A DNA stretch of 63,654 nt from an uncultured Anaerolineales bacterium. GTDB taxonomy: Bacteria > Chloroflexota > Anaerolineae > Anaerolineales > UBA11858. Positions 1 to 63,654 of this stretch are shown one piece after another (position 1 is the first letter of the stretch; every line of letters starts with the position of its first letter). Made by a program: the position numbers and the translations under genes. The DNA lies in the NCBI GenBank assembly GCA_964457375.1, contig CAYWFK010000007.1, positions 1 to 63,654 on the forward strand, in the 5' to 3' direction. The notes below the pieces were generated by a model. The model was given only the letters and a program-made list of their open reading frames with translations, was not told where the DNA came from and did not search any database.

Positions 1-1
1 T

Positions 2-421
2 AAAATTACAATCATCGAGGGGCCTCCCCCAACTTTCGAAGAAACCAGCGAATACTGGGCAGAGAGCCTCACGGATAGTTTTTATGTCAGCCGGATTGTG
101 TATACCAAGCTGAGGACTTTCAACGGCAGGGAACTGGTGGAACGCTGCAAACGTGCCTGGCAGGAGCGGGACACCATTTTTCTGGAATACAAGACTTTCG
201 AGGGGCTGGAAAGCCGTGCCCCGATTATCGCTGCCCGGCACATCGAAACGGGGGACGGGGATGTGCTTTTGTTGTGGCTGCGCATCGTTGATCGTGCCGT
301 CGAACTGGAAATCGGTTATGAAGATGAACTGGATCTCGACGATGACGATGATGAGGACAGTGACAGGGATGAAGATGATATTGATTTCGGTGATTTTGGG
401 TTTATGAATCCTCTGAATTGA
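2..421 (+). CDS. Hypothetical protein (5'-truncated by window edge) with very acidic C-terminal tail
   Basis: Frame is open from base 2 (KITIIEGPPPTFEETSEYWAESLTD...) into the ORF-track 98..421 protein; the D/E-rich tail is followed by a terminator-like hairpin. Confidence 0.75.
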   Translation, partial: KITIIEGPPPTFEETSEYWAESLTDSFYVSRIVYTKLRTFNGRELVERCKRAWQERDTIFLEYKTFEGLESRAPIIAARHIETGDGDVLLLWLRIVDRAVELEIGYEDELDLDDDDDEDSDRDEDDIDFGDFGFMNPLN

Positions 422-449
422 TGGTTTGCTGCCAAAAATGAAATATATA

Positions 450-490
450 CGCCCCGAAGGTTGTTTTCTTCGGGGCGGTTTTGTTTTCGG
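450..490 (+). terminator. Intrinsic terminator
   Basis: Perfect 10-bp stem CGCCCCGAAG/CTTCGGGGCG (450-459/468-477) followed by GTTTTGTTTTC. Confidence 0.7.
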
Positions 491-525
491 TGGATGCCGG
501 TGACGGTACAAACGGCCTGGCTGGG

Positions 526-1323
526 TCAGTGATGCTGGATGTAGATTGTACCTGCGGCAAGGATGATGAAGAACAAGGGAACGACAATCAGAGCCAGACG
601 GATATCCTCACGCGAACGTTGGTCGCTCAGGCGCAGTTCCGGCGGTATGCCTTCCAACCCCAGCAGGGGACCGGCAAGCCATGCAAATGAAACCCCGCCA
701 ATCAGCCCGCCGATATGTCCCCAGTTGTCGATGTGGGGAGATAGCCCGATGAGCAGGTTGATCACTGCCACGCTGATAATCGAAGTAAGGGCGCGCGAAG
801 CCTTGTTGCCGAGCATTTTGCGGTTGTGGTGGATGAATACGCCTTGTGCACCCAGCAAGCCAAAAATGGCTGTGGATGAGCCAAGCGAAGGGGCCGGTGA
901 GAACATCATCGAAAAGACATTTCCTCCAAAGCCGCTGAGAAAATACAGCGCCAAAAACCGGAAACGGCCATAGTATCGTTCCAGCCCGGGCCCGAACAAA
1001 TACAGGGCGTACATGTTGAAGGCGATGTGGAGCATCGAACCGTGAAGGAAGACGGGGGTAATCAGCCGCCAGTATTGACCGCGCATAATCAGGTCGTTGA
1101 TTTTTATGCCCAGAGCGGCGGGAAAGTCGATTTTGAAGAGGTATTCGGTGCCGATTTGAAGAAAATATATGGCAACTGTGATTGCCATGATGGTGTACGT
1201 GGCGTATGGTTTGTTGGTGATGGGGCGAACGATGACTTTTCTGGCGGGAGATGACGGATGGGACACCCCGCTTGATGCACCGGGCGGTTGTTCTCCGGGT
1301 GTTTCCGGTGTGTGCATGTTCAT
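526..1323 (-). CDS. Rhomboid family intramembrane serine protease
   Basis: WRLITPVFLH, HIAFN, GSS (catalytic Ser region) and HIGG motifs; multiple TM segments; 4-bp overlap with gmk. Confidence 0.9.
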   Translation of the reverse strand: MNMHTPETPGEQPPGASSGVSHPSSPARKVIVRPITNKPYATYTIMAITVAIYFLQIGTEYLFKIDFPAALGIKINDLIMRGQYWRLITPVFLHGSMLHIAFNMYALYLFGPGLERYYGRFRFLALYFLSGFGGNVFSMMFSPAPSLGSSTAIFGLLGAQGVFIHHNRKMLGNKASRALTSIISVAVINLLIGLSPHIDNWGHIGGLIGGVSFAWLAGPLLGLEGIPPELRLSDQRSREDIRLALIVVPLFFIILAAGTIYIQHH

Positions 1324-1949
1324 AGGGTAACCTTTCGCGGGTGGACACGATGGTGTTCGGCACGGATGATTGCCTGAATGGTATCTACGGTTTCGCCCAG
1401 ACGGTCTTCCCGGTTGAGGACAACGTAGTCGAAAATCGGCAGGCGTTTGAGTTCCTGGCGGGCGGTTGCAATGCGTAGTTTGAGGCTTTCCGGGTCTTCG
1501 GTGTTGCGTGCCCTCAGCCTGCGGGCGAGTTCTTCTTCATCGCTGGTTGTCAGGAAGATCAGCAGCGCATCAGGACAAATTGTGCGGATGGTTGCAGCCC
1601 CCTGAACATCGATGCGCAGGACCACATCTTTGCCGCTGGCGAGCGCTTTGCGGACTTGTTCTTTGGGGATTCCTTTGAAGTCTTTGTAGACGATAGCATA
1701 TTCGAGCAGTTCGTCTTTGTCGATCATCTCGGCGAACTGGTCTTTACTGATGAAGAAGTAATCTCTGCCGTCGATTTCGTCGGCACGGCGGGGGCGTGTG
1801 GTGGCGGTAACTACGAAGTGGATGGGGAGTTTTCTTTTCTTCATGGTGTGGATTACGGAATCTTTCCCCACACCGGAAGGACCCGAAATGATGATCAGCA
1901 ATGGTTCCTGATGCAGCGGGTTGAAGTTGTGGGTGTTTTCTTCGGTCAT
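1320..1949 (-). CDS. gmk: Guanylate kinase
   Basis: P-loop SGPSGVGKD, TTRPRRADEIDGRDYFF GMP-binding signature, IDVQGA. Confidence 0.95.
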   Translation of the reverse strand: MTEENTHNFNPLHQEPLLIIISGPSGVGKDSVIHTMKKRKLPIHFVVTATTRPRRADEIDGRDYFFISKDQFAEMIDKDELLEYAIVYKDFKGIPKEQVRKALASGKDVVLRIDVQGAATIRTICPDALLIFLTTSDEEELARRLRARNTEDPESLKLRIATARQELKRLPIFDYVVLNREDRLGETVDTIQAIIRAEHHRVHPRKVTL

Positions 1950-2022
1950 GAAATTTCCTTGCTATAATGATTTATAATTAATCCCGGCATCGAATGGTTT
2001 GATTTTGGAGGTTGTTTGAAAT

Positions 2023-2415
2023 ATGCCGGTTTATGAATACAAATGTTTGACCTGCAAGCAGGGTTTCGAAGTGAATATTCCTTATGCGAAATATGGCAGA
2101 GTGCAGGTAAGATGTTCTCATTGTAACAGTAAAAACGTTGTCCGTCTGATTAGCCGGGTGCGTGTTGCGCATTCCGAAGAAAGCAGGCTTGATTCGCTGG
2201 TTGACCCTTCTGCGCTGGACGGTCTGGAAGACGATCCGAAGACGCTGGGAAGGATGATGCGCACAATGTCCAAAGAGCTGGGGGAGGATATGGGACCCGA
2301 ATTCGATGAAGTGGTAGGCAGGCTGGAAAAAGGACAAAGCCCCGATGAAATCGAAAAAGCACTGCCCGATTTGGGGGGCGAAGGCGGTGATTCGGGCGCT
2401 TTGGACAATTTGTAA
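2023..2415 (+). CDS. FmdB-family zinc-ribbon protein
   Basis: MPVYEYKCLTC...RCSHC N-terminal CxxC-CxxC ribbon; GGAGG RBS. Confidence 0.8.
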   Translation: MPVYEYKCLTCKQGFEVNIPYAKYGRVQVRCSHCNSKNVVRLISRVRVAHSEESRLDSLVDPSALDGLEDDPKTLGRMMRTMSKELGEDMGPEFDEVVGRLEKGQSPDEIEKALPDLGGEGGDSGALDNL

Positions 2416-2423
2416 AACGGATT

Positions 2424-3047
2424 CTACCCCGATTGTTTGTCGATAAAAGCCAGCACAGCTTTGCGTATCCGCTTTTCGACTTGTTCGATGGGCAGCGTGC
2501 CGTCGATGACTACCCAGCGGGACGGATTCTGTTTGATGAGTTCCTTGTAGCCTTCACGGACGCGCCGATGGAAAGCCAGCTCGTAGGCTTCCATACGATT
2601 CCAGCCGCCATCTTTGTTCCTGCGTTTTAATCCCTCTTCTGCATCGATATCCAGCAGGATGGTCAATCCGGGGGTGAGCCCGCTTGTGGCAAAGTTGACG
2701 ATGGTATGTAATTGCTGCAAATCGATTCGGTGCCCGTAGCCTTGATAGGCGATGGTTGAATCTGCATAGCGGTCGCAAAGGACGATGGCACCGCTTTCGA
2801 TACTTGGCTTGATCAGCTCTTCGACATGTTGGGCACGGGATGCCTGAAAGAGCAGGATTTCGGTACGCGGGTGCATGCCGGTGTTTTTCATGCTGAAGAG
2901 CAAATGCCGGATTTGGTCGCCGATGGATGTGCCGCCGGGTTCCCGGGTCGAGACGATTTTATATCCCCGCTTTTGCAGGAATGCCGACAGTTTTTTGAGC
3001 TGGGTGGTTTTGCCGCTCCCGTCCGGTCCCTCGAATGTGATAAACAT
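2424..3047 (-). CDS. tmk: Thymidylate kinase
   Basis: FITFEGPDGSGKTTQ, TREPGG, CDRYADST motifs. Confidence 0.95.
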   Translation of the reverse strand: MFITFEGPDGSGKTTQLKKLSAFLQKRGYKIVSTREPGGTSIGDQIRHLLFSMKNTGMHPRTEILLFQASRAQHVEELIKPSIESGAIVLCDRYADSTIAYQGYGHRIDLQQLHTIVNFATSGLTPGLTILLDIDAEEGLKRRNKDGGWNRMEAYELAFHRRVREGYKELIKQNPSRWVVIDGTLPIEQVEKRIRKAVLAFIDKQSG

Positions 3048-3088
3048 GCGTGTGAATGCTGCCTTTCACCAGTAATAATTTTTCCGGT

Positions 3089-4684
3089 CTATTCCCTGAA
3101 AATCCGCACACGCCGATTGGGTTCTTTGCCATAAGAATGCGAGACCAGATTGGCTTCACGTGCCATCTGATGCTGCAAACGGCGGATGTACGAAGATGCC
3201 GGGGTAAGTTCGACCCAGCGATCGCCGTTTAGTACAGCTTCGATAGCTTGCCGGGTTTGATAAAGAATTTGCTCTTCGGAAGCGTTGGGAGATTGTTCCG
3301 TCGAAAGGTTGAAAAGCCCGCTCAGAAAGCGTTCCATCTGGTTGATTGTGTTCGAGCGCAGCACGTAAATCGGGGTGCCGCGGTTTTCGGCGCTGACGAT
3401 AGAACGGGTGTGTTTGCGGTAGTGGGTGCGCAGGGTGACGACAACCTGTGCGTCTTTGATTTCGTTGATTAGCAGAATGGGAACCCCCAGACGCTTTGCC
3501 GCCTGGTTCAGCCTGTTGCGTGCGACACCGTAAGGGAAAATGCGGACGATGTCTTCTTTTTTCCAGGTGCGGTAAGCGGGCTTGCCTGAGATTTCTTCTT
3601 GCGGGTGCTCCGGTTTTTCCCAGCTGCTGCCGTTGGTTTGCCTGTGCAAACCCAGCCCCCGCTGAGTGCTGCGGGGTTGGGGCAGGTGCTGCTTTTCGGT
3701 GCGTATCTCTCCGTTTTCATCACGAAAACGAATTTCAGGCTGGGGGTAGTTGCCGCGCAGCAGGGAATCGACCGCGGTGGCAACATCCGGGTGGACGGCA
3801 ACGCGGTCACGTGTCTGGATTTCGATGAGGACATCGAAGGTGGGCGGAGACCGGCGTTCGAGCACGGTTTTTTGGGTGCCGCGGCGGCGGGCTTCTTCAT
3901 CCGAAAGTGTTACGGATTCGATGCCGCCGACCAGGTCGGAAAGTGTCGGGTTGAGCAGGAGATTTTCAAGGGTGTTGCCATGGGCGGTGCCAATGAGCTG
4001 CACACCTCTTTCCGCGATGGTGCGCGCTGCTTCCGCTTCCAGCTCCCTGCCGATTTCGTCGATGACAATCACTTCCGGGTTGTGATTTTCCACTGCTTCG
4101 ATCATCACTTCGTGCTGCAAGGCGGGTTGTGAAACCTGCATACGCCGGGCACGTCCGACAGCCGGATGAGGTACGTCGCCGTCACCGCCGATTTCGTTGG
4201 ATGTATCGACGATGATCACGCGCTTTTTCTCGGCGAGGATGCGTGCCGCTTCGCGCAGCATGGTAGTTTTTCCGACGCCGGGGCGTCCGAGAATCAACAG
4301 GTTTTTTCCGCTTTCGATCAGGTCGGTAATGATATCCGTGGTGCCGTAAACCGCCCGCCCGACGCGGCAAGTCAGGCCGACGATCATCCCCCGGCGGTTG
4401 CGGATTGCGGAAATGCGGTGCAGGGTACGTTCCAGGCCGGCACGGTTGTCTTCGTCGAAGTTTCCTACTCTTTTTACAACGTAGTCGATATCTTCCCGGG
4501 TAATTTCCTTTTCGCTGAGGTTTTTCTCGCCGGAGAGGTATCGCGCGGTTGGCACGCGCCCCAAATCGAGAATTGCTTCGAGCAGGTTGTCGCTGTCATT
4601 CACCTCGGTGATTGCCGCAGCAATTTCCGGGGGTAAAACGCCCAGCAGCGTATCCAGATTGTCGGTAATTTGTTTTTTCGTCAA
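3089..4684 (-). CDS. SpoIIIAA/Ycf45-like AAA ATPase with C-terminal R3H domain
   Basis: Walker A GRPGVGKTT, VDTSNEIGGDGD, Walker B VIVIDEIG, C-terminal RRLQH R3H motif. Confidence 0.85.
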   Translation of the reverse strand: MTKKQITDNLDTLLGVLPPEIAAAITEVNDSDNLLEAILDLGRVPTARYLSGEKNLSEKEITREDIDYVVKRVGNFDEDNRAGLERTLHRISAIRNRRGMIVGLTCRVGRAVYGTTDIITDLIESGKNLLILGRPGVGKTTMLREAARILAEKKRVIIVDTSNEIGGDGDVPHPAVGRARRMQVSQPALQHEVMIEAVENHNPEVIVIDEIGRELEAEAARTIAERGVQLIGTAHGNTLENLLLNPTLSDLVGGIESVTLSDEEARRRGTQKTVLERRSPPTFDVLIEIQTRDRVAVHPDVATAVDSLLRGNYPQPEIRFRDENGEIRTEKQHLPQPRSTQRGLGLHRQTNGSSWEKPEHPQEEISGKPAYRTWKKEDIVRIFPYGVARNRLNQAAKRLGVPILLINEIKDAQVVVTLRTHYRKHTRSIVSAENRGTPIYVLRSNTINQMERFLSGLFNLSTEQSPNASEEQILYQTRQAIEAVLNGDRWVELTPASSYIRRLQHQMAREANLVSHSYGKEPNRRVRIFRE

Positions 4685-4771
4685 TTGTCAATTCACTCGT
4701 TTTTCATTCGTTCCGCGATGCATCGATGCATGGGAACGGATACGTTTTCTTGTTCTTTATCAAGTATAACA

Positions 4772-5728
4772 TCAACTTTTGCCGGATGTTTTGGAAAAGG
4801 GTTTTACCTGTGCCAGGGGAATGGGGGCGTCAGGCTGGCTTTCGATTTGCCGAAGGGGAACGGTTTTCCTGACGTGGGCGGGAATTGCCAGACGTTTGAC
4901 CATGACTGCCTGCAAAGCGCTGGATGTTGCACCAAGTGCCTGAATGGCTGTTTCCAGCCAGGATTGGTATGTGCGGATGCACAGGTGAATTGCCCGATTG
5001 TGCCTGGCGGGGATCGATTGAAGCAGACTGTAAAGAAACTCTTCCGGGTCTTCTACATCCAGATGAACAATGGGATGTACCCAGATTCCGCGTGACCCGT
5101 AAATCAGGTCGGCGTATCCGAGCATTTTATCTTTGGTGTATTGCACAAGCCAGTAACGCCGGGTGTCCCGCGGTTGTTCCATTTGTTTGACGATGCCGGG
5201 GACGATGTTGTTGAACAGGGCAATTTTATCGGAAAAGTTTTGTTCTGCTGCATACTGCCAGCGGATTCCGGTTTTATGACTATTTTCTTCCGCCAGGTGA
5301 ACTTTCCAGATTCTTTGGCGGGCGTAGGTTGTGAAGCCGGCACTGCGCAGGATCTGGAATGCGGAAGAGCGTTCTTCCGGCTCGGCAATCAGATGCGTGG
5401 CGCCGGTCGTGGCGGCGGTTTGGCAAAGGTGACCCAGCACATCCCGTGTGTTGTGTGTATCGATGCCATCTGCGGGCGCCAGGATCGACATGCGCGCGAA
5501 AGTTTCGTTTTCCAATTGAACAATTTGACCGATTACAGGTTCGCAGCTGTGATTTTCCGGCGTGAAAATCGATGTGAAGAAACCGCTGGTTGGGGAAAGG
5601 CAGGAAAGCAGAACCCCGGAAACGAAATATGTTCCGCGGGTTGCAGACAACGCGCTGCTGAGATACAGCTCTTTGCTGCGGTAGCGGTGCAGGATGGGAA
5701 TATCACGCCAATCGAACGATCGGATCAT
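4772..5728 (-). CDS. Hypothetical protein, possibly a degenerate GNAT-like fold
   Basis: 318-aa ORF filling the gap; AFQILRSAGFTTYARQRIW resembles a GNAT motif B; no firm family. Confidence 0.55.
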   Translation of the reverse strand: MIRSFDWRDIPILHRYRSKELYLSSALSATRGTYFVSGVLLSCLSPTSGFFTSIFTPENHSCEPVIGQIVQLENETFARMSILAPADGIDTHNTRDVLGHLCQTAATTGATHLIAEPEERSSAFQILRSAGFTTYARQRIWKVHLAEENSHKTGIRWQYAAEQNFSDKIALFNNIVPGIVKQMEQPRDTRRYWLVQYTKDKMLGYADLIYGSRGIWVHPIVHLDVEDPEEFLYSLLQSIPARHNRAIHLCIRTYQSWLETAIQALGATSSALQAVMVKRLAIPAHVRKTVPLRQIESQPDAPIPLAQVKPFSKTSGKS

Positions 5729-5779
5729 TTTCGGTGCCCTCAGGTGGAGGCGGGGAGAACCGGAATGGCGGGCTGCCTG

Positions 5780-6364
5780 TCAGGGGGATTGGACAAGGGA
5801 GAGAAAGTAACGGTGAAAGCGGTCGTCGCCGGTGAGTTCCGGATGGAATGATGTGGCGAGAAGGCGCCCCTGACGCACGGCTACGATGCTTCCGTCTTCC
5901 AGTGTGGCAAGCGGTTCGGCGTCTCCCTGAATTGATTCGATGAGGGGGGCGCGGATAAAGACGGCGTGGAAGGGTGCCCCGGAGGAGTCAACAGCTTTCA
6001 GCGCGGGGATGTCCAGATCGGTTTCGAAGCTGTCAATTTGTCTGCCGAATGCGTTGCGTGCTACTTGAATATCCATCAGGGAGAGCAAGGGCTGTGTGCG
6101 GTGGGCATCTTTGGAGAGGAAGATTGCTCCGGCGCATGTACCCCATATGGCTTTTTCTTTGCCGAAAGATCTGAGCGGTACAATCAGGCCAAATTCATCA
6201 GCCAGCTTGCCGATGGTTGTGGACTCGCCCCCGGGGATAATCAGCCCGTCGATGTCATCGAGTTGTTCCGGCAGACGAATCTCCGTTGTTTCTACGCCGA
6301 TTCGTTCCAGCATCCCAAGATGTTCGAGGAAATCCCCTTGCAGGGCGAGTACACCGATTTTCAT
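5780..6364 (-). CDS. pdxT: Pyridoxal 5'-phosphate synthase glutaminase subunit
   Basis: MKIGVLALQG start, IPGGESTT, GTCAG (catalytic Cys), FHPE (His-Glu); directly downstream of pdxS. Start moved from 6388 to 6364. Confidence 0.95.
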   Translation of the reverse strand: MKIGVLALQGDFLEHLGMLERIGVETTEIRLPEQLDDIDGLIIPGGESTTIGKLADEFGLIVPLRSFGKEKAIWGTCAGAIFLSKDAHRTQPLLSLMDIQVARNAFGRQIDSFETDLDIPALKAVDSSGAPFHAVFIRAPLIESIQGDAEPLATLEDGSIVAVRQGRLLATSFHPELTGDDRFHRYFLSLVQSP

Positions 6365-6368
6365 GGTT

Positions 6369-7256
6369 CTACCAGCCTCGTGTGGCAATCAGCTCTTCTT
6401 TTGGAATGCTGGTAACCTGGCGCCCGACCATCGGTTCGCCAAGGTTACGGCTGACCTCTGCGAGAATGGCGGGGTCGTTGTAATGGGTTACCGCTTTGAC
6501 GATGGCGGCAGCGCGCTTTGCGGGATCACCGGATTTGAAAATGCCGGAGCCGACGAAAACACCATCCATACCCAGCTGCATCATCAGGGCTGCATCAGCC
6601 GGGGTGGCAATGCCGCCGGCGGCAAAGTTGACAACCGGTAAATGGCCGAGGTCACGGGTTTCCTTGAGCAGCTCGAAAGGTGCCCCGAGGTCTTTGGCGA
6701 AGGTCATCAATTCTTCGTCGGGCATATTTTTCAAACGGCGGATGGCATCCATCACGGTGCGGGCGTGACGTACGGCTTCAACGACGTCACCTGTGCCGGC
6801 TTCACCTTTTGTGCGGATCATTGCCGCGCCTTCGCCGATGCGGCGGAGTGCTTCTCCCAGATTTCTGCATCCACAAACGAAGGGAACGCTGAATTCATGT
6901 TTGTTGATATGGTGCTCTTCATCTGCCGGGGTGAGTACTTCGGATTCGTCGATATAGTCCACCCCGATAGCTTCGAGGATTTGGGCTTCGACGAAGTGAC
7001 CGATTCGTGCTTTGGCCATCACCGGGATGGAAACGGCATCCATGATTTCGAGAATCAGCTGGGGGTCGCTCATGCGGGCTACCCCGCCATCGGCGCGGAT
7101 ATCTGCGGGAACTCTTTCGAGCGCCATCACGGCTACGGCACCGGCTTCTTCGGCAATGCGGGCGTGCTCGGCTGTTACCACATCCATGATTACGCCGCCT
7201 TTGAGCATTTGTGCCAAACCTTTTTTGACTTCGAACGTAGCAACTTGCTTTTCCAT
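6369..7256 (-). CDS. pdxS: Pyridoxal 5'-phosphate synthase lyase subunit
   Basis: [49 protein letters not shown] signatures. Confidence 0.97.
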
Positions 7257-7591
7257 GGTTACCTTCCTTCACGCGAAACCCAACCCGTTTCTGTTTTTAC
7301 GCATCAAAAAATGGGGTTTGTTTCGTAAAATGTTTGTGCATCGGTAAATTGATTACCTGAATCGATTCTACCACACAGGGGATAGCGAGGCAATTTGGAA
7401 AGCCCCTGGAAAGGTGCCTTGGAGAGCTTTCTTACGAATAATTAATAATTTATTGGAGACATAGAAAAGAAACCCGCCGGTATTTTCCCCTGGTGGGTTG
7501 TACAGGAGCGGCTTTGAGCCCGCGTTTTACCATCCCTTCAGTCAATCAAACAATCAAGACGGGTTGGCAAGCCGTGCCTGTGTGTGCTGGT

Positions 7592-7882
7592 TTATCGCGG
7601 TTCGACGGTGAAGCGGATGGCTGTGCGTACTTTCCCGTCGATTTCTACATCCACGAATTCGGGCATGCAAATAAGATCGTAACCGTCGTCGACAACGTAC
7701 CCCTTGGCCAGCGCCAGGGCTTTGACGGCTTGATTGACTGCACTTGCTCCGATTGCTTGCACCTCAGCATGTTGGTGTTCTCGAATGACACCCGCAATTG
7801 CACCGGCAACTGATGATGTGCGGGAAGTTGCTGAGACCTTGATGATATCGATACGTTTTTTGTCTCTGTTTTCGTTGTCCAT
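7592..7882 (-). CDS. spoVS: Stage V sporulation protein S family (Alba-like nucleic-acid-binding protein)
   Basis: IIKVSATSRTSSVAGAIAG...VQAIGASAVNQAVKA signature. Confidence 0.9.
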   Translation of the reverse strand: MDNENRDKKRIDIIKVSATSRTSSVAGAIAGVIREHQHAEVQAIGASAVNQAVKALALAKGYVVDDGYDLICMPEFVDVEIDGKVRTAIRFTVEPR

Positions 7883-7943
7883 GATGGCATCCTTATTGGT
7901 GGGTTTGCGAAGGTACTAACCAAAACGATGTTGTGATAGTTTG

Positions 7944-7972
7944 ATTGTACAGGATTTTGGGTTAAGAATCAA
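7944..7972 (-). promoter_or_regulatory. Putative sigma70 promoter of spoVS
   Basis: Minus-strand TTGATT (7972-7967), 17 bp, TACAAT (7949-7944). Confidence 0.55.
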
Positions 7973-8118
7973 GAAGAATTCGATAGGGGTTTGAACGCGA
8001 AAAAGGCGCTGAAAAACGAATTACCCGATGGCAAATCGATTATAATCAAATCAAGGCAGGTGCATGGCTTGCGTTCAATCCCGGTTTTGGGAAACAAAAC
8101 GGCTCGAAGGAACTGGTT

Positions 8119-9243
8119 ATGGGAAGACCCCGGTTTGAAGATTTGAATTTGTCAACCCGCATTTTGCTTGGCCCGGGACCAAGTATGGTGCCGCCGCGGG
8201 TTTTGAATGCCCTGGCAACACCGCCTGTGGGACATCTTGACCCCCGGTTCCTGAGCATCATGGCGGAGGTGAAAGAACTTCTGCGTTTTGTGTTTCAAAC
8301 CGAAAATGCGGTAACTTTTCCGGTTTCAGGCACGGGCAGCGCAGGTATGGAAGCCGCTTTGTGCAATTTCATCGAGCCCGGAGACAGGGTGTTGATTGCC
8401 ATCAACGGGTATTTCGGTGAGCGGCTGGCGGAAATTGCGGGGCGCTATGGCGCCCGGGTTGATCGTCTCGAACGCCCGTGGGGCGAGGTATTTACTCCCG
8501 ATGAGGTCGAAGCGGCTTTGCGCAAGGCATCGTATAAATTGTTTGCGCTTGTTCATGCTGAAACTTCCACCGGCACTTTGCAAAATCGTATCGGGGAAAT
8601 CGCTTCTGTTGTCCATCGTGTGGGTGCACTTTTCGTTTTGGATACGGTGGCTTCTTTGGGCGGCGTTCCGGTCAGGGTAGACCGGTGGCAGGTGGATGTT
8701 TGTTACAGCGGTTCGCAAAAATGTCTTTCTGCACCACCAGGCCTGGCGCCGGTTACGGTTTCAGAACGCGCAATGGACGTTCTGCGGGCGCGGAAAACGC
8801 CGGTTGCCAACTGGTATCTGGATTTGGCGGCACTCATGCGCTATTGGGGAGAGCCGCACGTCTATCACCATACCGCTCCGGTGAATATGATCTTTGCGTT
8901 GCGGGAAGCGCTGCGCCTGGTTTATGAAGAAGGGCTGGAAATGCGTTTTGCCCGGCATCGTGCCAATGCGGAAATGCTTTGGCGCGGGCTTGAGGATTTG
9001 GGCTTGTCGCTTCGAATCCCGCCGGAGCACCGGCTGGCGACATTGACGACACCCGATTTGCCGGAGGGTCTCGATGAAAGGGCGGTTCGCAGGCAGCTGC
9101 TGACGGATTATAATGTGGAAATATCCGGCGGGTTCGGACCGTTTGCCGGGAAAATCTGGAGAATTGGGCTGATGGGCTTCAGCAGCCGGCGCGAACATGT
9201 TGCCTTGCTGCTTGCTCTGCTTCGGCAGTTTTTGGCAGCATGA
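8119..9243 (+). CDS. Alanine-glyoxylate/serine-pyruvate aminotransferase family (class V PLP enzyme)
   Basis: LLGPGPS, HAETSTG, DTVASLGG, SGSQKCL (PLP Lys). Confidence 0.9.
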   Translation: MGRPRFEDLNLSTRILLGPGPSMVPPRVLNALATPPVGHLDPRFLSIMAEVKELLRFVFQTENAVTFPVSGTGSAGMEAALCNFIEPGDRVLIAINGYFGERLAEIAGRYGARVDRLERPWGEVFTPDEVEAALRKASYKLFALVHAETSTGTLQNRIGEIASVVHRVGALFVLDTVASLGGVPVRVDRWQVDVCYSGSQKCLSAPPGLAPVTVSERAMDVLRARKTPVANWYLDLAALMRYWGEPHVYHHTAPVNMIFALREALRLVYEEGLEMRFARHRANAEMLWRGLEDLGLSLRIPPEHRLATLTTPDLPEGLDERAVRRQLLTDYNVEISGGFGPFAGKIWRIGLMGFSSRREHVALLLALLRQFLAA

Positions 9244-9288
9244 CCACCGCACCGCCGTGGCAATGGATGATTTGACAAGGATAGACTA

Positions 9289-9645
9289 GTGAAACGCTGG
9301 ATATGGTTTTTTATCATGATCGCCATCGGGGCAAGTCTGGGGCTGGTTTACGGCTGGACAATCAACCCCGTGGAATATGTGGATACCACACCGGAGAGCT
9401 TGCGCGCGGATTACCGCACGGATTTTGTCTTGATGGTGGCGGAATTGTATGCGGATGATCACCATGTCGATTACGCCGTTCAGCGCCTGAAGTTTCTGGG
9501 TGATGATGACCCGAAGGAAATTGTTCAGGATGCGTTGCTTTTCGCTTCACAGAATCATTATGCGCTGCCCGATTTGACCTTGCTGAAAGATTTGTTCGAC
9601 GCTGTGCAGCATTGGACCCCGCTTTCCGGAGAGCCTTCATCATGA
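9289..9645 (+). CDS. Hypothetical membrane-anchored protein (paralog of next gene's N-terminal domain)
   Basis: N-terminal TM, then GLVYGWTINPVEYVDTTPESLRADYRTDFVLMVA; 4-bp overlap with next CDS. Confidence 0.75.
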   Translation: MKRWIWFFIMIAIGASLGLVYGWTINPVEYVDTTPESLRADYRTDFVLMVAELYADDHHVDYAVQRLKFLGDDDPKEIVQDALLFASQNHYALPDLTLLKDLFDAVQHWTPLSGEPSS

Positions 9646-10556
9646 ACGAGAAAAAGGGTTCCTGGTATTTGTTGACCGGTTTGGTTGCTGGTCTTGTCTT
9701 TGGTTTGGTGTATGCCTGGGTGATTTCTCCTTTGGCTTATGTGGATACTACGCCGGCAACATTGCGGGATGATTACAAAGATGCATATCGGCTGAGCATC
9801 GCTCTGGTTTACCGCAGTACGGGGGATTTGGCACGCGCAGAGGCGCGCTTGCATTTGCTGGAAGATGCCGACCCGGCTCAAGCGCTGGCAGCGCAGGCAC
9901 AGCGCTATCTGGCGGACGGTAAAGCGGAATCCGATGTCAAGGCGCTGGGTATTCTTGCCGCAGCTTTACGGGCGACGCCAATGCCGGGCGGGACGGCTTC
10001 GCAGCCAGAAGGTGCCCCCGCGAGTTCACAAGATGCGCAGGATGTGCCTGAAACGCCTGCGCCTGAAACGCAGGATACTGCTTCTTTGGATGAGGCAACG
10101 CCGCTTGAAACGACGAGTGAGCAGGCGGCTTCCGGAACGGAAAGCGCCGCTGCCGGGACTGCTGCGGAACCTGTTGTGACAATGACACCGTCTCCAACGG
10201 TGACTCCTTCGCCAACGGCGGGCTTGCCTTTTGTTTTGAAAGAAAAGAAACAGATTTGCAATCCGGATTTGCCGGCGCCTTTGATTCAGGTGGTGGTGAT
10301 GGATGCAGCGGGCACAGAAGTGCCCGGCGTTACGCTGGTGATCAATTGGGATGAAGCGGAGGAAAAATTCTTTACCGGCTTGAAACCGGAGATGGGGATG
10401 GGGTATGGCGATTTTACGATGGTGCCGGAGAAGCAATACACCGTACATGTTGCCGATGGCGGCGAATTGGTGAAGGATTTATCTGTGCATGAGTGCCGGA
10501 AGGAAAACGGTGATGCTTACCAGGGGGGATGGCTGCTCGTCTTCAACCAGCCTTGA
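9642..10556 (+). CDS. Hypothetical membrane-anchored protein with Thr/Pro/Ala linker and C-terminal beta-rich domain
   Basis: Same domain (GLVYAWVISPLAYVDTTPATLRDDYKDAYRLSIA); ATG at 9642 overlaps the upstream TGA. Confidence 0.75.
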   Translation: MNEKKGSWYLLTGLVAGLVFGLVYAWVISPLAYVDTTPATLRDDYKDAYRLSIALVYRSTGDLARAEARLHLLEDADPAQALAAQAQRYLADGKAESDVKALGILAAALRATPMPGGTASQPEGAPASSQDAQDVPETPAPETQDTASLDEATPLETTSEQAASGTESAAAGTAAEPVVTMTPSPTVTPSPTAGLPFVLKEKKQICNPDLPAPLIQVVVMDAAGTEVPGVTLVINWDEAEEKFFTGLKPEMGMGYGDFTMVPEKQYTVHVADGGELVKDLSVHECRKENGDAYQGGWLLVFNQP

Positions 10557-10807
10557 TTGCGGAGCCGGAAGAAGGATTGGCCGCTGTCAGGGTGGAGCCG
10601 GCCGGCGGCGCACACTGCCTGGGGAAAGTATGCCTGTGATGAAAAACAAGGGGGAACGGGATTGGCAAAATCAGTAATTTCAACCGGATGATGTTCGTCT
10701 GAAAGCGGGTGGGGAATGGCTGCTGGCCGAAGAGCGGCAGGGTTATTCGCGGCGCGTTGGTCTGCGCTTAATGGGCGCGGCGGGCTGATGAAGAACGGGG
10801 AAAACCT

Positions 10808-10842
10808 GCCTGCAACAACACCGGGCAGGCGTTGTTGCAGGC
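10808..10842. terminator. Stem-loop between convergent genes, probable terminator
   Basis: Perfect 12-bp inverted repeat GCCTGCAACAAC/GTTGTTGCAGGC; U-tract weak. Confidence 0.45.
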
Positions 10843-10861
10843 AATAAAAAAAGCGCAGAAG

Positions 10862-11482
10862 TTATTTGTTCTTACAGGTGAGATATAACGGCTGGTTTGC
10901 TCTGGCTTTGTAATATCCGGACTGGAGTTTGCCGCAAGCAACGAAGCTGTATACGTATTGTTCCCGGAAGACCAGCAGGGAAGCCCATTGTTTGGGTTCC
11001 ACGGTTGCCCAGTAGTTTCTCTTTTTGTTGCGAATGTAAACGGTGATTTTTTCGTGGGTCTTGTTCTTGACCCGCATGCGAATGCTTTTGATGTATTGCG
11101 TGGTGTCGAAATTGTGGGGGTTCTTGCGTTTGTTGAGCGCCGAGCCACCGCACACCGGTACGATGACATTCCGGAAGAGGTTCAGGTTGATCGTTCCGGT
11201 CTCTGTGGCATTGCAGGCATGCATGACGAAGGAGTAGGTCCCGCGTTCGACGATGACCGATTTGTCGCTGCGGGGGCTCAGTTTGAGTTTGTAGTCCTTT
11301 TTCCCGAAAATTGCTATGGTGAAATCGAATTGACTTTTGTTGATGACATGCATTCGGACATAGGGGGATTTGTCTTCGGTATTGGCATTGGGGGAAGCAA
11401 TGGCCGGCGAGGTGATGACCCCGAAAATGGCGAACAGGACGATTGCCATGCCAGCCAATTTGATGATATTGTTCTTTTTCAT
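10862..11482 (-). CDS. Secreted basic protein with two tandem Cys-paired beta-domain repeats
   Basis: Signal peptide MKKNNIIKLAGMAIVLFAIFGVITSPAIA, AGAAAGGA RBS at ATG 11482; two ~75-aa repeats each with two Cys. Confidence 0.7.
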   Translation of the reverse strand: MKKNNIIKLAGMAIVLFAIFGVITSPAIASPNANTEDKSPYVRMHVINKSQFDFTIAIFGKKDYKLKLSPRSDKSVIVERGTYSFVMHACNATETGTINLNLFRNVIVPVCGGSALNKRKNPHNFDTTQYIKSIRMRVKNKTHEKITVYIRNKKRNYWATVEPKQWASLLVFREQYVYSFVACGKLQSGYYKARANQPLYLTCKNK

Positions 11483-11680
11483 TTGATTATCCTTTCTGTA
11501 AGAACTTGATAAGTCAAGCGCTTTTCTGCGAACAGCATAATTTGTAAATGAAGGGTGCATGTTTCATGCCATGGTTGGTTAAATAATCATACCTCATCTT
11601 TGTCTATTATTGTATGGCATTTTTGTGTATGCTGTAACCGGCAGTGTTTTATCCGTGCAGGTATTCCGGCATGGATTGGT

Positions 11681-11718
11681 AAAAAAGAAAGGACGGTGCA
11701 GACTTCGCACCGTCCTTT
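11681..11718 (-). terminator. Intrinsic terminator of clpB
   Basis: 12-bp perfect inverted repeat (11688-11699/11707-11718) running into a U-rich tract on the minus strand. Confidence 0.8.
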
Positions 11719-11742
11719 GCTGGAAGGATAACCGTAATCGAT

Positions 11743-14334
<2,592 letters not shown>

Positions 14335-14537
14335 AAATATCTCCTCAGGATTTAGTATAAAACTAAAACAAACTGATGATTCCTTCGTTTATCGTTTATA
14401 CCGATTGTAATGGAGGTTTGTCTGAGTTTGGTAAACGATGTATTAGAGGAAGGTATGAGGAAAACAGGCTGCCGGGGACGCAGACGGCTTGTCCCTGTGC
14501 GTTATAATTGCGTAAATTGTTGACGGTGGTGGTGAAA

Positions 14538-15461
14538 ATGACCAATGCACAAAGCCCTTTGGATGTCGTGGTAGCAGGCAATGTTACTCTGGATGTGCTG
14601 TGTCATCCTGTGGATGATGTGCCCCGCTTCGAATCAATCGGGTTCGAAGATGTTCGGGTTTCTCCGGGCGGATGCGGATCGAATACGGCAATCGGGCTGG
14701 CTGTGCTTGGCATGAGAACAGCACTGGCGGCTTGTATGGGGCGTGATGATACGGCGGAGCTTCTGACGGCGTATTGGAAAAGGGCGGGGGTGGATTTGCG
14801 TTTTTTGGTGCGGCAGCCGGAAGAGAAAACCGGTGTGAGCGTTGCCCTGGTCGATCATGATTATCAACCGCGTTTCATCCATACGAGCGGCGCAAACAAA
14901 CTGCTGACAACGGAATCGCTTGATCCTGATGCTTATGCGGCGGCGGGAGCAAGGTATTTGCATGTTGCCGGTTATTTCGTGCTGCCGGGTTTGTATGACG
15001 AACGGCTGGCGGAAGTGCTGGCACGGGCGCAGGCACGGGGTTTGCATACGTCTTTGGATGTGGTCACCTCGCCGCGGATGGAAGATGTTTCGCCTTTGCT
15101 GCCTTGCCTGGAATATCTCGATGTGTTGATGTGCAACGATCATGAGGCTGCCCGGCTGACCGGTGAGAAGAACCCGGAACAGGCGGCAGCCCGCCTGCGG
15201 GCATTGGGTGCCCAGTCGGCGATTGTCAAACTGGGTGCGAAAGGGTGTCTTGCAGACAGCGACGAATTCCGGGGCATTGTGCCGGCTCAGGCGGCAAGAG
15301 CGGTGGATACGACAGGGGCGGGGGATGCTTTTGCTGCCGGGTATCTTGCTGCGCGTGCAGCCGGGGCAGATATCGAGAGCGCTTGTAAAAAAGGAAACCA
15401 GGCGGGTGCACGCGTGGTGACTGCTTTGGGTGCTGTAACTGCCTGGTTTCCCGAAGTGTAG
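14538..15461 (+). CDS. PfkB-family carbohydrate kinase
   Basis: PGGCGSNTAIGLAVLG and DTTGAGDAF signatures; start moved to ATG 14538 because TATAAT at 14503-14508 overlaps the TTG start. Confidence 0.88.
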   Translation: MTNAQSPLDVVVAGNVTLDVLCHPVDDVPRFESIGFEDVRVSPGGCGSNTAIGLAVLGMRTALAACMGRDDTAELLTAYWKRAGVDLRFLVRQPEEKTGVSVALVDHDYQPRFIHTSGANKLLTTESLDPDAYAAAGARYLHVAGYFVLPGLYDERLAEVLARAQARGLHTSLDVVTSPRMEDVSPLLPCLEYLDVLMCNDHEAARLTGEKNPEQAAARLRALGAQSAIVKLGAKGCLADSDEFRGIVPAQAARAVDTTGAGDAFAAGYLAARAAGADIESACKKGNQAGARVVTALGAVTAWFPEV

Positions 15462-15494
15462 GCTGTTTCGGTTGTGACCTGTTGGCGGGCAGGC

Positions 15495-16169
15495 TTACCA
15501 GCGGGGTCGTAGCTCGTGCCGTTGGCGGTTGACGAAGACTTTTGCCAGCAAGACACCGGCAACGAATCCGCCGATGTGTGCCCAAACCGCTACGCCGCCG
15601 GTGTTGCCGCTGCCAAGAGAAAACATCCCGTTGAAGAATTGCAGTACGAACCATAGCCCTAAAACAGCGATGGCGGGGATGGCTGTTATCCGCATGGAGT
15701 ATCCTGTTGGAACGAGGGTGTGAACCTTGCTGTGGGGGTAGAGCACAAGATAGGCACCGAGCACTGCGGCAATTGCCCCGCTGGCGCCGATGGTGGGGAT
15801 GGGGGATGCGGGGTTGGTGAGAATATGGGTGAACGAGGCGATGACACCGCCAAGCAGATAAAACACAAGAAATCGAAACGACCCCATGCTGTCTTCGACA
15901 TTGTCCCCAAAAATCCACAGGTAGAGCATGTTTCCGCCGATGTGCATCAAACCGCCATGCATGAACATACTGGTAAAGATGTCGGTGATATCCCCCAGGC
16001 TAATGCCGTTGGTGAAGTGAGCGGGGATGACAGCCATTTGTTGAACGAACGCTTCTTCATGGCTCCCCAGCATGATTTGGAATAAAAATACGAGGATATT
16101 AATACCGATTAAAGTGTAAGTAATAATTGGAAATCGTTTTGTTGGTATTTCATCACGAATTGGAATCAT
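15495..16169 (-). CDS. Rhomboid family intramembrane serine protease (second copy)
   Basis: TSMFMHGGLMHIGGNM, GASGAI (catalytic Ser), AHIGGF (catalytic His). Confidence 0.92.
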   Translation of the reverse strand: MIPIRDEIPTKRFPIITYTLIGINILVFLFQIMLGSHEEAFVQQMAVIPAHFTNGISLGDITDIFTSMFMHGGLMHIGGNMLYLWIFGDNVEDSMGSFRFLVFYLLGGVIASFTHILTNPASPIPTIGASGAIAAVLGAYLVLYPHSKVHTLVPTGYSMRITAIPAIAVLGLWFVLQFFNGMFSLGSGNTGGVAVWAHIGGFVAGVLLAKVFVNRQRHELRPRW

Positions 16170-16326
16170 TCTATTACCTCCTTGATAGCTACCGATAACA
16201 GCATGCCATAATTTTACGGGGGAAAATCGAATGCGTCAAAGGATTATTCTCATGTATCTCCGGATTGTGGATGTATGACGGGGAAAAAGTAACCGTCTCT
16301 AAGCATTGCAAAAAGGTGCTGCGGAT

Positions 16327-16366
16327 AAAAAAAGAACCGGGTCGGCAAGACCGCGGTTCCCGGTTC
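16327..16366 (-). terminator. Intrinsic terminator of slyD
   Basis: GAACCGGG/CCCGGTTC 8-bp stem followed by a T-run on the minus strand. Confidence 0.6.
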
Positions 16367-16402
16367 GATACAGTAATGATGCTCTGGTGTGATTGTCAAG
16401 CG

Positions 16403-16891
16403 TCAATGATGATGGACGTGACCGTGTGCCAGTTCCTCGGATGTGGGTTCACGAATGGCGACGATGGTTACTTTGAAATGCAGTGTTTGTCCTGCAAGCG
16501 GATGGTTGAAATCCAGTTTGACAGTTTCTTCCTCGATGGAGACGACACGGGCAAAGAGAATATTGCCTTCCTGATCCTTCATTTGTAATTCGAGGCCGGG
16601 TTTCAGTTCGATGGTTTCGGGAAAATCGTCTTTGGGTACGTTGACAATGCGTGCCTGGTCGACTTCTCCGTAAGCGTCTTTTGCTTCGACGGTTACTTCT
16701 TTGCTTTCATTGGTTTTCATGCCGTACAATGCTTTTTCCAAACCAAGGATGATGTTGCCTTTCCCTTGCAGGAAATCGATCGGGCCTGCTTCTTCTGATG
16801 TGTCGACAACCTCGCCATCGACCGATAATTCATATGCCATGCTGACAACCATGTCATCAGCTACCAGCAAAGGCTCTTTTTCTTTACTCAT
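16403..16891 (-). CDS. slyD: FKBP-type peptidyl-prolyl isomerase, SlyD family
   Basis: GLEKALYGM, DAYGE, DFNHPLAGQTLHF, His-rich end ELAHGHVHHH. Confidence 0.92.
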   Translation of the reverse strand: MSKEKEPLLVADDMVVSMAYELSVDGEVVDTSEEAGPIDFLQGKGNIILGLEKALYGMKTNESKEVTVEAKDAYGEVDQARIVNVPKDDFPETIELKPGLELQMKDQEGNILFARVVSIEEETVKLDFNHPLAGQTLHFKVTIVAIREPTSEELAHGHVHHH

Positions 16892-17103
16892 AGTATCTCC
16901 TATCGTATAGTGAACACGTTCAAGGCTTGATGCTGCCGAAAGACTACCGGATGATTATATCATGCCGGGTGGGGTTGGATTCGGTTACCTGAGCGGTGAA
17001 AAATATACTGCGCCGGGTGTTTTCTGCCTGATGAGCCTTTGGAAAAGGGAAAATGGTTGCCGGCAAGATGAATGTGACTGGGTTTACAAGACTGGAACAG
17101 GTG

Positions 17104-17120
17104 TGTAATAATATTGTAAC
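17104..17120 (+). promoter_or_regulatory. OmpR-family (WalR-like) tandem direct-repeat binding site
   Basis: TGTAAT-AATAT-TGTAAC (11-bp period) upstream of the Yip1/ABC operon; TTGTAACA...TGTTACAA inverted pair at 17114-17152. Confidence 0.5.
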
Positions 17121-17175
17121 AATAGGTTGTTAAACTGCGGGTGATGTTACAAGTCTATTCTGGAAAGGAAGGCCT

Positions 17176-18048
17176 ATGAACGAGAGTCAATTATCGGAGA
17201 ACAATGCTGGATTCAAAGACCAGTTGAAATGGTTGTGGGGTATTTTCATTCTTCCAAAGAAGACTATGGCTGAAATCATCGGGCAGACGAAGAAAGTATG
17301 GTTGCTGCCATTATTGATTATGAGTATCACAGCAGTTCTTTATGCTAATGCATCTGTGAAGGTGATGACGTCCGGTTTTCAGCCGAATTTTGGTGCACCG
17401 GGGGCGGGCATGCCGATGGAAGAGGGCGCTCCGATAGGTATGGAAGTGCAGGAGATGGAAGGTATGCCGTCTAATGATGCTGTGCTTGACGAGTATGGCG
17501 AGCCGCTTGATGCGCCGGGGGCAGAAAAATTCCCCGGGCAGCCAACGAGCCCAAACGGGTTGCTGAGCGGGGTCGGAAAAGTCATCCGTGTGTGGGGCAG
17601 CTGGATTGTGCTTGCCGCAGTGCTGTATCTTGCCCTGACGCTTTCAGGGGGCAGAATGGGGTTCAACAATGTGATGAATATTGTTGCCTGGTCGGGAATG
17701 CCATTGGCTCTGCGGGATGTCGTTCGTATGGTTTATGTGAATATGAAGCATCTGCCAATCAATAGCCCTGGTCTTTCCGGATTGGTTACCGGTACTCCGC
17801 CGGATAATACTTACTACTTCATGATAGCTTTGTTCACTTTGGTGGATGTTTATCTTTTGTGGAGTATTGCATTGCTGGTGATTGGCGGTAAGGAAGCCGG
17901 TAATTTGAGCCTGGGGAAGGCGATCAAGGCAGTGGTCATTCCTGTGGTTCTGCTGCTTGTTTTGTATGCAGTTGTTAGTGCCGGGGCAACGGTCGTGATT
18001 GCTCAAATGAAAGAAGGGGCTGCTGCAGCTGCCGGCGGAGGATTCTGA
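17176..18048 (+). CDS. Yip1-family membrane protein
   Basis: IFILPKKTMAEI Yip1-like start, ~5 TM segments, long acidic/Pro loop; first gene of the ABC operon. Confidence 0.75.
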   Translation: MNESQLSENNAGFKDQLKWLWGIFILPKKTMAEIIGQTKKVWLLPLLIMSITAVLYANASVKVMTSGFQPNFGAPGAGMPMEEGAPIGMEVQEMEGMPSNDAVLDEYGEPLDAPGAEKFPGQPTSPNGLLSGVGKVIRVWGSWIVLAAVLYLALTLSGGRMGFNNVMNIVAWSGMPLALRDVVRMVYVNMKHLPINSPGLSGLVTGTPPDNTYYFMIALFTLVDVYLLWSIALLVIGGKEAGNLSLGKAIKAVVIPVVLLLVLYAVVSAGATVVIAQMKEGAAAAAGGGF

Positions 18049-18049
18049 T

Positions 18050-18754
18050 TTGGAAAACGAGTTCATCGTAATCAAGGATTTAAAACGGTCATTTCAAATT
18101 GGTGATCAGGTGGTCTATGCGCTTCGCGGGGTCGATTTGACCATCGGACGCGGCGAATTCTGTATCATCAACGGGCAATCCGGCTCCGGAAAAAGCACCT
18201 TGCTGTATTTGCTGGGCGGGCTGGACAGGCCGACCTCCGGAACTGTGGAGATCAATGGTGTTGTCATCGATCATTTGGACGAAAACCAGCTGGCTGAGTT
18301 TCGAAGCAAAACGATCGGGTTCGTGTTTCAGAGTTACAACCTGATTCCGAGTATGACCGCTCTGGAAAATGTGATGTTCCCGATGATTTTTTCGGGGATA
18401 CCCAAAGCCAAGCGTGTCAAGCGCGCCAAGGAAGTGTTGCTGCATGTCGGGCTGGAGAAAAGAATGGAACACCGCCCGTCGGAATTATCGGGTGGTCAAC
18501 AGCAGCGTGTGGCCATTGCGCGGGCGCTGGTAAACAATCCTTCGCTTATTCTGGCTGATGAGCTTACCGGTAATCTGGATTCGGCCAGTGGTGAAGCTGT
18601 GATGGAAATTTTGAAGAACCTGAATGAAAAAGACGGCGTTACGATTGTGATGGTAACGCATAATCCCAATCTTGTAGATTACGCAACACAGGTGGTGGAA
18701 ATTTTGGATGGAAAAATTTTGAGAAACAAGATGTTGAAAGGACGTAGTAAATGA
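18050..18754 (+). CDS. ABC transporter ATP-binding protein (MacB/LolD-like)
   Basis: GQSGSGKST, LSGGQQQRVAIARAL, ILADELTGNLD, VTH. Confidence 0.95.
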   Translation: MENEFIVIKDLKRSFQIGDQVVYALRGVDLTIGRGEFCIINGQSGSGKSTLLYLLGGLDRPTSGTVEINGVVIDHLDENQLAEFRSKTIGFVFQSYNLIPSMTALENVMFPMIFSGIPKAKRVKRAKEVLLHVGLEKRMEHRPSELSGGQQQRVAIARALVNNPSLILADELTGNLDSASGEAVMEILKNLNEKDGVTIVMVTHNPNLVDYATQVVEILDGKILRNKMLKGRSK

Positions 18755-20328
18755 GAATATTCAAACGTTTGTCATCGTTATCGATTTGGTTAATTCCTTT
18801 GGTTGCTTTGCTGATGGTTGCGCCGGTGAGCGCACGTTCGTTGCATGAAGACGGGGCGCAAAATACTGCGGCTCCAACTGCCGAAGCCGCTACATCGACG
18901 CCGGTTCCTCCGACAGCGGTTCCGCCCACACCGACGCGGGGGGTAACGGTTTTCCCGACAACGGCACCGAAAGATCCCCCGTCGCCTGCTCCGACAGATG
19001 ACGGCGGTTCTCCGACCGACAGGCCTATTCTGGTTGTCAAGAAATATAAAATCGTTCCCGAGATACCCAAAATCGGGCAGGATTTCAAAATCAAGATCAC
19101 TGTTCGCAACGAAGGAACAGCAGAAGCGCGCAACGTGATTTTGACGTTCGATGCAAGTACGTTCCTGCCGCGGCAAACGGGCGGTGTGCTGGCGAAAGAC
19201 AATATCTATCAGCACAATGCCGGTAATTTTGTGCAGACTTTTAATGTGAGTTCCAATGCAAGAAGCGGCGCAAATCTTTTGACTGCAGCGATTTCTTATA
19301 CTGATGCGGACGGGAATGCGTATAGCACAAATTATACGTTTACGATCAATGTAAAAAGCAACTGGAGCGGTGTTGCCAGAGCGACGAAAACTCCTGTGCC
19401 TTCGAACAAGTCACAGCTGTTGATTACATCATACAGCACCGAATCCAAAATCGAGCATCTGCGCCCGGGCGATATCTTCACGCTGAAATTACAGGTTGCC
19501 AACATGGGCGGGCAGGAAGCGCGCAATGTCAAGATGGCAATCGGGGGCGCAACTGCCAGCAGCAGTGGACAAACATCTGATGATGGCAGCGGAGGCGATA
19601 CGAGCGTTTCTCTGTCCGGTGGCGATTTCTCGCACTTTGCACCGATTGGTGCTTCCAACGTGCAGACACTGGGCACGATTCCGGCCGGTGAGAACAAAGA
19701 TGCTTCTCAAAAACTGATTGTCGGGTTGGGAACGACAGCAGGTGCCTATTCCATGAAGATATCGTTCGTGTATCAGGACAAAGATAACAAAACGCATATC
19801 GATGATCAGGTGATTACGCTGTTGGTGTACGAACCGGCGAATCTGGAAATCAGCTATTATGAGCCGTTGAATATGGTCATGGTGAACCAGCCGGGGAAGA
19901 TTCCCGTACAGGTTGTCAATTTGGGCAACAAATCCGTCGTTTTGGGCAAGATTCATGTTGTGTCGGACGATGGCAGCGGGTCGTGGGAAAAGAACGAGGC
20001 AACAATTGGCGCAGTAGGCGGCGGTGATTTTTACTCACTTGACGCGGTTTTCACTCCGGATCATGCCGGCCCGCAGAAAATCAAGGTGATTGTGGAATAT
20101 ACGGATGCTTTCAACAATCCGCAGACGATCGAAGAAAAGTTGGATGTAAACGTGCAGGATATGCCCGAACCTTCTGCTGAAGAAGGGCAGGATGAGTTTT
20201 CGCCTGAGATGCAGCAGCCGACCCAACCGCTATCTTTGTGGGATCGTGTCGTTCAGTTTTTCAGCGGGTTGCTGGGTTTCGATAGCGGCAACTCGGATGC
20301 GGTCAAAGACGTGCAGATAACGAAATGA
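18751..20328 (+). CDS. Secreted Ig-like/CARDB repeat protein (COG1361 S-layer-domain-like) with C-terminal anchor
   Basis: Signal peptide, T/P linker, repeated 'I/L-x-V-x-N-x-G...A-x-N-V' beta-sandwich units. Confidence 0.7.
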   Translation: MRIFKRLSSLSIWLIPLVALLMVAPVSARSLHEDGAQNTAAPTAEAATSTPVPPTAVPPTPTRGVTVFPTTAPKDPPSPAPTDDGGSPTDRPILVVKKYKIVPEIPKIGQDFKIKITVRNEGTAEARNVILTFDASTFLPRQTGGVLAKDNIYQHNAGNFVQTFNVSSNARSGANLLTAAISYTDADGNAYSTNYTFTINVKSNWSGVARATKTPVPSNKSQLLITSYSTESKIEHLRPGDIFTLKLQVANMGGQEARNVKMAIGGATASSSGQTSDDGSGGDTSVSLSGGDFSHFAPIGASNVQTLGTIPAGENKDASQKLIVGLGTTAGAYSMKISFVYQDKDNKTHIDDQVITLLVYEPANLEISYYEPLNMVMVNQPGKIPVQVVNLGNKSVVLGKIHVVSDDGSGSWEKNEATIGAVGGGDFYSLDAVFTPDHAGPQKIKVIVEYTDAFNNPQTIEEKLDVNVQDMPEPSAEEGQDEFSPEMQQPTQPLSLWDRVVQFFSGLLGFDSGNSDAVKDVQITK

Positions 20329-21662
20329 AGACGAAAGATTTTATCGTACTGATATGGGAAAACCTGATGCGGCGCAAGGGGCGCGTCGTGCTGACCTCGA
20401 TCGGGGTTGTTGTCGGGACTGCGTCGATACTCATTCTCGTTTCTCTGATTGCTGCATTGCAGCGCAATGCTGCGCAAAGCATCTTTGGAATCAGCGAAAT
20501 GATGAAAATTACTGTCAGCCCGGGTTATGGCGAGACGGATAATCAGGACGATCAAATGGGGATGATGTTCAGTGAAGGCGAAATGGATGATGGGGGTGGA
20601 AAACGCAAACCGACAGCTCCGATCAACAAACAGGCGTTGGAGTTCATGAAATCTCTTCCTGACGTGGATAAAGTCATTCCGATGGATTCGGCGTCAGGTA
20701 TGCTGAATTATCACAAGATGGAAGCGTACCCCCAAATTACCGGGTACGACATCGATGATCTGAAAGAAGTGGGTGTGAAATCTGCCCAAGGGACAACGGA
20801 GCTGGCGAGCGGAACGATCATTCTTGGGGGAGGTATACCGGAAAGTTTCTATGGCGGGAAAAAACGTCCGGGCGAGAAACGCTCATCCACTCCCGACTTA
20901 TTGGGAAAAACGCTCACACTGGTTTTGACGAAGAATTCTTCCGACGGAACGGAAATGCGCAAAGTGCTGCGCTTTCGGGTAACGGGCATTCTCAAGAAAA
21001 CACAAGGTATGGAAGATTGGGGTGCCTTTGTAACAATGAAAGATGTGGAAAAGATCAACCAGTGGATGAAAGGCAAGCGGGTTAACCGCAATCGCGATGG
21101 TTACCAGCAGGCTGTCGTGTTCGTCAAGGATTCCAAGAAGACTCTTGAAGTTTCCAAGAAGATTCACGAGAAAGGGTACCAAACTTTTACAGCACAGTCT
21201 TTTCTGAAAGGAATTAATAGTTTCTTCTTCTTCCTGCAGGTAATTTTCGGGGGTATCGGTGCGGTTTCACTGTTGGTTGCCGCTATCGGGATCTCCAATA
21301 CGATGACAATGGCGATTCTGGAACGTACCCGCGAGATCGGGTTGATGAAAGCGATTGGTGCAACCAACCAGAATGTGCTGACTATCTTTTTGGGGGAGGC
21401 CGGCGGGATCGGATTCCTGGGGGGCGTAGGGGGTGCTGCGCTGGGCGCTTTGGTGAATATGGTCATCGGGCTCGGTATCGGGATGGCATTCCCTGCAAAA
21501 GGTGGCAGCGGCGGTGGTATGGGGGCGGTAACGGTTACCACTTCGCTGACGACAGTTCTGTTTATCATTGTCTTTTCCACTGTTATTGGTGTGTTATCCG
21601 GTGTTTATCCGGCTTTACGGGCAGCTACACTTATCCCCGTTGAAGCGCTACGGACAGAATAA
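20325..21662 (+). CDS. ABC transporter permease (MacB/FtsX family)
   Basis: RKGRVVLTSIGVVVG, large extracellular domain, ERTREIGLMKAIGA, C-terminal YPALRAA..PVEALR. Confidence 0.92.
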   Translation: MKTKDFIVLIWENLMRRKGRVVLTSIGVVVGTASILILVSLIAALQRNAAQSIFGISEMMKITVSPGYGETDNQDDQMGMMFSEGEMDDGGGKRKPTAPINKQALEFMKSLPDVDKVIPMDSASGMLNYHKMEAYPQITGYDIDDLKEVGVKSAQGTTELASGTIILGGGIPESFYGGKKRPGEKRSSTPDLLGKTLTLVLTKNSSDGTEMRKVLRFRVTGILKKTQGMEDWGAFVTMKDVEKINQWMKGKRVNRNRDGYQQAVVFVKDSKKTLEVSKKIHEKGYQTFTAQSFLKGINSFFFFLQVIFGGIGAVSLLVAAIGISNTMTMAILERTREIGLMKAIGATNQNVLTIFLGEAGGIGFLGGVGGAALGALVNMVIGLGIGMAFPAKGGSGGGMGAVTVTTSLTTVLFIIVFSTVIGVLSGVYPALRAATLIPVEALRTE

Positions 21663-21702
21663 TTAAATTATTATAGTAACGATGTGAATGAGATAACGAA
21701 TT

Positions 21703-23007
21703 ATGAATAAGAAGATATTACTAGGATTGTTGACAGTTGTTGTTGCGCTGGGGATTTTTTATCTATCGCGTTTTGCGTGGGTATTGTTGAGAAATCAACC
21801 TGAATTTACTTATGCCACCTACGCTGAGGCTCAAAAAGACGGAATGATCGAGAAAGGCTGGATTCCGGCATTTGTTCCGGAAACAGCGACAAATTTGCAT
21901 TTGGCAATTAATCTGGATACAAATAACAGCTTGCTTTCTTTCGAAGCACCCGAGAAGGCACTTGACGATGTGGCGGATTGCGCTGCTGTTTCGCAAAAAG
22001 GAAGCCACGCGTTGAACGCCCGGTGGTGGTCGGATGAGTATTATAACGACTCTGCCACTCGGTTTTATCGCTGCGGTAAAGAAAAGTGGCTGGCGGTCAA
22101 TAAAAACAAGGTGTGGTATTGGGTTGGAATGAAGCATTTGACAGTCAAGGAACTTGTCCGTCATGCGAAGTCCTATACCTACCTTGACAAAATGGATGTG
22201 ATACTTTCCGGATATGTGGACTTGTCCAATGTGTTCGATATCCGCACGCATGACGAGAGTAATACGTTTGGACTGGTTCCTGATTTCCGGAAAGGGGGTG
22301 AGAATGATGTTTTTGTGATTTTCGATAATACAGATGATGCTTATGCTGTATTGGACCAAATCCACAACGAGACGCCGAGTTGTACTTCTACGGATATTGC
22401 CATCCGGATGGAGATGGAGGGAATGCTGCGCAAGTTTGAAATGCCGATGAATTTCAATACCGATATCGGTTATCAAATTCAGGTGCATGACTATCAGGAC
22501 ATTGTTTTCCTTTCCAAAATGGGTGACCCGTTACCCAGCAGCAAAGCCGAATTCAGAACCAGGATTAGGTTGTTGTTGCCGGATGGAAACAAGTTGAAAC
22601 TGCCGTCGAAAGCCTGGCAGCTGATGCAAGCCGGTTTTACCGTTTCTCCTGTCGTGGAATCTTTCGCTCAGCTTTGGCGTGTTCGCGCTGAAAAGATTTC
22701 CGCAGGTGATATAAACGGAGATGGCAAAGAAGATGCGGCGGCTTTGATTCGTGTCAGGAATGACGGGGAAGCGCCGTTGTTGTATCTTGTGGCTGCGGTT
22801 GCCGAAAATGAATTCACTCTGCCTGAGGATGCGACGTATATAGGCAAGAACCTGAAAGTGAAAGGGTTGGAGATACACGATGGCACGATCGAACTTCATT
22901 ATTCGATGGCGCCGGCGGGCAAAGCGGATTCCAGTGACTCGGCAGGTAATGTCGTCCGGGTTTTCAAACTGGTCGATAACCGCCTGGTCGAGGACTCTAA
23001 ACCTTAA
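21703..23007 (+). CDS. Hypothetical multi-domain membrane-anchored extracellular protein
   Basis: N-terminal TM; C-terminal GDINGDGKED DxDGDG-type Ca-binding motif. Confidence 0.7.
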   Translation: MNKKILLGLLTVVVALGIFYLSRFAWVLLRNQPEFTYATYAEAQKDGMIEKGWIPAFVPETATNLHLAINLDTNNSLLSFEAPEKALDDVADCAAVSQKGSHALNARWWSDEYYNDSATRFYRCGKEKWLAVNKNKVWYWVGMKHLTVKELVRHAKSYTYLDKMDVILSGYVDLSNVFDIRTHDESNTFGLVPDFRKGGENDVFVIFDNTDDAYAVLDQIHNETPSCTSTDIAIRMEMEGMLRKFEMPMNFNTDIGYQIQVHDYQDIVFLSKMGDPLPSSKAEFRTRIRLLLPDGNKLKLPSKAWQLMQAGFTVSPVVESFAQLWRVRAEKISAGDINGDGKEDAAALIRVRNDGEAPLLYLVAAVAENEFTLPEDATYIGKNLKVKGLEIHDGTIELHYSMAPAGKADSSDSAGNVVRVFKLVDNRLVEDSKP

Positions 23008-23063
23008 AAGGTAAAATTTATTAGTGAGTGTGCAAAGATGTTATGTTTACGAGGAAATGCGTG

Positions 23064-23750
23064 ATGGACCGGCCGAATGTTTTAATTGTCGAAGATGAAA
23101 AACGAATCGCCCACTGGGTGAAAACTTATTTCGAGCGGGCAGGTTTCGAGGCAAAAACAGCCGAGAATGGTACAACCGGATTGGACATGGCTCTTTCTGA
23201 ACAGCCCGATTTGGTTGTGCTCGATTTGATGCTGCCCGGAATGGATGGACTTGCAGTTTGTCGTACACTGCGGGAAGAAACCAGTGTACCGATTATCATC
23301 ATGACTGCGCGGGGGAGTGAGCAGGACAAAATCCTTGGCTTGCAACTTGGCGCAGATGATTATGTTGTCAAGCCGTTCAGCCCCGGCGAGTTGATTGCCC
23401 GGGCAGAAGCAGTTCTTCGAAGAACCCGAGGACAGAACGGCAGCGGGCAGTCATTCCGTGTGAATGGCGTTGAACTTGATGTCAGTGCACATATCTGTAT
23501 TGTCAACGGGAAGGACGTGCCTTTGAGCCGTACCCAGTTCAATTTGCTGGCGGTTCTGATGAAGAATGCCGGACGTGTACTCACACGTGAGCAAATGGCG
23601 CAGGCAGCGTTTGATTCGGGTTATGAAAACTATGGCCGCACAATCGATGTCCATATCCGCCGCTTGCGCAAGCAAATCGAAAAAGACCCTTCGAGACCAC
23701 GGCGCATCCAAACCGTTTATGGTATCGGGTACAAGTTTTGTAAAGATTGA
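23064..23750 (+). CDS. OmpR/PhoB-family response regulator
   Basis: LIVEDE, LDLMLP (phospho-Asp), KPF, winged-helix RTIDVHIRRLR and TVYGIGY; GAGGA RBS before ATG 23064. Confidence 0.95.
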   Translation: MDRPNVLIVEDEKRIAHWVKTYFERAGFEAKTAENGTTGLDMALSEQPDLVVLDLMLPGMDGLAVCRTLREETSVPIIIMTARGSEQDKILGLQLGADDYVVKPFSPGELIARAEAVLRRTRGQNGSGQSFRVNGVELDVSAHICIVNGKDVPLSRTQFNLLAVLMKNAGRVLTREQMAQAAFDSGYENYGRTIDVHIRRLRKQIEKDPSRPRRIQTVYGIGYKFCKD

Positions 23751-23756
23751 GTATCC

Positions 23757-25565
23757 ATGAAAAAGATCTTCTCACGGAAACTGAAATGGGAACTGGCAGG
23801 GATTTTAAGCCTGGTGGTTGTCCTGACTGTTGCTTTGAATAGTCTGTTTTCCTTATGGCAGACTAGTCAGGGTTTCGAAATCTATGTTTCCGGCGAGAAC
23901 AGGGCGAATGCCGAGACGATTGCGCCTGTGTTGGAAAAATACTATGATTTTTACGGAAACTGGGACGGATTGAAAACTTTACTCGACCAGCAAGCGAACT
24001 ACGACAAAGCTTATTACGATTGGACCAGTGGGGTCGACTGGCTAACTGTCGCCGTGGAAACGATCGGTATTGATGAAAAAAAATTCTATGATGAATATGA
24101 TCGCACGTGGTACGTTGCGGGAATTGCGCGTAAGTATGGTGTTGATCCTGAAAAAATCGTTCAAAACATCATCGATGCCGAACAGCGCGCAGTTGACAAA
24201 GCAGTGACGGATAGAATACTTCCAGCGAAAACTGCCGAGCAAAATATGGTAATAGCCAAGGCTTTCGCTGCCGCTTTTGTATTTTCGAATGATGATAACA
24301 ATATCGGGGAACTCATGAATTTTGTGTATACCCCTGATGTTGTGAATGTTTTGCTTGGGACGCTGGTTATGGGGGACCAGCGGATTGTGGTGGTTTCTAC
24401 CAGCGGTTTCGTGGTGTATGACAACCTCCAGGACGAAGAGAAAAATATACTGGGCAGCCATCTGGATGAAAGAAGTCTGGAAATCGGCGTACCGCTCTAT
24501 GATAAAAGTTCCAAAAAGAGGATCGGTACGGTCATTGTCGGGTCGTTCTCGGGTACTTATGGACCTCAACAGCAAATCTTTCTGGAAAAAATCAACCAGT
24601 CTTTTCTCATGAGCGGGCTTTTGGCAAGCATCATCGGGGTGTTGATCGGTATCTGGACTTCACAGCGAATTACGGCACCGGTTACCGCTTTGACTGAGTC
24701 GGCGCGCAGGATGGTGGACGGGAATCAACCGATGAGATTGTCCGTTCGCTCTAATGACGAGCTGGGGCAAATGAGCCAGGCGTTCAACAAGATGATCGAC
24801 GCTCTGGAAGAGCAGCAGGCGTTAAGAAGCCGTTTGCTGCATGATGTTGCCCATGAACTGAATACACCGCTCAGTGTGATTCAACTTGAACTGGATGCCA
24901 TGAACGATAAGCTGCAGGCGCCGGAGGATGCTGCTGTGCATGTGTTGGAAGAAGTGGTGCATCTGCGGAATATCATCAATGACTTAACCTGGCTTTCGGA
25001 GACGAATGACGGTGAATTGCAGCTGGAATCACATCCGCTTGATATCTGCGCCGAGTTGCAGGAACGGGTGGCTTATTGGCAGCCGGTGGCAGACGCGAAA
25101 AGTGTCAGTCTGGTGCTGGATATTGCGCCGGAACTGGATGCGGAAGCACCGTTTGTGCAGGCGGATGAATTTCGGCTGGCACAGGTCTTCCGGAATTTGA
25201 TGGATAATGCCTTGCGTTATACCCCATCCGGGGGAACGATCACCGTTTCACTCAAACGGGAAACTCTTGAAACCCCGGGTGAGAAGAAGCAGTATCTGGT
25301 GACACGCGTAGAGGATTCCGGTATTGGCATTCCTCAGGAAGATTTGCCGCATATCTTCGAGCGGCTTTATCGTGTGGATCCTTCACGAAGCCGCGAGAAA
25401 GGGGGACATGGTTTGGGGCTTTCGATTGTGAAGCGGATCATCGAGGGGTACGGGGGTAAAGTATGGGCGGAAAGTACGTATCTTCAAGGGGCGACGATCG
25501 TTTTCGCTTTGCCTTGTTATGCAAGGGAAGATACTATGGGGAATACGCCCAAAGCCGAAGGTTAG
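23757..25565 (+). CDS. Sensor histidine kinase (BaeS-like) with enlarged extracellular domain
   Basis: Two TMs, HAMP (SNDELGQMSQAFN), H-box DVAHELNTPL, N/G boxes NLMDNA, DSGIGI, GHGLGL. Confidence 0.93.
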   Translation: MKKIFSRKLKWELAGILSLVVVLTVALNSLFSLWQTSQGFEIYVSGENRANAETIAPVLEKYYDFYGNWDGLKTLLDQQANYDKAYYDWTSGVDWLTVAVETIGIDEKKFYDEYDRTWYVAGIARKYGVDPEKIVQNIIDAEQRAVDKAVTDRILPAKTAEQNMVIAKAFAAAFVFSNDDNNIGELMNFVYTPDVVNVLLGTLVMGDQRIVVVSTSGFVVYDNLQDEEKNILGSHLDERSLEIGVPLYDKSSKKRIGTVIVGSFSGTYGPQQQIFLEKINQSFLMSGLLASIIGVLIGIWTSQRITAPVTALTESARRMVDGNQPMRLSVRSNDELGQMSQAFNKMIDALEEQQALRSRLLHDVAHELNTPLSVIQLELDAMNDKLQAPEDAAVHVLEEVVHLRNIINDLTWLSETNDGELQLESHPLDICAELQERVAYWQPVADAKSVSLVLDIAPELDAEAPFVQADEFRLAQVFRNLMDNALRYTPSGGTITVSLKRETLETPGEKKQYLVTRVEDSGIGIPQEDLPHIFERLYRVDPSRSREKGGHGLGLSIVKRIIEGYGGKVWAESTYLQGATIVFALPCYAREDTMGNTPKAEG

Positions 25566-25596
25566 ATCGCTTCGGTTGCCTCTTTTCGATGCCGAA

Positions 25597-25628
25597 TGAC
25601 GCCCCGCCAAGTGCACAGCGGGGCGTCA
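25597..25628. terminator. Stem-loop between the convergent kinase and polymerase genes
   Basis: 11-bp perfect inverted repeat TGACGCCCCGC/GCGGGGCGTCA. Confidence 0.5.
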
Positions 25629-25724
25629 ACGATTCTGGCGGGCTTCTTGTTCTGAGCCGGATGGCAGCGGTGATTTTTCGAACCGGCAGCACGGGTTCCC
25701 GGCCGGACTGCTGCCGGACGCATT

Positions 25725-28040
25725 TTATGGTGCGCCTGGCTGATGGTCCCGAAGAGGAGCGGCATTGTTTACAGACCATAGCGGGAAGTCGCTTTTCCCG
25801 TTGGGAGGAATCCCCGGCGGTGCAGCATACCCGGCATTCGACAAAAGCCAGTTGCGCAGGATTTTTTCGCTTACTCCGAACGGCTGGAATACCGTGGATG
25901 CGGCGCGTATCAGCAGAATGATGTAGCGATCGATATCCAGAGATGCCGGGTCAGGCCGCTCCGGAAGATCCCAGGCGTGAACACCGGGGCTGCCGATGGT
26001 GTACAGGAAGCGCACGCGTTGCCCGGGTTTTGTCTTTTTGCCGATTGCCTGGAGCTGGATGGCGGCGCGTGCAGCCGGCGGCAGGGTGCGGTATTCGTCG
26101 ATGGTGCGGCTGATTTTTTGCGAAACGAGCAGTTCCTGAAGGGGAATGCGGCCGGCGCGCAGATCCTGCAAGCGGTGGCGCAGCATGTTCGTCAAATCGG
26201 GCAGCGCCCGGGTGAGATGCCCGGGTGTTTGAATCCTGGCGAGGCGTTCGAGCATGGCTTGCTGGATGCCGGCGATGAAGGGGGGTGTATCACGGCGGCG
26301 GGCTTCGATACCGCGTATTTTCAGGGTGCCGTTTTGGAAAACGCCGAAAAAACGGTTGGCTACCGGCACCCGGTCGTCGATGCGGGAGGGCAGAAAAGCA
26401 ATCCAGCGGTATATGCCATCCAGCGCAATCGGCAGACCGGTGCGTTCCGAGATGGCATTCAGCACGGGTTGAAAATCTTCTGCGCATGATGCACCCGGTT
26501 TTTTGATCCACATGCCATCCACATACATGTGCAGAACGGTAAATCCGTGGCCTTCGACGATTTCCTTGGCGAGCAGAATGGCTTCGCGCCCGTAGGCTGT
26601 AACGGATTCGTGCGCCTCGATGCGGCCGAAGCGTGCGTTTTTATACCCGAGATAGCCAAAACAGGTAACCAGCAGCCACTTGTGGGCTGATGCATAAGCA
26701 CGATAGCGCCTGATGCGCGGATCTTTGGGGTGCAAGGATGCAATGCGCGTTTTCAGGTGTATGCGTTTTTCCAGAAGCGGTTGTAGAGTACGCGGCACCA
26801 GCCCTTTTTTGTCGGTGTCGATGTACAGATTCAGCGCCGGCACGCGGCGGGCGGACGGGATGTGCTCCCCCACCGTTTCCGGCGAAATATTGAAGTGTGC
26901 CATAATGCTCGGATACATCGAGGTGAAATCGATTTCCGCTACGTTTTTATGCAAGCCTGTCAGCGGCTGGTAGACGAGCCCGCCGCGGTCGGCGTGAATC
27001 AGTTCCAGCGCGGATTTGGGGTGTTCTGCCTGCTGTTTGTGCCAGGGAACCAGGATTTTGCTTCGTAGTGCTGTGGTGATTTCCATGGATGATATTCCTG
27101 TGCCGGGTGATAGACGGGCGGCACTTTGCAATGAAAGCCCGGTTACACGTGCCATTTCGAGTACGCCATCCAGGCCATAGTTGCCGAAAAGGACGGTGTT
27201 GCATACATCGATATGCCCGCGTCCGAACAGGCGGATTTGCCCGCCGCGATAAATCACCTGACCGTATGAAAAATAAGTGCGGTCTTTGCGTTTGTCGATT
27301 TTCAATGAGGCTTCGCGGTTGAGTGGCAGCGGGATGTTGGCTGTGCGGGAATGTTCCAGAAGGTAAGCGAGCAGCCAGGTATCTCCCCAGGCGGTGAGAA
27401 GCAAATCGGGGTCGCAGCGGCGCAGCAGGGCAGAGACCCCGACCAGCAGGGAACGCGCCGGTTCGAGCGTGAGCGTGTAATCGTTTTGCCCGCAGTGTAC
27501 CCGGAGTGCCCGGGGCGCTGCGTGAGACGGGTCGCAGTCCGGTTTGATGGTAAGCAAGCGCAGCGGAGGCGGTACCGGGTTGATATCCCATGGTGAATCG
27601 AGTGCTTCGATATGCAGGATTTGGTTGTCTTCACCGATTTGCAATCGGCAGTGTGCCAGTGGAAAGGTGCTGTGAAGAGCGTGATAGCGCAGCGCCAGGG
27701 GAATATCGGCATCGTAATAGGTCAGGTCGGGGAATGCTCTGGCAGCAGCCCTGAATACATGTGGCTGGCTGGCGGCATCTGCCACGCTGGCGGAAAGAAC
27801 GCGGATGGGTCCGGAATGAAAGATGTCGTTGCGTTCGGTGCGTGAAAGTTGTACGGGGATAGGCTGGTTTCTCAAAAATTTCCAAAGGGCACGCAATCGC
27901 GGCGCTGCCCCGGCGGCGTAGAAAGTGACCGGGAAATCCTGCCGCAGGCGGTAACGTTTTCTGTCTTCACCGATGAGCCAGATGATGACCCCCTCTTTGG
28001 GAACGGCGAAGATATCAAGCAGCCAACCGCATATTTCCAT
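25725..28040 (-). CDS. Family B DNA polymerase, PolB2 (Dpo2-like) subfamily; exonuclease motifs lost
   Basis: Motif A DFTSMYPS; motif B KWLLVTCFGYLGY; motif C reduced to HMYVDG; RGIEARRRDTP thumb; no DxE/NxxxFD exonuclease motifs. Confidence 0.9.
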   Translation of the reverse strand: MEICGWLLDIFAVPKEGVIIWLIGEDRKRYRLRQDFPVTFYAAGAAPRLRALWKFLRNQPIPVQLSRTERNDIFHSGPIRVLSASVADAASQPHVFRAAARAFPDLTYYDADIPLALRYHALHSTFPLAHCRLQIGEDNQILHIEALDSPWDINPVPPPLRLLTIKPDCDPSHAAPRALRVHCGQNDYTLTLEPARSLLVGVSALLRRCDPDLLLTAWGDTWLLAYLLEHSRTANIPLPLNREASLKIDKRKDRTYFSYGQVIYRGGQIRLFGRGHIDVCNTVLFGNYGLDGVLEMARVTGLSLQSAARLSPGTGISSMEITTALRSKILVPWHKQQAEHPKSALELIHADRGGLVYQPLTGLHKNVAEIDFTSMYPSIMAHFNISPETVGEHIPSARRVPALNLYIDTDKKGLVPRTLQPLLEKRIHLKTRIASLHPKDPRIRRYRAYASAHKWLLVTCFGYLGYKNARFGRIEAHESVTAYGREAILLAKEIVEGHGFTVLHMYVDGMWIKKPGASCAEDFQPVLNAISERTGLPIALDGIYRWIAFLPSRIDDRVPVANRFFGVFQNGTLKIRGIEARRRDTPPFIAGIQQAMLERLARIQTPGHLTRALPDLTNMLRHRLQDLRAGRIPLQELLVSQKISRTIDEYRTLPPAARAAIQLQAIGKKTKPGQRVRFLYTIGSPGVHAWDLPERPDPASLDIDRYIILLIRAASTVFQPFGVSEKILRNWLLSNAGYAAPPGIPPNGKSDFPLWSVNNAAPLRDHQPGAP

Positions 28041-28049
28041 GACGACCGG

Positions 28050-28313
28050 CTATATTTCCTTGCGGGAGATGGATTCAAGTGTGCGGCGCAAGCGCAAGAC
28101 TTCTTTGTGTTCTTCCAGAAGCATGGCAAGCAGGAATACCTCGAAGGGGAGGGCGTGTGCTGCGTAGGATGCGGCTGCCAGATGACGGCGTGCCGAGACG
28201 AACAAATCGTCCAGCGCACGCTGGTCTTCACGACGCAGGGCGCGCCGAAAGCGGGCGAACGCTGCCTGTTCTTGCAGGAATACCTGGGTGATGGATGATA
28301 ATGTGCGTCCCAT
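28050..28313 (-). CDS. Small helical protein of PolB2 operons (arCOG07300-like)
   Basis: MGRT...FRRALRREDQRALDDLF..AR.H..A......P.E..LL.MLLE pattern, as recalled for the small gene upstream of archaeal polB2. Confidence 0.8.
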   Translation of the reverse strand: MGRTLSSITQVFLQEQAAFARFRRALRREDQRALDDLFVSARRHLAAASYAAHALPFEVFLLAMLLEEHKEVLRLRRTLESISRKEI

Positions 28314-28388
28314 GATTCGTTTCCTCGGTTTCGATAGTTTTGGTTACAGTTTGGGTGTTGAAGCGACCGGCTGTTTGCCTGCGGAATA

Positions 28389-28922
28389 TCAAAACAGGCG
28401 GGGGTGTTGTTGTGCTGTTGCCTCAGGCGGAATATAGAGCGTATCGGCGGCCTGTTCGAGCGTTTCGAGAAGGCAGGTGCGCTCCGGCTGGGAAGTGCGG
28501 GGCGGGGATGCGCTGACGAGCACCGGGCCCCCGCGGCTCAGTCGCCGCAGGGAAACCAGGCATTCGTCCAGCAGGCGTTGGCATTCTTTCAGTTCCACGC
28601 TTTCATCGTAGAATGTGGCTAACAGATCGATCAGCACAATGGGAAAAGAAGTTGTCGAGGTTTCTTTCAGGAGTGTGTGCATCTGATAACAGGTAAATGC
28701 CCGCGCAACGTGGATTTGCTGAAGCACACGGCTGATGCCGGCTGTTTCGCGGCGGATATGCCGTGCTACGGCATAGGCGTTGAAAACATTTCCGCCATCC
28801 AGTACGTGCACCGCCCCCCTGCCACCAAGGCGGGCAATGGCTTTCAGGAGAGGAGCGTGCCCGTGCCTGGGGTAGATGGCCAGTGCCAAACCGTTTGCTG
28901 CGTGTGTTTCGAGTAGTTCCAT
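28389..28922 (-). CDS. Inactivated RadA/RecA-like protein (PolB2-associated; ImuA-like)
   Basis: LDGGNVFNAY, IHVARAFTCYQ and Walker-B-like IVLIDLLATFYD; Walker A absent. Confidence 0.75.
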   Translation of the reverse strand: MELLETHAANGLALAIYPRHGHAPLLKAIARLGGRGAVHVLDGGNVFNAYAVARHIRRETAGISRVLQQIHVARAFTCYQMHTLLKETSTTSFPIVLIDLLATFYDESVELKECQRLLDECLVSLRRLSRGGPVLVSASPPRTSQPERTCLLETLEQAADTLYIPPEATAQQHPRLF

Positions 28923-28957
28923 AGTTTTAGCTTAGCACGGTGCGATGCCGGAAACAA
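28923..28957 (-). promoter_or_regulatory. Putative promoter giving a leaderless mRNA for the RadA-like gene
   Basis: Minus-strand TTGTTT (28957-28952), 17 bp, TAAGCT (28934-28929), 6 nt, ATG; no Shine-Dalgarno. Confidence 0.45.
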
Positions 28958-28966
28958 TCCCTTGCA

Positions 28967-29008
28967 GGGGGTGTACGCGGGGGATATGGCGGGGTACCCC
29001 CGCGGGGG
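28967..29008. repeat. Phased G-run array G5-N7-G5-N7-G4-N9-G5 with overlapping palindromes
   Basis: G runs at 28967-71, 28979-83, 28991-94, 29004-08; palindromes GGGGTACCCC (28991-29000) and CCCCCGCGGGGG (28997-29008). Confidence 0.7.
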
Positions 29009-29024
29009 ACAAGTGCTTGCGGGT

Positions 29025-29444
29025 TCAGATGGATGTGTCAAGCCATTCGTGAAAGTCCCAGTCTGCCAGTGCCTGGCGCAAGGCTATTTTGCTGTGTGTA
29101 TTCGTCTTGCTGAGAATGTTGCGGACATGGCTTTTGACTGTTTCGGGTGCGATGATCAGCCTGCGGGCAATTTCGCGGTTGGTGTAATTGAGGCAGATAA
29201 GTGCGGCAACTTGTTTTTCGCGTGGTGAAAGTTCCTGCCAGCGTTCAAGGTTGGCTTCGGCTTCCTGCCGCCGTGTGGCGGCAATGCGCAGTAATTCGGA
29301 AGCGACTTTCTCGACGGCATGTCGTTCTTCGGCGGCGAGGCTTTCCAGAATCTCCCGGGTTTCCCGGTCGAGGCTTATGCTGATTTGCCGCCCGGGCGGA
29401 CGGCGGATGGTGTTTTGCAGACGCTGCCAGATAGATGTGTTCAT
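29025..29444 (-). CDS. LuxR/NarL-type HTH regulator with N-terminal ribbon-helix-helix-like segment, no receiver domain
   Basis: C-terminal LSPREKQVAALIC..YTNREIA.RL.IAPETVKSHVRNILSK; N-terminal QISISLDRETREILESLAAEE. Confidence 0.85.
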   Translation of the reverse strand: MNTSIWQRLQNTIRRPPGRQISISLDRETREILESLAAEERHAVEKVASELLRIAATRRQEAEANLERWQELSPREKQVAALICLNYTNREIARRLIIAPETVKSHVRNILSKTNTHSKIALRQALADWDFHEWLDTSI

Positions 29445-29527
29445 CGTTCGTATCCTGTGTTTTCGATTTGTTTGCGGGTGATGGTTTGCCGTGTGTTTCC
29501 CGGAAAAGGCGAACCGCTTTTTGTTCT

Positions 29528-29557
29528 ATTATATTAGAACATCTGTTCTGGTGTCAA
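29528..29557 (-). promoter_or_regulatory. Consensus sigma70 promoter containing a LexA (SOS/Cheo-type) box
   Basis: Minus-strand TTGACA (29557-29552), 18 bp, TATAAT (29533-29528); spacer holds the perfect palindrome AGAAC-ATCT-GTTCT (29536-29549). Confidence 0.85.
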
Positions 29558-29840
29558 GGCATGGAATGGCGTTTCGGATGAATCGGCAAGGCAGCAGCAA
29601 TCATTCCGGGGGAAAGTGTTGTGCGGCTGCTGAAAGCAGGGGGCGCTTTTTTTTCGAATAGCGGTCAACAATTGGCAATGAGGCTGGTATAATCTAGCGT
29701 TTGGGGCTGCATGGGCGCTGTTTTGCGGTGCGGAACATTGCCGATGTGAGTTTTCGAAAAGTAAGATATGATAGGGTAATGAATGAATTCAGGGAAAGCA
29801 TCTATTGGTGCTTCTCTCTGCGAGGGAAGAAGTTGGAGAA

Positions 29841-30545
29841 ATGAATATGAGGAAAGTTTTGGTTACCGGAGCCAATCGGGGGCTTGGCCTGGAATTTACA
29901 CGTCAGTTTTTAGGGCGTGGCGACCGTGTGTTTGCTGCGTGCCGAAAGCCGGAGGGTGCAGTTGATTTGCAGCATTTGGCATCGGCGTATCCGAAGAGAA
30001 CGACTGTCTTGACGATGGATGTGACGAAGGAAGAAGACCTTGCGACCGCCTATGATATTGTTGCCGAACAAGCCGGAAGTCTGGATATTCTGGTCAATAA
30101 TGCGGGGATAATTTACCGCGGGGAGACACCCGAAAATATTCGTGCGGATGTTTTCAGGCAGAGTTTCGAGGTCAATGCGATTGCCCCGATGATGGTTGCT
30201 CAAAAATTCCTGCCGCTGCTGGAAAAGGGAACGGCGCCGAAAATCATCAATCTTACTTCGCAGCTGGGGTCATTGACCCGGAAAACGTTCGGCGGGCATT
30301 ATTCGTATAGCAGCAGTAAGGCTGCCCTGAATATGTTCACGCGAACATTGGCGTTCGATATCCGTTCCCGGGGCATTGTCGTGGTTGTCGTTCATCCGGG
30401 TTGGGTGAAAACCGATATGGGCGGAGAGGCTGCACCGTTGCGCGCTGCGGATGCGGTTCACGGGATGATGGAGTTGATCGACCGTTTGACGATCGAGAAT
30501 ACCGGCGCTTTTTATTCCTGGGAGGGCGAAACACTTCCCTGGTAA
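29841..30545 (+). CDS. Short-chain dehydrogenase/reductase (CsgA-like)
   Basis: VLVTGANRGLG, NNAG, YSSSKAALN, HPGWVKTDMGG; GGAG RBS before ATG 29841. Confidence 0.93.
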   Translation: MNMRKVLVTGANRGLGLEFTRQFLGRGDRVFAACRKPEGAVDLQHLASAYPKRTTVLTMDVTKEEDLATAYDIVAEQAGSLDILVNNAGIIYRGETPENIRADVFRQSFEVNAIAPMMVAQKFLPLLEKGTAPKIINLTSQLGSLTRKTFGGHYSYSSSKAALNMFTRTLAFDIRSRGIVVVVVHPGWVKTDMGGEAAPLRAADAVHGMMELIDRLTIENTGAFYSWEGETLPW

Positions 30546-30870
30546 GGGGGGATGCATGTAGGGGTGAATGGAGAAGTTTTCCGATAAGCAGGTTCGCTGC
30601 ACTGGCGGCTGTCGAAAGCAAGCGGTATTTTGGCGTTTGGAAAGAAAGGCGCTTGCGCTGTTTGCGGCTGACCAGCTGAAACAGTGCGGCGGCAGTTGCC
30701 GCATGTGCGGTTGATGCCCGCATTTTGCTGCCGAGCGGCAGGGTGGCGGCATTCGCCTAAGGCGCTTGCGCCGGTGTGGCGGGTAATGTGTTATGGGGAT
30801 AGTAAAAATGCTTTCCGAATTGATAACAGGTTTTCGTTATAATTGATTGTATAATTGTGCAGGTATCTGA

Positions 30871-32517
30871 ATGATGTCAATTGACAAAGAAAGATTATTG
30901 GCTACGCTAAAACGTATCGACAGGGGGAAAATCAGGGAAGAAGATGTATTCTTCCTGAATGATGCCTGTCGTGAAATGATGGAAATTATCGACGTTCAGG
31001 GGAAAATGCAGGGGAGCAGCTTCTGGGCTGACCGGGCAATCAGCCTGGTGAAGGCTTTGGTGGAAATCTCTTCTTTGCAGCAGGGAGAAGCGATTGCCAG
31101 GGCTGCTGTGGAGAGTATTACCCGTTATTGGGGAATGGACTCCGGGGCATTGATTGTTTGGGATGCCGACATGGACAAACCGGTCAACCGGGTGACTTGC
31201 GGGGACGTCGACTGGGAAGGGCTTCTTTCACCTTATTTGGAGATGAAGACGGAAAATATGCCGCTGGCGGCGTTGTTCGACAGGGACTATACCCAGCTGC
31301 CCTGGGTGTTCAATGGCTTCGATGATGAAGGCCTGACCGATGCGGAAAAGGACTTCATTCGCAAGAATGGAATCAAAACGTTGGTGACGATTCCGATAAT
31401 GGCGGATGGCATGGTGATTGGTTTGATTTTGACCGCAGATGTCAGCAAGGAGCATGCGCTGACCGAGCAGCAATTGGCATTGGGAGGTTTGTTTGCCAAT
31501 CAGGCGGGTATCCTGATTGAGAGGACACGGCTTTACAAGGCGACGCAGAAACGCGCTGCTGAATTGCAGGCATTGCATCAAATCAGTTTGAGTCTCACTG
31601 CCAGCCTCGATTTGCAAAAGGTGCTGCAAGCCATTCTCGAAAGCACCTTGCGAATGCTTGTGGATGCCGAAGATGCTCATATTTTCCTGTTCGACGGCAG
31701 AAAACTGAGTTTTGGGGCTGTTTTGTGGCTGGATGGTAACAAGGAAAAAGTCTGGTCTCAACCCCGCGAAAACGGCTTGACGAATACGGTTGCGCAGAGA
31801 GGAAACTTGATTTATATTCCGGATATGCAGCGTCATGAATTATTCAAGGGGATGCCGTCCAACTGGAAAGGATCGATTATCGGTATGCCATTGAAAATCG
31901 GACATCGGGTTGTGGGGGTGATGACGGTCGCGCATCCGGAAACGAATGCATTTACGGCGGATGAAATCCGGATTTTACGTTTGATTGGCGATCAAGCGGC
32001 GATTGCTATCGAAAACGCCCGTTTGCATGATTTAGCCAATCGTCAGGCTCATACGGATATGTTGACGAATTTGCCGAACCGCCGGGCTTTGATCGAACGC
32101 CTGGAAGATGAAATCAGACGTTCGAAACGATACGAGCATTATTTTACGATTGTCATGATGGATCTGGACCGTTTCAAGCGCGTCAACGATACTTTCGGAC
32201 ACCCGACCGGTGATGCGGTGCTCAAAAATATTGCGGAAAGCATGAGTGATGTGATTCGCGAAACCGATTTTCTGGCGCGATATGGCGGCGATGAATTTAC
32301 CCTTTTGTTGCCTGAAACGGATTTTGCAACGGCAAAGGCCTTAAGTGATCGCTTGAAAGAGGTCATTGCCGGTTATTGTGACAAGAACCGGCTGATTGGG
32401 TCTATTAAACTTGGCTTGTCAGTCGGTATTGCAACTTTTCCGGAACATGGGAAAACAGTGCGGGATTTATTGGCGAGTGCAGATTCGAAAATGTATCGAG
32501 ACAAAACGTTAGGTTGA
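30871..32517 (+). CDS. GAF-GAF-GGDEF diguanylate cyclase
   Basis: Two GAF domains, DMLTNLPNRR, DLDRFKRVND, I-site RETD and intact RYGGDEF. Confidence 0.92.
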   Translation: MMSIDKERLLATLKRIDRGKIREEDVFFLNDACREMMEIIDVQGKMQGSSFWADRAISLVKALVEISSLQQGEAIARAAVESITRYWGMDSGALIVWDADMDKPVNRVTCGDVDWEGLLSPYLEMKTENMPLAALFDRDYTQLPWVFNGFDDEGLTDAEKDFIRKNGIKTLVTIPIMADGMVIGLILTADVSKEHALTEQQLALGGLFANQAGILIERTRLYKATQKRAAELQALHQISLSLTASLDLQKVLQAILESTLRMLVDAEDAHIFLFDGRKLSFGAVLWLDGNKEKVWSQPRENGLTNTVAQRGNLIYIPDMQRHELFKGMPSNWKGSIIGMPLKIGHRVVGVMTVAHPETNAFTADEIRILRLIGDQAAIAIENARLHDLANRQAHTDMLTNLPNRRALIERLEDEIRRSKRYEHYFTIVMMDLDRFKRVNDTFGHPTGDAVLKNIAESMSDVIRETDFLARYGGDEFTLLLPETDFATAKALSDRLKEVIAGYCDKNRLIGSIKLGLSVGIATFPEHGKTVRDLLASADSKMYRDKTLG

Positions 32518-32523
32518 TGAATA

Positions 32524-33672
32524 GTGGTGAGTGACAAGTTGAAAATTCCAGGTGTTCAGGCTGCTGTTGATGTGTGGAAGAATATTCAGGAAGTCGATTT
32601 GCGTCCCGTCCGTGAGGAGGCGGAACGCAATGTGCGCATCGCTATTGTCGGAAAGGCGGGAACGGGGAAACAGGCACTTGCGGCACAGATGCGCTATGAT
32701 CCTGCACTTCCGGAGCAGCGTACCCATACCCCCGTTTGGTTGCTGGAACCGGTGGATGCAGGTGATGACCTCGACGCAGACCTGATTATCTTGCTGGTTG
32801 ATTTATTTGATCAAAAGTACGCGCGTGAAGCGGAACTGCTGCGGCAATGGCAGCAACTTGGGAAGCAGGTGCTGACGATTTTTGTCTTGTCGGCAGATGA
32901 GAATATTGATATGGCGGAAGAAAAACTGGCCAAACTGACCTCCGGCAATGTGTTGGCAGGCTGCATTGGAAACCCCGAGTTTATCAAACAACATTTCGTC
33001 CCGTCTGTAATCAGCCTGCTTGCGGAAGATTTGCTCTCACTTGGCAGGCAATTTCCTCTCTTTCGCTTGCCGATTGCCCGCAAACTAATCAATGACGTTT
33101 CTTTTTCCAATGCCATGTATGCTTTCAGCACGGGAATCGGTGAAATCGTTCCTGTGCTGGATATTCCGCTGAATGTGGCGGATGTTGTCGTGCTGACAAA
33201 AGCGCAGGCATTTTTGGTGTATAAACTTGGGCTGCTGTTCGGGTATTCCGTTCATTGGCGGGATTATCTTGCGGAGTTCAGCGGTATTTTGGGCGGTGGT
33301 TTTCTGTGGCGGCAGATTGCGCGTCAATTGATTGGCTTGATTCCCGTTTGGGGAATTGTTCCGAAGACGGCAGTGGCATATGCAGGCACTTATGCGGTGG
33401 GGGAGGCTGTTCTGGCGTGGTACATAACCGGGCGACAGGTAACGAAAGAGCAGCTGCGCCGGCTGTACCGAAAGGCATTTGCATCGGGAAAAAACCTGGC
33501 GAAATCACTGGCTTCCAAAGCCGCCCCTTCACGCCTGAAACTCTTCAAACGGAAAACGAAAAATGCACTGTCTGCCGGCGGGAAAACAAACAACAAACCG
33601 TGCCCGGCTTGCGGGAAAAACAATCAGCCGGATGCGCGGTTCTGCCAGTATTGCGGGAGGGTGCTCGAGTGA
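32524..33672 (+). CDS. Degenerate P-loop GTPase-like + DUF697/YcjF-like domain + C-terminal zinc ribbon
   Basis: IAIVGKAGTGKQ, IVPVLDIPLNVADVVVLTKAQ, CPACGKNN...FCQYCG. Confidence 0.65.
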   Translation: MVSDKLKIPGVQAAVDVWKNIQEVDLRPVREEAERNVRIAIVGKAGTGKQALAAQMRYDPALPEQRTHTPVWLLEPVDAGDDLDADLIILLVDLFDQKYAREAELLRQWQQLGKQVLTIFVLSADENIDMAEEKLAKLTSGNVLAGCIGNPEFIKQHFVPSVISLLAEDLLSLGRQFPLFRLPIARKLINDVSFSNAMYAFSTGIGEIVPVLDIPLNVADVVVLTKAQAFLVYKLGLLFGYSVHWRDYLAEFSGILGGGFLWRQIARQLIGLIPVWGIVPKTAVAYAGTYAVGEAVLAWYITGRQVTKEQLRRLYRKAFASGKNLAKSLASKAAPSRLKLFKRKTKNALSAGGKTNNKPCPACGKNNQPDARFCQYCGRVLE

Positions 33673-36600
33673 ATTGGCAAATCACCCGCCCGAAGGTCAT
33701 CGTTCCCCGGCGAAGGTCCAATATCCTTTCACGCAGAAGGCTGCTGGCTGCTTTCGAAGATATTCTGGATTACAAGCTGATTTTGCTGATTTCTCCCCCC
33801 GGTTATGGAAAAACGACATTACTCGTCGATATGGCGCACCAGTCTGAGCTGCCGGTTTGCTGGTATTCGCTTGATCCGCTGGATGAAGAGCCTCAGCGTT
33901 TTCTCAGCCATTTCATCGCATCGATTGCCCAGCGTTTTCCTGAATTCGGTGAACGCTCTATGGCGCTTGTTCAGGATGATTTTCAGATCGAGGCAAACCT
34001 TGTTCAGATTGTCAATGCGATTGTAAACGATGCTTACGATCATATCCATGAGCATTTCATCATGGTGCTGGATGATTTTCATACTGTCGAAAATAACCGG
34101 ACGGTGATCGACTTCATCAATCGTTTCATCCAGCAGGTCGATGAAAATTTCCACCTTGTGATTTCTTCGCGCACCCTGCTTTCACTGCCGGATTTACCCC
34201 TGATGGTCAGCCGGTCTCAGGTTTGGGGGTTGAGCTTCGAAGAACTTGCTTTTCGTCCCGATGAAATTCAGGCGCTGGTTTCGCAAAACTACAGGCTTTC
34301 ACTTACCCGTGCCGAGGCGAACGCGCTGGAGCAGCGTACCGAGGGATGGATTACGGGGCTGATTCTTTCTGCTGAAACGGATTGGGTAAACAGGGACGGG
34401 CAGGTTTTGTTTAGCCGTATCTCCGGGGTGAATTTGTATGAGTACTGGGCGCAGCAGGTGCTCGAACGACAACCCCCCGAAGTCAGGGATGCTTTGCTGC
34501 GCACCTCCTTGCTGGATGAGTTCAACGGGCAAATTTGCGGCGAGGTGATCGGGAAACCGCCGAAAGGGTTTACCTGGGAAAAAATAACCGCTGTGCTGAT
34601 GAAGAATAACCTCTTCGTTCAGACAATTGATGATCAAAGTACGTGGCTCAGGTATCATCGTTTGTTCCGCGATTTTCTGCGTGCCAAAATGGCTGAGTTG
34701 TATCCGAAAGAAAGAGCGGCGATTCTTTGGCGTTTGGCACAGTATTTTGTAAAAAAGGATGAATGGGAACAAGCGTATGCGATTTACCTGCGTTTGGAGG
34801 ATTATGATGCGGCTGCGCAATTAATCGCCAGCGCGGGGCGTTCGTTGCTGGGCAGCGGGCGGCTTTCGGCTTTGGCAGACTGGATCGATCGTTTGCCCAG
34901 GCAGACGCGGGATTCCTACCCGGTGCTGTTGTCGCTGCGTGGGTATGTGGCTGCCATGTTTGGCGATGGCGACGAAGGGCTGGCGCTGCTCAATCAGGCT
35001 GCGGAGCGTTTTCAGGCACTGAATGACAAAGAGCGTCTGGCTGGTGTGCTTTCGTGGCGCGCTGCCGTGCATCGGATGATGGGGTATTACCAAACCTCGA
35101 TTGCGGATTCGAAAAAGATCATTGCTTTGGCTGCGGAAATCGAAAATCCTGATATGTATGTTGCCGAGGCATACAGGAATTATGGACTGAGCCTTTATCG
35201 CCTGGGGGAAATCAGGAATAGTGTCGAATATGTGGAGAAAGCGCTGGATACTTACCTGAGAATTGGAGAAGATGATCTCGCTGCTCAGACGAGTGCAGAT
35301 TTGGGGATAATTTTCAGAAACCTTCAGGTATATGAAAGAGCGGAAAAAGCTTATACCCGGGCGCTTGACCATTGGCGGGAAACAGGAAATTATGTTCAAC
35401 AAGTGTCAATCTTGAATAATCTGGGTGTGCTGGTGCAGTCTCAGGGAGATTACAGGCGGGCTCATGAATTGTTCGAAGAAGCCATGGGCAAAGCACACGG
35501 GATCGGTTATTTGCGGGCTGAATCTTTTGCCTTGACGAGTCTTGCTGATTTGTATCTTGAGCTGGAAGCCTACCAGGCAGCCCGAGATGCTTATGCCAAC
35601 GCTGAGGCTCTTGTGGACCAAACCGAAGACCGCTATTTGATGCTTTATATCCTCTCGAAGAGGGTGTTCCTGGCAAATCAGGGCTTCGACGCGGAAGAAG
35701 ACCCTCGCGTCCTGTTGGGAACGATGGCAGGTATCATCGGACGTGACAGCTCGGATTATGAATGTGGTATGCTGGCATTGACTGCCGGCACCCTGGCTGT
35801 CGAATGCGAAGCGTTTTCAGAAGCGGAGCAGCAGTTTGTGCAGGCGGTCGAGTGTCTTTCAAAGGGTGGAAAACCTCTTGAATGTGCACATGCCGGTTTT
35901 TCGCTGGCGAATCTTTGCTTTCTGCGCTCGGAACAGGATAAAGCACTGGAGCATTTGCAGAAAGCGTTCCAGTGGCTTGAAGTCAGCGGGTTTGATTGTT
36001 CCATGGCTGTACTGGGCCGGGAATTCAAGGACTTGTTTGTTGCCTTCAAGGAAATGCCTGCGGTCAGTCGGAAGATTGTCCCGCTTCTTTCGAGAATCGA
36101 AGCATTCGAGAAGCAATTACCCGGCATTCGAAAAGAAATTCGCCGTATGGTGGCATCGAATGCTTTTGCGCCTCCCAGGCTTGAAATCCGGGCGTTTGGC
36201 ACTGCCCGGGTAGAAATCGACGGAAAACCGGTAACAGGCTCGGACTGGATGCAGCAGCGCATTGTACGAAGCTTGTTTTTTTATCTGCTTGCCCATCCGT
36301 CGTATGGGGTTTCGAAAGATGTGATTGGGACGGTGTTTTGGCCTGAAAGCAGCAGCACCCGGCTGAAAAGGCAATTCAAGAATGCGATTTATCGGCTGCG
36401 GCAGGCTTTGGGCAAGAATGTCGTGTTGTTCGATGGTGACGTGTATTGGTTCAACCGCGAGCTGGATTATGAGTATGATGTGGAAATATTCCGCGAAAAG
36501 CTGGAAACCGCCGAAAAAATGGAGGATCCTGAAATCCGCCTGAATGCTTATCAAGAGGCTATCGAGTTGTATCGTGGTGATTATTTGCAGGATATCGGTG

Positions 36601-36905
36601 ACGGGTGGGCTATTCTGGAACGGGAGTTGCTGCGCAGGGCTTATCAGGATGCCTTGTTACATGCGGCAGAGATACGCTTTGAGCGCGGTGAGTATGAAAA
36701 GGCACTGGATTTGTGCGAGAAAGCACTTCATACGGATAACTGCATGGAACCGGCTTATCGCCTTGAAATGCAAGTTTATGATGCGCTGGGAAACCGCTCG
36801 GGGGTTGTGAGAGTTTACAAGCGTTGTGTGAATACACTCGAAAAAGAACTGGGGGTTGTCCCTTCGCCGCAAACGGAAAAGCTTTATTTGTACCTGACGC
36901 ACTGA
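33669..36905 (+). CDS. MalT-like (STAND) ATPase-TPR-BTAD transcriptional activator
   Basis: Start reassigned to GTG 33669 (overlaps upstream TGA). RPKVIVP...SPPGYGKTT Walker A, MVLDDFH Walker B, central TPR repeats, C-terminal SARP-like wHTH (LEIRAFG) and BTAD (AIELYRGDYL..W...ERE.LR). Confidence 0.88.
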   Translation: MNWQITRPKVIVPRRRSNILSRRRLLAAFEDILDYKLILLISPPGYGKTTLLVDMAHQSELPVCWYSLDPLDEEPQRFLSHFIASIAQRFPEFGERSMALVQDDFQIEANLVQIVNAIVNDAYDHIHEHFIMVLDDFHTVENNRTVIDFINRFIQQVDENFHLVISSRTLLSLPDLPLMVSRSQVWGLSFEELAFRPDEIQALVSQNYRLSLTRAEANALEQRTEGWITGLILSAETDWVNRDGQVLFSRISGVNLYEYWAQQVLERQPPEVRDALLRTSLLDEFNGQICGEVIGKPPKGFTWEKITAVLMKNNLFVQTIDDQSTWLRYHRLFRDFLRAKMAELYPKERAAILWRLAQYFVKKDEWEQAYAIYLRLEDYDAAAQLIASAGRSLLGSGRLSALADWIDRLPRQTRDSYPVLLSLRGYVAAMFGDGDEGLALLNQAAERFQALNDKERLAGVLSWRAAVHRMMGYYQTSIADSKKIIALAAEIENPDMYVAEAYRNYGLSLYRLGEIRNSVEYVEKALDTYLRIGEDDLAAQTSADLGIIFRNLQVYERAEKAYTRALDHWRETGNYVQQVSILNNLGVLVQSQGDYRRAHELFEEAMGKAHGIGYLRAESFALTSLADLYLELEAYQAARDAYANAEALVDQTEDRYLMLYILSKRVFLANQGFDAEEDPRVLLGTMAGIIGRDSSDYECGMLALTAGTLAVECEAFSEAEQQFVQAVECLSKGGKPLECAHAGFSLANLCFLRSEQDKALEHLQKAFQWLEVSGFDCSMAVLGREFKDLFVAFKEMPAVSRKIVPLLSRIEAFEKQLPGIRKEIRRMVASNAFAPPRLEIRAFGTARVEIDGKPVTGSDWMQQRIVRSLFFYLLAHPSYGVSKDVIGTVFWPESSSTRLKRQFKNAIYRLRQALGKNVVLFDGDVYWFNRELDYEYDVEIFREKLETAEKMEDPEIRLNAYQEAIELYRGDYLQDIGDGWAILERELLRRAYQDALLHAAEIRFERGEYEKALDLCEKALHTDNCMEPAYRLEMQVYDALGNRSGVVRVYKRCVNTLEKELGVVPSPQTEKLYLYLTH

Positions 36906-36957
36906 CCGGGGGAAGCGTAAGCCTCAACCGGCAAACAAAACGGGGGAAAGCAATCGC

Positions 36958-36993
36958 TTAAGAGCCACTTTCGGAGACTGGCATTTGCATAAT
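36958..36993 (+). promoter_or_regulatory. 21-bp element copy 1 plus CATAAT -10 box
   Basis: TTAAGAGCCACTTTCGGAGAC at 36958-36978; CATAAT at 36988-36993 (9-nt gap). Confidence 0.7.
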
Positions 36994-36999
36994 AGAACT

Positions 37000-37133
37000 A
37001 ACCGGCAACGGTTTTGTGCGACTGGATACAGGAATGTTTCTGTATCCATAAACGTGGTTAACTGCTTGATAATAAAAGGCACCTGACCCGGTTGGGGGCG
37101 CGAGGGGAAACGCTCCCAACCCCCTTTTTTATT
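37000..37133 (+). ncRNA. Candidate small RNA (~130 nt) between promoter copy 1 and an intrinsic terminator
   Basis: Putative promoter upstream, perfect 9-bp hairpin 37023-37048, terminator 37090-37133, no usable ORF. Confidence 0.4.
37090..37133 (+). terminator. Intrinsic terminator
   Basis: GGTTGGGGGCG/CGCTCCCAACC 11-bp stem (one G-U) followed by CCCTTTTTTATT. Confidence 0.75.
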
Positions 37134-37189
37134 GCCTTTGGAAAAGGAGCTTGCAAGTTTGTAAGGTGCAGCGGTTTCTGAGAGACGGT

Positions 37190-37226
37190 TTAAGAGCCAC
37201 TTTCGGAGACCGCTTTTTGTCATAAT
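37190..37226 (+). promoter_or_regulatory. 21-bp element copy 2 plus extended -10 (TG-N-CATAAT)
   Basis: Identical TTAAGAGCCACTTTCGGAGAC at 37190-37210; TGTCATAAT at 37218-37226 (10-nt gap to CATAAT). Confidence 0.7.
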
Positions 37227-37247
37227 GGGAAAGTCATATGAAATTCG

Positions 37248-37263
37248 GATGTCTATAGACATC
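37248..37263. promoter_or_regulatory. Perfect 16-bp palindrome, candidate operator
   Basis: GATGTCTATAGACATC is its own reverse complement; lies in the predicted 5' leader of the peptide operon. Confidence 0.5.
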
Positions 37264-37327
37264 TATTGAAAATACAAGTTGAAATCTCGTTATCGTTTGA
37301 TGTAAAAACCGAAAGGAGCGTGTAAGG

Positions 37328-37507
37328 ATGAAAGAAATGCAGCAGAAAATGATTGGGTTGATGGGACGAGTTGACAAAAAAGCTATTCAGATTATTTTTA
37401 TCGTTGTTACGCTGAGCTTGTTGGTGATTGGCGGCGGAGCACCTGAAATTGACGGTGGGCCCAGTGGCCCTGGTCCTTTGAGCGTTTTTCTTGGGAGCTT
37501 CTTCTAA
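37328..37507 (+). CDS. 59-aa signal-peptide-like precursor peptide (not in ORF track)
   Basis: AAGGAG RBS 9 nt upstream; MKEMQQKMIGLMGRVDKKAIQIIFIVVTLSLLVIGGGAPEIDGGPSGPGPLSVFLGSFF; TAA abuts the next GTG start. Confidence 0.8.
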   Translation: MKEMQQKMIGLMGRVDKKAIQIIFIVVTLSLLVIGGGAPEIDGGPSGPGPLSVFLGSFF

Positions 37508-38101
37508 GTGATTCTATTGCTGGCCGTGATAGCCGGGCTGGTAACAGGCTGGGCGCGGGCCAGAGTCCGAAACCGACATTTGAATTACCCTGATATTCGT
37601 GAGGGATGGCTGGTGTTACTCGCTGTCATCCCTCAGTTGTTGGTATTCAGAATTCCGGCAGTAGCGAAAAGGCTGCCTTTGTCTCTTGTAATCGGTATTC
37701 TGGTTGTCTCTCAGGCGGTGCTGGTCTGGTTCGCATGGCGTAATCGTCACCAGCAGGGTTTTACCTTTTTATGTGCCGGTTTGTTTTTGAACTTACTGGT
37801 AATGTCGCTAAATGGCGGGTTGATGCCTATTCGTCCTGAGGCAGTTGTCAAAATATTCCCTGCGCTATCACCCGATGTCTGGCAAGTTGGTGCCCGCCTT
37901 GGTTATGGCAAGGATATTGTTTTGACTTTGGAACAAACCAGGTTGTGGTGGCTTTCAGATTATTTCGTTCTTGCAGATAACCCCTGGTTTCGGATGGCTT
38001 TCAGTGTCGGGGATATCTTTATTGCCGTTGGGGCGTTTCTTTACTTATGGTCACTTGGAGGGCCAAATCTACAATCCGAGAAAGGAATGAATCTATCATG
38101 A
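37508..38101 (+). CDS. DUF5317-family membrane protein, putative LspA-like aspartic peptidase
   Basis: LNLLVMSLNGGLMPI...LWWLSDYF...FSVGDIFIAVG motifs characteristic of DUF5317; several TM helices. Confidence 0.8.
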   Translation: MILLLAVIAGLVTGWARARVRNRHLNYPDIREGWLVLLAVIPQLLVFRIPAVAKRLPLSLVIGILVVSQAVLVWFAWRNRHQQGFTFLCAGLFLNLLVMSLNGGLMPIRPEAVVKIFPALSPDVWQVGARLGYGKDIVLTLEQTRLWWLSDYFVLADNPWFRMAFSVGDIFIAVGAFLYLWSLGGPNLQSEKGMNLS

Positions 38102-38448
38102 ATGCAAACTTTGCAACCGCGACGACTTATCGCGATGTTGCTACCCGCAAGCCATTTTCTGTTTCCACGCTTACGGAAAAGCGCACGGTGATCAACGACA
38201 GAGAAATCGGACGTTTGATTGCTGCTGCTGTGATCAATAAAAGATTTTGTGATTTGCTGCTTTCTGATCCATCTCAGGCAATCACTCAGGGGTTTCAGGG
38301 GGAGTCGTTTCACATTGCGGGCAAAGATCGCGAACTGATTCTCTCGATAAAAGCCAAGACACTTTCCGATTTCGCACAACAACTTGCAAACTACCAACAC
38401 ACTGGAAAAAGGAATGATTACCATCGTACCGACCGCGGACGGTTTTAA
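38098..38448 (+). CDS. Small protein resembling NHLP/Os1348-clan leader-like proteins
   Basis: ATG 38098 overlaps upstream TGA; IGRLIAAAVINKRFCDLLLSDPSQAI resembles the NHLP 'I..A..D..F...LL.DP..AL' motif. Confidence 0.6.
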   Translation: MNANFATATTYRDVATRKPFSVSTLTEKRTVINDREIGRLIAAAVINKRFCDLLLSDPSQAITQGFQGESFHIAGKDRELILSIKAKTLSDFAQQLANYQHTGKRNDYHRTDRGRF

Positions 38449-40411
38449 CGAAGCAGATGTAAATCGCAGCCTGTTCTTGCTGGATGAAAATAACCCGCTG
38501 CCTCCCAAGTCTTTCTTGCAGTTTTCCAACACGGAAGAAACGATTATCTGGCTGCTCGACAAAGAGGGTGTATTTACCTTTTCCGAGGGGGACGGGCTGG
38601 CACTTTTGGACTTGAAATCCGGCGGACTGGTGGGAAAATCGATTTTCGATATTTTTGCAAACTATCCCGATATTACAAAATGCATCCGCCAGACCATGAA
38701 GGGAAAATCCTGCCAGTCTATCGATGAAATCAATGGCAAACTGTGGAAGATGTGGGCTTATCCGGTGCGGGATAAAGGAAACAACCTGACCGGAATTAGC
38801 GGAGTGTTTGTCAATATCACCGAGCAATATCAGCGTGAACGGATACAAAAGATCGTTTTGAGTCTTTCGAACACGCTGCGGAATGTGGAAACTTCCGGGG
38901 ATATTCCCGCGGTTATCCTTGACCGGATCATGAGCATTGTCTCGGCAGATGCGGCAATGTTGTTCTGGCGCAAGGGGGTTGCAGGGGTGATGCGGGTCGA
39001 GCTTGGACGCGGCGCCTGGGAATCGTGGAGCGGGAAAACTTTCGATGAAAAAAACGAAACTTTGCGCAGCAAAGAAGCCCGGCGTGTTTTTCGGAGCGGC
39101 AAACCGTACCTTGGTAGTACGCCTGCCTTTTTGGCGGAAAATACGACGGGGCAGCATAGCCCGCTGCATGTGTATGGGGTGCCTCTGGTTTCCATGAATA
39201 ACGTTGCCGGTGCAATTTGGGTGGGCAGAGAAAAACCGTTTTTTGACTATGAGACAATGCTGCTCAAAGCCATTGGGGAAATTGCCGCAAATTCGATACG
39301 TAGTGCCACGCAGCACACTACGACGCAGCGCAGGTTACAGCGCCTTGTCGCTTTGCACAATATCGACAAGGCAATCAGCAACAGCCTGGAATTGCACGTT
39401 ACATTGAATGTGCTTCTCGAGCAGGTCGTTACCCAGCTGGGGATTCATGCCGCCATGGTTTATCTGGTGAAGCCGTATACCCAGACGATGGAATACGCTG
39501 CGGGAAGAGGCATTCAGATGATTGACCTTGTCCAGACGGAATTGCCGCTGGGCGAAGGGCTGGCGGGGCAGGTTGCTGTCAACCGGAAGTTTTTGTATAT
39601 TCAGGATTTGCACAGTGTCAGTGATGCCGGGCGACTGGTGAGAAAAAGTTTCTTCGAAAAGGAAGGCATCGTTTCTTATTGTGGTATTCCTTTGCTGGTA
39701 AAAGGGCAGGTGAAGGGCGTTTTGGAAATTTATTCCCGCCAGGTACTCAATCCCGAAGCGGAATGGGTTGATTTTCTGGAAACACTGGCTACCCAGGCAG
39801 CGATTGCCATCGACAATGCGGAATTGTTCCAGAACCTGCAAAAGACGAACGCGGAGCTTTCGGTTGCTTATGATGCCACCCTGGAAGGCTGGGTTCATGC
39901 CCTGGATTTGCGTGATAAAGAAACCGAGGGGCATACGAAACGGGTGACGGAAGTTACTTTGCGTTTGGCGCGGGCACTGGGCATCGGGGAAGCTGATTTG
40001 ATGCACACGCGCCGGGGAGCATTGCTGCATGATATTGGAAAAATGGCTATCCCCGATGCGATTTTGTATAAACCGGGTCCCTTGAACGAGCATGAATGGG
40101 AAATCATGCGTAAACACCCGGTATATGCATACCAGCTGCTTTCTCCCATCCGGTTTCTGAGACAAGCGCTGGCTATTCCATACTATCACCATGAGAAATG
40201 GGACGGGAGCGGTTATCCCTTTGGGTTGAGCGGGGAGCGCATCCCTCGGATTGCCCGTATTTTCGCCGTGGCTGACGTATGGGATGCCCTGCGCTCAGAC
40301 AGGCCTTATCGAAAAGCCTGGCAGGATAGTGATGCCAAGGATTACTTACGGGAAAATGCGGGGAAGCATTTCGACCCCGATGTTGTTCATATGTTCTTTC
40401 GGATTTTTTAG
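38414..40411 (+). CDS. PAS-GAF-GAF-HD-GYP c-di-GMP phosphodiesterase
   Basis: RDKETEGHTKRV, LHDIGK, HHEKWDGSGYP, ADVWDALRSDRPYR; start 38414 (or TTG 38384). Confidence 0.92.
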   Translation: MITIVPTADGFNEADVNRSLFLLDENNPLPPKSFLQFSNTEETIIWLLDKEGVFTFSEGDGLALLDLKSGGLVGKSIFDIFANYPDITKCIRQTMKGKSCQSIDEINGKLWKMWAYPVRDKGNNLTGISGVFVNITEQYQRERIQKIVLSLSNTLRNVETSGDIPAVILDRIMSIVSADAAMLFWRKGVAGVMRVELGRGAWESWSGKTFDEKNETLRSKEARRVFRSGKPYLGSTPAFLAENTTGQHSPLHVYGVPLVSMNNVAGAIWVGREKPFFDYETMLLKAIGEIAANSIRSATQHTTTQRRLQRLVALHNIDKAISNSLELHVTLNVLLEQVVTQLGIHAAMVYLVKPYTQTMEYAAGRGIQMIDLVQTELPLGEGLAGQVAVNRKFLYIQDLHSVSDAGRLVRKSFFEKEGIVSYCGIPLLVKGQVKGVLEIYSRQVLNPEAEWVDFLETLATQAAIAIDNAELFQNLQKTNAELSVAYDATLEGWVHALDLRDKETEGHTKRVTEVTLRLARALGIGEADLMHTRRGALLHDIGKMAIPDAILYKPGPLNEHEWEIMRKHPVYAYQLLSPIRFLRQALAIPYYHHEKWDGSGYPFGLSGERIPRIARIFAVADVWDALRSDRPYRKAWQDSDAKDYLRENAGKHFDPDVVHMFFRIF

Positions 40412-40429
40412 GAAGAGCAGCACGGACGC

Positions 40430-40456
40430 CCGCCGGCAGCACCGGCGGTTTTTTTT
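40430..40456 (+). terminator. Intrinsic terminator of the peptide/HD-GYP operon
   Basis: CCGCCGG-CAGCA-CCGGCGG followed by T8. Confidence 0.85.
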
Positions 40457-41852
40457 ATCCGGAGGGTAATGGCGTTTTTCGAAACCACGCCGCCGCCTTT
40501 TCGTAAGCGTAGGCAGCTTGCAGCAAGCGGCTTTCCTGCCACCAGGGGGCGATGATTTGCAGGCCGATAGGCAGCCCATGGGATGTGAAACCACAGGGAA
40601 GGGAAATCGCGGGCAGACCGGTTAAATCGAAGATGCCGGTGAAACGGGTGAGTTGTTTTGCGCGCTCGACAGCTTGTGCGGTGTTGGAGAGCGGCGCGGT
40701 GACAGGTGTTGTGGGAAGCAGCAACAAGTCGGCTTTTTCGAAAAGCGACCTGAACCATCGCTTTCCGGTGTGTTGCAGGTGGCGTGCCTCGATATAGCCG
40801 GTTATGGATGTTTGCTTGCCCTGTATCAGGCGTGTGAGTACGTCCTGCCCGAAATTCCCGGGGTGTTGCGCGATACGTTCCGAATGGAATGCGGCTGCAT
40901 CGCACTTCGTGATGAGGCTATTGGCTTTTGCCATGCTTTCTGCGTGCGGCATGCGGGTTTCGATGAGAATTGCGCCGAGGTCTTTGAATGTATTGGCTGC
41001 CGCTGCAATAGCTTTGGATACTTCGTCTTCTGTTGTGTGGAAGTAGTCGCCGACAGGAACAGCGATATGCCAGCCGCGAATACTTTTCCCCAAACGTGAC
41101 GTGTAATCCCCGGTGGATGTGTTTACAGCATAGGGGTCGTCGCTATCGAAGCCGGCGATGGCGTTGAGAATGAGCGCCAGGTCTTCGACTTGTCTTGCCA
41201 TTGGGCCGACATGGTCCAGGTTGCGGGAAAGGGGAATGACACCTTGCTTGCTCACTCTGCCGAATGTGGGTTTGATGCCGGTGATGCCGCAAAGTGATGA
41301 TGGTATGCGAATAGAGCCGCCGGTATCCGTACCTAACGCGCCGAAGCACATGCCTGCGGCAAGGGCGGCAGCAGAACCGCCGGAAGAGCCGCCGGGGATG
41401 CGGCGCTTGTCCCACGGGTTGCGGCAGGCACCATAGTGAGGGTTCTCGTTAGTGACACCCAGTGCCCATTCGTGCATGTTGAGTTTACCCAGAAAGACAG
41501 CACCCTGCTGTCTGAGCCTGCTGACCACGAAACAATCCCGGGCGGGGATATTCTGACGCAGGAACAGCGAACCGGCAGTTGTGCGAACCCCCTTTGTTTC
41601 GAAAAGGTCTTTAATGGCAAGCGGGATGCCATGCAGAGCGCCCCGATATTTACCTGCGGCAATTTCTTTTTCTGCCTGCTTTGCCTCCTGTAAGGCGGTT
41701 TCTCCCGTGAGGGTGATGAAGGCGTTGATTTCCGGTTCGCTTTGGGTAATCTGCTCCAGACAGCGCCCGGTTACCTCGACAGGGGAGATTTCATGTTTGG
41801 CAATCAGGGCGCTGAGTTCGTGGAGCGAGAGAGATAGCAAGCTGTTCATCAA
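40455..41852 (-). CDS. Amidase signature family enzyme (GatA-like, stand-alone)
   Basis: IKDLF (Lys), GGSSGGS, GTDTGGSIR Ser-cisSer-Lys triad; no gatB/gatC nearby. Confidence 0.88.
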   Translation of the reverse strand: MMNSLLSLSLHELSALIAKHEISPVEVTGRCLEQITQSEPEINAFITLTGETALQEAKQAEKEIAAGKYRGALHGIPLAIKDLFETKGVRTTAGSLFLRQNIPARDCFVVSRLRQQGAVFLGKLNMHEWALGVTNENPHYGACRNPWDKRRIPGGSSGGSAAALAAGMCFGALGTDTGGSIRIPSSLCGITGIKPTFGRVSKQGVIPLSRNLDHVGPMARQVEDLALILNAIAGFDSDDPYAVNTSTGDYTSRLGKSIRGWHIAVPVGDYFHTTEDEVSKAIAAAANTFKDLGAILIETRMPHAESMAKANSLITKCDAAAFHSERIAQHPGNFGQDVLTRLIQGKQTSITGYIEARHLQHTGKRWFRSLFEKADLLLLPTTPVTAPLSNTAQAVERAKQLTRFTGIFDLTGLPAISLPCGFTSHGLPIGLQIIAPWWQESRLLQAAYAYEKAAAWFRKTPLPSG

Positions 41853-41864
41853 GGCTTTTGCCGA

Positions 41865-42476
41865 TTAGGCATTGTCAGCAAGCAATTTGCTCAATTCTTC
41901 TTTCGTCTGTGCCGGCGAGACAAATTGAATTGCGTGTATGCCAACTTTGCGGGCGCTGTCGACGTTCCCGGAAAAATCGTCGATGAAAACTGTTTCTTCC
42001 GGGTTCAGGTCGAGCTGTGCCAAAGCAATTTGGTAAATGCCGGGATCGGGTTTCATCAACCCGACTTCGGCAGAAATGATGATTTCATCGAAGATGTCGG
42101 CAATTCCCCATTCGTCACTGAGCATTTGGCGCAAGTCGAGCCATGCATTGCTTAGCAATGCCGTTTTGTATTGGCTTTTCAGGGAGCGAATGAAGCTGAC
42201 AAGTTCGGTATCCAGTGCGTCGCCTCCCCAAAAACGGGATTGGACGGCTTCTTTTTGGTCGGGAGGTGCCCCGATTTCAGCAAGGACGACATCCCATAAT
42301 TTATCGGGTTTGATTTTCCCCTTTTGAGCCTGCAAGCCGGGCGGGCTGGCGAAAACCAGGAATTCCAGGGCGTAGCGTGTCATGCCGAATTCCGATGCGA
42401 GTTTCGTGCGGGGTTCGGAATTCATTGTGCGCAACAGCACACCGCCGAAATCCCAGATGATGGCTTTGATGGTCAT
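41865..42476 (-). CDS. HAD-superfamily phosphatase
   Basis: DFGGVL motif I, LLSNA, KPDPGIY, FIDD motif IV. Confidence 0.88.
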   Translation of the reverse strand: MTIKAIIWDFGGVLLRTMNSEPRTKLASEFGMTRYALEFLVFASPPGLQAQKGKIKPDKLWDVVLAEIGAPPDQKEAVQSRFWGGDALDTELVSFIRSLKSQYKTALLSNAWLDLRQMLSDEWGIADIFDEIIISAEVGLMKPDPGIYQIALAQLDLNPEETVFIDDFSGNVDSARKVGIHAIQFVSPAQTKEELSKLLADNA

Positions 42477-42539
42477 AGTTGCTCCAGAGCGGTAAGTTGT
42501 TATTGGATGAAGCGGTTTGTGCTCAATTTTATCGCAGAT

Positions 42540-43565
42540 TCAGGATGCATCATCAAGATTTTGGACGATGATTTCCTTGCCGGGGCGCAGTTCTTTCTCG
42601 AAAGAAATATAGTGCCGGTTTATGTGCATCCCGACGCGTTTGTAGAGGTCGAGTGCTCCGGTGAGGCTCTCTGAATCGACGATGAGGGAAACCTTGCGTT
42701 TGCCGCGTTCGTAAAATGCGCTGAAAGCTTTATAGAGTAAAGCAGTACCCAGCCCCTTTTTGCGCCACTGGCGTCTGACGCCAAGGCTGGAAATGTACCC
42801 TGTGTTCTTGTCATCTTCAGCCCATTTCTTGCAGAGACAAGTTGCCGCTATCTCGTCGCCATCCCAGGCAATGAACCATAAGTCAGGATCGTAGGATTCG
42901 TGCTGCGTGAAATGGTGGAGAAAATACTGAAAGCCTTCTTCGAAAGGTTCTTCCATGAAGCCGAAATGGTCGCGAAAAGCATCCTGGTCTGCCAGATAAA
43001 CAGCTTTGGCATCCCGTTCCAGATCGAAAGGCTTCAGGACGATTCCTTCCGGAAAGCGGGGTTCGGGCGGCTTTTGGGACATTTCCAGCTGCATTTCGAA
43101 CCAGCTGCGGACAGGTTTGTACCCGTGTTCCCCGAACAGGCGAATTGCAGCTGTTGCGAGATTTTCCGCTCCGGTGCGTACGGAAACGCGGAGTTCAGGC
43201 GGGGTGATGGGCAAGACATCCCGGGCGCGTGATTCCGCCCATTCGAGCAGAAAACTGCCGATACCCAGGTTCTCGTGCTGCGGATGGACGCAGCCATAAA
43301 AAAAGGGGTGAACGGGTGGTATTTCACTGGCGTATAAATCTACAAACCCTGCCAGCTTGCCATGCGGATCGAAAACCAGGCGGGTGTCTTTTTCGGGTTC
43401 ATGCCTGGGTGCGCTCCAGTCCCTGAGCAAAACATCCTTGGTCATTCTTTTGTGACCGAAGTAATGGAGTGCCTGGAAGTTAAGCAGTTCGACCACGTTT
43501 GCTGCGTCTTCCGGGGTTGCCGTGCGAAGTGTATATCCTTTGGGTAAGGATGTTTTCTTGTTCAT
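42540..43565 (-). CDS. Tandem-domain GNAT N-acetyltransferase
   Basis: VHPQHENLGIGS and VRRQWRKKGLGT acetyl-CoA-binding motifs. Confidence 0.85.
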   Translation of the reverse strand: MNKKTSLPKGYTLRTATPEDAANVVELLNFQALHYFGHKRMTKDVLLRDWSAPRHEPEKDTRLVFDPHGKLAGFVDLYASEIPPVHPFFYGCVHPQHENLGIGSFLLEWAESRARDVLPITPPELRVSVRTGAENLATAAIRLFGEHGYKPVRSWFEMQLEMSQKPPEPRFPEGIVLKPFDLERDAKAVYLADQDAFRDHFGFMEEPFEEGFQYFLHHFTQHESYDPDLWFIAWDGDEIAATCLCKKWAEDDKNTGYISSLGVRRQWRKKGLGTALLYKAFSAFYERGKRKVSLIVDSESLTGALDLYKRVGMHINRHYISFEKELRPGKEIIVQNLDDAS

Positions 43566-43703
43566 AGATATTTTCCTTTTGGACGTTTCTTAATATATAC
43601 GGATGAATTGTACTCCCGGTTGAATCGGGTAGGCGCATCTTTCCGGATTTGCCTGTTTTTTGCTCCCCCACGACAAAAAACAGGCGCCTTGTTGCGGAGC
43701 AGT

Positions 43704-44534
43704 TTATCCGTTGCGGTGCAGTTTACCGCTGCGTTTGGCATAGTGTTCGGCCAAACTGAAAATATAGAGACCGGCGGGAATGAGAAGAATTCCCATCAAC
43801 AACGCAGGCCAGATATATTCCCAGAGCAAGGGGGTCCGGACGCCTTCGAGCACTGCCTGCCGTGTGCCGTTGAGCACATATGTTGCCGGACTGAACACAG
43901 CGATTTTTTGAAGGACCTTGGGGAGCACCTGAACGGGGTAATATACACCGGAGACCAGCAGCAGGAGGGCGATGACAATATGAGTCATTTGGGCGCCCCG
44001 CTCCGGGAAGAGCAGCGGCAAGGTAGACGCCATGATGCTGATGCCGATGAACGAAAGGCTGCCCGAAATCAGGACAATCAATCCGCCGAACATATTTGCG
44101 TGGCTTACGTTCAGGTCGAAGACGAATATCGTTACGATGAGAATCACCGCAGTGAAAAACAGGCTGTAAATCACGGCAAATACGGTTTGCCCGAACATGT
44201 GGGTCAGGCGGCGGATGGGCGCCATCAGGGTGTACTCGATGGTACCTTCCCAGCGTTCGATGCTGATGAGTTCTGTAATCCAGTAGAAGATCGAGGAAAG
44301 AAAACGCCAAACAAGCGTTCCAATCACCAGATACAAAACGAGGTATTGGCTGTCTAAAGAACTGTCACCGCTGATGTATTGCATACCCAGCCCAATGAAA
44401 CTGACGGACAGGCTTTCGGCAATCGAGTAGACCATCCACACGATTTCCCATGCCCAGTATCGTTTGACCAGATTGGCGTTGCGTTCGATGAAAGCGTAGG
44501 TTGCGCGTAGTTGATGCAAAGCTGTAGTAGTCAT
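43704..44534 (-). CDS. ABC-2 type exporter permease
   Basis: ERWEGTIEYTLMAP, SGVYYPV..LP..LQ.IA...PATY; GGAG RBS before ATG 44534. Confidence 0.9.
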   Translation of the reverse strand: MTTTALHQLRATYAFIERNANLVKRYWAWEIVWMVYSIAESLSVSFIGLGMQYISGDSSLDSQYLVLYLVIGTLVWRFLSSIFYWITELISIERWEGTIEYTLMAPIRRLTHMFGQTVFAVIYSLFFTAVILIVTIFVFDLNVSHANMFGGLIVLISGSLSFIGISIMASTLPLLFPERGAQMTHIVIALLLLVSGVYYPVQVLPKVLQKIAVFSPATYVLNGTRQAVLEGVRTPLLWEYIWPALLMGILLIPAGLYIFSLAEHYAKRSGKLHRNG

Positions 44535-44554
44535 ACTATTCTCCACTTGTTGCT

Positions 44555-44601
44555 GCCCGATGCAGATTGCCGCGCTTGCCGACTGTCAATCCGCATCGGG
44601 C
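44555..44601. repeat. 15-bp inverted repeat (intercistronic stem-loop)
   Basis: GCCCGATGCAGATTG / CAATCCGCATCGGGC, one mismatch, 17-nt loop. Confidence 0.7.
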
Positions 44602-44612
44602 GCCGTTTTTTC

Positions 44613-45449
44613 TTATTCCGTTTCTTTTAGTTTTCTTCCCGTCAATGCCAGGAAAACGTCTTCCAGCGTAGGGGGACTGTCTCCGTCGGATGGCGTAAGA
44701 CGTTTTAGATTGTCCGGTGTATCCATTGCAACGACTTTTCCCTTGTCCATGATTGCCACTCTGTCGCACAGGGTATCGGCTTCAGCCATGTCGTGGGTGG
44801 TGAGCAATATGGTGGTGTTGTGTGTATCACAAAGCTCGCGAATGACCGCCTGAACTTCCAGCTTGGAACGCGGATCCAGGCCGGTGGTCGGCTCGTCGAG
44901 CAGCAGGACGCTTGGCTTGGAAAGCAGGGCACGTGCGATGGCGACTTTCTGCTGCATACCGCGGGACATTTCTTCCATCGGGCGGTAGATCGACCGTTTT
45001 TCCAGCCCCAGCCGGACGAGGATTTGCACTACTTGTTCGCGCGTGTCTTTTCCGGAAAGCCCATACAGCCTTGCTCCGTAAAGCAGGTTTTCCATAGGGG
45101 ATAGCTTTTTGAAAAAACTGGCTTCTACGGAAACACGATTGATCATTCGCTGCACTGTAAGCGTTTCTTTCTCGACATCGTGCCCGAAGATTGTAATCTT
45201 TCCGCCATCAGGGATAAGCAATGTTGCCATCAGGCGGATGAGTGTGGATTTCCCGGAGCCGTTGGGGCCCAGTACTCCGAAGATTTCCCCTTCTTCGATG
45301 GAGAAAGAAACATTCGAGACGGCGATGATTTCTTTTCTCGCAGTGAGCTTATCTTCTGAATGGTTGTTGCCAAGGATACGTTTCCAGAACGGATTTCCCG
45401 GTTTGCCGAATTTTTTGTAGACATTATCGACGACGATTGCATATGACAT
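44613..45449 (-). CDS. ABC exporter ATP-binding protein (DrrA-like)
   Basis: GPNGSGKST, MSRGMQQK signature, LLLDEPTTGLD, TTH. Confidence 0.93.
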   Translation of the reverse strand: MSYAIVVDNVYKKFGKPGNPFWKRILGNNHSEDKLTARKEIIAVSNVSFSIEEGEIFGVLGPNGSGKSTLIRLMATLLIPDGGKITIFGHDVEKETLTVQRMINRVSVEASFFKKLSPMENLLYGARLYGLSGKDTREQVVQILVRLGLEKRSIYRPMEEMSRGMQQKVAIARALLSKPSVLLLDEPTTGLDPRSKLEVQAVIRELCDTHNTTILLTTHDMAEADTLCDRVAIMDKGKVVAMDTPDNLKRLTPSDGDSPPTLEDVFLALTGRKLKETE

Positions 45450-45461
45450 GATTTCTTCTCC

Positions 45462-45503
45462 AAAAATAAAAAAACCGCGGTTGATTGCGTACTCAACCCG
45501 CGG
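45462..45503 (-). terminator. Leader terminator 2 (attenuator-like) upstream of ABC ATPase
   Basis: Minus strand CCGCGGGTTGA..TCAACCGCGG followed by TTTTTTTTATTTT, just before the GGAG RBS. Confidence 0.75.
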
Positions 45504-45521
45504 CTGTGATAGACCAAACGG

Positions 45522-45561
45522 AATAAAAAACAGCCACGGGGTTGGAATACACCTGTGGCTG
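45522..45561 (-). terminator. Leader terminator 1 (attenuator-like)
   Basis: Minus strand CAGCCACAGG..CCCGTGGCTG followed by TTTTTTATT. Confidence 0.75.
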
Positions 45562-45589
45562 CTGAAAGTCTAGTTTCTTGCCAGTCTAG

Positions 45590-45676
45590 TCAGTCAATAG
45601 GCGCATTCCTACAAGGAAAATCGTTACTGCCGTTCATGGACAGCCGGTAACGTGCTGCCGATTGTGTGTTGATCAT
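45590..45676 (-). CDS. Putative 28-aa leader peptide MINTQSAARYRLSMNGSNDFPCRNAPID
   Basis: AAGGAAGG RBS 9 nt upstream of ATG; lies between a strong promoter and two terminators. Confidence 0.55.
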   Translation of the reverse strand: MINTQSAARYRLSMNGSNDFPCRNAPID

Positions 45677-45710
45677 CGAAATACGCCTTCCTTTCGTAAG
45701 AGTTGTTGCG

Positions 45711-45739
45711 AATATACCATAACAGCGATGCATGGTCAA
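45711..45739 (-). promoter_or_regulatory. sigma70 promoter of the leader/ABC exporter operon
   Basis: TTGACC (45739-45734), 17 bp, TG-G-TATATT (-10 at 45716-45711). Confidence 0.7.
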
Positions 45740-45766
45740 GGATTTTGTGCCGGGCTGCTGATGTTT

Positions 45767-46231
45767 CTATTTTCCGGTTGTCGGATAACCGGCTTGTTCC
45801 CAGGCGTTCATACCTCCAGCCATAGAGGAAACCCGGGTGAAGCCTGCCTCGCGCAGGATGTTTGCTCCCAGTTTGCTGCGGTTTCCTGAATGGCAAACCA
45901 CAATGATTTGTTTGTCGCGGGGGATTTCCTGCAAGCGTGATGGCAGCTCGTCGAGCGGAATCAATGTGACATTCGGGATGTGTATTTTGTCCCATTCTTC
46001 TTGGGTGCGCACATCGAGCAGGAAGGCGCCGTTGGTATATGCCTGGTATGCACGCGGTACATCAACGGTTTGCACTGCGGTTTTGGTTCCGCCGGCGAGG
46101 TAAACCATGCCGGCGAGAACAAGCAGTATTGCCATTGCAATCAATGCCCAGGTCAGGCGCTGTTTCTTGCGGCGTTCTGCCCGGATTTTCTCCCGTTTGG
46201 ACTGCTTTTTGTCAGGACGTTTTCTGGACAT
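45767..46231 (-). CDS. Membrane-anchored rhodanese-like domain protein
   Basis: LLDVRTQEEW...HIP, active-site VCHSGNRS, MAGGMNAW. Confidence 0.88.
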   Translation of the reverse strand: MSRKRPDKKQSKREKIRAERRKKQRLTWALIAMAILLVLAGMVYLAGGTKTAVQTVDVPRAYQAYTNGAFLLDVRTQEEWDKIHIPNVTLIPLDELPSRLQEIPRDKQIIVVCHSGNRSKLGANILREAGFTRVSSMAGGMNAWEQAGYPTTGK

Positions 46232-46367
46232 GGAAGAATCACCTCCGCTTGGATGACCGTTTTTGCCGGTTGTTGTATTGGGTGATTAAGTATAATCCGA
46301 CAGAGGGGTTTGATGTTGATTAATTGGCGAAGCGTTCGGTGAATTGTGGGGCGCAGGGGTGCTTTTT

Positions 46368-47423
46368 CTAGGGGGCAGGGGCGGTGAGAGTGAAACGGTC
46401 GATGATTTCACCATCCCGGTTGATGAATTCGATGGTAAGTTCTGCGGGGGTTGCTTCTATGCGTAGGGCACCGTAGTTGCGGCGGTAACGGACGACACTG
46501 CCGGGCACAGTTTTCACGAAGTTATACAGGCTCGGAATGCCGCTGGCGCCAATTGTAATGTAGGGGAACCCCTCCCGTATGATGCGTTCATAGACATGGT
46601 CGTGCCCGGACAGGACCAGGGATGCTCCCCACGCCTGGAAGGGCCATTGCATCCAGTCTGTGGAGCCGTGTTTGCCGGATGAATATGGCGGATGGTGCAT
46701 GTAGACGATTTTCCAGGGCTCTTCAGCCTGTGCGAGGGTTTTTTTCAGCCATCGTGCCTGGACGGATGAAGCGCTGACACCGTCGGGTTCGCGTGAATCG
46801 CTATCCAGTGCGAAGAAGTGCACCGGTCCCCAGACGAAATCATAATACCGTTCGTTTCCGGGGAGGGTGAAATAGTCCAGGTAGGGGATGGCGTGGCGGG
46901 TAGTCCAGTCGTGGTTGCCCAAAGCCGGGAAGAAGCGCAGTTGGTCTGCTCCCTGCCCGTATTTGCCGTGATAGTTATAGATGTATGCGTGGTAATACTT
47001 GCCGATATTGCGGTCGATGGTTTCGGCAGCCCCGATAGGATTGTTGTTGTCTCCTGTGGTGATGATGAATGCGGGGTGCCAGCTTTTCACAAGAGCGGCT
47101 ATATCCGCTTCCGGTTTTCCGTCCGTGCCAAAATCGCCAATCACGGCGAATACCAGCGGGGGCCTGGCAGTTTGTGTGGCTGTCGGGGCGGGTGGCAAGG
47201 TTGCAGCGGGCTGCGTTGTGGCGGTTGGGGGTGCTGTTTCGAGAGTGGCTGTTTTGGCTGGTGTCCGGGCGTGGGTGGCGGATACCATTGGCTGTGCGGG
47301 GGCTGCTGTGGTGATGCTGCCCGGTGACACCGGAAACAGGCGGGTGCATCCGGTTATGACGGTGAGCAGCGCTGTGATGAAAAATGTGCACGTTTTCTTG
47401 TTTATCATTGTTTGTGGTTCCAT
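46368..47423 (-). CDS. Metallophosphoesterase (purple acid phosphatase-like) lipoprotein
   Basis: Lipobox ITG-C, T/P/A linker, GDFG, GDN, GNHD, HH, GHDH motifs. Confidence 0.87.
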   Translation of the reverse strand: MEPQTMINKKTCTFFITALLTVITGCTRLFPVSPGSITTAAPAQPMVSATHARTPAKTATLETAPPTATTQPAATLPPAPTATQTARPPLVFAVIGDFGTDGKPEADIAALVKSWHPAFIITTGDNNNPIGAAETIDRNIGKYYHAYIYNYHGKYGQGADQLRFFPALGNHDWTTRHAIPYLDYFTLPGNERYYDFVWGPVHFFALDSDSREPDGVSASSVQARWLKKTLAQAEEPWKIVYMHHPPYSSGKHGSTDWMQWPFQAWGASLVLSGHDHVYERIIREGFPYITIGASGIPSLYNFVKTVPGSVVRYRRNYGALRIEATPAELTIEFINRDGEIIDRFTLTAPAP

Positions 47424-47516
47424 CCGGCGGGTTCAATCGTGCCGGAACGCTTCTCTTGAACGAAAACATGAAAGGCAGCGCATGGGGCGCTGCCTGTGTG
47501 TTTTGGATGCCGGGGA

Positions 47517-47885
47517 TTATTCCTCCCGATATTCGCCATCGACGATGTTGTCTTCGTCGATTTTTTCTGGATTTTCATCAGCGGACGGCTTCCAGACCCC
47601 GTTGATTTCTTTTTCGAGAGCCTCACGGTGCTCTGCGACGATTTCGGGGGGACATAATTCGACGAATAGGTACGTTCCTGCACCGATGACCATTGCGTCA
47701 TCGACCGGACCCGGGAGGAGATCGGGAAAGATGAAATAAACCATCGTACCGATTGGGATAAGTTTCAGCAGCGGGTTGATGCGCGGGTCGGCGACCAGCC
47801 GCCAAATCAGCTTGATTTGAAAAGCAATATTCCTGAATAAACCGCGGTCTGCTTTGACGACCTGACGTTTGTTTTTATCGTTCAT
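47517..47885 (-). CDS. DUF1232/YkvA-family protein
   Basis: YFIFPDLLPGPVDDA motif; TATAAT (47910-47905) and GGAGG RBS support ATG 47885. Confidence 0.7.
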   Translation of the reverse strand: MNDKNKRQVVKADRGLFRNIAFQIKLIWRLVADPRINPLLKLIPIGTMVYFIFPDLLPGPVDDAMVIGAGTYLFVELCPPEIVAEHREALEKEINGVWKPSADENPEKIDEDNIVDGEYREE

Positions 47886-48072
47886 TGGAACCTCCAATGC
47901 GCGCATTATACCAGATGTGCGCTATTCTTATATACGCAGCGCTGTATTGCAGGTTTCGCCTGACGACGGGTATTTGTTTTGTGTGATTGTTTTGGCTTTC
48001 CGGATGTGGCGACGGGTGTTGGTTTCCCGTGTACAATTGGAAATAAATTTCGAGGCAGGTGAACGGAAGATT

Positions 48073-48771
48073 ATGGCAGAACGCACTGATATCCAAGCAA
48101 TTATTTTCGATTTCGACGGGCTGATTTTGGAAACGGAGGCACCGGTCTATCGTTCGTGGTGTGAGGTATACGAGCGCTTTGGCCTGGAATTGCCGTTTTC
48201 GGAATGGGGGAAGATCATCGGGACGGCGAACGCTGAACATTTCAACCCGCTTTCACAGCTGGAACGACTGATAGGACGGGAACTCAATCATGACGAGATT
48301 TTGCGCCAACGGCGGGAGCGGGAATTGGCAATGATTCATGCTCAGCCCGTCATGCCGGGTGTGCTGGCTTGCCTGCAGGATGCGAAAGCCATGGGGCTGA
48401 AACTTGGCGTAGCTTCCAGCTCTTCCCGTGACTGGGTTACGGGGCATCTCGAGCGGCTGGGGTTGCTGGATTTCTTTGAGTGTATACGGACTTCGGATGA
48501 TGTCGAGCGTACCAAACCGGACCCGGCGTTGTACCAGCTTGTTTTACAGGCGCTGCATGTAACTCCGCAGGAAGCCATCGTGTTCGAGGACTCTCCGAAC
48601 GGGATAACGGCGGCAAAACGGGCGGGGTTGTTTTGTGTTGCCGTCCCGAATGAAATTACCCGCCTGTTACCAATTGAGCACGCTGATATGGTGCTGGGTT
48701 CGTTGGCTGACATCCGCCTGCCGGATTTGCTTCGGCAAGTTGTTGCAAAACGGCAGGGTGACATGCTATAG
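48073..48771 (+). CDS. HAD-superfamily hydrolase (beta-PGM/CbbY-like)
   Basis: FDFDGLILETE, VASSS, KPDPALY, FEDSPNG; start moved to ATG 48073. Confidence 0.88.
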   Translation: MAERTDIQAIIFDFDGLILETEAPVYRSWCEVYERFGLELPFSEWGKIIGTANAEHFNPLSQLERLIGRELNHDEILRQRRERELAMIHAQPVMPGVLACLQDAKAMGLKLGVASSSSRDWVTGHLERLGLLDFFECIRTSDDVERTKPDPALYQLVLQALHVTPQEAIVFEDSPNGITAAKRAGLFCVAVPNEITRLLPIEHADMVLGSLADIRLPDLLRQVVAKRQGDML

Positions 48772-48818
48772 TAAATGTATCGTGCTCTTTTCGTTTGCGG
48801 ATTGAGGAGGTGTTGGTC

Positions 48819-49940
48819 ATGCGTGCAGTTGGTAAACTTTTGGCGTTTGTGCTTGTGTTGGTTTTTATCCTGGTTCTGCCGGCAGCAGTTCTTGGGTATG
48901 ATATCGGCAGTGTCATTTTCGATCAGCCGAAAATCACTGCAATCACCACGGAGATTGTCACGAAATCGGATTTGATTCCATTGGGTTTGAACTGGTATTC
49001 GGAAACCCAGGCGGAACGGCGATATGCCAGCGGTGCAGCGGAAGCATGGGTGGGCGAGCCGGATGTCGTGCAGCTGATTTCGTTTTTGGATACGGACGAC
49101 TGGCGGGCAATCCGCAGGGAAGTGCTCACGGATGAGATTTTGGCAAAGTGGACGGCAAGCACGGTCGATGGTGTGTATAAATGGCTGGATTCGCAAGAGA
49201 AGGTGCCGCAAATTACCTGGACCATGGCGGATTTTGTTCAGCGGATTGAGAGCAAGCACGGGCTGACGGCAATTACGATTGCGTACAATGCACTGCCTCC
49301 GTGCACGGATGAGCAGATAGCGGATTTCAAATCCCGTTTGGCAGCGGCGCCGGCGGGCGAGAAAGTGTTATACAATCTGTGCCGCTTCCCTGACCCATGG
49401 AAGACGGATCAGTTCGGTGATTATCAGGATGCGCTGGAAGCTGTGGCGCAGAGTATCCCCGCCCGGTTCAATCTGACCGCTGAACTGGCGCCGGTCAGTG
49501 ATCCTGACCATGGGGTTGGCGCCGAAGCAATCAGGAATCAGCTTCTTGCCGTACGCCGTATCATGATTTTGGCTCCGATTGTGGTGCTGTTTTTGCTGCT
49601 TTTGATTGCGGTGCTTGCTGTGCGTTCCTTGCGCTCTTTGGGCTTTTGGTGGGGAATCCCGCTGATTTTGGGCGGTTTGCTGGTGCTGGCCGGCGGGGTG
49701 GTATACCGGGTTGTGCTTACCGGTGTGCTTTCTGCGGGGATATTAAGCGAAGTGCCTCCGTTGATCATGAAAGAAGCGTTGAAAGGCATTCTGATTTTGG
49801 CGGGGCATATTTTCAAGCCGATGGTGTGGCAGGGGATTGTGGTTTTGGCGTCGGGTATTTTGCTTTTGGTTGCCGGAAGTGTCCGCAGGAAGAAACCCGG
49901 GACGGCGCACGATGAACCTGAAGCGGGTGATGTTCCCTGA
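48819..49940 (+). CDS. Hypothetical membrane protein with large extracellular domain
   Basis: GAGGAGG RBS before ATG 48819; one N-terminal and three C-terminal TM segments. Confidence 0.7.
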   Translation: MRAVGKLLAFVLVLVFILVLPAAVLGYDIGSVIFDQPKITAITTEIVTKSDLIPLGLNWYSETQAERRYASGAAEAWVGEPDVVQLISFLDTDDWRAIRREVLTDEILAKWTASTVDGVYKWLDSQEKVPQITWTMADFVQRIESKHGLTAITIAYNALPPCTDEQIADFKSRLAAAPAGEKVLYNLCRFPDPWKTDQFGDYQDALEAVAQSIPARFNLTAELAPVSDPDHGVGAEAIRNQLLAVRRIMILAPIVVLFLLLLIAVLAVRSLRSLGFWWGIPLILGGLLVLAGGVVYRVVLTGVLSAGILSEVPPLIMKEALKGILILAGHIFKPMVWQGIVVLASGILLLVAGSVRRKKPGTAHDEPEAGDVP

Positions 49941-50067
49941 GAAGACGGCATACCTTGCGCGGTTTTGATGGGCAGGGGATGTAGGCTGACGCGGACGTTC
50001 CCGGCCTTGATTTTGCCCCGTACGATGGAATCTGTTTCGGGGAACCCCGTGGGCTGTACCTGATTGG

Positions 50068-50736
50068 TCAGTTCCCAGCGGCAGGTTCGCGTTTTTGGGC
50101 GGGTTTGATATCGATGATTGGCGTGTTGTTGAGCGCGTCCAGCCCGCGCACGGTGAGGATTTTCCCTTCGATTTTCAACAGTTCGGCTTCCGTGCAGCCA
50201 ATTGCGTTGGGGCGTTTGGGGCTGTGTAATGAAAATACACCGCGCTGGGGTTGTGTGCGGTCACCTTGTGGGTGCTGCAACAATTCGTATCCTTGTGATT
50301 TGTGGAAATGGAATAGTACGTAAACCGACCGGTAGTTTTCCAGCCCCCGCAATCCCTGTTGAAACGCCGGTTTGAGCACCAGACGGGATTCGGCTGTTTT
50401 GAGTGTGTCGACCGGTGCGGGTTCGTCGAAGTCGTTTTCCACATGTCCGATTGGATCGTAGTGGATGCTGTCGGGTAGCGGCTCTGTTTCGCTGACGGGG
50501 CAGGCGTTGGAATAAGTAACGATCATCACTGCGTTGCTGGTTTTTTCCGTTTTCGAAAAGGCTTCCTGCAAAGCGCGAAAAACCAATGCCTGTTCTCCGA
50601 CAATCAATGTGCTCATTGCCCCGGGGGTGGTTTGCAGGTTATAGCTATGAAAAATTCTGAGTGCAGAATCGATTGCCGGCGAAAGATCCGGTTGTTTCAG
50701 CGGATAAATGCTGACTTGTGCTGAAATGATTGGCAT
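50068..50736 (-). CDS. YkoF/thiamine-binding-like domain fused to TrmO (TsaA/YaeB) beta-barrel SAM-binding domain
   Basis: N-term ISAQVSIYPL..PGAMST.I.G; C-term PIGHV...GL.GLE...VLFHFH...GVFSLHSPKRPNAIG...GLDALNNTPIIDIKP; GAGG RBS before ATG 50736. Confidence 0.8.
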   Translation of the reverse strand: MPIISAQVSIYPLKQPDLSPAIDSALRIFHSYNLQTTPGAMSTLIVGEQALVFRALQEAFSKTEKTSNAVMIVTYSNACPVSETEPLPDSIHYDPIGHVENDFDEPAPVDTLKTAESRLVLKPAFQQGLRGLENYRSVYVLFHFHKSQGYELLQHPQGDRTQPQRGVFSLHSPKRPNAIGCTEAELLKIEGKILTVRGLDALNNTPIIDIKPAQKREPAAGN

Positions 50737-50747
50737 GGTTGACCTCA

Positions 50748-51383
50748 CTACTGGTTGGTTTTGATTATGGCTGCACCGATGAAACCGCCCCAGGGGAGGC
50801 GGGAAGACCATGGGAGACAGCGGAATAAAGTCGTTCGTCGGTAATACGCATCTTTTCGAAACCCGAGATGCCGGATGAGTGAATCCAGTTCTCCGGGGGT
50901 GAACAAGTGTGCGCTTTGCCATATCGCACCGCCTTTGCGGTGCAGCGCAGCGCCGAGCAAACTTTGCCGGTTCAAGATCCCCAATATCAGGCCGCGCCGG
51001 GCAACTCTCAAGCCTTCTGTGAGTGCCTCAGCCGGGTTTTTCATGAATTCCAATGCGGTAATGTAAACGACCAAATCGAAAGCATTCTTGGGAAAGGGCA
51101 GCTGTTCAGCATTTGCCTGGAGACAGCGAGACGTTCCCTGCCTTTTTGCCTCTGCGAGCATTGGGCGTGAGCTGTCGATACCGGTGGAATGCAAGCCGCA
51201 GGACGGGAACCAGCGGGTGAAGTGCCCTGTGCCGCATCCGACTTCCAGCAGCGTATGTGCAGCCGGAAAGCGGGCAACAAGTTTCGAGAGGAGAACTTTT
51301 TCCAGCCGGTCGGCGCGTTTGCCGGATGTTGTGTACCATGCCTCGTAGTGCGAGACTGTTTCCCGGTTGTCGAATGGATTCAC
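50748..51383 (-). CDS. Class I SAM-dependent methyltransferase
   Basis: LLEVGCGTG, GIDSS, ANAEQLPF, FDLV, LEF motifs; probable GTG start 51383. Confidence 0.85.
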   Translation of the reverse strand: MNPFDNRETVSHYEAWYTTSGKRADRLEKVLLSKLVARFPAAHTLLEVGCGTGHFTRWFPSCGLHSTGIDSSRPMLAEAKRQGTSRCLQANAEQLPFPKNAFDLVVYITALEFMKNPAEALTEGLRVARRGLILGILNRQSLLGAALHRKGGAIWQSAHLFTPGELDSLIRHLGFRKDAYYRRTTLFRCLPWSSRLPWGGFIGAAIIKTNQ

Positions 51384-51681
51384 TGAAAATACCTTTGTAC
51401 GGAAGTCGCTGGGATGTGGTGGGGAACGATGAGCCGGAAACATTTTACCACGTAGTACTGTTCTTTGTTCGGCGGATGAACTTGTTCCGGATAGCTTCGC
51501 AGATGAGTGCGATACGGGATGAAAACAGGCAACATTCCGAAATTGCAAGGTGGTTGTAAATTGAATGGCACCATTGTAAACTATAATGTGTTATACTTTT
51601 TTGTTCGACGGTATGATCTATCGCAGATTTATTGCAGACTTGGATGGCATGATGGTCAATGAGAGGAGTAAATTGAAAAAG

Positions 51682-52272
51682 ATGGTAAATCCCATGAACA
51701 AAGATATTGGCGCCCGGATTCATTCGCTGCGCAAGAGCAAAGGTTTGTCCTTGCGGGCGCTTGCCCAGCGCAGTGGATTGTCAGGTAATGCAATCAGTTT
51801 GATCGAACGGGGAAAGAATTCTCCCACGATCAATACACTTTACCAGCTGGCATTGGGGTTGGAAATTCCTGTGATTGAATTTTTCCGTGACGGGAATGAG
51901 AAACATGCCATCTATATCAAGAACGATCAAGGGTTCCGATACACTTACGAATATGTCGAAATGGAAAGTTTAGGCTCCGGGCTGCCGAACCAGAAAATCG
52001 AAGCTTACCGCATCACGATCAAGCCCAACGGGAAAATGCTGCGGGATCCGATTACCCATCCGGGGCAGGAGTTCGTTTACGGGCTGGAGGGGAGAATCGA
52101 TTACATGGTTGGAGACAAGCGTTATCAGCTTGGCAGCGGAGACAGCTTGCTTCTCGATTCGACCCAGCCGCATTGCTGGTGTAATGCAACGGACAAAATC
52201 GCCAAGATTTTACTTGTGTTCTTTTCACCGCTGGAGGGGCAAATCAGCGCCCAGGGGCATTTGATGATTTGA
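51682..52272 (+). CDS. XRE-family HTH + cupin transcriptional regulator
   Basis: LSLRALAQRSGLSGNAISLIERGKNSPT HTH; HPGQEFVYGLEG and H-x-W cupin motifs; exact start uncertain (51673-51694). Confidence 0.88.
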   Translation: MVNPMNKDIGARIHSLRKSKGLSLRALAQRSGLSGNAISLIERGKNSPTINTLYQLALGLEIPVIEFFRDGNEKHAIYIKNDQGFRYTYEYVEMESLGSGLPNQKIEAYRITIKPNGKMLRDPITHPGQEFVYGLEGRIDYMVGDKRYQLGSGDSLLLDSTQPHCWCNATDKIAKILLVFFSPLEGQISAQGHLMI

Positions 52273-52563
52273 TGCGCAGCACGCGGTACACTGGCAGGCA
52301 TTGATTTCCGCGGGGTGTGCCTGATGTTTTCGTATATCCGGTGTTGGAGATAGCGGGGGAAAGGTTTTCGGCGCTTACGTGTGTTTTTGTGGAGAAGGGC
52401 TGTTGCAGTATGCAAGGTCTTTCTCCATGTTGTTTTCCGGCTGGTGGTTCATCCGGAGATAGGGGGATGGCGGTTGTCTGTGCCCCGGCTGTTTTCCGGG
52501 GGGAAGTCCTTTTGCGTTGAAGTGATGTTTGTTAGGTGTCAGCCGCAGGTGTTTGGCTGTTGC

Positions 52564-52613
52564 TTGACAGCAGATAAAAAGAGGGTATTATATATGAGCG
52601 AATGAACATATAT
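52564..52613 (+). promoter_or_regulatory. Promoter with SmtB/ArsR-type inverted-repeat operator
   Basis: TTGACA (52564-69), TATTAT (52586-91), overlapping ATATATG-N10-CATATAT (52590-52613). Confidence 0.65.
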
Positions 52614-52627
52614 GCAGGAGAAAGATC

Positions 52628-52939
52628 ATGAACGATGAAAAAACACCTATTCAGCTGGATGATCAGCTGGCGAGCCGTATGGCGGAATTGTTCCGTGCGC
52701 TCAGTGACCCCAGCAGGTTGAAAATCATCGCTGCTTTGTGTGGCGGTGGTACCAATGTCGGTGGTATTGCGAAAATGGTGGGAATTAGCGAGTCGGCAGT
52801 TTCGCACCAGCTGCGTACCTTGCGGCAAATGCGCCTGGTGCGCGCCCACCGGAAAGGGCGCGAGGTGTTTTACACGCTTGATGATGACCATGTAACGGAT
52901 TTGTTCATGCGCGGGTATGCACACAGCATTCATGCGTGA
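52628..52939 (+). CDS. ArsR/SmtB metalloregulator, alpha5 (Zn/Co-sensing) class
   Basis: LFRALSDPSRL, SESAVSHQLR; C-terminal DxH-x10-H-x2-H site (DDHVTDLFMRGYAHSIH). Confidence 0.9.
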   Translation: MNDEKTPIQLDDQLASRMAELFRALSDPSRLKIIAALCGGGTNVGGIAKMVGISESAVSHQLRTLRQMRLVRAHRKGREVFYTLDDDHVTDLFMRGYAHSIHA

Positions 52940-53006
52940 GGGTGGCGCAGAAAATGATTACGGACTCAATGAAAACAATCACGAGCATTCACAGGACGAA
53001 TGAACA

Positions 53007-55349
53007 ATGACATACGAAAAAACACTTGAGTTGGCAGTTCCTTTGCTTTTGCCTGGTGTGAAAATCGGGCAGGATGGGTATTTGGCACAGTTAGCCCGCA
53101 GTTTGCAAAACAAACGCGGTATCTTGCGCGTGCATGTCAAAGGGAAGGACGAATACCGGCAGATGTGCCTGCACTACGATGCCGCTGTGCTTTCTACAAA
53201 TGATGTATCACGCATGGCGCAGCAGGCCGGTGAAAAAATCGCCCGCCATTATCGGCGCGATGTCATTCGCCTAAGCGGTATGGATTGCTCGGATTGTGCG
53301 CTTGTCATCGAGCATGGTCTTGCGCGGATGGACGGGGTATTCGATGTGCGGGTAAGTTATCCGGGCAAACAGCTGCAAGTGGTCTATGATTCGCATTTGG
53401 TCAGCAGGAAGGCGCTGGAAAAACGCATTCGCGGGCTGGGGTATGGTGTTCCGGAAACCGGTGCCGGGCGCTGGATGCGGGAAAACAGGGAAGTGCTTCT
53501 CAGTTTTCTGGGCGGGCTTTTCTTGTCGATCGGGTGGATTGGTCAGCGGTTTGGGAACTTTTCCCCGACAGCTGCACTGGTTTTGTATCTTGCCGCTTAT
53601 GGGAGCGCCGGATTTCACATTACCCGCCATGCATTGCATGCGTTGAAAGAACGTCATTTCGATACGGATATACTGATGCTGCTTGCTGCTGCCGGTGCCG
53701 GATTCCTCGGGCAGTTTGCCGAAGGTGCCTTGCTCTTGTTTCTGTTTAGCCTGGGGCATGCGCTGGAAGAGCGCGCGATGGATAAGGCGCGCAGGGCAAT
53801 CACTGCCTTGGCTGATCTTGCTCCAAAGGTTGCCCTGGTTCGCCGCGACGGGCAGGAAACCGAATTGCCTGTGGAACAATTGCGGATTGGTGATTGGGTA
53901 ATCATTCCTCCCGGTGTGCGTATACCGGTGGATGGAAAAATCGTCGAGGGAGAGTCCGGGGTAGACCAGTCTCCGGTAACAGGGGAGTCGATGCCGGTGG
54001 ACAAAGCCTCGGGTGATATTGTGTTTGCCGGTTCTGTCAACGGGGAAGGGGCGCTGGAGGTGGTCGTGACCCGGCTTGCGCAGGATACTACGCTTGCGAA
54101 GGTGGTGGCGATGGTCGAAAACGCGCAGGCACAGAAATCCCCTACCCAGCGAATCACGGAGCGGTTCGAGCGCTGGTTCGTACCGGCTGTGCTGGTTATC
54201 GATTTGCTGTTGATTGTTCTTCCGCCGTTGTTTGGGGTACCGTTTGCTGTTTCGTTCATGCGCGCAATGACTTTGCTTGTAGCTGCGTCACCGTGTGCTT
54301 TGGCTTTGGGGACACCCTCTGCCGTGTTGGCAGGGATTGCGCGTGCAGCCCGGAGCGGGGTGCTGGTGAAAGGCGGGGCACACCTGGAAAACCTCGGGAG
54401 AATCAGGGCGGTCGCTTTCGACAAAACCGGAACGATTACCAAGGGAACCCCGGCTTTGACGGACGTGGTTGCTGTCCGTCCTGATGGTGAAAACGATGTT
54501 TTGAGGCTGGCGGCTGCGGTTGAACGCCGGTCGGCGCACCCGCTGGCGTTGGCTGTTGTCCGCGCTGCCCAAATGCGGGGAATTGATATTCCCGATGCAA
54601 ACGATGTTGTGGCTGTAACCGGAAGAGGTATGAAAGCCATGGTGAATGACCGCCCGGTATGGCTGGGAAGTGCGAAGATGTTTGCAGATGCCGGTGTGAC
54701 AGTGCCGAAAATGATTGGTGAACAGGCTGATGCACTCGAACGGGCGGGGAAGACCACGATACTGGTGGGAGAAAACGGCAGGATTATCGGGGTGATTGCC
54801 GTGGCAGATGTCATCAGGGAGAATGCCCGCCAGGCGGTGAGCGCTTTGAAAGCACTTGGCATCCGGCATATGGTGATGCTCACCGGCGACAACCCGCGTG
54901 TTGCCAAATTCATTGCCGGTGAGGCGGGTTTGACCGACGTGCGGGCGAACTTGATGCCGGAGGACAAACTGGCTGTCATCGATGATCTCATTGGAAAATA
55001 CCATTATGTTGCCATGGCGGGGGATGGGGTAAACGATGCACCGGCTTTGGCGAATGCCACCCTTGGCATTGCCATGGGCGGAGCCGGAACGGATGTTGCC
55101 CTGGAGACGGCTGATGTGGTCTTGATGGGTGACGATCTGGCAAAATTGCCTTTTGCTGTCGGGCTTGGAAAGGCAGCCCGGCGTATCATCCGCATGAACC
55201 TTTTGATTGCCCTGGGGGTAATTGCCGGATTGACGGGGCTGGCGTTGACCGGTTTGGCAGGAATTGGGCTTGCAATTGTCTTTCATGAGGGCAGTACGAT
55301 TGTCGTGGTGCTGAATGCCTTGCGCCTGCTCGGTTATCAATCCAGATAA
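53007..55349 (+). CDS. Heavy-metal P1B-type ATPase (P1B-4-like signatures) with N-terminal CxxC domain
   Basis: GMDCSDC, TGES, SPC, DKTGT, HP, GDGVNDAP, HEGST. Confidence 0.93.
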   Translation: MTYEKTLELAVPLLLPGVKIGQDGYLAQLARSLQNKRGILRVHVKGKDEYRQMCLHYDAAVLSTNDVSRMAQQAGEKIARHYRRDVIRLSGMDCSDCALVIEHGLARMDGVFDVRVSYPGKQLQVVYDSHLVSRKALEKRIRGLGYGVPETGAGRWMRENREVLLSFLGGLFLSIGWIGQRFGNFSPTAALVLYLAAYGSAGFHITRHALHALKERHFDTDILMLLAAAGAGFLGQFAEGALLLFLFSLGHALEERAMDKARRAITALADLAPKVALVRRDGQETELPVEQLRIGDWVIIPPGVRIPVDGKIVEGESGVDQSPVTGESMPVDKASGDIVFAGSVNGEGALEVVVTRLAQDTTLAKVVAMVENAQAQKSPTQRITERFERWFVPAVLVIDLLLIVLPPLFGVPFAVSFMRAMTLLVAASPCALALGTPSAVLAGIARAARSGVLVKGGAHLENLGRIRAVAFDKTGTITKGTPALTDVVAVRPDGENDVLRLAAAVERRSAHPLALAVVRAAQMRGIDIPDANDVVAVTGRGMKAMVNDRPVWLGSAKMFADAGVTVPKMIGEQADALERAGKTTILVGENGRIIGVIAVADVIRENARQAVSALKALGIRHMVMLTGDNPRVAKFIAGEAGLTDVRANLMPEDKLAVIDDLIGKYHYVAMAGDGVNDAPALANATLGIAMGGAGTDVALETADVVLMGDDLAKLPFAVGLGKAARRIIRMNLLIALGVIAGLTGLALTGLAGIGLAIVFHEGSTIVVVLNALRLLGYQSR

Positions 55350-55553
55350 AAGATACCGCGGGGATGCCGCCTGACGGGGAAGGGTTCAACACCCCTGCCA
55401 CACCGGCACAGGAAACATCCCCGCTGTAACGCTTCGGGCGGGGAGCTTGCACAGGAAAAATGCCATAGCAGACTGGCGGCTTTACAAGCCGCCAACCCGG
55501 TTTAGCGGTTCAGGGGGAAACAATGGGCTGGGGTAACGGGAAAAAATAATTTG

Positions 55554-55641
55554 CGGAGAGGGTGGGATTCGAACCCACGGTGGCACAGGATGCCACAACG
55601 GTTTTCGAGACCGCCCCAATCGTCCACTCTGGCACCTCTCC
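55554..55641 (-). tRNA. tRNA-Ser(CGA), CCA not encoded
   Basis: GGAGAGG/CCTCTCC acceptor stem, anticodon loop CT-CGA-AA, long variable arm, GGGTTCGAATCCC T-arm, discriminator G followed by CAA. Confidence 0.97.
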
Positions 55642-55672
55642 TGTTTCTTTCAACGAACGCATTATACCAAGA

Positions 55673-55704
55673 ATGAGAAGAACCGAAAGTGTGATTCTTC
55701 TCAT
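55673..55704. terminator. Stem-loop between the MBL nuclease gene and the tRNA promoter
   Basis: ATGAGAAGAA/TTCTTCTCAT 10-bp inverted repeat; minus-strand TATAAT at 55666-55661. Confidence 0.45.
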
Positions 55705-55719
55705 CCGTTATCCATCCGT

Positions 55720-57120
55720 TCAATCGATAATAGCGCTGCTGTGCGGCTCCGGAAACGATACGTTTTTCATGCCGGCCTGTGCCAGTTTTTCCATCAGCGG
55801 CTTGGCTCCGCGTGCTTCGCCGTGAACGAGGAAAACATGCTTCACTTGATCCTGAACGGCGCGGGCATATTCGACGAGAAAAGTCTGCCCGGCATGGGAT
55901 GACAATCCGCCGATGGTGGCAATTTCCGCTTTGCGGTAGAAGGTTTCGCCAAAGATTTTCACTTTGGTTTCACGCTCTGCCAGCCGCCTGCCCAGCGTAT
56001 TGGGCGCTTGCCAGGAAACGATCAAAATCGTGTTGCGCGGGTCATTGATATTGTTTCGCAAATGATGCAGGATGCGGCCGGTTTCAGCCATGCCGGAAGC
56101 GGAGATGATCACCGCAGGCCCGCGATGACGGTTGATGGCCTTGGATTCTTCCACGGAACGGGTGTAAGTAACCAGATCGAAGCCGAGCGCCGAATGATGC
56201 TTGTCAAGCCGGATGAATTCCCTGGTTTCTTTGTCGAAACATTCCGGATGTGCGCGGAAGATTTCCGTGGCGTTGATAGCCAGCGGGCTATCGACGAAGA
56301 CGGGAATTTTGGGAATGTCATGGTTTTCGATCATCCGGTGCAGGCAATAGACCAGTTCCTGGGTGCGGCCGACAGCGAATGCTGGGATGATGACGCGCCC
56401 TCCGCGTGCAATGGTATGCTTGACTACCTGGCGCAATTCTTCGAAGGCAATTTCGGGGTCGTCGTGCGGTTTGTCGCCGTAGGTGCATTCCATCAGCAGG
56501 TAGTCTGCATTGGTGGGGAGCACGGGGTCGCGTAACAACGGCAGGTCGCGCCGGCCGATGTCACCGGAAAACCACAAACGATACTGTTTGCCATTCTCGT
56601 CGATATCCAGCACAATGGCGGCAGAGCCGAGAATGTGTCCGGCATCGACAAGGTGTACTTCCAGGCCAGGTGCCGGGGAAAAGACTTCGTTGTAACCGAC
56701 CACTTGAAAGTGCTGGGCAACCCGGGCGGCATCTTCCTGAGTGTAAAGCGCAGCAAGCGGCGGTTCGCCTTTTTTGGCGCGTTTTTCATTCAGATAGCGT
56801 ACATCGGATTCCTGAATGTGCCCGGAATCGAGAAGCATGATGTTTGCCAGATGGGCGGTTGCATCGGTGGTGTAGATGGGACCCTGAAAGCCCTTTTTGA
56901 CCAGTAACGGCAGGTTGCCTGAGTGGTCGATGTGGGCATGGGAAAGCAGTACGGCGTCGATTTGGCGCGGGTCGAAAGCAAAGTGACGGTTGATGGTGTA
57001 GGCTTCTTTCCGGCGGCCTTGAAAGAGGCCGCATTCAAGCAGAATGCGGCGGCCGTTGATTTCCAGTAAATGCTGCGAACCGGTAACCGTTTGTGCAGCA
57101 CCATGAAAATGGATTTTCAC
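55720..57120 (-). CDS. MBL-fold/beta-CASP RNA-processing nuclease (YSH1-like)
   Basis: HGAAQTVTGS, SHAHIDHSG, AGHILGSA, SGD, ECTYG, SGM, SSHA; GTG start 57120 with GGAG RBS. Confidence 0.9.
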   Translation of the reverse strand: MKIHFHGAAQTVTGSQHLLEINGRRILLECGLFQGRRKEAYTINRHFAFDPRQIDAVLLSHAHIDHSGNLPLLVKKGFQGPIYTTDATAHLANIMLLDSGHIQESDVRYLNEKRAKKGEPPLAALYTQEDAARVAQHFQVVGYNEVFSPAPGLEVHLVDAGHILGSAAIVLDIDENGKQYRLWFSGDIGRRDLPLLRDPVLPTNADYLLMECTYGDKPHDDPEIAFEELRQVVKHTIARGGRVIIPAFAVGRTQELVYCLHRMIENHDIPKIPVFVDSPLAINATEIFRAHPECFDKETREFIRLDKHHSALGFDLVTYTRSVEESKAINRHRGPAVIISASGMAETGRILHHLRNNINDPRNTILIVSWQAPNTLGRRLAERETKVKIFGETFYRKAEIATIGGLSSHAGQTFLVEYARAVQDQVKHVFLVHGEARGAKPLMEKLAQAGMKNVSFPEPHSSAIID

Positions 57121-57187
57121 GTGTAGTCTCCTTTTCGGGAAGGATTGTTTTGTATTGTGTTTGTCGAAACAGATGCGGATGCGTTTG

Positions 57188-58321
57188 TCATCCCTGCACC
57201 ACAGACAGGATTTCGTCGCCGAAGTGTTCCAGCCGCCAGGGAACTTCGTACAGGATTTCTGCAAGTTCTTCCGGATTGTGCGGGGCGGCTTCGGCAATGG
57301 CGAAGAGTAAATCGCGCGGCAAGATGACATCGGAGCCGACTTTCATCGACTGCGCCTTTTCTTTCCGCCAGTGGCGCAGGTTTTCCAGGCGGTTCAGGTA
57401 GGCATCGCTCGGACGTTTGTTGCGAGGCGGATAGATGGGGTCCTGGCGCAGCCCCGCCTGAATGGCTTTCAGCAATGCCCGGCCATGCTGTTTGACCAGG
57501 TATCTGGACATCCCTTTGATGTTTGCCAGCTCGTCAAGTGTTTTCGGGCATGCTTCGGCAATGTTGTAAAGCGTTTTGTTGTTGATGACTTTGAATAGCG
57601 GACGATTGATTTTTTGGGCAATTTCGTTGCGGTAAAGGCATAATTCGCGCAGAACGGCAGCTTTTTGCGGGGTAAGAATACGGGATCCGCTGACTCGCCA
57701 AAATGACTCGTATACGCTCTTCTTTTGATTGGTGGCAGTGACGTGGCAGGCACGGCGGAAGTCTTCTTCGGCAATCGGCATGCGCCCCGATGTTTTGAGC
57801 TGCTCGATTTGCAGGCTGCGGAGCGGAATGAGAAAATGGGTATCCAGACGGGCGTAAGCCATCATTTCTGCGGTGAGCGGGCGTTTGCCCCAGTCTGCCC
57901 GCTGGAAGCGTTTGTCGGCATGAATGCCGAAATGAATCTGGAGGATGTTCCCTAAACCGACTGCTTCCCAGCCGAGGATGCGGCCTGCCAGCATCGTATC
58001 GAAAAGATTGCTGAATGTGAAGTTGTAGTCCCGTTTCATCACAATCAGGTCATACTCGGCGGCATGAAACACCTTTGTGATTTTTGGGCTGGCAAATACC
58101 GGCGCCAGAGGAGACAAATCGTCGAGTGCCAGGGGGTCGACAAGAAAATCCTGTTTGCGGGTGGAAAATTGGATCAGACAAACCTGTTCCTGATAAACGT
58201 AGAGGCTGTTGGATTCCGTATCGACGGCGATAATCTCTTGCCGGATGAGAAGATCGGCGAGGCGGTGAAGGGCGTCTGGCGTTGTGATCAGGGTCGGTTC
58301 GGGTAAGTTGTTGACTTCCAT
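57188..58321 (-). CDS. rnd: Ribonuclease D (DEDDy exonuclease with HRDC domains)
   Basis: VDTE, FHAAEYD, DTMLA, QRADWGKRPL, YARLD; two HRDC-like repeats. Confidence 0.88.
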   Translation of the reverse strand: MEVNNLPEPTLITTPDALHRLADLLIRQEIIAVDTESNSLYVYQEQVCLIQFSTRKQDFLVDPLALDDLSPLAPVFASPKITKVFHAAEYDLIVMKRDYNFTFSNLFDTMLAGRILGWEAVGLGNILQIHFGIHADKRFQRADWGKRPLTAEMMAYARLDTHFLIPLRSLQIEQLKTSGRMPIAEEDFRRACHVTATNQKKSVYESFWRVSGSRILTPQKAAVLRELCLYRNEIAQKINRPLFKVINNKTLYNIAEACPKTLDELANIKGMSRYLVKQHGRALLKAIQAGLRQDPIYPPRNKRPSDAYLNRLENLRHWRKEKAQSMKVGSDVILPRDLLFAIAEAAPHNPEELAEILYEVPWRLEHFGDEILSVVQG

Positions 58322-58335
58322 AGGAAAATTATCGT

Positions 58336-58845
58336 TTATCCTTCCATTTTCTTTTCCAGAATGATGGCATCTTCTCCATCGATGTAATAATGTGCCCAGC
58401 TTTCTATATAATGATACCCCCGCTGTTTATAAAGATTGATTGCAGGGGTATTGTGTTTGCGGACGCAGAGCCGAACAGCTGACTTGCCTAGTCCGGTTTC
58501 ACAACGGTCGAGCAGTGATGATGCGATGCCCAGCCGGCGGTAGGCAGGCAAGACTGCCAGTGTTGCAATCCATCCCGGTTGATTCCCCGATTTGATCTCG
58601 CCGGCGATGAAGCCGATCATTTTCCCGGCGAGGGTTGCCTTGAAGCGGACGACCTTGTGCATCGAGAGTATGGCAATCATATCGATGAGTGACCATTGGT
58701 CGATGGGAAAGCAAATGGCTTCGAGTGTGCGCAGTTCATTCAAATCCCGCCAGTTGGCGGGTTTGATATCGTATGTTTTTGATCCGGCTTCGGCTGTGAT
58801 GGTTTCTTCTCTCATGAATGTTTCTTCACTGGTAAAGTTCGTCAC
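58336..58845 (-). CDS. RimI-like GNAT acetyltransferase
   Basis: LAVLPAYRRLGIAS, VRKHNTPAINLY, YYIDGEDA; start could be 58815. Confidence 0.82.
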   Translation of the reverse strand: MTNFTSEETFMREETITAEAGSKTYDIKPANWRDLNELRTLEAICFPIDQWSLIDMIAILSMHKVVRFKATLAGKMIGFIAGEIKSGNQPGWIATLAVLPAYRRLGIASSLLDRCETGLGKSAVRLCVRKHNTPAINLYKQRGYHYIESWAHYYIDGEDAIILEKKMEG

Positions 58846-58909
58846 CGGCAGAGTGAGTACTCCGGATTAGACAAATTGCTGCATTTCCGGGGTTGTTTGC
58901 GTTTTGTTG

Positions 58910-59836
58910 TCATTCGCTTTTGCGTTCTTTGAGAAAATCGCTGAGCAAGCCGGTGAACTCCATTGGGAAGATGAATTTCGTTGCCGGGCTTGTTCCCAGG
59001 TTTTTCAGCGTGTCGAAGTATTGCAGGGTCATTGTCTTCGGGTCTACGGTTTGGGCAATGCTGAATATATGTTCCAGTGCTTTGGCGTACCCCTCGGCAC
59101 GCAGTTCCTGGGCTTTTCGCTCTCCTTCGGCTTCCAGAATCGCTGCCCGTTTTTGCCCTTCGGCTTTGAGAATGGCGGCTTGTTTTTCGCCTTCTGCGAC
59201 GTTGATAGCCGCTTCTTTTTTTCCGGTTGATTCGGTAACCAGGGCGCGGCGGCCTCTTTCGGCGGACATTTGCCGGTTCATCGCTTCCAGAATTTCGTGC
59301 GGAGGGATGATTTCCCGAATTTCGACATTGGTTACTTTTACGCCCCAGCGTTCGGTGACTTCGTCAAGACGGTTGCGCAGCAGGGTGTTGATTTTTTCCC
59401 TTTCGACCAATACTGCGTCGAGCACAATGCCGCCGATGACGGCGCGAAGTGTTGTGGTCGCCATCCCTTGTGCTGCGGTTTCGAAGTTGTTCACTGCCAA
59501 TACGCTTTCGGTCGCGTTCAGAACTTTGTAATACCAGATGAAATCAATCGAAATGGATGCATTATCTTTGGTGATGGCAGTTTGGTGGGGAATTTCGCGA
59601 ATTTGTTCGCGCAAGTCCACCTTGGTGCCTCTATCGAGGTAGGGAATCAGAAAAACCAGCCCGGGACCTTTGTCACCAATGCAGCGGCCCAGACGGAACA
59701 CGACCAAACGCTGGTATTCGGGGACGATGCGAATGGAAGATACGATGATAAGCAGTAAAAATATCAGGATAACGCTCATACACATCAAATTGCCCCCACT
59801 GCTCGTGGTGCTTTGGGCGAGAATCATTTGGTACAT
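58910..59836 (-). CDS. SPFH/band 7 (stomatin-like) membrane protein
   Basis: IVPEYQRLVVFRLG, ITKDNASI, TTLRAVIG, ERWGVKVTNVEI, AERGRRA; GGAGG RBS. Confidence 0.92.
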   Translation of the reverse strand: MYQMILAQSTTSSGGNLMCMSVILIFLLLIIVSSIRIVPEYQRLVVFRLGRCIGDKGPGLVFLIPYLDRGTKVDLREQIREIPHQTAITKDNASISIDFIWYYKVLNATESVLAVNNFETAAQGMATTTLRAVIGGIVLDAVLVEREKINTLLRNRLDEVTERWGVKVTNVEIREIIPPHEILEAMNRQMSAERGRRALVTESTGKKEAAINVAEGEKQAAILKAEGQKRAAILEAEGERKAQELRAEGYAKALEHIFSIAQTVDPKTMTLQYFDTLKNLGTSPATKFIFPMEFTGLLSDFLKERKSE

Positions 59837-59891
59837 CAGTCAACCTCCAATCTTGTGTTCGTATCAAAGGCGTGCGGTTTTCAGGCGGGTG

Positions 59892-60551
59892 CTAAGTTTT
59901 CTGCGGGGGGTTATCTTTCAGCGCTTCAACGACAAGCACGAACCCTTCTCTTCGCAAAACGCGTACGGGTGTGCCGGCGGTCAGGGGATGCTCGCTGCGG
60001 GCGCTCCATAACTCTCCCATAACGTAAACAGTACCCTCTTCGTGAACACGTGTTTTGGTTACCCCGACTGCGCCGGAAACTTCCCTAAGGTCATGGTAAG
60101 GCAATTGTGTTTCGGCATCCAGCACCTTGACGGCCAGGAACCACAAAACGGCGGCGGTGAGCGGGGAAACAATCAGGGTGAGTGCGGGGTGTACGGCAGG
60201 CAGCCACCATGCTGCCCCGCGCAGCAGGAAAGTCGTTCCCAGAATGAATGCCAGCAAGGATATGCCGAGAACGATGCGCTTCTTCGGCTTTCTGACCGCC
60301 AGAAAAAACATGACAGCCCCGGCAATCAGAACCCAGATTGCCCAATAGTTTATCCGCAGGTATCGGATGCTCCAGCCGATGACGAGAATGATGACAATCG
60401 CACTGATTTCCAAAGCACCGGTACCGGGGGTGAGAATTGCAAGGATGGAGAGCAACAAACCTGCAATCATCAGCAGATACACGGTGTTTGGATTGGTGAT
60501 AAACTCGATCATCCTGTTTTCCGATACAGTTTCATGTGGAAACGGAATCAA
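59892..60551 (-). CDS. NfeD-family membrane protein (short form with C-terminal OB domain)
   Basis: TPGTG..E, C-terminal G.V...GELWSARS..PL..G..VRV...EG; paired with the SPFH gene; start may be 60512. Confidence 0.85.
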   Translation of the reverse strand: MIPFPHETVSENRMIEFITNPNTVYLLMIAGLLLSILAILTPGTGALEISAIVIILVIGWSIRYLRINYWAIWVLIAGAVMFFLAVRKPKKRIVLGISLLAFILGTTFLLRGAAWWLPAVHPALTLIVSPLTAAVLWFLAVKVLDAETQLPYHDLREVSGAVGVTKTRVHEEGTVYVMGELWSARSEHPLTAGTPVRVLRREGFVLVVEALKDNPPQKT

Positions 60552-61699
60552 AATTTCTTTTCATAATACCGGTAGGTTTTGTAAACTTCGCCGCCCATCA
60601 ACCGGATTCCCCTGTTCATCATATCGTTGTTGGCAAGAATCCACGACATTTCGGCATTCGGGATGCCTTTTTTCATTGCCTGGAGTGCGGTTTCGTAATA
60701 GAACAATGCATCGATCCCGCGTCCCCGGTATTGGGGAATGACACCGAGAGCAAAAACACGTACCCAATTGACCTTGCCGCGCACTTTCCAGTGCCAGGCA
60801 AACTTTGCCATTGTCCACCATTCCGGTGTGCCGGGTTTGGGGTAAGCCTGTTTCAGGAACTGGTTTAAATCCGGAAGGGTCAGGCTGAACCCAACGGCTT
60901 TGCCTCCGATTTCGGCGACAAAGACCAGGTCCGGGTCGATGATTGGTTTGAGTTCTTCTCCGAGTTTTTCGATTTCCGCATCGGTCATGGGGATGAAGCC
61001 CCAGTTTCTTGCCCAGGAAGCGTTATAAATTTGCTTGACGTGTTCGATTTCATCATCGAAGTGTTTCATGTCGATGTGCCGGATGTGAACTTCGCCGCGT
61101 TCTTTGACTTTTTTGACCACGCGCAGCAGTTTTTCGGGGAATTTGAAATCCTTGTTTTGTGCGCCTGTGCTTGCAGCGTATGCCCAGAGGTCCATGGCAT
61201 TTTCGTATCCGCTGTTTTCGATGAAGTTGACGTAGTAGCGCGGATTGTAGGTCATCAGGATGCGCGGGGAATCGTCGAAGCCGTCGACGAGAAGCCCGCA
61301 TTCGTCATTCGTCGAGAATTGTGCGGGTCCGCGGATGGCATCGTGCCCTTGTCCGTGCACCCAGTTTTCTGCGGCTTCGAGCAAGGCATTGGCGGCTTCT
61401 TTGTCTTCGAGCACTTCGAAAAAGCCAAAGAATCCGACGTTTTCTTCCTGAAATGCGTTGTGCTGGTAGTTCGTGAAAGCTGCAATCGTACCGACGATTT
61501 CTTCTCCGCGTTTGGCGGTGAAGAACTGCACTTTGGCATGTTCGAAAAACGGATTTTGTTTGGGGTCGGTAAAAGCCAGACGTTCCGAGTAAATCGGTGG
61601 TACCCAGTAAGGATCCCCCTCGTACACTCGCCAGGGAAAAGCGAGGAAAGCGCGGCGTTCTTCCAGCGTTTCTACGGGATAAATTTTGACGGGTTTCAT
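60548..61699 (-). CDS. YghO-like GNAT-family acyltransferase
   Basis: FPWRVYEGDPYWVPP, GFFGFFE, MTYNPRYY, WGFIPMT, LGVIPQYRGRG, EMSWILANN. Confidence 0.8.
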   Translation of the reverse strand: MKPVKIYPVETLEERRAFLAFPWRVYEGDPYWVPPIYSERLAFTDPKQNPFFEHAKVQFFTAKRGEEIVGTIAAFTNYQHNAFQEENVGFFGFFEVLEDKEAANALLEAAENWVHGQGHDAIRGPAQFSTNDECGLLVDGFDDSPRILMTYNPRYYVNFIENSGYENAMDLWAYAASTGAQNKDFKFPEKLLRVVKKVKERGEVHIRHIDMKHFDDEIEHVKQIYNASWARNWGFIPMTDAEIEKLGEELKPIIDPDLVFVAEIGGKAVGFSLTLPDLNQFLKQAYPKPGTPEWWTMAKFAWHWKVRGKVNWVRVFALGVIPQYRGRGIDALFYYETALQAMKKGIPNAEMSWILANNDMMNRGIRLMGGEVYKTYRYYEKKF

Positions 61700-61902
61700 G
61701 ATTGCCTCTCGTTTTGATGGATGTAGGAAAACCGATGATAACTGCGTAATTTTGTATCTTTTGTATTGTTTTATTGTACTTCGTTTTCATCGAAACGGAT
61801 ATATGAGATGCCCGCTCTTGTGTGTTACGAGCGAGAAGCATGGCGCTGGCGTTTTTCCGGATTTTTGCCGGCCTGCCTTTTACAGGGCGGGTTACAGGTG
61901 GT

Positions 61903-62685
61903 ATGATTCGGCTGCCTATGGCCGGTTTGTGGATGGTTTCTTCGTTTTGGCTGTATCAATTTGCACTGGTGTGCGCTGCCGGCGCGGGTCTGGGGTTGTA
62001 TCTGTCGGCGGTTTCTTCCAAACGACCGGGCCGGACGATTGATTTTGGGATTGCATTTTTGCTCGGAGCGTTGATTGGGGGACGTTTTGTGTTCGTGTTG
62101 ATTGTCCGTGATGCTTTTCGGGCGCAATGGACGGACGCGTTTTTGCTATGGAACGGGGGCTTCGACTTCGCCGGGGCTGCTGCGGGCGGCTTGCTGGGGT
62201 TGTGGGTTTATGCCCGTGTAAGGAAAGCCTCGTTCCGGGATGCCGCCAGTGAAATAACCCCGCTGGCGGGTGCGCTTGCTGTGAGTGTTTGGCTGGGGTG
62301 CTGGCTGAGCGGGATTGCTTACGGCCCTGTTTCCTCAGCCGCAGGCGGCTTGCCTGCGCCTGATGCGTTTGGCGCGATTGCCTGGCGTTTTCCTTTGCAG
62401 GCGATTGGCGCTGCCGGTGGGAGTGTTTTCCTGTGGCTCGGCAGATTTCTCCGGAAAAAGTATGCACACTGCTTCGCACCGGGGATGGATTTGGGCCTGG
62501 TTTTGGCGGGAAATGCGGCGTTGGCTTTCGGTTTGTTTTTCCTGCGTGCAGATTTTTCGCCAATGTGGCATAATATCCGTGTGGAAATGTGGGAAGCGGG
62601 GGCTGTGTTCTTGATGGCGGTTTTCCTGTTCGTTATCGCCGGAGTGTATGGGCGCTCTTCTTCCTCCGGTGACACCCGGGACTAG
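61903..62685 (+). CDS. Prolipoprotein diacylglyceryl transferase (Lgt)-like protein, degenerate motifs
   Basis: GALIGGR.., LWNGGF...GA..GG, LGCWLSG.AYG, RFPLQ; start uncertain (61822-61903). Confidence 0.7.
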   Translation: MIRLPMAGLWMVSSFWLYQFALVCAAGAGLGLYLSAVSSKRPGRTIDFGIAFLLGALIGGRFVFVLIVRDAFRAQWTDAFLLWNGGFDFAGAAAGGLLGLWVYARVRKASFRDAASEITPLAGALAVSVWLGCWLSGIAYGPVSSAAGGLPAPDAFGAIAWRFPLQAIGAAGGSVFLWLGRFLRKKYAHCFAPGMDLGLVLAGNAALAFGLFFLRADFSPMWHNIRVEMWEAGAVFLMAVFLFVIAGVYGRSSSSGDTRD

Positions 62686-62752
62686 TTCCCTGCTTCGAAT
62701 GGTTTTGTTAATCCGGTTCCTATAAGAAAATGAAAAAAGCGGGTGTTTACGA

Positions 62753-63631
62753 ATGAAATTGATGATTAGTTTGGCACAAATCAACACGAAACTCGGAGAT
62801 GTGGAAGCCAATCTTGAGAAGCATCTGGCTTTGATTGCCGAGGCAAAACAAGCGGGCTCCGATTTGATTGTTTTTCCGGAGTTGTCGTTGACGGGGTACG
62901 CACTGCAAGACCTGACGCCGGTAGTGGCGCATCATGCGGTTGCCGACGACCCTGTTTTCGGCCGGCTGCTCGAAGCAAGCAAGGGTATCGATATCGTTGC
63001 CGGTTTTGTGGATGAGGACAAACGACATCGTTTTTATATTGCCGGGGCGTATCTTTCGCGGGGGGAGGTGCTGCATGTGCATCACAAGGTGTATTTGCCG
63101 ACATACGGCTTGTTCGATGAAGGACGGTTTTTTGCCTGGGGGGATGCAATCCGTGCTTTCGATACGCCGTATGGCAGGGTGGGGATTGCGATTTGTGAGG
63201 ATTTTTGGCATGCTTCTCCCCCTTACCTGCTCTGGCTGGACGGGGCTGATTTGCTGATTTTTACCTCGGCATCTCCGGGGAGGGGCTTGACTGCCGGCAA
63301 CAAGCTGGAGTCAGCCCGCTGGGTCGAGCAAATCAACAAAGCGTATGCCAATCTCTTTACGGTGTTCGTGGCGCACGCCAACCGTGTGGGGTATGAAGAC
63401 GGATTGAATTTCTGGGGCGGGTCGACTTTGTTCGACCCGGACGGGAAACTGCTGGTGCGGGGTCCTTATCACCAGGATGCATTGGTTCATCAGGAAATCG
63501 ATTTGAAGCAGCTGCATCGTACCCGGGCAAGATTGCCCCTTTTGCGGGACGAAAGGACGGCGTTGGTGCAGCGTGAACTAACCCGCATCATTGCAAAGGA
63601 TGGCACGCATGCGAGGGAGAATAACCAATGA
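62753..63631 (+). CDS. Carbon-nitrogen hydrolase, stand-alone glutaminase domain of NAD+ synthetase
   Basis: FPELSLTGY (Glu), KVYLPTYGLFDEGRFF (Lys), ICEDFW (Cys); TGA overlaps the next ATG. Confidence 0.88.
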   Translation: MKLMISLAQINTKLGDVEANLEKHLALIAEAKQAGSDLIVFPELSLTGYALQDLTPVVAHHAVADDPVFGRLLEASKGIDIVAGFVDEDKRHRFYIAGAYLSRGEVLHVHHKVYLPTYGLFDEGRFFAWGDAIRAFDTPYGRVGIAICEDFWHASPPYLLWLDGADLLIFTSASPGRGLTAGNKLESARWVEQINKAYANLFTVFVAHANRVGYEDGLNFWGGSTLFDPDGKLLVRGPYHQDALVHQEIDLKQLHRTRARLPLLRDERTALVQRELTRIIAKDGTHARENNQ

Positions 63632-63654
63632 TCGATTTGACCATCAATCCTGTT
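63628..63654 (+). CDS. nadE: Start of a coupled CDS (MIDLTINPV...), probably NAD+ synthase; truncated by window edge
   Basis: ATGA overlap with the glutaminase gene and GGGAG RBS; only 9 codons visible, identity inferred from context. Confidence 0.5.

What the first reader, a model, noticed from the sequence alone, without database searches (positions are those of the whole stretch)
25725..28922. Archaeal-type PolB2 three-gene cassette in a bacterium: a family-B mutasome analogue
Seen: inactive RadA-like gene, small helical gene and PolB in one co-oriented run. Known: this trio (RadA-like, arCOG07300, PolB2) is the conserved PolB2 neighbourhood described in archaea and some bacteria; Sulfolobus Dpo2 is damage-inducible; the layout parallels ImuA-ImuB-DnaE2. 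To my knowledge it has not been studied experimentally in bacteria. No mobile-element genes flank it.
Basis: partly seen in the sequence, partly recalled or inferred. Interest (0 to 1): 0.8.

Follow-up and report, generated by a model that had tools for sequence, protein, structure and literature searches.

The report
SOS-controlled bacterial PolB2 polymerase operon
This is a chromosomal copy of the already described archaeal-type "PolB2 mutasome" operon (inactive RadA, small helical PPB2, proofreading-dead family-B polymerase) in an Anaerolineae (Chloroflexota) bacterium; what is new here is its wiring, with a LexA (SOS) operator and a small LuxR-type regulator gene in front of it.

Summary
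Three co-oriented minus-strand genes at 28922-25725 encode an inactivated RadA (iRadA, 177 aa), a small helical protein starting with MGRT (PPB2, 87 aa), and a 771-aa family-B polymerase. The polymerase has a broken exonuclease motif and YVD in place of DTD. The cassette is common, with relatives in at least 565 species genomes. No experimental study in bacteria was found.

What this study adds:
- **Fourth gene.** A 139-aa LuxR/GerE-type gene (29444-29025) sits upstream on the same strand in 33 of 80 related loci.
- **SOS operator.** A perfect sigma-70 promoter upstream of that gene carries a perfect AGAAC-N4-GTTCT LexA box in its spacer. It is the only exact match in the window. The box is conserved at the cassette start in 52 of 73 testable loci.
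- **Internal promoter.** A conserved ~95-bp module lies between the LuxR gene and iRadA. It has an invariant TAnnnT 6 nt before the ATG, which suggests a leaderless transcript.

I infer a cascade of LexA, then the LuxR-type factor, then the PolB2 operon. This is not shown. Verdict: a new member of a known kind, of moderate interest.

The parts
29528..29557 (-). Promoter P1: TTGACA (29557..29552), an 18-nt spacer, then TATAAT (29533..29528).
   Evidence: Matches 12 of 12 consensus positions; read directly. The same layout, TTGAC-box-TATAAT, is seen in L001, L008, L012, L014, L027, L032, L033, L053, L057, L064 and L071.
29536..29549 (.). Predicted LexA (SOS) operator AGAACAGATGTTCT, lying in the spacer of P1.
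   Evidence: It is the only exact GAACN4GTTC in the 63.6-kb window and scores 24.3 bits on the PWM, the next best site scoring 8.4. In 80 related loci, 43 of 55 exact matches lie within -300..+250 of the first cassette gene. With the PWM, 52 of 73 testable loci carry the box. GAAC-N4-GTTC is the LexA motif of B. subtilis and Gram-positive bacteria (PMC4234289, PMC3323433). The few other high-scoring sites in the loci include ones that precede NurA and radical-SAM/HhH repair genes.
29025..29444 (-). Gene for a 139-aa LuxR/GerE-family DNA-binding protein. It has an N-terminal helical part, a C-terminal NarL-type HTH and a conserved DWDFxxW tail.
   Evidence: Pfam GerE at E 3.3e-14. The AF2 model has pLDDT 86, and its C-terminal domain superposes on the NarL DNA-binding domain at 0.6 A rmsd over 58 residues. 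A homologue sits immediately upstream and co-oriented in 33 of 80 loci. All six homologues sampled independently, three adjacent to iRadA and three solo, carry a LexA box in their promoter.
28923..29011 (-). Conserved intergenic module. It contains the palindrome GGGGTACCCC (29000..28991), C-tracts, and CCCCC-TGCAA-GGG (28971..28959). The module abuts the predicted internal promoter P2: TTGTTT (28957..28952), a 17-nt spacer, TAAGCT (28934..28929), then 6 nt to the iRadA ATG (28922).
   Evidence: An nhmmer profile hits 26 of the 80 loci and the window (window E 4e-14). In the 25-sequence alignment, the T, A and T of TAnnnT and the ATG are invariant and their spacing is fixed. There is no Shine-Dalgarno sequence, which fits a leaderless mRNA. 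It is not an RNA element by these tests: no Rfam hit, fold z-score -0.81, and RNAalifold predicts 0 pairs.
28389..28922 (-). iRadA: a RadA/Rad51-fold protein lacking the N-terminal domain and Walker A. Its C-terminal ...QQHPRLF is a candidate beta-clamp-binding motif.
   Evidence: See for the RadA fold. 58 of 68 homologues end in x-L-[F/L/W], for example QPRLF, QPALF and QLSLL. PMC11791011 reports clamp motifs at iRadA C-termini in Anaerolineae.
28050..28313 (-). PPB2 (arCOG07300): an 87-aa helical protein with an N-terminal MGRT arm.
   Evidence: MGRT is invariant and mean identity is 69% over 29 homologues. The gene has its own Shine-Dalgarno sequence, GAGGAA. Homologues carry Pfam DUF8156 in the precomputed annotations.
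25725..28040 (-). PolB2: a family-B DNA polymerase. Exo I reads K-P-D instead of D-x-E (residues 166-168). Motif A is DFTSMYPS (D371), motif B is KWLLVTCFGYLGY (K454) and motif C is YVD (D508). A candidate second clamp motif, FPLW, lies near the C-terminus.
   Evidence: The residue-by-residue alignment to archaeal PolB places YVD under DTD and, for the family consensus, E-x-D under D-I-E (the window reads K-P-D in the same columns of A1).

Best explanation
The locus is a chromosomal, vertically kept copy of the bacterial PolB2 mutasome operon of Anaerolineae (Chloroflexota), extended by a regulator gene. I separate what is shown from what is inferred.

Shown from sequence:
- Four co-oriented genes: a LuxR/GerE-type gene, iRadA, PPB2 and PolB2.
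- A perfect sigma-70 promoter whose spacer holds a perfect Gram-positive-type LexA box, upstream of the LuxR-type gene.
- A conserved module between the LuxR-type gene and iRadA, with a -10 hexamer 6 nt before the ATG.

Inferred mechanism:
1. DNA damage activates RecA and LexA cleaves itself, which derepresses P1.
2. The LuxR-type protein is made. It most likely acts on the conserved palindromes next to the weak -35 of the internal promoter P2, and read-through from P1 may add to this.
3. P2 produces a leaderless iRadA-PPB2-PolB2 transcript.
4. The products assemble as PolB2 + iRadA + a PPB2 trimer, as modelled in PMC11791011, and dock on the beta clamp through the C-terminal tail of iRadA.
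5. The polymerase lacks proofreading but keeps the two metal-binding aspartates. By analogy with Sulfolobus Dpo2, it extends mismatched or lesion-opposed primer ends, giving damage-induced, error-prone synthesis.
For: Gene identities rest.

Conservation and gene order: iRadA is present in 68 and PPB2 in 73 of 80 loci, always in the order iRadA-PPB2-PolB2. At least 565 species genomes encode a relative.

SOS control:
- The window has one exact LexA box, and it lies inside a 12/12 promoter.
- 43 of 55 exact boxes in 906 kb of related loci lie at the cassette start, where about 3 would be expected by chance.
- Two of the few other strong boxes precede DNA-repair genes (NurA; radical-SAM/HhH).

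Cascade:
- The LexA box is either directly at the iRadA promoter in loci without a LuxR gene, or at the LuxR gene in loci that have the P2 module.
- About 14 loci have the P2 module but neither a LexA box nor an adjacent LuxR gene.
- Solo LuxR-type genes elsewhere in the genome still carry the LexA box.

Literature: the trio and a lexA link (PMC4104785); the heteropentamer model and clamp motifs (PMC11791011); Dpo2 is damage-inducible and acts as a TLS extender (abstracts of PMC7390963 and PMC8764526).
Against: - Nothing is experimental. No transcript, protein or activity data exist for any bacterial PolB2.
- The LexA protein and its motif were not examined in this genome, because lexA and recA are not in the window.
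- 21 of 73 loci have no recognisable box near the cassette.
- The role of the LuxR-type protein is inferred only from position and complementary distribution. Its binding site is not identified. It could be a repressor, or an SOS-regulated factor with other targets.
- The iRadA tail here reads HPRLF, not the canonical Q-x-x-L-F.
- Motif B lacks the usual Asn and Tyr, so activity is assumed from the archaeal homologue.
Confidence: 0.75

Rival explanations
1. The four genes form one simple LexA-repressed operon, transcribed only from P1. The LuxR-type protein is an unrelated SOS-regulated passenger or regulates other genes. The conserved intergenic module is not a promoter.
For: The genes are co-oriented with short gaps. 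The LexA box lies upstream of the LuxR gene in about 30 of 33 loci. There is no strong terminator between the LuxR gene and iRadA in the window. Solo LuxR-type genes exist that are followed by unrelated genes.
Against: The invariant TAnnnT at a fixed 6 nt from the ATG, and the absence of a Shine-Dalgarno sequence, are hard to explain without a promoter. The same module precedes iRadA in about 14 loci that have no upstream co-oriented gene and no LexA box, so iRadA must have its own promoter there.
Confidence: 0.3
2. PolB2 is a catalytically dead scaffold, as first proposed for this group. On this view the complex regulates replication or fork processing rather than synthesising DNA.
For: The first Asp of motif C is Tyr (YVD), the Asn and Tyr of motif B are replaced, and Exo I is lost. 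PMC4104785 argued for inactivation from such substitutions.
Against: S. islandicus Dpo2, which has IID at the same place, is required for targeted mutagenesis and is active as a TLS extender (PMC11791011 introduction and discussion; PMC8764526). D371 (motif A) and D508 (the second Asp of motif C) are invariant in 16 homologues. From my own knowledge of RB69 and Pol alpha structures, these two are the metal ligands of family-B polymerases.
Confidence: 0.12
3. The cassette belongs to a mobile element or an anti-phage defence system that uses a family-B polymerase (pipolin, casposon or defence-island type).
For: The cassette's G+C (0.57) is higher than that of its immediate flanks (0.48-0.52). 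PolB2 entered bacteria by horizontal transfer from archaea (PMC11791011).
Against: There is no integrase, Cas1, transposase or repeat boundary among the annotated ORFs of the window. PADLOC gives only a polymerase-domain cross-hit to a model named 'HEase'. The chromosomal neighbours are the same in L001. The low-G+C stretch is the neighbouring 17-25.5 kb block, not the cassette. The conserved LexA box points to host regulation.
Confidence: 0.03

Closest known systems
Bacterial PolB2 mutasome operon, group 1a iRadA-PPB2-PolB2 (Timinskas, Timinskas & Venclovas 2025, PMC11791011; Makarova, Krupovic & Koonin 2014, PMC4104785)
   Same: The three families and the gene order are the same. So are the YVD motif C, the dead exonuclease, the MGRT arm of PPB2, the iRadA without Walker A and its C-terminal clamp-type tail, and the host clade (Anaerolineae are in their dataset).
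   Different: Nothing differs in the three core genes. The papers note a lexA gene nearby in some bacteria, and they list GerE only as an abundant neighbour domain in a supplementary table (131 cases), without comment. Here the LexA operator itself, the LuxR/GerE gene as first gene, and an internal leaderless-type promoter are described.
Sulfolobus islandicus Dpo2 (archaeal PolB2), a damage-inducible TLS extender (PMC7390963, PMC8764526)
   Same: A family-B polymerase without proofreading and with a substituted first Asp in motif C. It is encoded with PPB2 and iRadA, and induction by damage is known or predicted.
   Different: The archaeal gene order is PPB2-PolB2-iRadA, induction works through an Orc1/Cdc6-type factor rather than LexA, and the clamp is PCNA rather than the beta clamp. 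The bacterial enzyme is untested.
E. coli Pol V mutasome (UmuD'2C-RecA-ATP) and the ImuA-ImuB-DnaE2 cassette
   Same: Each is a LexA-controlled, multi-subunit, error-prone polymerase with a RecA-fold partner, a small accessory subunit and beta-clamp docking. Expression is delayed or staged.
   Different: The catalytic subunit belongs to family B, not Y or C. The RecA-fold partner is a dedicated, inactive RadA homologue encoded in the operon. The accessory protein is a helical trimer. The resemblance is analogy, not homology.
E. coli Pol II (PolB), the SOS-induced family-B polymerase
   Same: A family-B polymerase with LexA control and a C-terminal clamp motif.
   Different: Pol II is a single subunit with active proofreading and an intact DTD. 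It is only distantly similar (E 1.7e-11, against 1.6e-58 for archaeal PolB).

Membership tests
PolB2 (G2) group of family-B polymerases | Family-B polymerase fold that is closer to archaeal PolB than to Pol II or viral PolBs. | tested here: met
   Pfam DNA_pol_B at 1.9e-28. NCBIfam PRK05761-type models score 379 and 319 bits, against 69 bits or less for Pol II models. In the PDB profile search, archaeal PolB scores 1.6e-58, Pol II 1.7e-11 and herpesvirus PolB 1e-7. The protein is 46% identical to a published Chloroflexota PolB2. No full phylogeny with archaeal PolB2 was made.
PolB2 (G2) group of family-B polymerases | Inactivated 3'-5' exonuclease active site. | tested here: met
   Exo I D-x-E aligns with K-P-D in the window and with E-x-D in the family consensus. 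The Exo III Asp is not conserved.
PolB2 (G2) group of family-B polymerases | First Asp of the motif C DxD is substituted; bacterial members never have DxD. | tested here: met
   HMYVDGMW reads YVD under DTD in the alignment to 5mdn. Y506, V507 and D508 are invariant in 16 homologues. The published Chloroflexota rows list the same 'YVD'.
PolB2 mutasome operon | Adjacent iRadA: a RadA/Rad51 fold without the N-terminal domain and without ATPase motifs. | tested here: met
   Profile against the PDB gives E 7e-6. In the Foldseek search the top 50 hits are all Rad51/RadA/DMC1. The protein is only 177 aa and has no GKT motif.
PolB2 mutasome operon | Adjacent PPB2: a helical protein of about 90 aa with a conserved N-terminal MGRT arm. 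| tested here: met
   The 87-aa protein begins MGRTLSSITQ, and MGRT is invariant in 29 sequences. Its structure was not modelled here.
PolB2 mutasome operon | Bacterial gene order iRadA-PPB2-PolB2 on one strand. | tested here: met
PolB2 mutasome operon | Physical heteropentamer (PolB2, iRadA, three PPB2) and TLS activity. | not testable with these tools
   Only monomer prediction was available. The published multimer models cover other Anaerolineae (PMC11791011).
SOS (LexA) regulon | A LexA operator of the clade's type overlapping the promoter. | tested here: met
   A perfect AGAAC-N4-GTTCT lies between the -35 and -10 elements and is conserved in orthologous loci. Binding by LexA and induction were not tested.
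LuxR/GerE (NarL/FixJ-type) transcription factors (the fourth gene) | A C-terminal four-helix HTH of the GerE type. | tested here: met
   Pfam GerE at 3.3e-14. The model superposes on NarL, LiaR and RcsB DNA-binding domains at 0.6-0.8 A. There is no receiver or autoinducer domain, so it is neither a response regulator nor a quorum sensor.

The most novel reading that the evidence does not exclude
In many Anaerolineae the error-prone PolB2 complex would be under two-tier SOS control. LexA represses a dedicated small LuxR/GerE-type factor, whether that gene sits next to the operon or elsewhere in the genome. The factor then switches on a leaderless iRadA-PPB2-PolB2 transcript through conserved palindromes next to a weak -35 element. 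This would be a transcriptional delay circuit for a mutagenic polymerase, doing at the transcription level what UmuD cleavage does for Pol V. It would also identify a previously undiscussed regulatory partner of the bacterial PolB2 system.
Probability: 0.4. Interest if true: 0.55.

Novelty: new member of a known kind. Interest (0 to 1): 0.4.

Why it matters
Bacterial PolB2 is a widespread family-B translesion polymerase complex, found in hundreds of Anaerolineae species and in other phyla. It is predicted from models only, and I found no bacterial experiment. This locus supplies a clean, chromosomal, complete example with explicit and testable regulatory parts: a LexA operator inside a consensus promoter, a candidate dedicated regulator, and a candidate leaderless internal promoter. 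If confirmed, it would show that a polymerase system imported from archaea was wired into the bacterial SOS network. It would also give a handle (LexA box plus LuxR-type factor) for inducing and purifying the complex. As a discovery of the cassette itself, however, it is not new.

Tried and rejected
1. RNA element between the LuxR gene and iRadA. Rejected: no Rfam match, fold z-score -0.81, and RNAalifold finds no consensus pairs in 25 sequences.
2. Defence system. PADLOC gave only a polymerase-domain cross-hit to a model named 'HEase', plus weak hits of the HTH protein to CARF models. Rejected.
3. Mobile element. There is no integrase or transposase among the annotated ORFs of the window, and flanking synteny with L001 is conserved.
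4. A ribbon-helix-helix N-terminal domain in the LuxR-type protein. The sequence pattern suggested it, but the monomer model shows only helices and no PDB match covers the N-terminal part. Left open.
5. The 87-aa and 183-aa genes next to a Y-family polymerase in L082, considered as a possible second PPB2/iRadA pair. Rejected: the 183-aa protein has a weak CMD (AhpD-like) hit and the 87-aa protein has no MGRT.
It was redone with database homologues.
7. I could not obtain an archaeal Dpo2 sequence from the supplement, so no explicit PolB2/PolB3 tree was built.
8. lexA, recA, dinB, umuC, imuAB and dnaE2 were looked for among most of the larger ORFs of the window. None is present there. The rest of the genome is not available.
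Full report
**Observation.** The window carries three co-oriented minus-strand ORFs exactly within the stated coordinates: 28922..28389 (177 aa), 28313..28050 (87 aa) and 28040..25725 (771 aa).

- The 771-aa protein is a family-B DNA polymerase. It hits Pfam DNA_pol_B at E 1.9e-28. Its best NCBIfam models are the archaeal-type PRK05761 set (379 and 319 bits), while Pol II models score 69 bits or less.
- The 177-aa protein is only a sub-threshold Rad51 hit on its own (E 6e-4). A profile of 30 orthologues matches RadA/Rad51 chains in the PDB at E 7e-6. An AlphaFold model (pLDDT 89.7) retrieves only Rad51/RadA/DMC1 ATPase cores among its top 50 Foldseek hits (E about 1e-7, TM 0.6-0.7). It lacks the N-terminal domain and any Walker A GKT motif.
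- The 87-aa protein begins with MGRT. These four residues are invariant, and the protein is 69% identical on average across 29 orthologues.

**Identity.** This is the iRadA-PPB2-PolB2 operon.

- Makarova et al. 2014 (PMC4104785) described the trio (PolB2, arCOG07300, inactivated RadA) in archaea and in "several bacterial genomes", sometimes together with lexA.
- Timinskas et al. 2025 (PMC11791011) renamed the partners iRadA and PPB2 and showed that bacteria have only the order iRadA-PPB2-PolB2. They modelled a PolB2 + iRadA + PPB2-trimer "mutasome", identified the MGRT arm of PPB2, and found beta-clamp motifs at the C-termini of iRadA or PolB2. Several of their examples are Anaerolineae.
- The window polymerase is 46% identical over 387 residues to a Chloroflexota PolB2 from their table (group 1a, motif "YVD").
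- In the residue-level alignment to an archaeal PolB structure, motif C reads Y-V-D under D-T-D, and Exo I D-I-E aligns with E-x-D in the family consensus (K-P-D in the window, by the columns of alignment A1). Motif A (D371) and the second motif C Asp (D508) are kept and are invariant in 16 homologues.
- The closest solved structures are archaeal PolBs (E 1.6e-58). E. coli Pol II scores only 1.7e-11 and herpesvirus PolB about 1e-7.

**Distribution and context.**

- More than 6000 database proteins match, and the named ones among the best hits are Chloroflexota/Anaerolineales.
- A scan of one genome per species found at least 565 genomes with a relative. The best 80 loci are, with one exception (a short contig labelled Gammaproteobacteria), labelled Anaerolineae or Chloroflexota.
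- iRadA is present in 68 of those loci and PPB2 in 73, in the same order.
- The window is ordinary chromosome: guanylate and thymidylate kinases, PdxS/PdxT, ClpB, RNase D, ABC transporters and two-component systems, with no integrase or transposase among the ORFs annotated.
- In the closest relative, L001, the cassette lies between the same SDR gene and the same FKBP and rhomboid genes. The window has an extra block, 17176-25565, between PolB2 and FKBP.
- No other TLS polymerase, lexA or recA was found among the ORFs annotated in the window.

**Regulation (new here).** The gene directly upstream on the same strand (29444..29025) encodes a 139-aa LuxR/GerE-type protein.

- It hits Pfam GerE at 3.3e-14. 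Its modelled C-terminal domain superposes on the NarL DNA-binding domain at 0.6 A.
- A homologue occupies this position in 33 of 80 loci.
- The 2025 paper lists GerE only as the seventh most abundant neighbour domain in a supplementary table and never discusses it.

About 85 nt upstream of the start codon of this gene lies a 12/12 sigma-70 promoter: TTGACA, 18 nt, TATAAT (29557..29528). Its spacer contains the perfect palindrome AGAACAGATGTTCT (29549..29536).

- This is the only exact GAACN4GTTC in the 63.6-kb window.
- GAAC-N4-GTTC is the LexA operator of B. subtilis and Gram-positive bacteria (PMC4234289, PMC3323433). From memory, it was also reported for the Chloroflexi member Dehalococcoides.

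The box is conserved across the related loci.

- 43 of the 55 exact matches in 906 kb lie within -300..+250 of the first cassette gene, a zone covering about 5% of the sequence.
- With a weight matrix, 52 of 73 loci that have enough upstream DNA carry the box, and only about 7 sites occur elsewhere. The matrix was trained on these same sites; the exact-pattern count above is the unbiased figure.
- The consensus is TATAGAACATATGTTCTATT, usually between or next to -35 and -10 elements.
- Two of those other sites precede a NurA nuclease gene (L062, L067) and a third a radical-SAM/HhH repair gene (L049).

Damage-inducibility is therefore well supported in silico, but it is not shown.

**A second promoter.** The 102 nt between the LuxR-type gene and iRadA are conserved. 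An nhmmer profile finds the module in 26 of the 80 loci and the window. In a 25-sequence alignment the invariant columns are the T, A and T of a TAnnnT hexamer and the ATG, together with an AT in the ATTG of a -35-like element; the hexamer lies 6 nt before the ATG and the ATTGTnT 17 nt upstream of it. There is no Shine-Dalgarno sequence.

- In the window the elements are TTGTTT (28957..28952), TAAGCT (28934..28929) and ATG (28922). This is the signature of a promoter producing a leaderless mRNA.
- Upstream lie C-tracts and two palindromes: GGGGTACCCC (GGGTTAACCC in relatives) and CCCCC-N5-GGG. The second abuts the -35-like element.
- An RNA reading is not supported.

**How the elements are distributed.** The pattern is complementary across loci.

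- Loci without a LuxR gene often have the LexA box directly at a consensus promoter in front of iRadA, followed by a leader with a Shine-Dalgarno sequence.
- Loci with the LuxR gene have the box in front of that gene and the leaderless module in front of iRadA.
- About 14 loci have the module but neither a box nor a LuxR gene within 6 kb.
- Of six LuxR-type homologues looked up independently, three are adjacent to iRadA-PPB2 and three are solo. All six have a LexA box in their promoter, one of them with a single mismatch.

I infer a cascade in which LexA represses the LuxR-type factor and that factor acts on P2. This is a hypothesis, with a probability of about 0.4.

**Mechanism.** The gene content, motifs and operators are shown. 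The rest is inferred. After damage, LexA cleavage opens P1. The LuxR-type factor and the three subunits are made. PolB2, iRadA and a PPB2 trimer assemble, following the published models. The iRadA tail docks on the beta clamp: 58 of 68 orthologues end in x-L-[F/L/W], and the window has ...QQHPRLF. The proofreading-dead polymerase then extends distorted primer ends, as Sulfolobus Dpo2 does (abstracts of PMC7390963 and PMC8764526). PolB2 here also has an FPLW near its C-terminus, a motif found in 19 of 79 orthologues.

**Novelty and verdict.** The cassette, its bacterial occurrence and the mutasome analogy are all published. No bacterial experiment was found. The finding is a correct recognition of a known system: a new member of a known kind. 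The added regulatory anatomy is modestly new and directly testable. Interest 0.4.

Noticed in passing
window 17176-25565: A block of seven plus-strand genes (Yip1, ABC ATPase, CARDB protein, FtsX/MacB permease, a 434-aa protein of unknown function, an OmpR-type response regulator and a histidine kinase) lies between PolB2 and the FKBP/rhomboid genes. It is absent from the otherwise syntenic closest relative L001. Its G+C (0.47-0.50) is lower than that of the rest of the window, so it is a likely insertion here or a deletion in L001.
   Followed up: partly
L003, L004 and L005 (PolB2 at about 6001-8295): 'Solo' PolB2 genes, 59-61% identical to the window's, with a LexA box and TATAAT about 50 nt upstream. 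No iRadA or PPB2 lies within 6 kb on either side (within the up to about 3 kb of downstream sequence held for L003 and L004), and in L005 (the only one inspected) the upstream gene is divergent. L006 and L056 also lack the partners, but there no box lies at the PolB2 start. Either the partners are encoded elsewhere or this is a partner-less variant.
   Followed up: partly
L082 5324-8393 and 630-1832: In this metagenomic contig the PolB2 reading frame stops after 310 aa. A group II intron reverse transcriptase/maturase gene (RVT_1, Intron_maturas2) follows, which suggests an intron-interrupted polB2. A Y-family polymerase gene (IMS domains) lies about 2 kb upstream on the other strand, so PolB2 and a DinB-like enzyme coexist there.
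   Followed up: no
L086 3001-6393: The LuxR-type gene, iRadA (202 aa) and a short PPB2 (67 aa) are followed not by PolB2 but by a 1619-aa UvrA-like ABC protein. This may be a variant cassette or a rearrangement.
   Followed up: no
L062 about 3872, L067 about 3856, L049 about 8593: Strong LexA-box matches precede a NurA nuclease gene (L062, L067) and a radical-SAM plus helix-hairpin-helix 'DNA repair' gene (L049). These are candidate further members of the Anaerolineae SOS regulon.
   Followed up: partly
L078 about 4935-5100: Three tandem copies of CCGCCGGATGTTCTATAT sit at the 5' end of the iRadA ORF, which translates to repeated YPPDVL. Each copy contains a GTTCTAT half-site of the LexA box.
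   Followed up: no
window, whole length: GC skew is positive in every 2-kb window (0.02-0.24), whatever the gene orientation. This suggests the whole window lies on one replichore, with the plus strand as leading strand. One tRNA-Ser(CGA) lies at 55553-55641.
   Followed up: no
L082 5086-5343, L085 4079-4345: The precomputed annotations assign PPB2 homologues to Pfam PF26485 (DUF8156). The Pfam copy searched here gave no hit for the window's PPB2. The family therefore seems to have a very recent Pfam entry, still labelled as a domain of unknown function.
   Followed up: partly
window 29025-29444 and 28050-28313: The LuxR-type protein also hits sigma-70 region 4 and ECF sigma models weakly (Sigma70_r4_2 at 5.8e-5, TIGR02937 at 4.5e-4). 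PMC11791011 reports that PPB2 structurally resembles the N-terminal (sigma-2-like) domain of SigR. Taken together, the two small proteins recall the two halves of an ECF sigma factor. This is pure speculation and was not tested.
   Followed up: no

What the first reader, a model, noticed from the sequence alone, without database searches (positions are those of the whole stretch)
29528..29557. Perfect LexA box inside a consensus promoter heading the PolB2 region
Seen: TTGACA-18-TATAAT on the minus strand with AGAAC-ATCT-GTTCT between the hexamers, about 85 bp upstream of the LuxR-like gene. Known: GAAC-N4-GTTC is the LexA site of Firmicutes and Actinobacteria, and AGAAC-N4-GTTCT was shown for the Chloroflexi member Dehalococcoides. 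Inference: this places the regulator, and probably the PolB2 cassette, in the SOS regulon.
Basis: partly seen in the sequence, partly recalled or inferred. Interest (0 to 1): 0.8.

Follow-up and report, generated by a model that had tools for sequence, protein, structure and literature searches.

The report
SOS operator on PolB2 mutasome promoter
A perfect LexA-type (SOS) repressor site sits inside the promoter heading an error-prone PolB2 polymerase gene cluster of an Anaerolineae bacterium, and the same design recurs in dozens of relatives and in their recA promoters, so the cluster is very probably switched on by DNA damage.

Summary
It lies 83 nt upstream of a 139-aa LuxR/GerE-type gene, followed by iRadA, PPB2 and PolB2, the published bacterial PolB2 mutasome operon. 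In the window alone the promoter and 14-mer are each improbable (expected 0.01 and 0.04).

The decisive evidence is comparative. Of 80 related Anaerolineae loci, 67 carry (T)AGAAC-N4-GTTCT(A) in the promoter of the first cassette gene (about 2 expected by chance). That includes 40 of 40 cassettes with the LuxR-like gene and 25 without it. Anaerolineales recA promoters have the same operator-between-hexamers design (TTGACA-N2-3-AGAAC-N4-GTGCT-AAACT), twice in a genome that also carries a boxed cassette.

So the box is a conserved SOS-type operator. LexA is the inferred binder, but no lexA lay in any sequence I could reach.

New detail: between the LuxR-like gene and iRadA lies a second conserved promoter-like block. 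It never co-occurs with a LexA box placed directly before iRadA. This suggests a two-tier cascade, LexA to NarL-like regulator to mutasome.

Verdict: real and supported; a new member of a known kind.

The parts
29552..29557 (-). -35 hexamer TTGACA
   Evidence: TTGAC is conserved 2-3 nt upstream of the box in 35 of 67 related promoters.
29536..29549 (-). LexA-type (SOS) operator AGAAC-AGAT-GTTCT, a perfect palindrome filling the promoter spacer
   Evidence: for the window. Conserved as TAGAACAwATGTTCTA in 67 of 80 related loci and as AGAAC-N4-GTGCT in Anaerolineales recA promoters.
29528..29533 (-). -10 hexamer TATAAT
   Evidence: A TAnnnT element abuts or overlaps the box in 58 of 67 related promoters.
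29523..29527 (-). Extra AGAAC half-site right after the -10, about at the transcription start, 22 nt from the first half-site. Significance unknown.
   Evidence: Several relatives have a second box or half-site just downstream, for example L057, L072, L074, L013.
29025..29444 (-). Stand-alone NarL/LuxR (GerE) type HTH regulator, 139 aa, no receiver domain. It is the first gene behind the operator.
   Evidence: Pfam GerE. A tight family of 88 proteins of about 135 aa. AF2 model pLDDT 84.9. Fold matches NarL, FixJ and VraR DNA-binding domains. Best PDB sequence match is NarL, E 5.5e-8.
28920..29016 (-). Second conserved upstream block ('type B') directly before iRadA: palindrome GGGGTACCCC (29000-28991), CCCCCTGCAAGGG (28971-28959), -35-like TTGTTT (28957-28952), extended -10 TGCTAAGCT (28937-28929), then 6 nt and the ATG (28922)
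   Evidence: The nhmmer profile hits this block once per locus in 42 related loci of the first 80 (L003-L082), always ending at the iRadA start. No consensus RNA structure.
28389..28922 (-). iRadA, an inactive RadA/Rad51 homologue of 177 aa
   Evidence: Weak Rad51 Pfam hit. No GxxxxGKT Walker A motif in the sequence. 640 homologues, mostly Anaerolineae. Matches the operon definition in PMC11791011.
28050..28313 (-). PPB2, a small helical subunit of 87 aa (DUF8156)
   Evidence: PF26485 on the identical protein in L001 and L002. Its position between iRadA and PolB2 is as in PMC11791011.
25725..28040 (-). PolB2, a family-B translesion polymerase of 771 aa, with YVD in place of the DxD catalytic motif
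   Evidence: PF00136 E 1.9e-28. Motif HMYVDGMWI matches the HLYVDGIWV listed for Anaerolineae PolB2 in the paper's supplement.

Best explanation
The palindrome AGAAC-AGAT-GTTCT is the SOS operator of a strong sigma-70-type promoter.

Inferred mechanism: in undamaged cells a LexA dimer occupies the whole 18-nt spacer and touches both hexamers, so RNA polymerase cannot bind. After DNA damage, RecA-stimulated LexA self-cleavage frees the promoter.

Shown: the promoter, the box, their conservation, and the same module at recA.

The first product is a stand-alone NarL/LuxR-type DNA-binding protein. The iRadA-PPB2-PolB2 translesion 'mutasome' genes follow on the same strand. No convincing terminator lies between them, so read-through probably expresses them (inferred).

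They also carry a second, cassette-specific promoter-like block with a weak -35, an extended -10, a leaderless start and C/G-rich palindromes. I infer, with less confidence, that this block is the target of the LuxR-like protein. That would give a LexA to regulator to mutasome feed-forward cascade.

In relatives lacking the regulator gene, the same LexA-type operator sits directly on the iRadA promoter. By either route the mutasome ends up under SOS control.
For: 1. Exact module, improbable by chance.
2. Phylogenetic footprint across 80 Anaerolineae loci with iRadA only 39-59% identical. 67 loci carry the box (core at most 1 mismatch) within 280 nt upstream of the first cassette gene, against 0.023 expected per region. 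The consensus is cTTGACaa-TAGAACAwATGTTCTA-TAtaAT.
3. Of 73 strong boxes in 1.36 Mb, 57 are at these promoters and 3 more are the window's own box and its two identical metagenome copies (L001, L002). Most of the rest are at recA.
4. The box is present in 40 of 40 cassettes with the LuxR-like gene and in 25 cassettes without it, where it lies directly before iRadA. The binder is therefore a trans-acting factor, not specific to that gene.
5. recA promoters share the design. It is seen in 9 of 12 closest metagenomic recA loci. Of the other three, L087 has no upstream sequence, L092 has a perfect box heading the operon, and L091 has none. It is also seen in named Anaerolineales MAGs. The same genome holds a boxed recA and a boxed cassette in L038 and on contig JBJYXV010000089.1 (L171 and L065).
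6. The motif equals the known LexA box of Firmicutes and Actinobacteria (PMC3323433, PMC4234289). Its preferred inner bases AwAT resemble the B. subtilis consensus (own knowledge).
7. Function fits. PolB2 operons are damage-induced in archaea, and lexA is enriched next to bacterial polB2 (PMC11791011).
8. A stand-alone copy of the LuxR-like gene with no cassette nearby still has a perfect box in its promoter (L163).
9. For the cascade: the type-B block occurs in 32 of 40 LuxR-containing loci and in 10 LuxR-less loci, and in none of the 25 loci with a LexA box directly before iRadA.
Against: - No lexA gene was found in the window or in the roughly 1.3 Mb of related loci searched with LexA queries. 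LexA presence, its own box, and binding are all untested.
- The recA boxes carry a conserved departure, GTGC instead of GTTC. In Dehalococcoides, LexA reportedly does not bind recA (own recollection).
- 13 of 80 cassettes have no box.
- The window's spacer is 18 nt, slightly longer than optimal.
- The cascade step is only correlative. The type-B block could be a LuxR-independent promoter.
- LuxR-less type-B loci have no regulator gene within 6 kb.
Confidence: 0.8

Rival explanations
1. The palindrome is the autoregulatory operator of the cassette's own LuxR/NarL-type protein, not of LexA.
For: It lies in the promoter of a gene for a dimer-forming HTH protein, and autoregulation is common. 40 of 40 copies of this gene have the box, including a stand-alone copy (L163). 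No lexA could be examined.
Against: 25 cassettes without the gene carry the same box directly before iRadA. recA promoters carry it too. The motif is the textbook LexA box. NarL-type domains usually read TACYYMT-like heptamers (own knowledge), which resemble the type-B block rather than the box.
Confidence: 0.07
2. The box is bound by another, non-LexA damage-responsive repressor that happens to recognise GAAC-N4-GTTC.
For: lexA was not seen in any accessible sequence. Some lineages have replaced LexA by other regulators (own knowledge).
Against: Motif, palindromic geometry, placement and regulon content (recA, a translesion polymerase) are exactly those of LexA in the neighbouring phyla and, from memory, in Dehalococcoides of the same phylum. 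No such alternative regulator is known for this motif.
Confidence: 0.08
3. A chance palindrome inside a strong constitutive promoter, with no operator function.
For: The core GAAC-N4-GTTC is expected about once per window.
Against: The 14-mer is expected 0.04 times. The box is conserved in position and sequence in 67 of 80 diverged loci while flanking bases vary.
Confidence: 0.01

Closest known systems
Bacterial PolB2 mutasome operon iRadA-PPB2-PolB2 (Timinskas, Timinskas and Venclovas 2025, PMC11791011)
   Same: Same three genes in the only order seen in bacteria. PolB2 has YVD in place of DxD, iRadA lacks a Walker A motif, and the Anaerolineae are a major host group.
   Different: That work inferred damage control from lexA genes lying next to polB2 in other phyla, for example Myxococcota and Abyssubacteria. 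It did not analyse promoters or LexA boxes. GerE neighbours are only counted in its Table S1 (131 cases) and not discussed. Here lexA is not adjacent. A LexA-type operator and a GerE-type gene take its place.
LexA-regulated imuA-imuB-dnaE2 mutagenesis cassette (mentioned in PMC3323433; details from own knowledge)
   Same: A multi-gene translesion cassette that includes an inactive RecA-like protein, sits behind a LexA box, and is part of the conserved SOS core.
   Different: The polymerase is C-family there and B-family here, and the accessory proteins differ. The canonical imu cassette has no dedicated NarL-type regulator as first gene. Some Pseudomonas cassettes start with a second lexA (own knowledge), which is the nearest analogue of a cassette-borne regulator.
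Cheo box, the LexA (DinR) operator of Bacillus subtilis and Gram-positive bacteria: GAAC-N4-GTTC
   Same: Identical core, palindromic geometry and A/T-rich inner tetranucleotide. It overlaps core promoter elements.
   Different: Flanking bases are A/T (TAGAAC...GTTCTA) rather than C/G (CGAAC...GTTCG). The recA operators of this lineage use a fixed GTGC right half.
E. coli polB (Pol II) and umuDC (Pol V) as SOS genes
   Same: Damage-inducible translesion polymerases repressed by LexA. Pol V likewise works as a multi-subunit complex with a RecA-family partner.
   Different: Different LexA motif (CTGT-N8-ACAG). Pol II is a single subunit with proofreading. No intermediate transcription factor is involved.
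Archaeal PolB2 (Dpo2) operons
   Same: Homologous proteins, induced by DNA damage.
   Different: Control there is via Orc1/Cdc6-type factors (PMC11791011). Here there is a bacterial sigma-70 promoter with a LexA-type operator.

Membership tests
LexA (SOS) operator of the GAAC-N4-GTTC type | Palindrome GAAC-N4-GTTC | tested here: met
   Perfect AGAAC-AGAT-GTTCT at 29536-29549.
LexA (SOS) operator of the GAAC-N4-GTTC type | Overlaps the core promoter so that binding excludes RNA polymerase | tested here: met
   It fills the spacer of a 12/12 consensus promoter. The same placement is seen in relatives.
LexA (SOS) operator of the GAAC-N4-GTTC type | Conserved upstream of orthologous operons | tested here: met
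   67 of 80 loci, against 0.023 expected per region.
LexA (SOS) operator of the GAAC-N4-GTTC type | Same motif at core SOS genes (recA) in the same lineage | tested here: met
   AGAAC-N4-GTGCT lies between -35 and -10 of Anaerolineales recA. The one-base variant is conserved. In two genomes both recA and the cassette carry a box.
LexA (SOS) operator of the GAAC-N4-GTTC type | lexA present in the genome and autoregulated by the same box | not testable with these tools
   No LexA-like ORF in the window or in the 162 loci held at that point (tblastn). No LexA/S24 Pfam domain is listed for the recA loci fetched later.
LexA (SOS) operator of the GAAC-N4-GTTC type | LexA binding in vitro and induction by DNA damage | not testable with these tools
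   Needs experiments.
Bacterial PolB2 mutasome operon | Gene order iRadA-PPB2-PolB2 on one strand | tested here: met
   28922-28389, 28313-28050 and 28040-25725, all on the minus strand.
Bacterial PolB2 mutasome operon | PolB2 is a family-B polymerase with the first Asp of DxD replaced | tested here: met
   PF00136. HMYVDGMWI, compared with the YVD listed for Anaerolineae.
Bacterial PolB2 mutasome operon | iRadA is a Rad51/RadA homologue with an inactivated ATPase site | tested here: met
   Rad51 Pfam hit E 6e-4, below the curated cutoff. No Walker A motif in the sequence. Invariant residues are shared with 23 homologues.
Bacterial PolB2 mutasome operon | PPB2 is a small helical protein (DUF8156) | tested here: met
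   PF26485 on the identical protein. It was not recovered by my own Pfam scan at E 0.01.
Bacterial PolB2 mutasome operon | Inactivated 3'-5' exonuclease domain and a heteropentameric complex | not tested
   Exonuclease motifs and complex modelling were not examined.
NarL/FixJ (LuxR, GerE) HTH regulators | C-terminal four-helix GerE-type DNA-binding domain | tested here: met
   GerE E 3.3e-14. NarL DNA-binding domain at rmsd 0.6 A over 58 residues. NarL E 5.5e-8.
NarL/FixJ response regulators | N-terminal receiver domain | tested here: not met
   The protein has 139 aa and no Response_reg hit. The N-terminus is about 70 residues of helices. It is a stand-alone effector like GerE, not a two-component response regulator.

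The most novel reading that the evidence does not exclude
In many Anaerolineae the SOS signal may reach the PolB2 mutasome through a dedicated intermediate. LexA would repress a small stand-alone NarL-like regulator, which always carries the LexA box even when encoded away from the cassette. This regulator would then activate a cassette-specific, leaderless 'type-B' promoter: C/G-rich palindromes around -72 and -43, a weak -35, and an extended -10. The result would be a two-tier, delay-generating cascade gating a mutagenic polymerase. Lineages without the regulator wire LexA directly to iRadA, and a few show hybrid promoters.
Probability: 0.4. Interest if true: 0.65.

Novelty: new member of a known kind. 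Interest (0 to 1): 0.5.

Why it matters
It gives concrete cis-regulatory evidence that the horizontally acquired archaeal-type PolB2 mutasome has been wired into the bacterial SOS network of Anaerolineae, a large and poorly studied class. Previously this link was inferred only from lexA genes lying nearby in other phyla.

It also defines the SOS box of this class (TAGAACAwATGTTCTA, with a GTGC variant at recA). That box can be used to predict the rest of the regulon.

It also points to testable systems. Leptolinea tardivitalis is cultured and has the box directly before iRadA. B. subtilis LexA should recognise the site.

The possible LexA to NarL-like regulator to mutasome cascade would be a new way of delaying error-prone synthesis.

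Tried and rejected
No LexA was found anywhere. One recA turned up in L038, which opened the recA test.
- The window's contig could not be extended or its genome identified. Only two 6.7-kb metagenome contigs carry the identical cassette.
- The Dehalococcoides LexA paper is not in the library. Literature searches found no report of LexA boxes at bacterial PolB2 operons or of an Anaerolineae LexA motif.
- Tested whether the 5'UTR or the LuxR-iRadA spacer is an RNA element or terminator. Fold z-scores were +0.8 and -1.05, there was no alifold consensus, and no Rfam hit.
- Checked the few strong boxes lying elsewhere. Most are inside coding regions or before unrelated genes and were not pursued.
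- Considered that the palindromic box serves the divergent SDR gene. Its promoter-like site is more than 110 nt away and the SDR is not conserved next to the cassette.
- Pfam annotation of most of the larger ORFs across the window found ordinary chromosomal genes and no further SOS genes.

Full report
**1. The observation.**
The minus strand reads ccTTGACAccAGAACAGATGTTCTaaTATAATagaac.
- The -35 is at 29557-29552, the palindrome AGAAC-AGAT-GTTCT at 29549-29536, and the -10 at 29533-29528. The spacer is 18 nt and the hexamers match 12/12.
- The core GAAC-N4-GTTC is expected about once in the window, so the core alone proves nothing.
- The full 14-mer is expected 0.04 times. A perfect consensus promoter is expected 0.01 times. 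Placing the box inside the spacer adds a factor of about 1e-4.
- No second box exists in the window, even allowing one mismatch.

**2. What lies behind it.**
Four minus-strand genes follow.
- A 139-aa GerE/LuxR-type HTH protein, 29444-29025.
- A 177-aa Rad51-like protein without a Walker A motif, 28922-28389.
- An 87-aa protein, 28313-28050. It is DUF8156 on the identical protein in two metagenome contigs.
- A 771-aa family-B polymerase, 28040-25725, with YVD in place of DxD.

The last three are the iRadA-PPB2-PolB2 'PolB2 mutasome' operon described computationally by Timinskas et al. 2025 (PMC11791011).
- That paper reports that bacterial polB2 neighbourhoods are enriched in lexA.
- It contains no promoter analysis: the word 'promoter' occurs zero times.
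- It lists GerE neighbours (131) only in a supplementary table.
- In the rows I could read, the lexA neighbours are in other phyla.

The rest of the window is ordinary chromosome with no lexA or recA. It includes ClpB, kinases, ABC transporters, c-di-GMP enzymes, a P-type ATPase and tRNA-Ser.

**3. Phylogenetic footprint.**
An alignment of iRadA homologues retrieved 80 loci from species-representative genomes. One is titled Candidatus Methanofastidiosum; the other 79 carry Anaerolineae, Chloroflexota or Chloroflexia-type titles. iRadA identity to the window is 39-59%.
- Exact GAAC-N4-GTTC occurs 54 times in 852 kb, and most of these lie just upstream of the cassette.
- A box scoring at least 9/12 against TAGAAC-N4-GTTCTA, with at most one core mismatch, lies within 280 nt upstream of the first cassette gene in 67 of 80 loci. 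The background rate predicts 0.023 per region.
- It is present in 40 of 40 loci that have the LuxR-like gene. It is also directly before iRadA in 25 loci that lack that gene.
- The consensus is cTTGACaa-TAGAACAwATGTTCTA-TAtaAT. The operator fills the spacer, exactly as in the window.
- In all 1.36 Mb held at that point there are 73 strong boxes. Of these, 57 are at cassette promoters and 3 more are the window's own box and its two identical metagenome copies (L001, L002). Most of the rest are at recA.
- Further metagenomic copies (L164, L166-168) show the same module.

**4. Is it the SOS box?**
One locus, L038, holds recA 5 kb from the cassette. Its promoter is TTGACAcacAGAACATCTGTGCTAAACT.
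- Using that RecA, I examined the 12 closest metagenomic recA loci (69-85% identity). Nine have cTTGAC-N3-4-nGAAC-N4-GTGCTA running into the -10.
- Of the other three, L087 has no upstream sequence, and L092 has a perfect TAGAACACTAGTTCTA heading the operon that ends in recA. L091 has no box in its 195 nt of upstream sequence.
- RecA proteins named Anaerolineales or Chloroflexota (82-99% identical) confirm the taxonomy.
- Three distinct recA promoter sequences, from the seven loci fetched with them, have TTGACA-N2-3-AGAAC-N4-GTGCT-AAACT.
- One of these, L171, is on contig JBJYXV010000089.1, which also carries the boxed cassette of L065.

The motif equals the LexA box of Firmicutes and Actinobacteria (PMC3323433, PMC4234289). 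From memory, it also equals that of the Chloroflexi member Dehalococcoides. That paper was not available, and I recall that LexA there did not bind recA.

I therefore assign the box to LexA with about 0.8 confidence. The missing piece is lexA itself. No LexA-like ORF exists in the window or in the 162 loci held at that point, and whole genomes could not be fetched.

**5. Mechanism.**
A LexA dimer on a 14-16-bp operator that spans the spacer and abuts both hexamers would block RNA polymerase by steric exclusion. Damage-induced LexA cleavage would release a near-consensus, hence strong, promoter. This step is inferred from the established behaviour of LexA operators.

The perfect palindromes at the mutasome contrast with the fixed one-base departure at recA. 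This would fit tighter and later release of the mutagenic polymerase, as in E. coli umuDC. That comparison is inference only.

**6. The first gene and a second control layer.**
The 139-aa protein belongs to a tight family of about 135-aa proteins (88 hits). Shared features are an N-terminal MSLWQRLL motif, a helical middle part, a GerE HTH, and an invariant C-terminal LADWDFSAW motif.
- The AF2 model (pLDDT 84.9) matches NarL, FixJ and VraR DNA-binding domains. NarL aligns at rmsd 0.6 A over 58 residues.
- NarL is also the best PDB sequence match. The recognition helices are ETVKSHVRNIL here and STVKVHVKHML in NarL.
- There is no receiver domain.

The 102-nt spacer between this gene and iRadA is not neutral. 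It holds a position-fixed block:
- the palindrome GGGTTAACCC or GGGGTACCCC near -76;
- CCCC-N4-6-GGGG-ATTGT near -49;
- an extended -10, tGCTAnnnT, 6-7 nt before the ATG, implying a leaderless start.

A profile of this block hits exactly once per locus, always ending at the iRadA start.
- It hits 32 of 40 LuxR-containing loci.
- It hits 10 LuxR-less loci, including 8 of the 13 that lack a LexA box.
- It hits none of the 25 loci with a LexA box directly before iRadA.

It shows no conserved RNA structure.

A stand-alone copy of the regulator gene, with a terminator after it and no cassette nearby, still has a perfect box in its promoter (L163). A few loci (L021, L022, L036, L043, L051) combine type-B-like upstream sequence with a LexA-like box in the spacer.

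The simplest reading is a cascade, LexA to NarL-like regulator to type-B promoter. In the window, read-through from the upstream promoter would add to it. This is correlative only, and I put it at about 0.4.

**7. Rivals.**
- Autoregulation by the LuxR-like protein is disfavoured, because the box occurs in cassettes without that gene and at recA.
- An unknown non-LexA repressor cannot be excluded without lexA.
- Chance is excluded by the conservation.

**8. Novelty and score.**
A LexA box before a translesion polymerase operon is what a specialist would expect, and SOS control of bacterial PolB2 was already suspected.
- What is new is the direct cis-regulatory evidence, the definition of the Anaerolineae SOS box and its recA variant, and the link with a dedicated NarL-like regulator and a second conserved promoter.
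- I rate it a new member of a known kind, with interest 0.5.
- The cascade, if true, would be a new variant worth about 0.65.

Noticed in passing
window 28920-29016 (minus strand); same block in 42 related loci: A conserved roughly 100-nt block lies directly before the iRadA ATG. It holds the palindrome GGGGTACCCC or GGGTTAACCC, CCCC-N4-6-GGGG-ATTGT, and an extended -10 followed 6-7 nt later by the ATG (a leaderless start). It is mutually exclusive with a LexA box directly before iRadA.
   Followed up: partly
L083-L096, L038, L169-L175 (recA promoters): Anaerolineales recA operators always carry GTGC (once GTAC) instead of GTTC in the right half-site. The box runs into a TAAACT or TATAAT -10. 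This is a lineage-wide weaker variant of the box compared with the perfect palindromes at the mutasome.
   Followed up: partly
L092:1014-1029 and 1044-2075: A perfect TAGAACACTAGTTCTA lies 30 nt before a 343-aa P-loop protein. By eye this looks like an FtsK/SpoIIIE-type ATPase; no family scan was run. It heads a same-strand run ending in recA. That recA has no box of its own.
   Followed up: partly
L163:3942-3957, gene 4001-4408: A stand-alone copy of the 135-aa LuxR-like gene has a perfect box in its promoter and a canonical terminator after it. No PolB2 cassette lies downstream. This hints that the regulator can act in trans.
   Followed up: partly
L011, L015, L016, L019, L021, L049, L064 and others: In many relatives the -10 is followed after about 6 nt by the ATG of the first cassette gene, so these SOS transcripts appear leaderless. 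The window instead has a 5'UTR of about 77 nt.
   Followed up: no
window 29523-29527 and 29511-29514 (minus strand): A third AGAAC half-site lies immediately after the -10, and a GTTC lies 8 nt further on (GAAC-N8-GTTC). Some relatives have a second full box at this position (L057, L072, L074).
   Followed up: no
L164:5336-8393 and 630-3169: In this metagenome contig the gene called after PPB2 has only 306 aa and no listed Pfam family. A group II intron-type reverse transcriptase/maturase ORF follows it, which may have interrupted the polymerase gene. A divergent cluster DUF5946 / 87 aa / 183 aa / Y-family polymerase (IMS) lies next to the cassette.
   Followed up: no
L040 (LNGC01000057.1): A contig binned as the archaeon Candidatus Methanofastidiosum carries an Anaerolineae-type LuxR-iRadA cassette. 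It has a bacterial promoter and a LexA-like box (TAGAACATAAATTCTA). The contig is probably mis-binned.
   Followed up: no
window 30871-32517, 38384-40411, 33255-36905: A GAF-GGDEF diguanylate cyclase and a GAF plus HD-type protein (possible c-di-GMP phosphodiesterase) flank a 1216-aa NTPase-TPR-BTAD protein. The listed start of that protein overlaps the preceding ORF by about 400 nt.
   Followed up: no
iRadA C-terminus, window 28389-28412: The window's iRadA ends in QQHPRLF. The published Anaerolineae iRadA proteins end in beta-clamp motifs such as QLVLW or QMELW. Whether this variant still binds the clamp is unclear.
   Followed up: no

What the first reader, a model, noticed from the sequence alone, without database searches (positions are those of the whole stretch)
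36958..37226. Identical 21-bp element duplicated 232 bp apart, each positioned over the -35 region of a CATAAT promoter
Seen: TTAAGAGCCACTTTCGGAGAC at 36958-36978 and 37190-37210, followed after 9 and 10 nt by CATAAT; neither has a good -35; the element contains TTnnGAG half-sites 12 bp apart. Known: SARP/BTAD-type winged-helix activators bind direct repeats overlapping the -35 region a fixed distance from the -10. Inference: these are the binding sites of the adjacent ATPase-TPR-BTAD protein, driving two separate transcripts.
Basis: partly seen in the sequence, partly recalled or inferred. Interest (0 to 1): 0.75.

Follow-up and report, generated by a model that had tools for sequence, protein, structure and literature searches.

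The report
Conserved operator of a STAND–SARP activator
The duplicated 21-bp element is real and is very probably the DNA site where the neighbouring large regulator docks to switch on two promoters that lack a normal -35 box. The same design recurs next to this uncharacterised regulator family across Chloroflexota, outside the actinobacteria where such activators (SARPs) are known.

Summary
TTAAGAGCCACTTTCGGAGAC occurs exactly twice (36958-36978, 37190-37210), followed after 9 and 10 nt by CATAAT, with no -35 match.

It is not a recent duplication. Four related genomes keep both copies, with the same 9/10-nt spacings, in otherwise diverged spacers.

Across about 50 loci that encode orthologues of the adjacent regulator (35-74% identity), the same position holds 2-4 tandem direct repeats of period 12 bp. 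A -10-like hexamer follows exactly 10 nt later, and then comes a small-peptide/DUF5317 operon.

The regulator's C-terminal 250 aa fold as a SARP module (TM 0.82 to AfsR). The residues that co-vary most with operator sequence lie on one face of its recognition helix. One of them aligns with a base-contacting residue of AfsR.

In peat metatranscriptomes, RNA of two family members starts 18-24 nt after the hexamer, with none over the operator.

Binding, activation and the window's own transcription start sites are untested.

Differences from known SARPs are that the module is C-terminal behind a MalT-like NTPase-TPR, the repeat period is 12 rather than 11 bp, and the host is Chloroflexota.

The upstream copy drives a non-coding stretch whose only conserved part is an unexplained hairpin. 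Whether its transcript is separate is unresolved.

The parts
33669..36905 (+). Regulator gene, 1078 aa: MalT-like STAND NTPase, winged-helix domain, TPR sensor and a C-terminal SARP module. The GTG start overlaps the stop codon of the upstream 382-aa gene (GTGA).
   Evidence: Pfam hits to TPR_12, BTAD, NPHP3_N and AAA_16. A profile of 32 orthologues matches MalT 8bob at positions 12-419 (E 8e-53) and AfsR. NCBIfam MalT E 1e-65. The start codon was read. The sequence is identical to P0001.
36153..36902 (+). SARP module of the regulator (residues 829-1078): an OmpR-type wHTH followed by BTAD.
   Evidence: AlphaFold2 model with pLDDT 90.7. Best PDB folds are the AfsR SARP in transcription initiation complexes 8k60 and 8hvr (TM 0.81-0.83) and EmbR 2ff4/2fez (TMq 0.79). 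The profile aligns positions 11-247 to AfsR 25-261, E 4.6e-7.
36354..36410 (+). Predicted recognition helix (residues 896-914, STRLKRQFKNAIYRLRQAL). R901, Q902, N905 and A906 are the positions that co-vary with operator sequence. F903, K904, R909 and R911 are invariant.
   Evidence: The helix spans positions 68-86 of the model. These columns rank 2, 1, 4 and 9 of 206 in the co-variation test. AfsR T88 aligns with N905 and AfsR R92 with R909.
36958..36978 (+). Operator copy 1 (promoter P1). Unit 1 is TTAAGAGCC (36958-36966) and unit 2 is TTCGGAGAC (36970-36978), with period 12.
   Evidence: The site is conserved in L001 8746-8766, L002 5899-5919 and L103 2775-2795.
36988..36993 (+). P1 -10-like hexamer CATAAT, 9 nt after the operator.
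   Evidence: The 9-nt gap and an nATAAT hexamer are kept in all four clade members.
36998..37136 (+). Non-coding stretch downstream of P1, a candidate RNA of about 130 nt. No ORF is conserved among the four genomes.
   Evidence: Fold energy -51.5 kcal/mol, z = -4.2. No shared small ORF. No Rfam match.
37090..37121 (+). Conserved hairpin: stem GGTTGGGGGCG / CGCTCCCAACC, loop CGAGGGGAAA. A T-run follows at 37125-37130.
   Evidence: Both stem and loop are conserved in all four genomes, with one GC-to-AU compensatory pair and one G-U pair. The T-run is present only in the window and L001.
37178..37186 (+). Possible weak third repeat unit (CTGAGAGAC), 12 bp upstream of copy 2.
   Evidence: One-mismatch hit to TTNNGAG-N5-TTNNGAG. 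Its 12.7-bit score is within the noise, and it is not conserved in relatives. Three or four units do occur in other loci.
37190..37210 (+). Operator copy 2 (promoter P2). Unit 1 is at 37190-37198 and unit 2 at 37202-37210.
   Evidence: The site is conserved in L001 8952-8972, L002 6125-6145 and L103 3014-3034. It is homologous in position to the single operator of about 50 other loci.
37221..37226 (+). P2 -10-like hexamer CATAAT, 10 nt after the operator and preceded by TGT (TGn).
   Evidence: A 10-nt gap to nAnnnT is found in 50 of 52 family loci.
37328..37507 (+). First gene of the P2 operon: a 59-aa peptide with one transmembrane helix and a Gly/Pro-rich tail.
   Evidence: ORF listed. Orthologues occupy the same position in L001, L002, L103, L003 and L005. 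No Pfam or NCBIfam hit.
37508..38101 (+). DUF5317 membrane protein, 197 aa.
   Evidence: Pfam PF17248, E 3.4e-31. It lies downstream of the regulator in about 45 loci.
38098..38448 (+). 116-aa protein, coupled to the preceding gene by an ATGA overlap. It has sub-threshold similarity to NHLP-clan / Frankia_peptide domains.
   Evidence: Sequence read. PF14407 E 0.03 and NF038399 E 0.0015, both below their cut-offs; orthologues score down to 1.4e-6.
38415..40411 (+). PAS-GAF-HD-GYP protein, a putative c-di-GMP phosphodiesterase and the last gene of the operon.
   Evidence: Pfam HD_5 5e-38 and GAF 1e-21. The same gene type ends the operon in L001, L002, L029, L030, L040, L097, L098 and L102.

Best explanation
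The 21-mer is a pair of 12-bp direct-repeat units. The 9-bp cores TTAAGAGCC and TTCGGAGAC are each followed by 3 less constrained bases. Together they form the operator of the regulator encoded just upstream, a MalT-like STAND NTPase-TPR protein whose C-terminal 250 residues are a SARP module (wHTH plus BTAD). The proposed mechanism is as follows. When the NTPase-TPR part is switched on by an unknown signal, two SARP modules (more where three or four units exist) bind head-to-tail, one per repeat. They would cover about -42 to -22 of promoters that have a usable -10 (CATAAT) but no -35, and would supply the missing -35 contact by holding sigma region 4 and RNA polymerase, as AfsR does at afsS. 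P2 (copy 2) drives the operon of 59-aa membrane peptide, DUF5317, NHLP-like protein and HD-GYP. P1 (copy 1) is an extra promoter found only in this clade. It drives a short non-coding stretch that ends in a conserved hairpin. What has been shown: the sequence facts; conservation of both sites and of their spacing; the family-wide period-12 architecture; the SARP fold; co-variation between recognition-helix residues and operator bases; and, in two relatives, RNA that begins just downstream of the module. What is inferred: binding by this protein; activation rather than repression; the head-to-tail stoichiometry; the start sites in this window; and the signal.
For: 1. Phylogenetic footprint. In alignments of the regulator-to-operon spacers of the window, L001 and L002 (regulators 65% and 57% identical), the only conserved islands are the two operators, their nATAAT hexamers and one hairpin. 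A fourth genome, L103, shows the same pattern.
2. Family-wide architecture. 28 of 47 regulator-to-DUF5317 spacers contain a direct repeat matching at 9 or more of 10 positions at period 12. Any other period from 8 to 16 gives 0-4 loci, and shuffled sequence gives 0.5.
3. Fixed geometry. nAnnnT lies exactly 10 nt after the 21-mer in 50 of 52 loci, and 7 of the 11 other spacings tallied (4-16 nt) give 1-8 loci. P1 has 9 nt in all four clade genomes.
4. No -35. The best TTGACA match at 16-18 bp spacing is 2 of 6 or fewer in 49 of 52 loci.
5. Protein. The model has pLDDT 90.7 and matches the AfsR SARP domain at TM 0.81-0.83 and EmbR at 0.79.
6. Co-variation. Of 206 columns in the C-terminal 240 aa, ranks 1, 2, 4 and 9 are residues 902, 901, 905 and 906. 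Their i, i+1, i+4, i+5 spacing puts them on one face of the recognition helix. R or K at 902 goes with TG at unit positions 3-4 in 36 of 39 loci, and Q902 in 0 of 9 (Fisher 1.3e-7, not corrected for phylogeny). All five loci without N905 have deviant cores. N905 aligns with AfsR T88 and R909 with AfsR R92; these are the base-contacting residues reported in PMC10936776.
7. The operator position resembles the afs box, which spans -40 to -19 with the first 8 bp of each repeat contacted (PMC10936776).
8. Local regulon. There is no other site in the 63.6-kb window. In the genome of L002, only the two local copies matched the strict pattern.
9. RNA. In eight peat metatranscriptomes, depth over the operator and hexamer of L094 is 0. 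For L069 it is 0 except for one depth-9 fragment in one run (X13, 6152-6290) that ends inside the operator. Abundant RNA starts at 6335/6340 in L069 (hexamer 6311-6316) and at 3955-3968 in L094 (hexamer 3932-3937). Adapter orientation indicates sense RNA.
Against: There is no binding, footprint or transcription data for this protein or this DNA. No RNA data exist for the window or its clade.

The loci were collected by searching for the regulator, so adjacency itself is not independent evidence. Two MAGs (L010, L020) have the operator in front of DUF5317 with no regulator next to it.

The co-variation statistics are not corrected for phylogeny, and there are exceptions: L001 has R902 with a Q-type operator, and L049 and L084 have R902 with TTTAAAGCC.

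The register of some operators was set with help from the -10 position, so the '10 nt' count is partly circular. Against that, the repeat cores themselves (C at position 9 in 49 of 52 loci, C at position 21 in 50 of 52) fix the same register.

The wHTH part alone does not detect AfsR by sequence, so the T88/N905 mapping rests on a weak alignment (E 0.064 for the short profile) together with the fold match.

The 5'-most RNA ends lie 18-24 nt after the hexamer, further than a canonical start site. I attribute this to 5' loss in library construction, which is an assumption.

The 12-bp period differs from the 11-bp SARP rule.
Confidence: 0.8

Rival explanations
1. The element and the protein are as described, but P1 and P2 are tandem promoters of one operon rather than two separate transcription units. 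On this reading the conserved hairpin is an attenuator or RNA-level regulatory element within a long leader, and the P1 product is not a stand-alone small RNA.
For: The hairpin is followed by a T-run only in the window and L001. L002 (GGTTTATCTC) and L103 (TAATTTATTCC) have none. In the window, 3 nt (CCC) separate the stem from the T-run, and the terminator scan did not call it. The loop sequence is conserved, which is unusual for a plain terminator.
Against: In the window and L001 the hairpin plus T-run looks like a usable intrinsic terminator. P2 has its own complete operator and -10, at the position used by every other family member. No RNA data are available to decide.
Confidence: 0.3
2. 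The repeats are an operator for repression. By sitting over the -35/spacer region, the adjacent regulator or another protein would block RNA polymerase instead of recruiting it.
For: A site covering -42 to -22 would also occlude polymerase. In peat metatranscriptomes the operons of L069 and L094 are expressed while regulator mRNA is at or near zero depth.
Against: 49 of 52 promoters lack any -35 at the right spacing, so they should be weak without help. SARP modules are known only as activators (PMC10936776, PMC10972967). The site position matches the afs box used for activation. Low regulator mRNA is common for activators.
Confidence: 0.07
3. The 21-mer is the upstream promoter element of an alternative sigma factor and is not a transcription-factor site.
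For: It lies at a fixed distance from a -10-like hexamer, it replaces the -35, and it is conserved across genomes.
Against: It is a tandem repeat of 2-4 units, which sigma -35 elements are not. Its sequence changes between genomes in step with recognition-helix residues of the adjacent wHTH protein. It occurs only at this locus in the window and in the L002 genome, whereas a sigma regulon would be dispersed. The hexamer is of the housekeeping TAnnnT type.
Confidence: 0.04
4. The duplication is a recent local duplication, an assembly artefact or the scar of a mobile insertion, with no regulatory role.
For: Two identical 21-mers lie 232 bp apart in direct orientation.
Against: Both copies are present in four independently assembled genomes whose regulators are only 56-65% identical, within spacers that are otherwise not alignable. 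The 9-nt versus 10-nt difference between the copies is kept in all four. Near-identical sequence is held by several independent metagenome runs.
Confidence: 0.01

Closest known systems
AfsR and the afs box of the afsS promoter (Streptomyces coelicolor; PMC10936776, PMC11301090)
   Same: Both are large regulators that combine a SARP module with a STAND-type NTPase and TPR repeats. In both, two direct repeats cover the -35 and spacer region (afs box -40 to -19; here about -42 to -22) of a promoter with a poor -35. In both, only the first 8-9 bp of each unit are conserved. In both, the target is a small gene immediately downstream of the regulator gene in the same orientation. The fold match is TM 0.81-0.83.
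   Different: The domain order is reversed: here NTPase-TPR-SARP, in AfsR SARP-NOD-TPR. The NTPase here is MalT-like rather than NB-ARC-like. The repeat period is 12 bp rather than 11. The host is Chloroflexota, not Actinobacteria. The targets are a membrane-peptide/DUF5317/HD-GYP operon and a non-coding RNA, not afsS. Sequence identity is about 19%.
Small pathway-specific SARPs (ActII-ORF4, DnrI, RedD) and their heptameric direct repeats
   Same: Both use a wHTH plus BTAD module. Both have heptamer-like cores (TTnnGAG here) repeated in direct orientation over the -35, at a fixed distance from the -10, in two or three copies.
   Different: The canonical rule is 11-bp or 22-bp spacing with the 3' repeat 8 bp from the -10 (PMC10936776). 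Here the period is 12 bp, and the heptamer ends 11-12 bp from the hexamer (the 21-mer ends 9-10 bp from it). Small SARPs have no sensor domains. SARPs are described as exclusive to actinobacteria and always have the module at the N-terminus (PMC10972967).
MalT (E. coli) and other STAND / LAL regulators
   Same: The N-terminal 420 residues match the MalT NTPase-arm region (E 8e-53; NCBIfam MalT E 1e-65), followed by a TPR-like sensor with the DNA-binding domain at the C-terminus. From my own knowledge, not tested here: MalT also binds asymmetric boxes arranged as direct repeats near -35 after ligand- and ATP-driven oligomerisation.
   Different: The C-terminal DNA-binding domain is a SARP module, not a LuxR/GerE helix-turn-helix. 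The operator sequence is unrelated.
EmbR (Mycobacterium tuberculosis)
   Same: A SARP module with the same fold (TMq 0.79-0.80), combined with a signal-input domain.
   Different: EmbR carries a C-terminal FHA domain and its SARP module is N-terminal. Its binding sites are not defined as period-12 repeats.
PimR-type SARP-LAL regulators (PMC3367932, PMC5930380)
   Same: A SARP module fused to a LAL-type ATPase half. The operator is three heptameric direct repeats with 4-nt spacers, and a secondary operator has a different spacer length (PMC10972967). This shows that spacer length can vary within the family.
   Different: In PimR the SARP module is N-terminal and the operator does not overlap the -35. 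The proteins are actinobacterial.

Membership tests
SARP-type transcription activators | OmpR-type winged helix-turn-helix directly followed by a BTAD domain, forming one SARP module | tested here: met
   Pfam BTAD E 1.2e-18. The profile aligns end to end with AfsR residues 25-261 (E 4.6e-7). The AlphaFold2 model (pLDDT 90.7) gives AfsR and EmbR as its top six PDB hits at TM 0.79-0.83 over about 250 columns.
SARP-type transcription activators | SARP module at the N-terminus of the protein (small, medium and large classes; PMC10972967) | tested here: not met
   The module occupies residues 829-1078 of 1078, behind the NTPase and TPR regions.
SARP-type transcription activators | Found exclusively in actinobacteria (PMC10972967) | tested here: not met
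   The named orthologues and motif-bearing genomes are Anaerolineae, Anaerolineales, Chloroflexota, Pelolinea and Chloroflexia MAGs.
SARP-type transcription activators | [quoted passage not shown] | tested here: met
   Two units at 36958-36978 and two at 37190-37210 end 9 and 10 nt before CATAAT, and there is no -35. The same holds in about 50 orthologous loci.
SARP-type transcription activators | Repeats spaced 11 or 22 bp apart (PMC10936776) | tested here: not met
   The period is 12 bp in the window. 28 of 47 loci have a direct repeat matching at 9 or more of 10 positions at period 12, against 2 of 47 at period 11. One review allows heptamers with 4-15-nt spacers (PMC10972967), which would include 12 bp.
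SARP-type transcription activators | 3' repeat at a fixed short distance (8 bp) from the -10 element | tested here: inconclusive
   The distance is fixed: 10 nt from the end of the 21-mer to the hexamer in 50 of 52 loci, and 9 nt at P1 in four genomes. The value differs from 8 bp, being 11-12 nt from the end of the heptamer, and the comparison depends on how the unit is delimited.
SARP-type transcription activators | The protein binds these repeats and activates transcription through contacts with sigma region 4 and RNA polymerase | not testable with these tools
   There is only indirect support: co-variation between recognition-helix residues and operator bases, and RNA onset downstream of the module in two relatives.
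MalT / STAND (LAL-type) regulators | N-terminal P-loop STAND NTPase with a winged-helix arm and a TPR-like sensor | tested here: met
   The Walker A motif PPGYGKTT is visible in the sequence. The profile matches MalT 8bob at positions 12-419, E 8e-53. Precomputed Pfam hits to WHD_MalT and TPR_MalT. NCBIfam MalT E 1.1e-65, below its equivalog cut-off.
MalT / STAND (LAL-type) regulators | C-terminal LuxR/GerE-type helix-turn-helix DNA-binding domain | tested here: not met
   There is no GerE hit, and the C-terminus is a SARP module.
Housekeeping (sigma-70-type) promoter | A -10 hexamer close to TATAAT, a -35 close to TTGACA at 16-18 bp, and a start site 5-9 nt after the -10 | tested here: inconclusive
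   The -10 is met (CATAAT, 5 of 6 matches; P2 is preceded by TGn). The -35 is not met (0-2 of 6 matches). The start site is not measurable for the window. In relatives the 5'-most RNA ends lie 18-24 nt after the hexamer.
Intrinsic terminator (for the hairpin at 37090-37121) | G+C-rich stem-loop immediately followed by a U-tract | tested here: inconclusive
   In the window an 11-bp stem is followed after 3 nt by T6, and L001 has T5. L002 and L103 have no T-run. The loop sequence is conserved, which a terminator does not require.

The most novel reading that the evidence does not exclude
A Chloroflexota-wide signalling module that nobody has described. MalT-like STAND sensors would end in a SARP output domain that reads 12-bp tandem repeats through a few recognition-helix positions (901, 902, 905, 906), so that operator sequence can be predicted from protein sequence. 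Each regulator would control a private mini-regulon made of a small secreted or membrane peptide, DUF5317, an NHLP-like protein and an HD-GYP enzyme. That content suggests a peptide-signal or c-di-GMP circuit. In this clade the regulon would also include a dedicated small RNA whose conserved GAGGGGAAA-loop hairpin is a new RNA element.
Probability: 0.3. Interest if true: 0.75.

Novelty: new variant of a known kind. Interest (0 to 1): 0.6.

Why it matters
SARP activators are treated in the literature as an actinobacterial speciality whose DNA-binding module sits at the N-terminus (PMC10972967). It shows the same output module attached in the opposite order to a MalT-type sensor, in another phylum, with an operator that can be read directly from the genome.

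The regulator, its operator and its target operon sit side by side, and operator and recognition helix vary together. The family therefore offers a natural series for studying how SARP modules read DNA and how a 12-bp rather than an 11-bp repeat is accommodated at RNA polymerase.

It also gives a first regulatory handle on DUF5317, for which the paper library holds no mention, and links it to c-di-GMP turnover genes.

The result does not reveal a new principle of transcription control. It extends a known one.

Tried and rejected
- **Rfam.** The search found only a tRNA elsewhere in the whole window at gathering score. It found nothing credible in 36880-37400 at E up to 10, and nothing in seven related loci. 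The P1 RNA and the leaders are therefore not known families.
- **Dispersed regulon.** The genome-contig scan with TTWRGAGCCACTTTNRGAGMC gave 16 hits, which I estimate to be about chance level. Only three are in Chloroflexota, and the L002 genome has just its two local copies. The PWM scan of the window found nothing else. A dispersed regulon is therefore not supported at this stringency.
- **RNA data for this clade.** No RNA runs are listed for the window or for the L002 genome. L048 is absent from the peat runs.
- **Sequence-only detection of the wHTH.** A single-sequence PDB search hit only TPR proteins. A profile restricted to the wHTH did not reach AfsR. The fold search was needed.
- **Small ORFs between P1 and P2.** None is shared by the four genomes, so a hidden peptide gene was rejected.
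- **A target for the hairpin loop.** The complement TTTCCCCTC occurs at chance frequency and at no telling position.
- **The repeat first picked in L062/L065.** The automatic pick, TTCCCTATCC, turned out to be part of a 256-bp tandem duplication of the 5'UTR and small ORF. The real operator is AGAAAGAGCCACTTAGGGAGAC.
- **A start site 23-24 nt after the hexamer.** I considered this because several RNA contigs begin there. I rejected it as the true start because the ends scatter (3955, 3956, 3960 and 3968 in L094) and because in L094 they fall within or after the ribosome-binding site.
Full report
**Observation**

The 21-mer TTAAGAGCCACTTTCGGAGAC is present exactly twice on the + strand, at 36958-36978 and 37190-37210. 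No further match exists with up to three mismatches, and none of 100 dinucleotide-preserving shuffles gave two matches. Similarity between the two copies runs on to 30 nt at 87%. CATAAT follows after 9 nt (36988-36993) and after 10 nt (37221-37226). At 16-18 bp upstream of either hexamer nothing resembles TTGACA (0-2 of 6 matches), and the consensus promoter scan reported neither site. TTAAGAG and TTCGGAG are 12 bp apart.

**Surroundings**

All of the following genes lie on the + strand.
- A GAF-GAF-GGDEF gene (30871-32517).
- A 382-aa protein with a C-terminal zinc ribbon (32524-33672).
- The regulator (33669-36905, 1078 aa), whose GTG start overlaps the preceding stop codon.
- Copy 1 of the 21-mer.
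- A structured non-coding stretch of about 130 nt ending in a hairpin plus T-run (fold z = -4.2).
- Copy 2 of the 21-mer.
- Four tightly packed genes: a 59-aa membrane peptide (37328-37507), DUF5317 (37508-38101), a 116-aa protein (38098-38448) and a PAS-GAF-HD-GYP protein (38415-40411).

A convergent gene follows these.

**The regulator**

Pfam finds TPR repeats, a C-terminal BTAD domain and weak P-loop NTPase matches. A profile of 32 orthologues matches the MalT NTPase region (8bob, E 8e-53) and AfsR. A profile of the last 250 residues aligns end to end with AfsR residues 25-261 (E 4.6e-7). An AlphaFold2 model of those 250 residues is confident (pLDDT 90.7, pTM 0.84). Its six best PDB matches are the AfsR SARP domain inside transcription initiation complexes (TM 0.81-0.83) and EmbR (TMq 0.79-0.80). 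The protein therefore has MalT architecture, but the LuxR-type DNA-binding end is replaced by a complete SARP module (winged helix-turn-helix plus BTAD). This is the reverse of the AfsR domain order.

**Conservation of both copies**

Orthologous loci were found through the regulator: L001 (65% identity), L002 (57%) and L103 (56%). All have the same gene order and both operator copies.

| Locus | P1 operator, gap, hexamer | P2 operator, gap, hexamer |
|---|---|---|
| L001 | TTAAGAGCCACTTTCAGTGAC, 9 nt, GATAAT | TTAAGAGCCACTTTAAGAGAC, 10 nt, AATAAT |
| L002 | TTAAGAGCCACTTTTGGAGAC, 9 nt, AATAAT | TTAAGAGCCACTTTCGGAGAC, 10 nt, CATAAT |
| L103 | TTAAGAGCCACTTTCGGAGAC, 9 nt, CATAAT | TTAAGAGCCACTTTCGGAGAC, 10 nt, CATAAT |

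In a three-way alignment of the spacers, the only conserved islands are the two operators, their hexamers and one hairpin. A recent duplication or an assembly artefact is therefore excluded. L001's P2 reads TTAAGAGCCACT|TTAAGAGACCAC, which makes the direct-repeat nature of the element plain.

**The family-wide pattern**

A metagenome scan with the regulator profile returned 80 further loci at 35-45% identity. About 45 of them carry DUF5317 230-800 nt downstream of the regulator.
- In 28 of 47 such spacers the best direct repeat matches at 9 or more of 10 positions at a period of exactly 12. Every other period from 8 to 16 gives 0-4 loci, and shuffled sequence gives 0.5.
- The commonest form is TTTGAAGCCTGT|TTTGAAGCCTGG. 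Variants include TTTGGAGCC, TTTGCATCC, TTTGTATCC, TCTGTCCCC, TGTCTACTC and TTTGGTGAG, and some loci have three or four units.
- In 50 of 52 curated loci an nAnnnT hexamer begins exactly 10 nt after the 21-mer, and 7 of the 11 other spacings tallied (4-16 nt) give 1-8 loci.
- In 49 of 52 loci there is no -35 better than 2 of 6 matches at the right spacing.

The register was partly chosen with the hexamer in view. However, the repeat cores fix the same register on their own: position 9 is C in 49 of 52 loci and position 21 is C in 50 of 52. The window's 21-mer is the local version of this operator. Its copy 2 sits at the canonical position. Copy 1 is an additional promoter found only in the four-genome clade, because all other loci have a single operator.

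**Who reads the repeats**

I compared each of 206 variable columns of the C-terminal 240 residues with the operator bases across 51 loci, using permutation z-scores.
- The top columns are residues 902 (z 9.2), 901 (7.2), 905 (6.8, rank 4) and 906 (5.4, rank 9).
- All four lie in the helix at model positions 68-86, which is the recognition helix. Their i, i+1, i+4, i+5 spacing places them on one face.
- R or K at 902 goes with TG at positions 3-4 of the promoter-proximal unit in 36 of 39 loci. Q at 902, as in the window, goes with it in 0 of 9 (Fisher 1.3e-7, not corrected for phylogeny).
- The five loci that lack N905 are exactly those with the most deviant cores.
- In the HMM alignment to AfsR, N905 corresponds to T88 and the invariant R909 to R92. 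These are the two residues reported to hydrogen-bond to bases in the AfsR complex (PMC10936776). That alignment is weak on its own (E 0.064 for the short profile), and a profile of the wHTH alone does not reach AfsR.
- Exceptions exist: L001, L049 and L084.

Taken together, this is the strongest available evidence that the adjacent protein, and not some other factor, reads the repeats.

**Regulon size**

A strict degenerate pattern scanned across 185,579 genomes gave 16 hits, which I estimate to be about the chance number. Only three are in Chloroflexota.
- The L002 genome has only its two local copies.
- Two MAGs (Pelolinea, Chloroflexia) have TTTTGGAGCCACTTTTGGAGCC, then 10 nt, then TTTAAT in front of a DUF5317 gene, with no adjacent regulator.

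A PWM scan of the window finds only the two sites. The regulator thus appears to serve a private, local regulon. The link between operator and DUF5317 holds even where the regulator is encoded elsewhere.

**RNA evidence**

No RNA runs are listed for the window or its clade. Peat metatranscriptomes do contain two family members, and eight runs were laid on each.
- **L069** (operator 6280-6300, TATATT 6311-6316). No abundant RNA lies upstream of 6335. The only upstream signals are two low-depth contigs, one in run X12 (6000-6118, depth 2.2) and one in X13 (6152-6290, depth 9), and the X13 fragment ends inside the operator. Contigs of depth 7-55 begin at 6340 (three runs, two of them joined directly to the adapter), at 6335 (one run), and further downstream at 6367 or 6385 in the other four.
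- **L094** (operator 3901-3921, TAACCT 3932-3937). Depth is zero over 3889-3951. Five of the runs give contigs that start there, at 3955, 3956, 3960 and 3968 and, in one run, 4030, at depths of 33 to 136. In the other three the RNA begins further downstream.

The adapter found at these ends is the read-2 side, which in stranded libraries marks the 5' end in RNA sense. That reading rests on my own knowledge of such libraries. The ends lie 18-24 nt after the hexamer, about 11-17 nt beyond a canonical start. They scatter, and in L094 they fall in or after the ribosome-binding site. I therefore read them as 5'-truncated fragments, which is a usual loss in such libraries. This attribution is an assumption.

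The data place a promoter between the operator and those ends. They do not map the start site.

**Mechanism proposed**

By analogy with AfsR at afsS, two SARP protomers would bind side by side, one per repeat. They would contact the first 8 bp of each unit, cover -40 to -19, and replace the -35 contact by holding sigma region 4 (PMC10936776). I propose that the activated regulator places one SARP module on each 12-bp unit, covering about -42 to -22, and recruits the housekeeping holoenzyme to promoters that have only a -10. The MalT-like NTPase-TPR part would gate this through ligand- and nucleotide-dependent oligomerisation. That part is inference from the known behaviour of the STAND family and is not tested here.

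The differences from the SARP rule are the 12-bp period (canonical 11 or 22) and a slightly longer distance to the -10. One review allows heptamers with 4-15-nt spacers (PMC10972967), so this is a variant and not a contradiction.

**The upstream promoter**

Between P1 and P2 no ORF is shared by the four genomes and no Rfam family matches. Only a hairpin is conserved. Its 10-bp stem shows one GC-to-AU compensatory change and one G-U pair, and its 10-nt loop nGAGGGGAAA is invariant. The window and L001 have a T-run after it, but L002 and L103 do not. P1 may therefore make a separate small RNA of about 130 nt. Alternatively, it may be an upstream promoter whose transcript reads into the operon through a regulatory hairpin. 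I cannot decide between these, and the function of the hairpin is unexplained.

**Comparison and novelty**

SARPs are described as exclusive to actinobacteria, with the module at the N-terminus (PMC10972967). The paper library has no mention of DUF5317, and I found no paper on SARP modules in Chloroflexota or at the C-terminus of MalT-like proteins.

The finding works like a SARP-dependent promoter and its protein contains a true SARP module. It nevertheless fails three textbook family features: module position, taxon and 11-bp period. I rate it a new variant of a known kind.

It is a well-supported and directly testable prediction of a regulator-operator-target system, but it is not a new principle. 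Interest is 0.6.

Noticed in passing
window 37090-37121 (also L001 8866-8895, L002 6018-6047, L103 2909-2938): A hairpin between the two operators has both its stem and its 10-nt loop (nGAGGGGAAA) conserved in all four genomes, while the rest of the spacer is not alignable. A T-run follows in only two of the four. This is too much conservation for a plain terminator, and there is no Rfam match. Its function is unknown.
   Followed up: partly
window 36942-36946 (and the equivalent positions in L001, L002, L103): A GGGGG box lies 12-16 nt upstream of the P1 operator in all four clade genomes. It is absent upstream of P2.
   Followed up: no
window 38098-38448; L098 6452-6730; L040 4404-4736; L030 6908-7195: A 92-133-aa protein in the operon has sub-threshold similarity to NHLP-clan / Frankia_peptide RiPP-leader-like domains (PF14407 E 2.5e-5 to 0.03; NF038399 E 1.4e-6 to 1.5e-3). 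No maturase gene is seen nearby.
   Followed up: partly
L030 6476-6667; L094 3967-4117: In these two loci the first gene behind the operator is not the usual membrane peptide. It is a short peptide made of three tandem repeats (HSPEAGGGCVRR x3; PTSPGTGPHF x3), reminiscent of multi-core peptide precursors. The L094 peptide is highly expressed in peat metatranscriptomes (depth up to 136).
   Followed up: no
window 30871-32517 and 38415-40411: A GAF-GAF-GGDEF gene lies two genes upstream of the regulator, and a PAS-GAF-HD-GYP gene ends the regulated operon. The HD-GYP gene also closes the operon in many distant loci. This suggests a link between the system and c-di-GMP turnover.
   Followed up: partly
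L010 5140-5366 (- strand); L020 7084-7234: Two MAGs have the same operator type in front of DUF5317 with no adjacent regulator. The leader is about 190 nt long and contains two hairpins that show compensatory changes between the two genomes. There is no Rfam match.
   Followed up: partly
L062 3815-4330; L065 4525-5040: A 256-bp tandem duplication covers the 5'UTR, the small ORF and the first codons of DUF5317. The second copy lacks the operator.
   Followed up: partly
window 32524-33672: A 382-aa protein with a weak STAND-like N-terminus and a C-terminal zinc ribbon is translationally coupled to the regulator (GTGA overlap). It is conserved in that position in L001 and L002, but not in more distant loci, where a receiver domain and a ClpB-like ATPase precede the regulator.
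   Followed up: no
L069 5800-6330; L094 3500-3950: In eight peat metatranscriptomes the regulator's 3' region is at or near zero depth, while the operon directly downstream is at depth 7-136.
   Followed up: partly
window 25725-28040 (- strand): A 771-aa ORF looks by eye like a family-B DNA polymerase, which would be unusual for a bacterial chromosome region. It was not checked with any tool.
   Followed up: no
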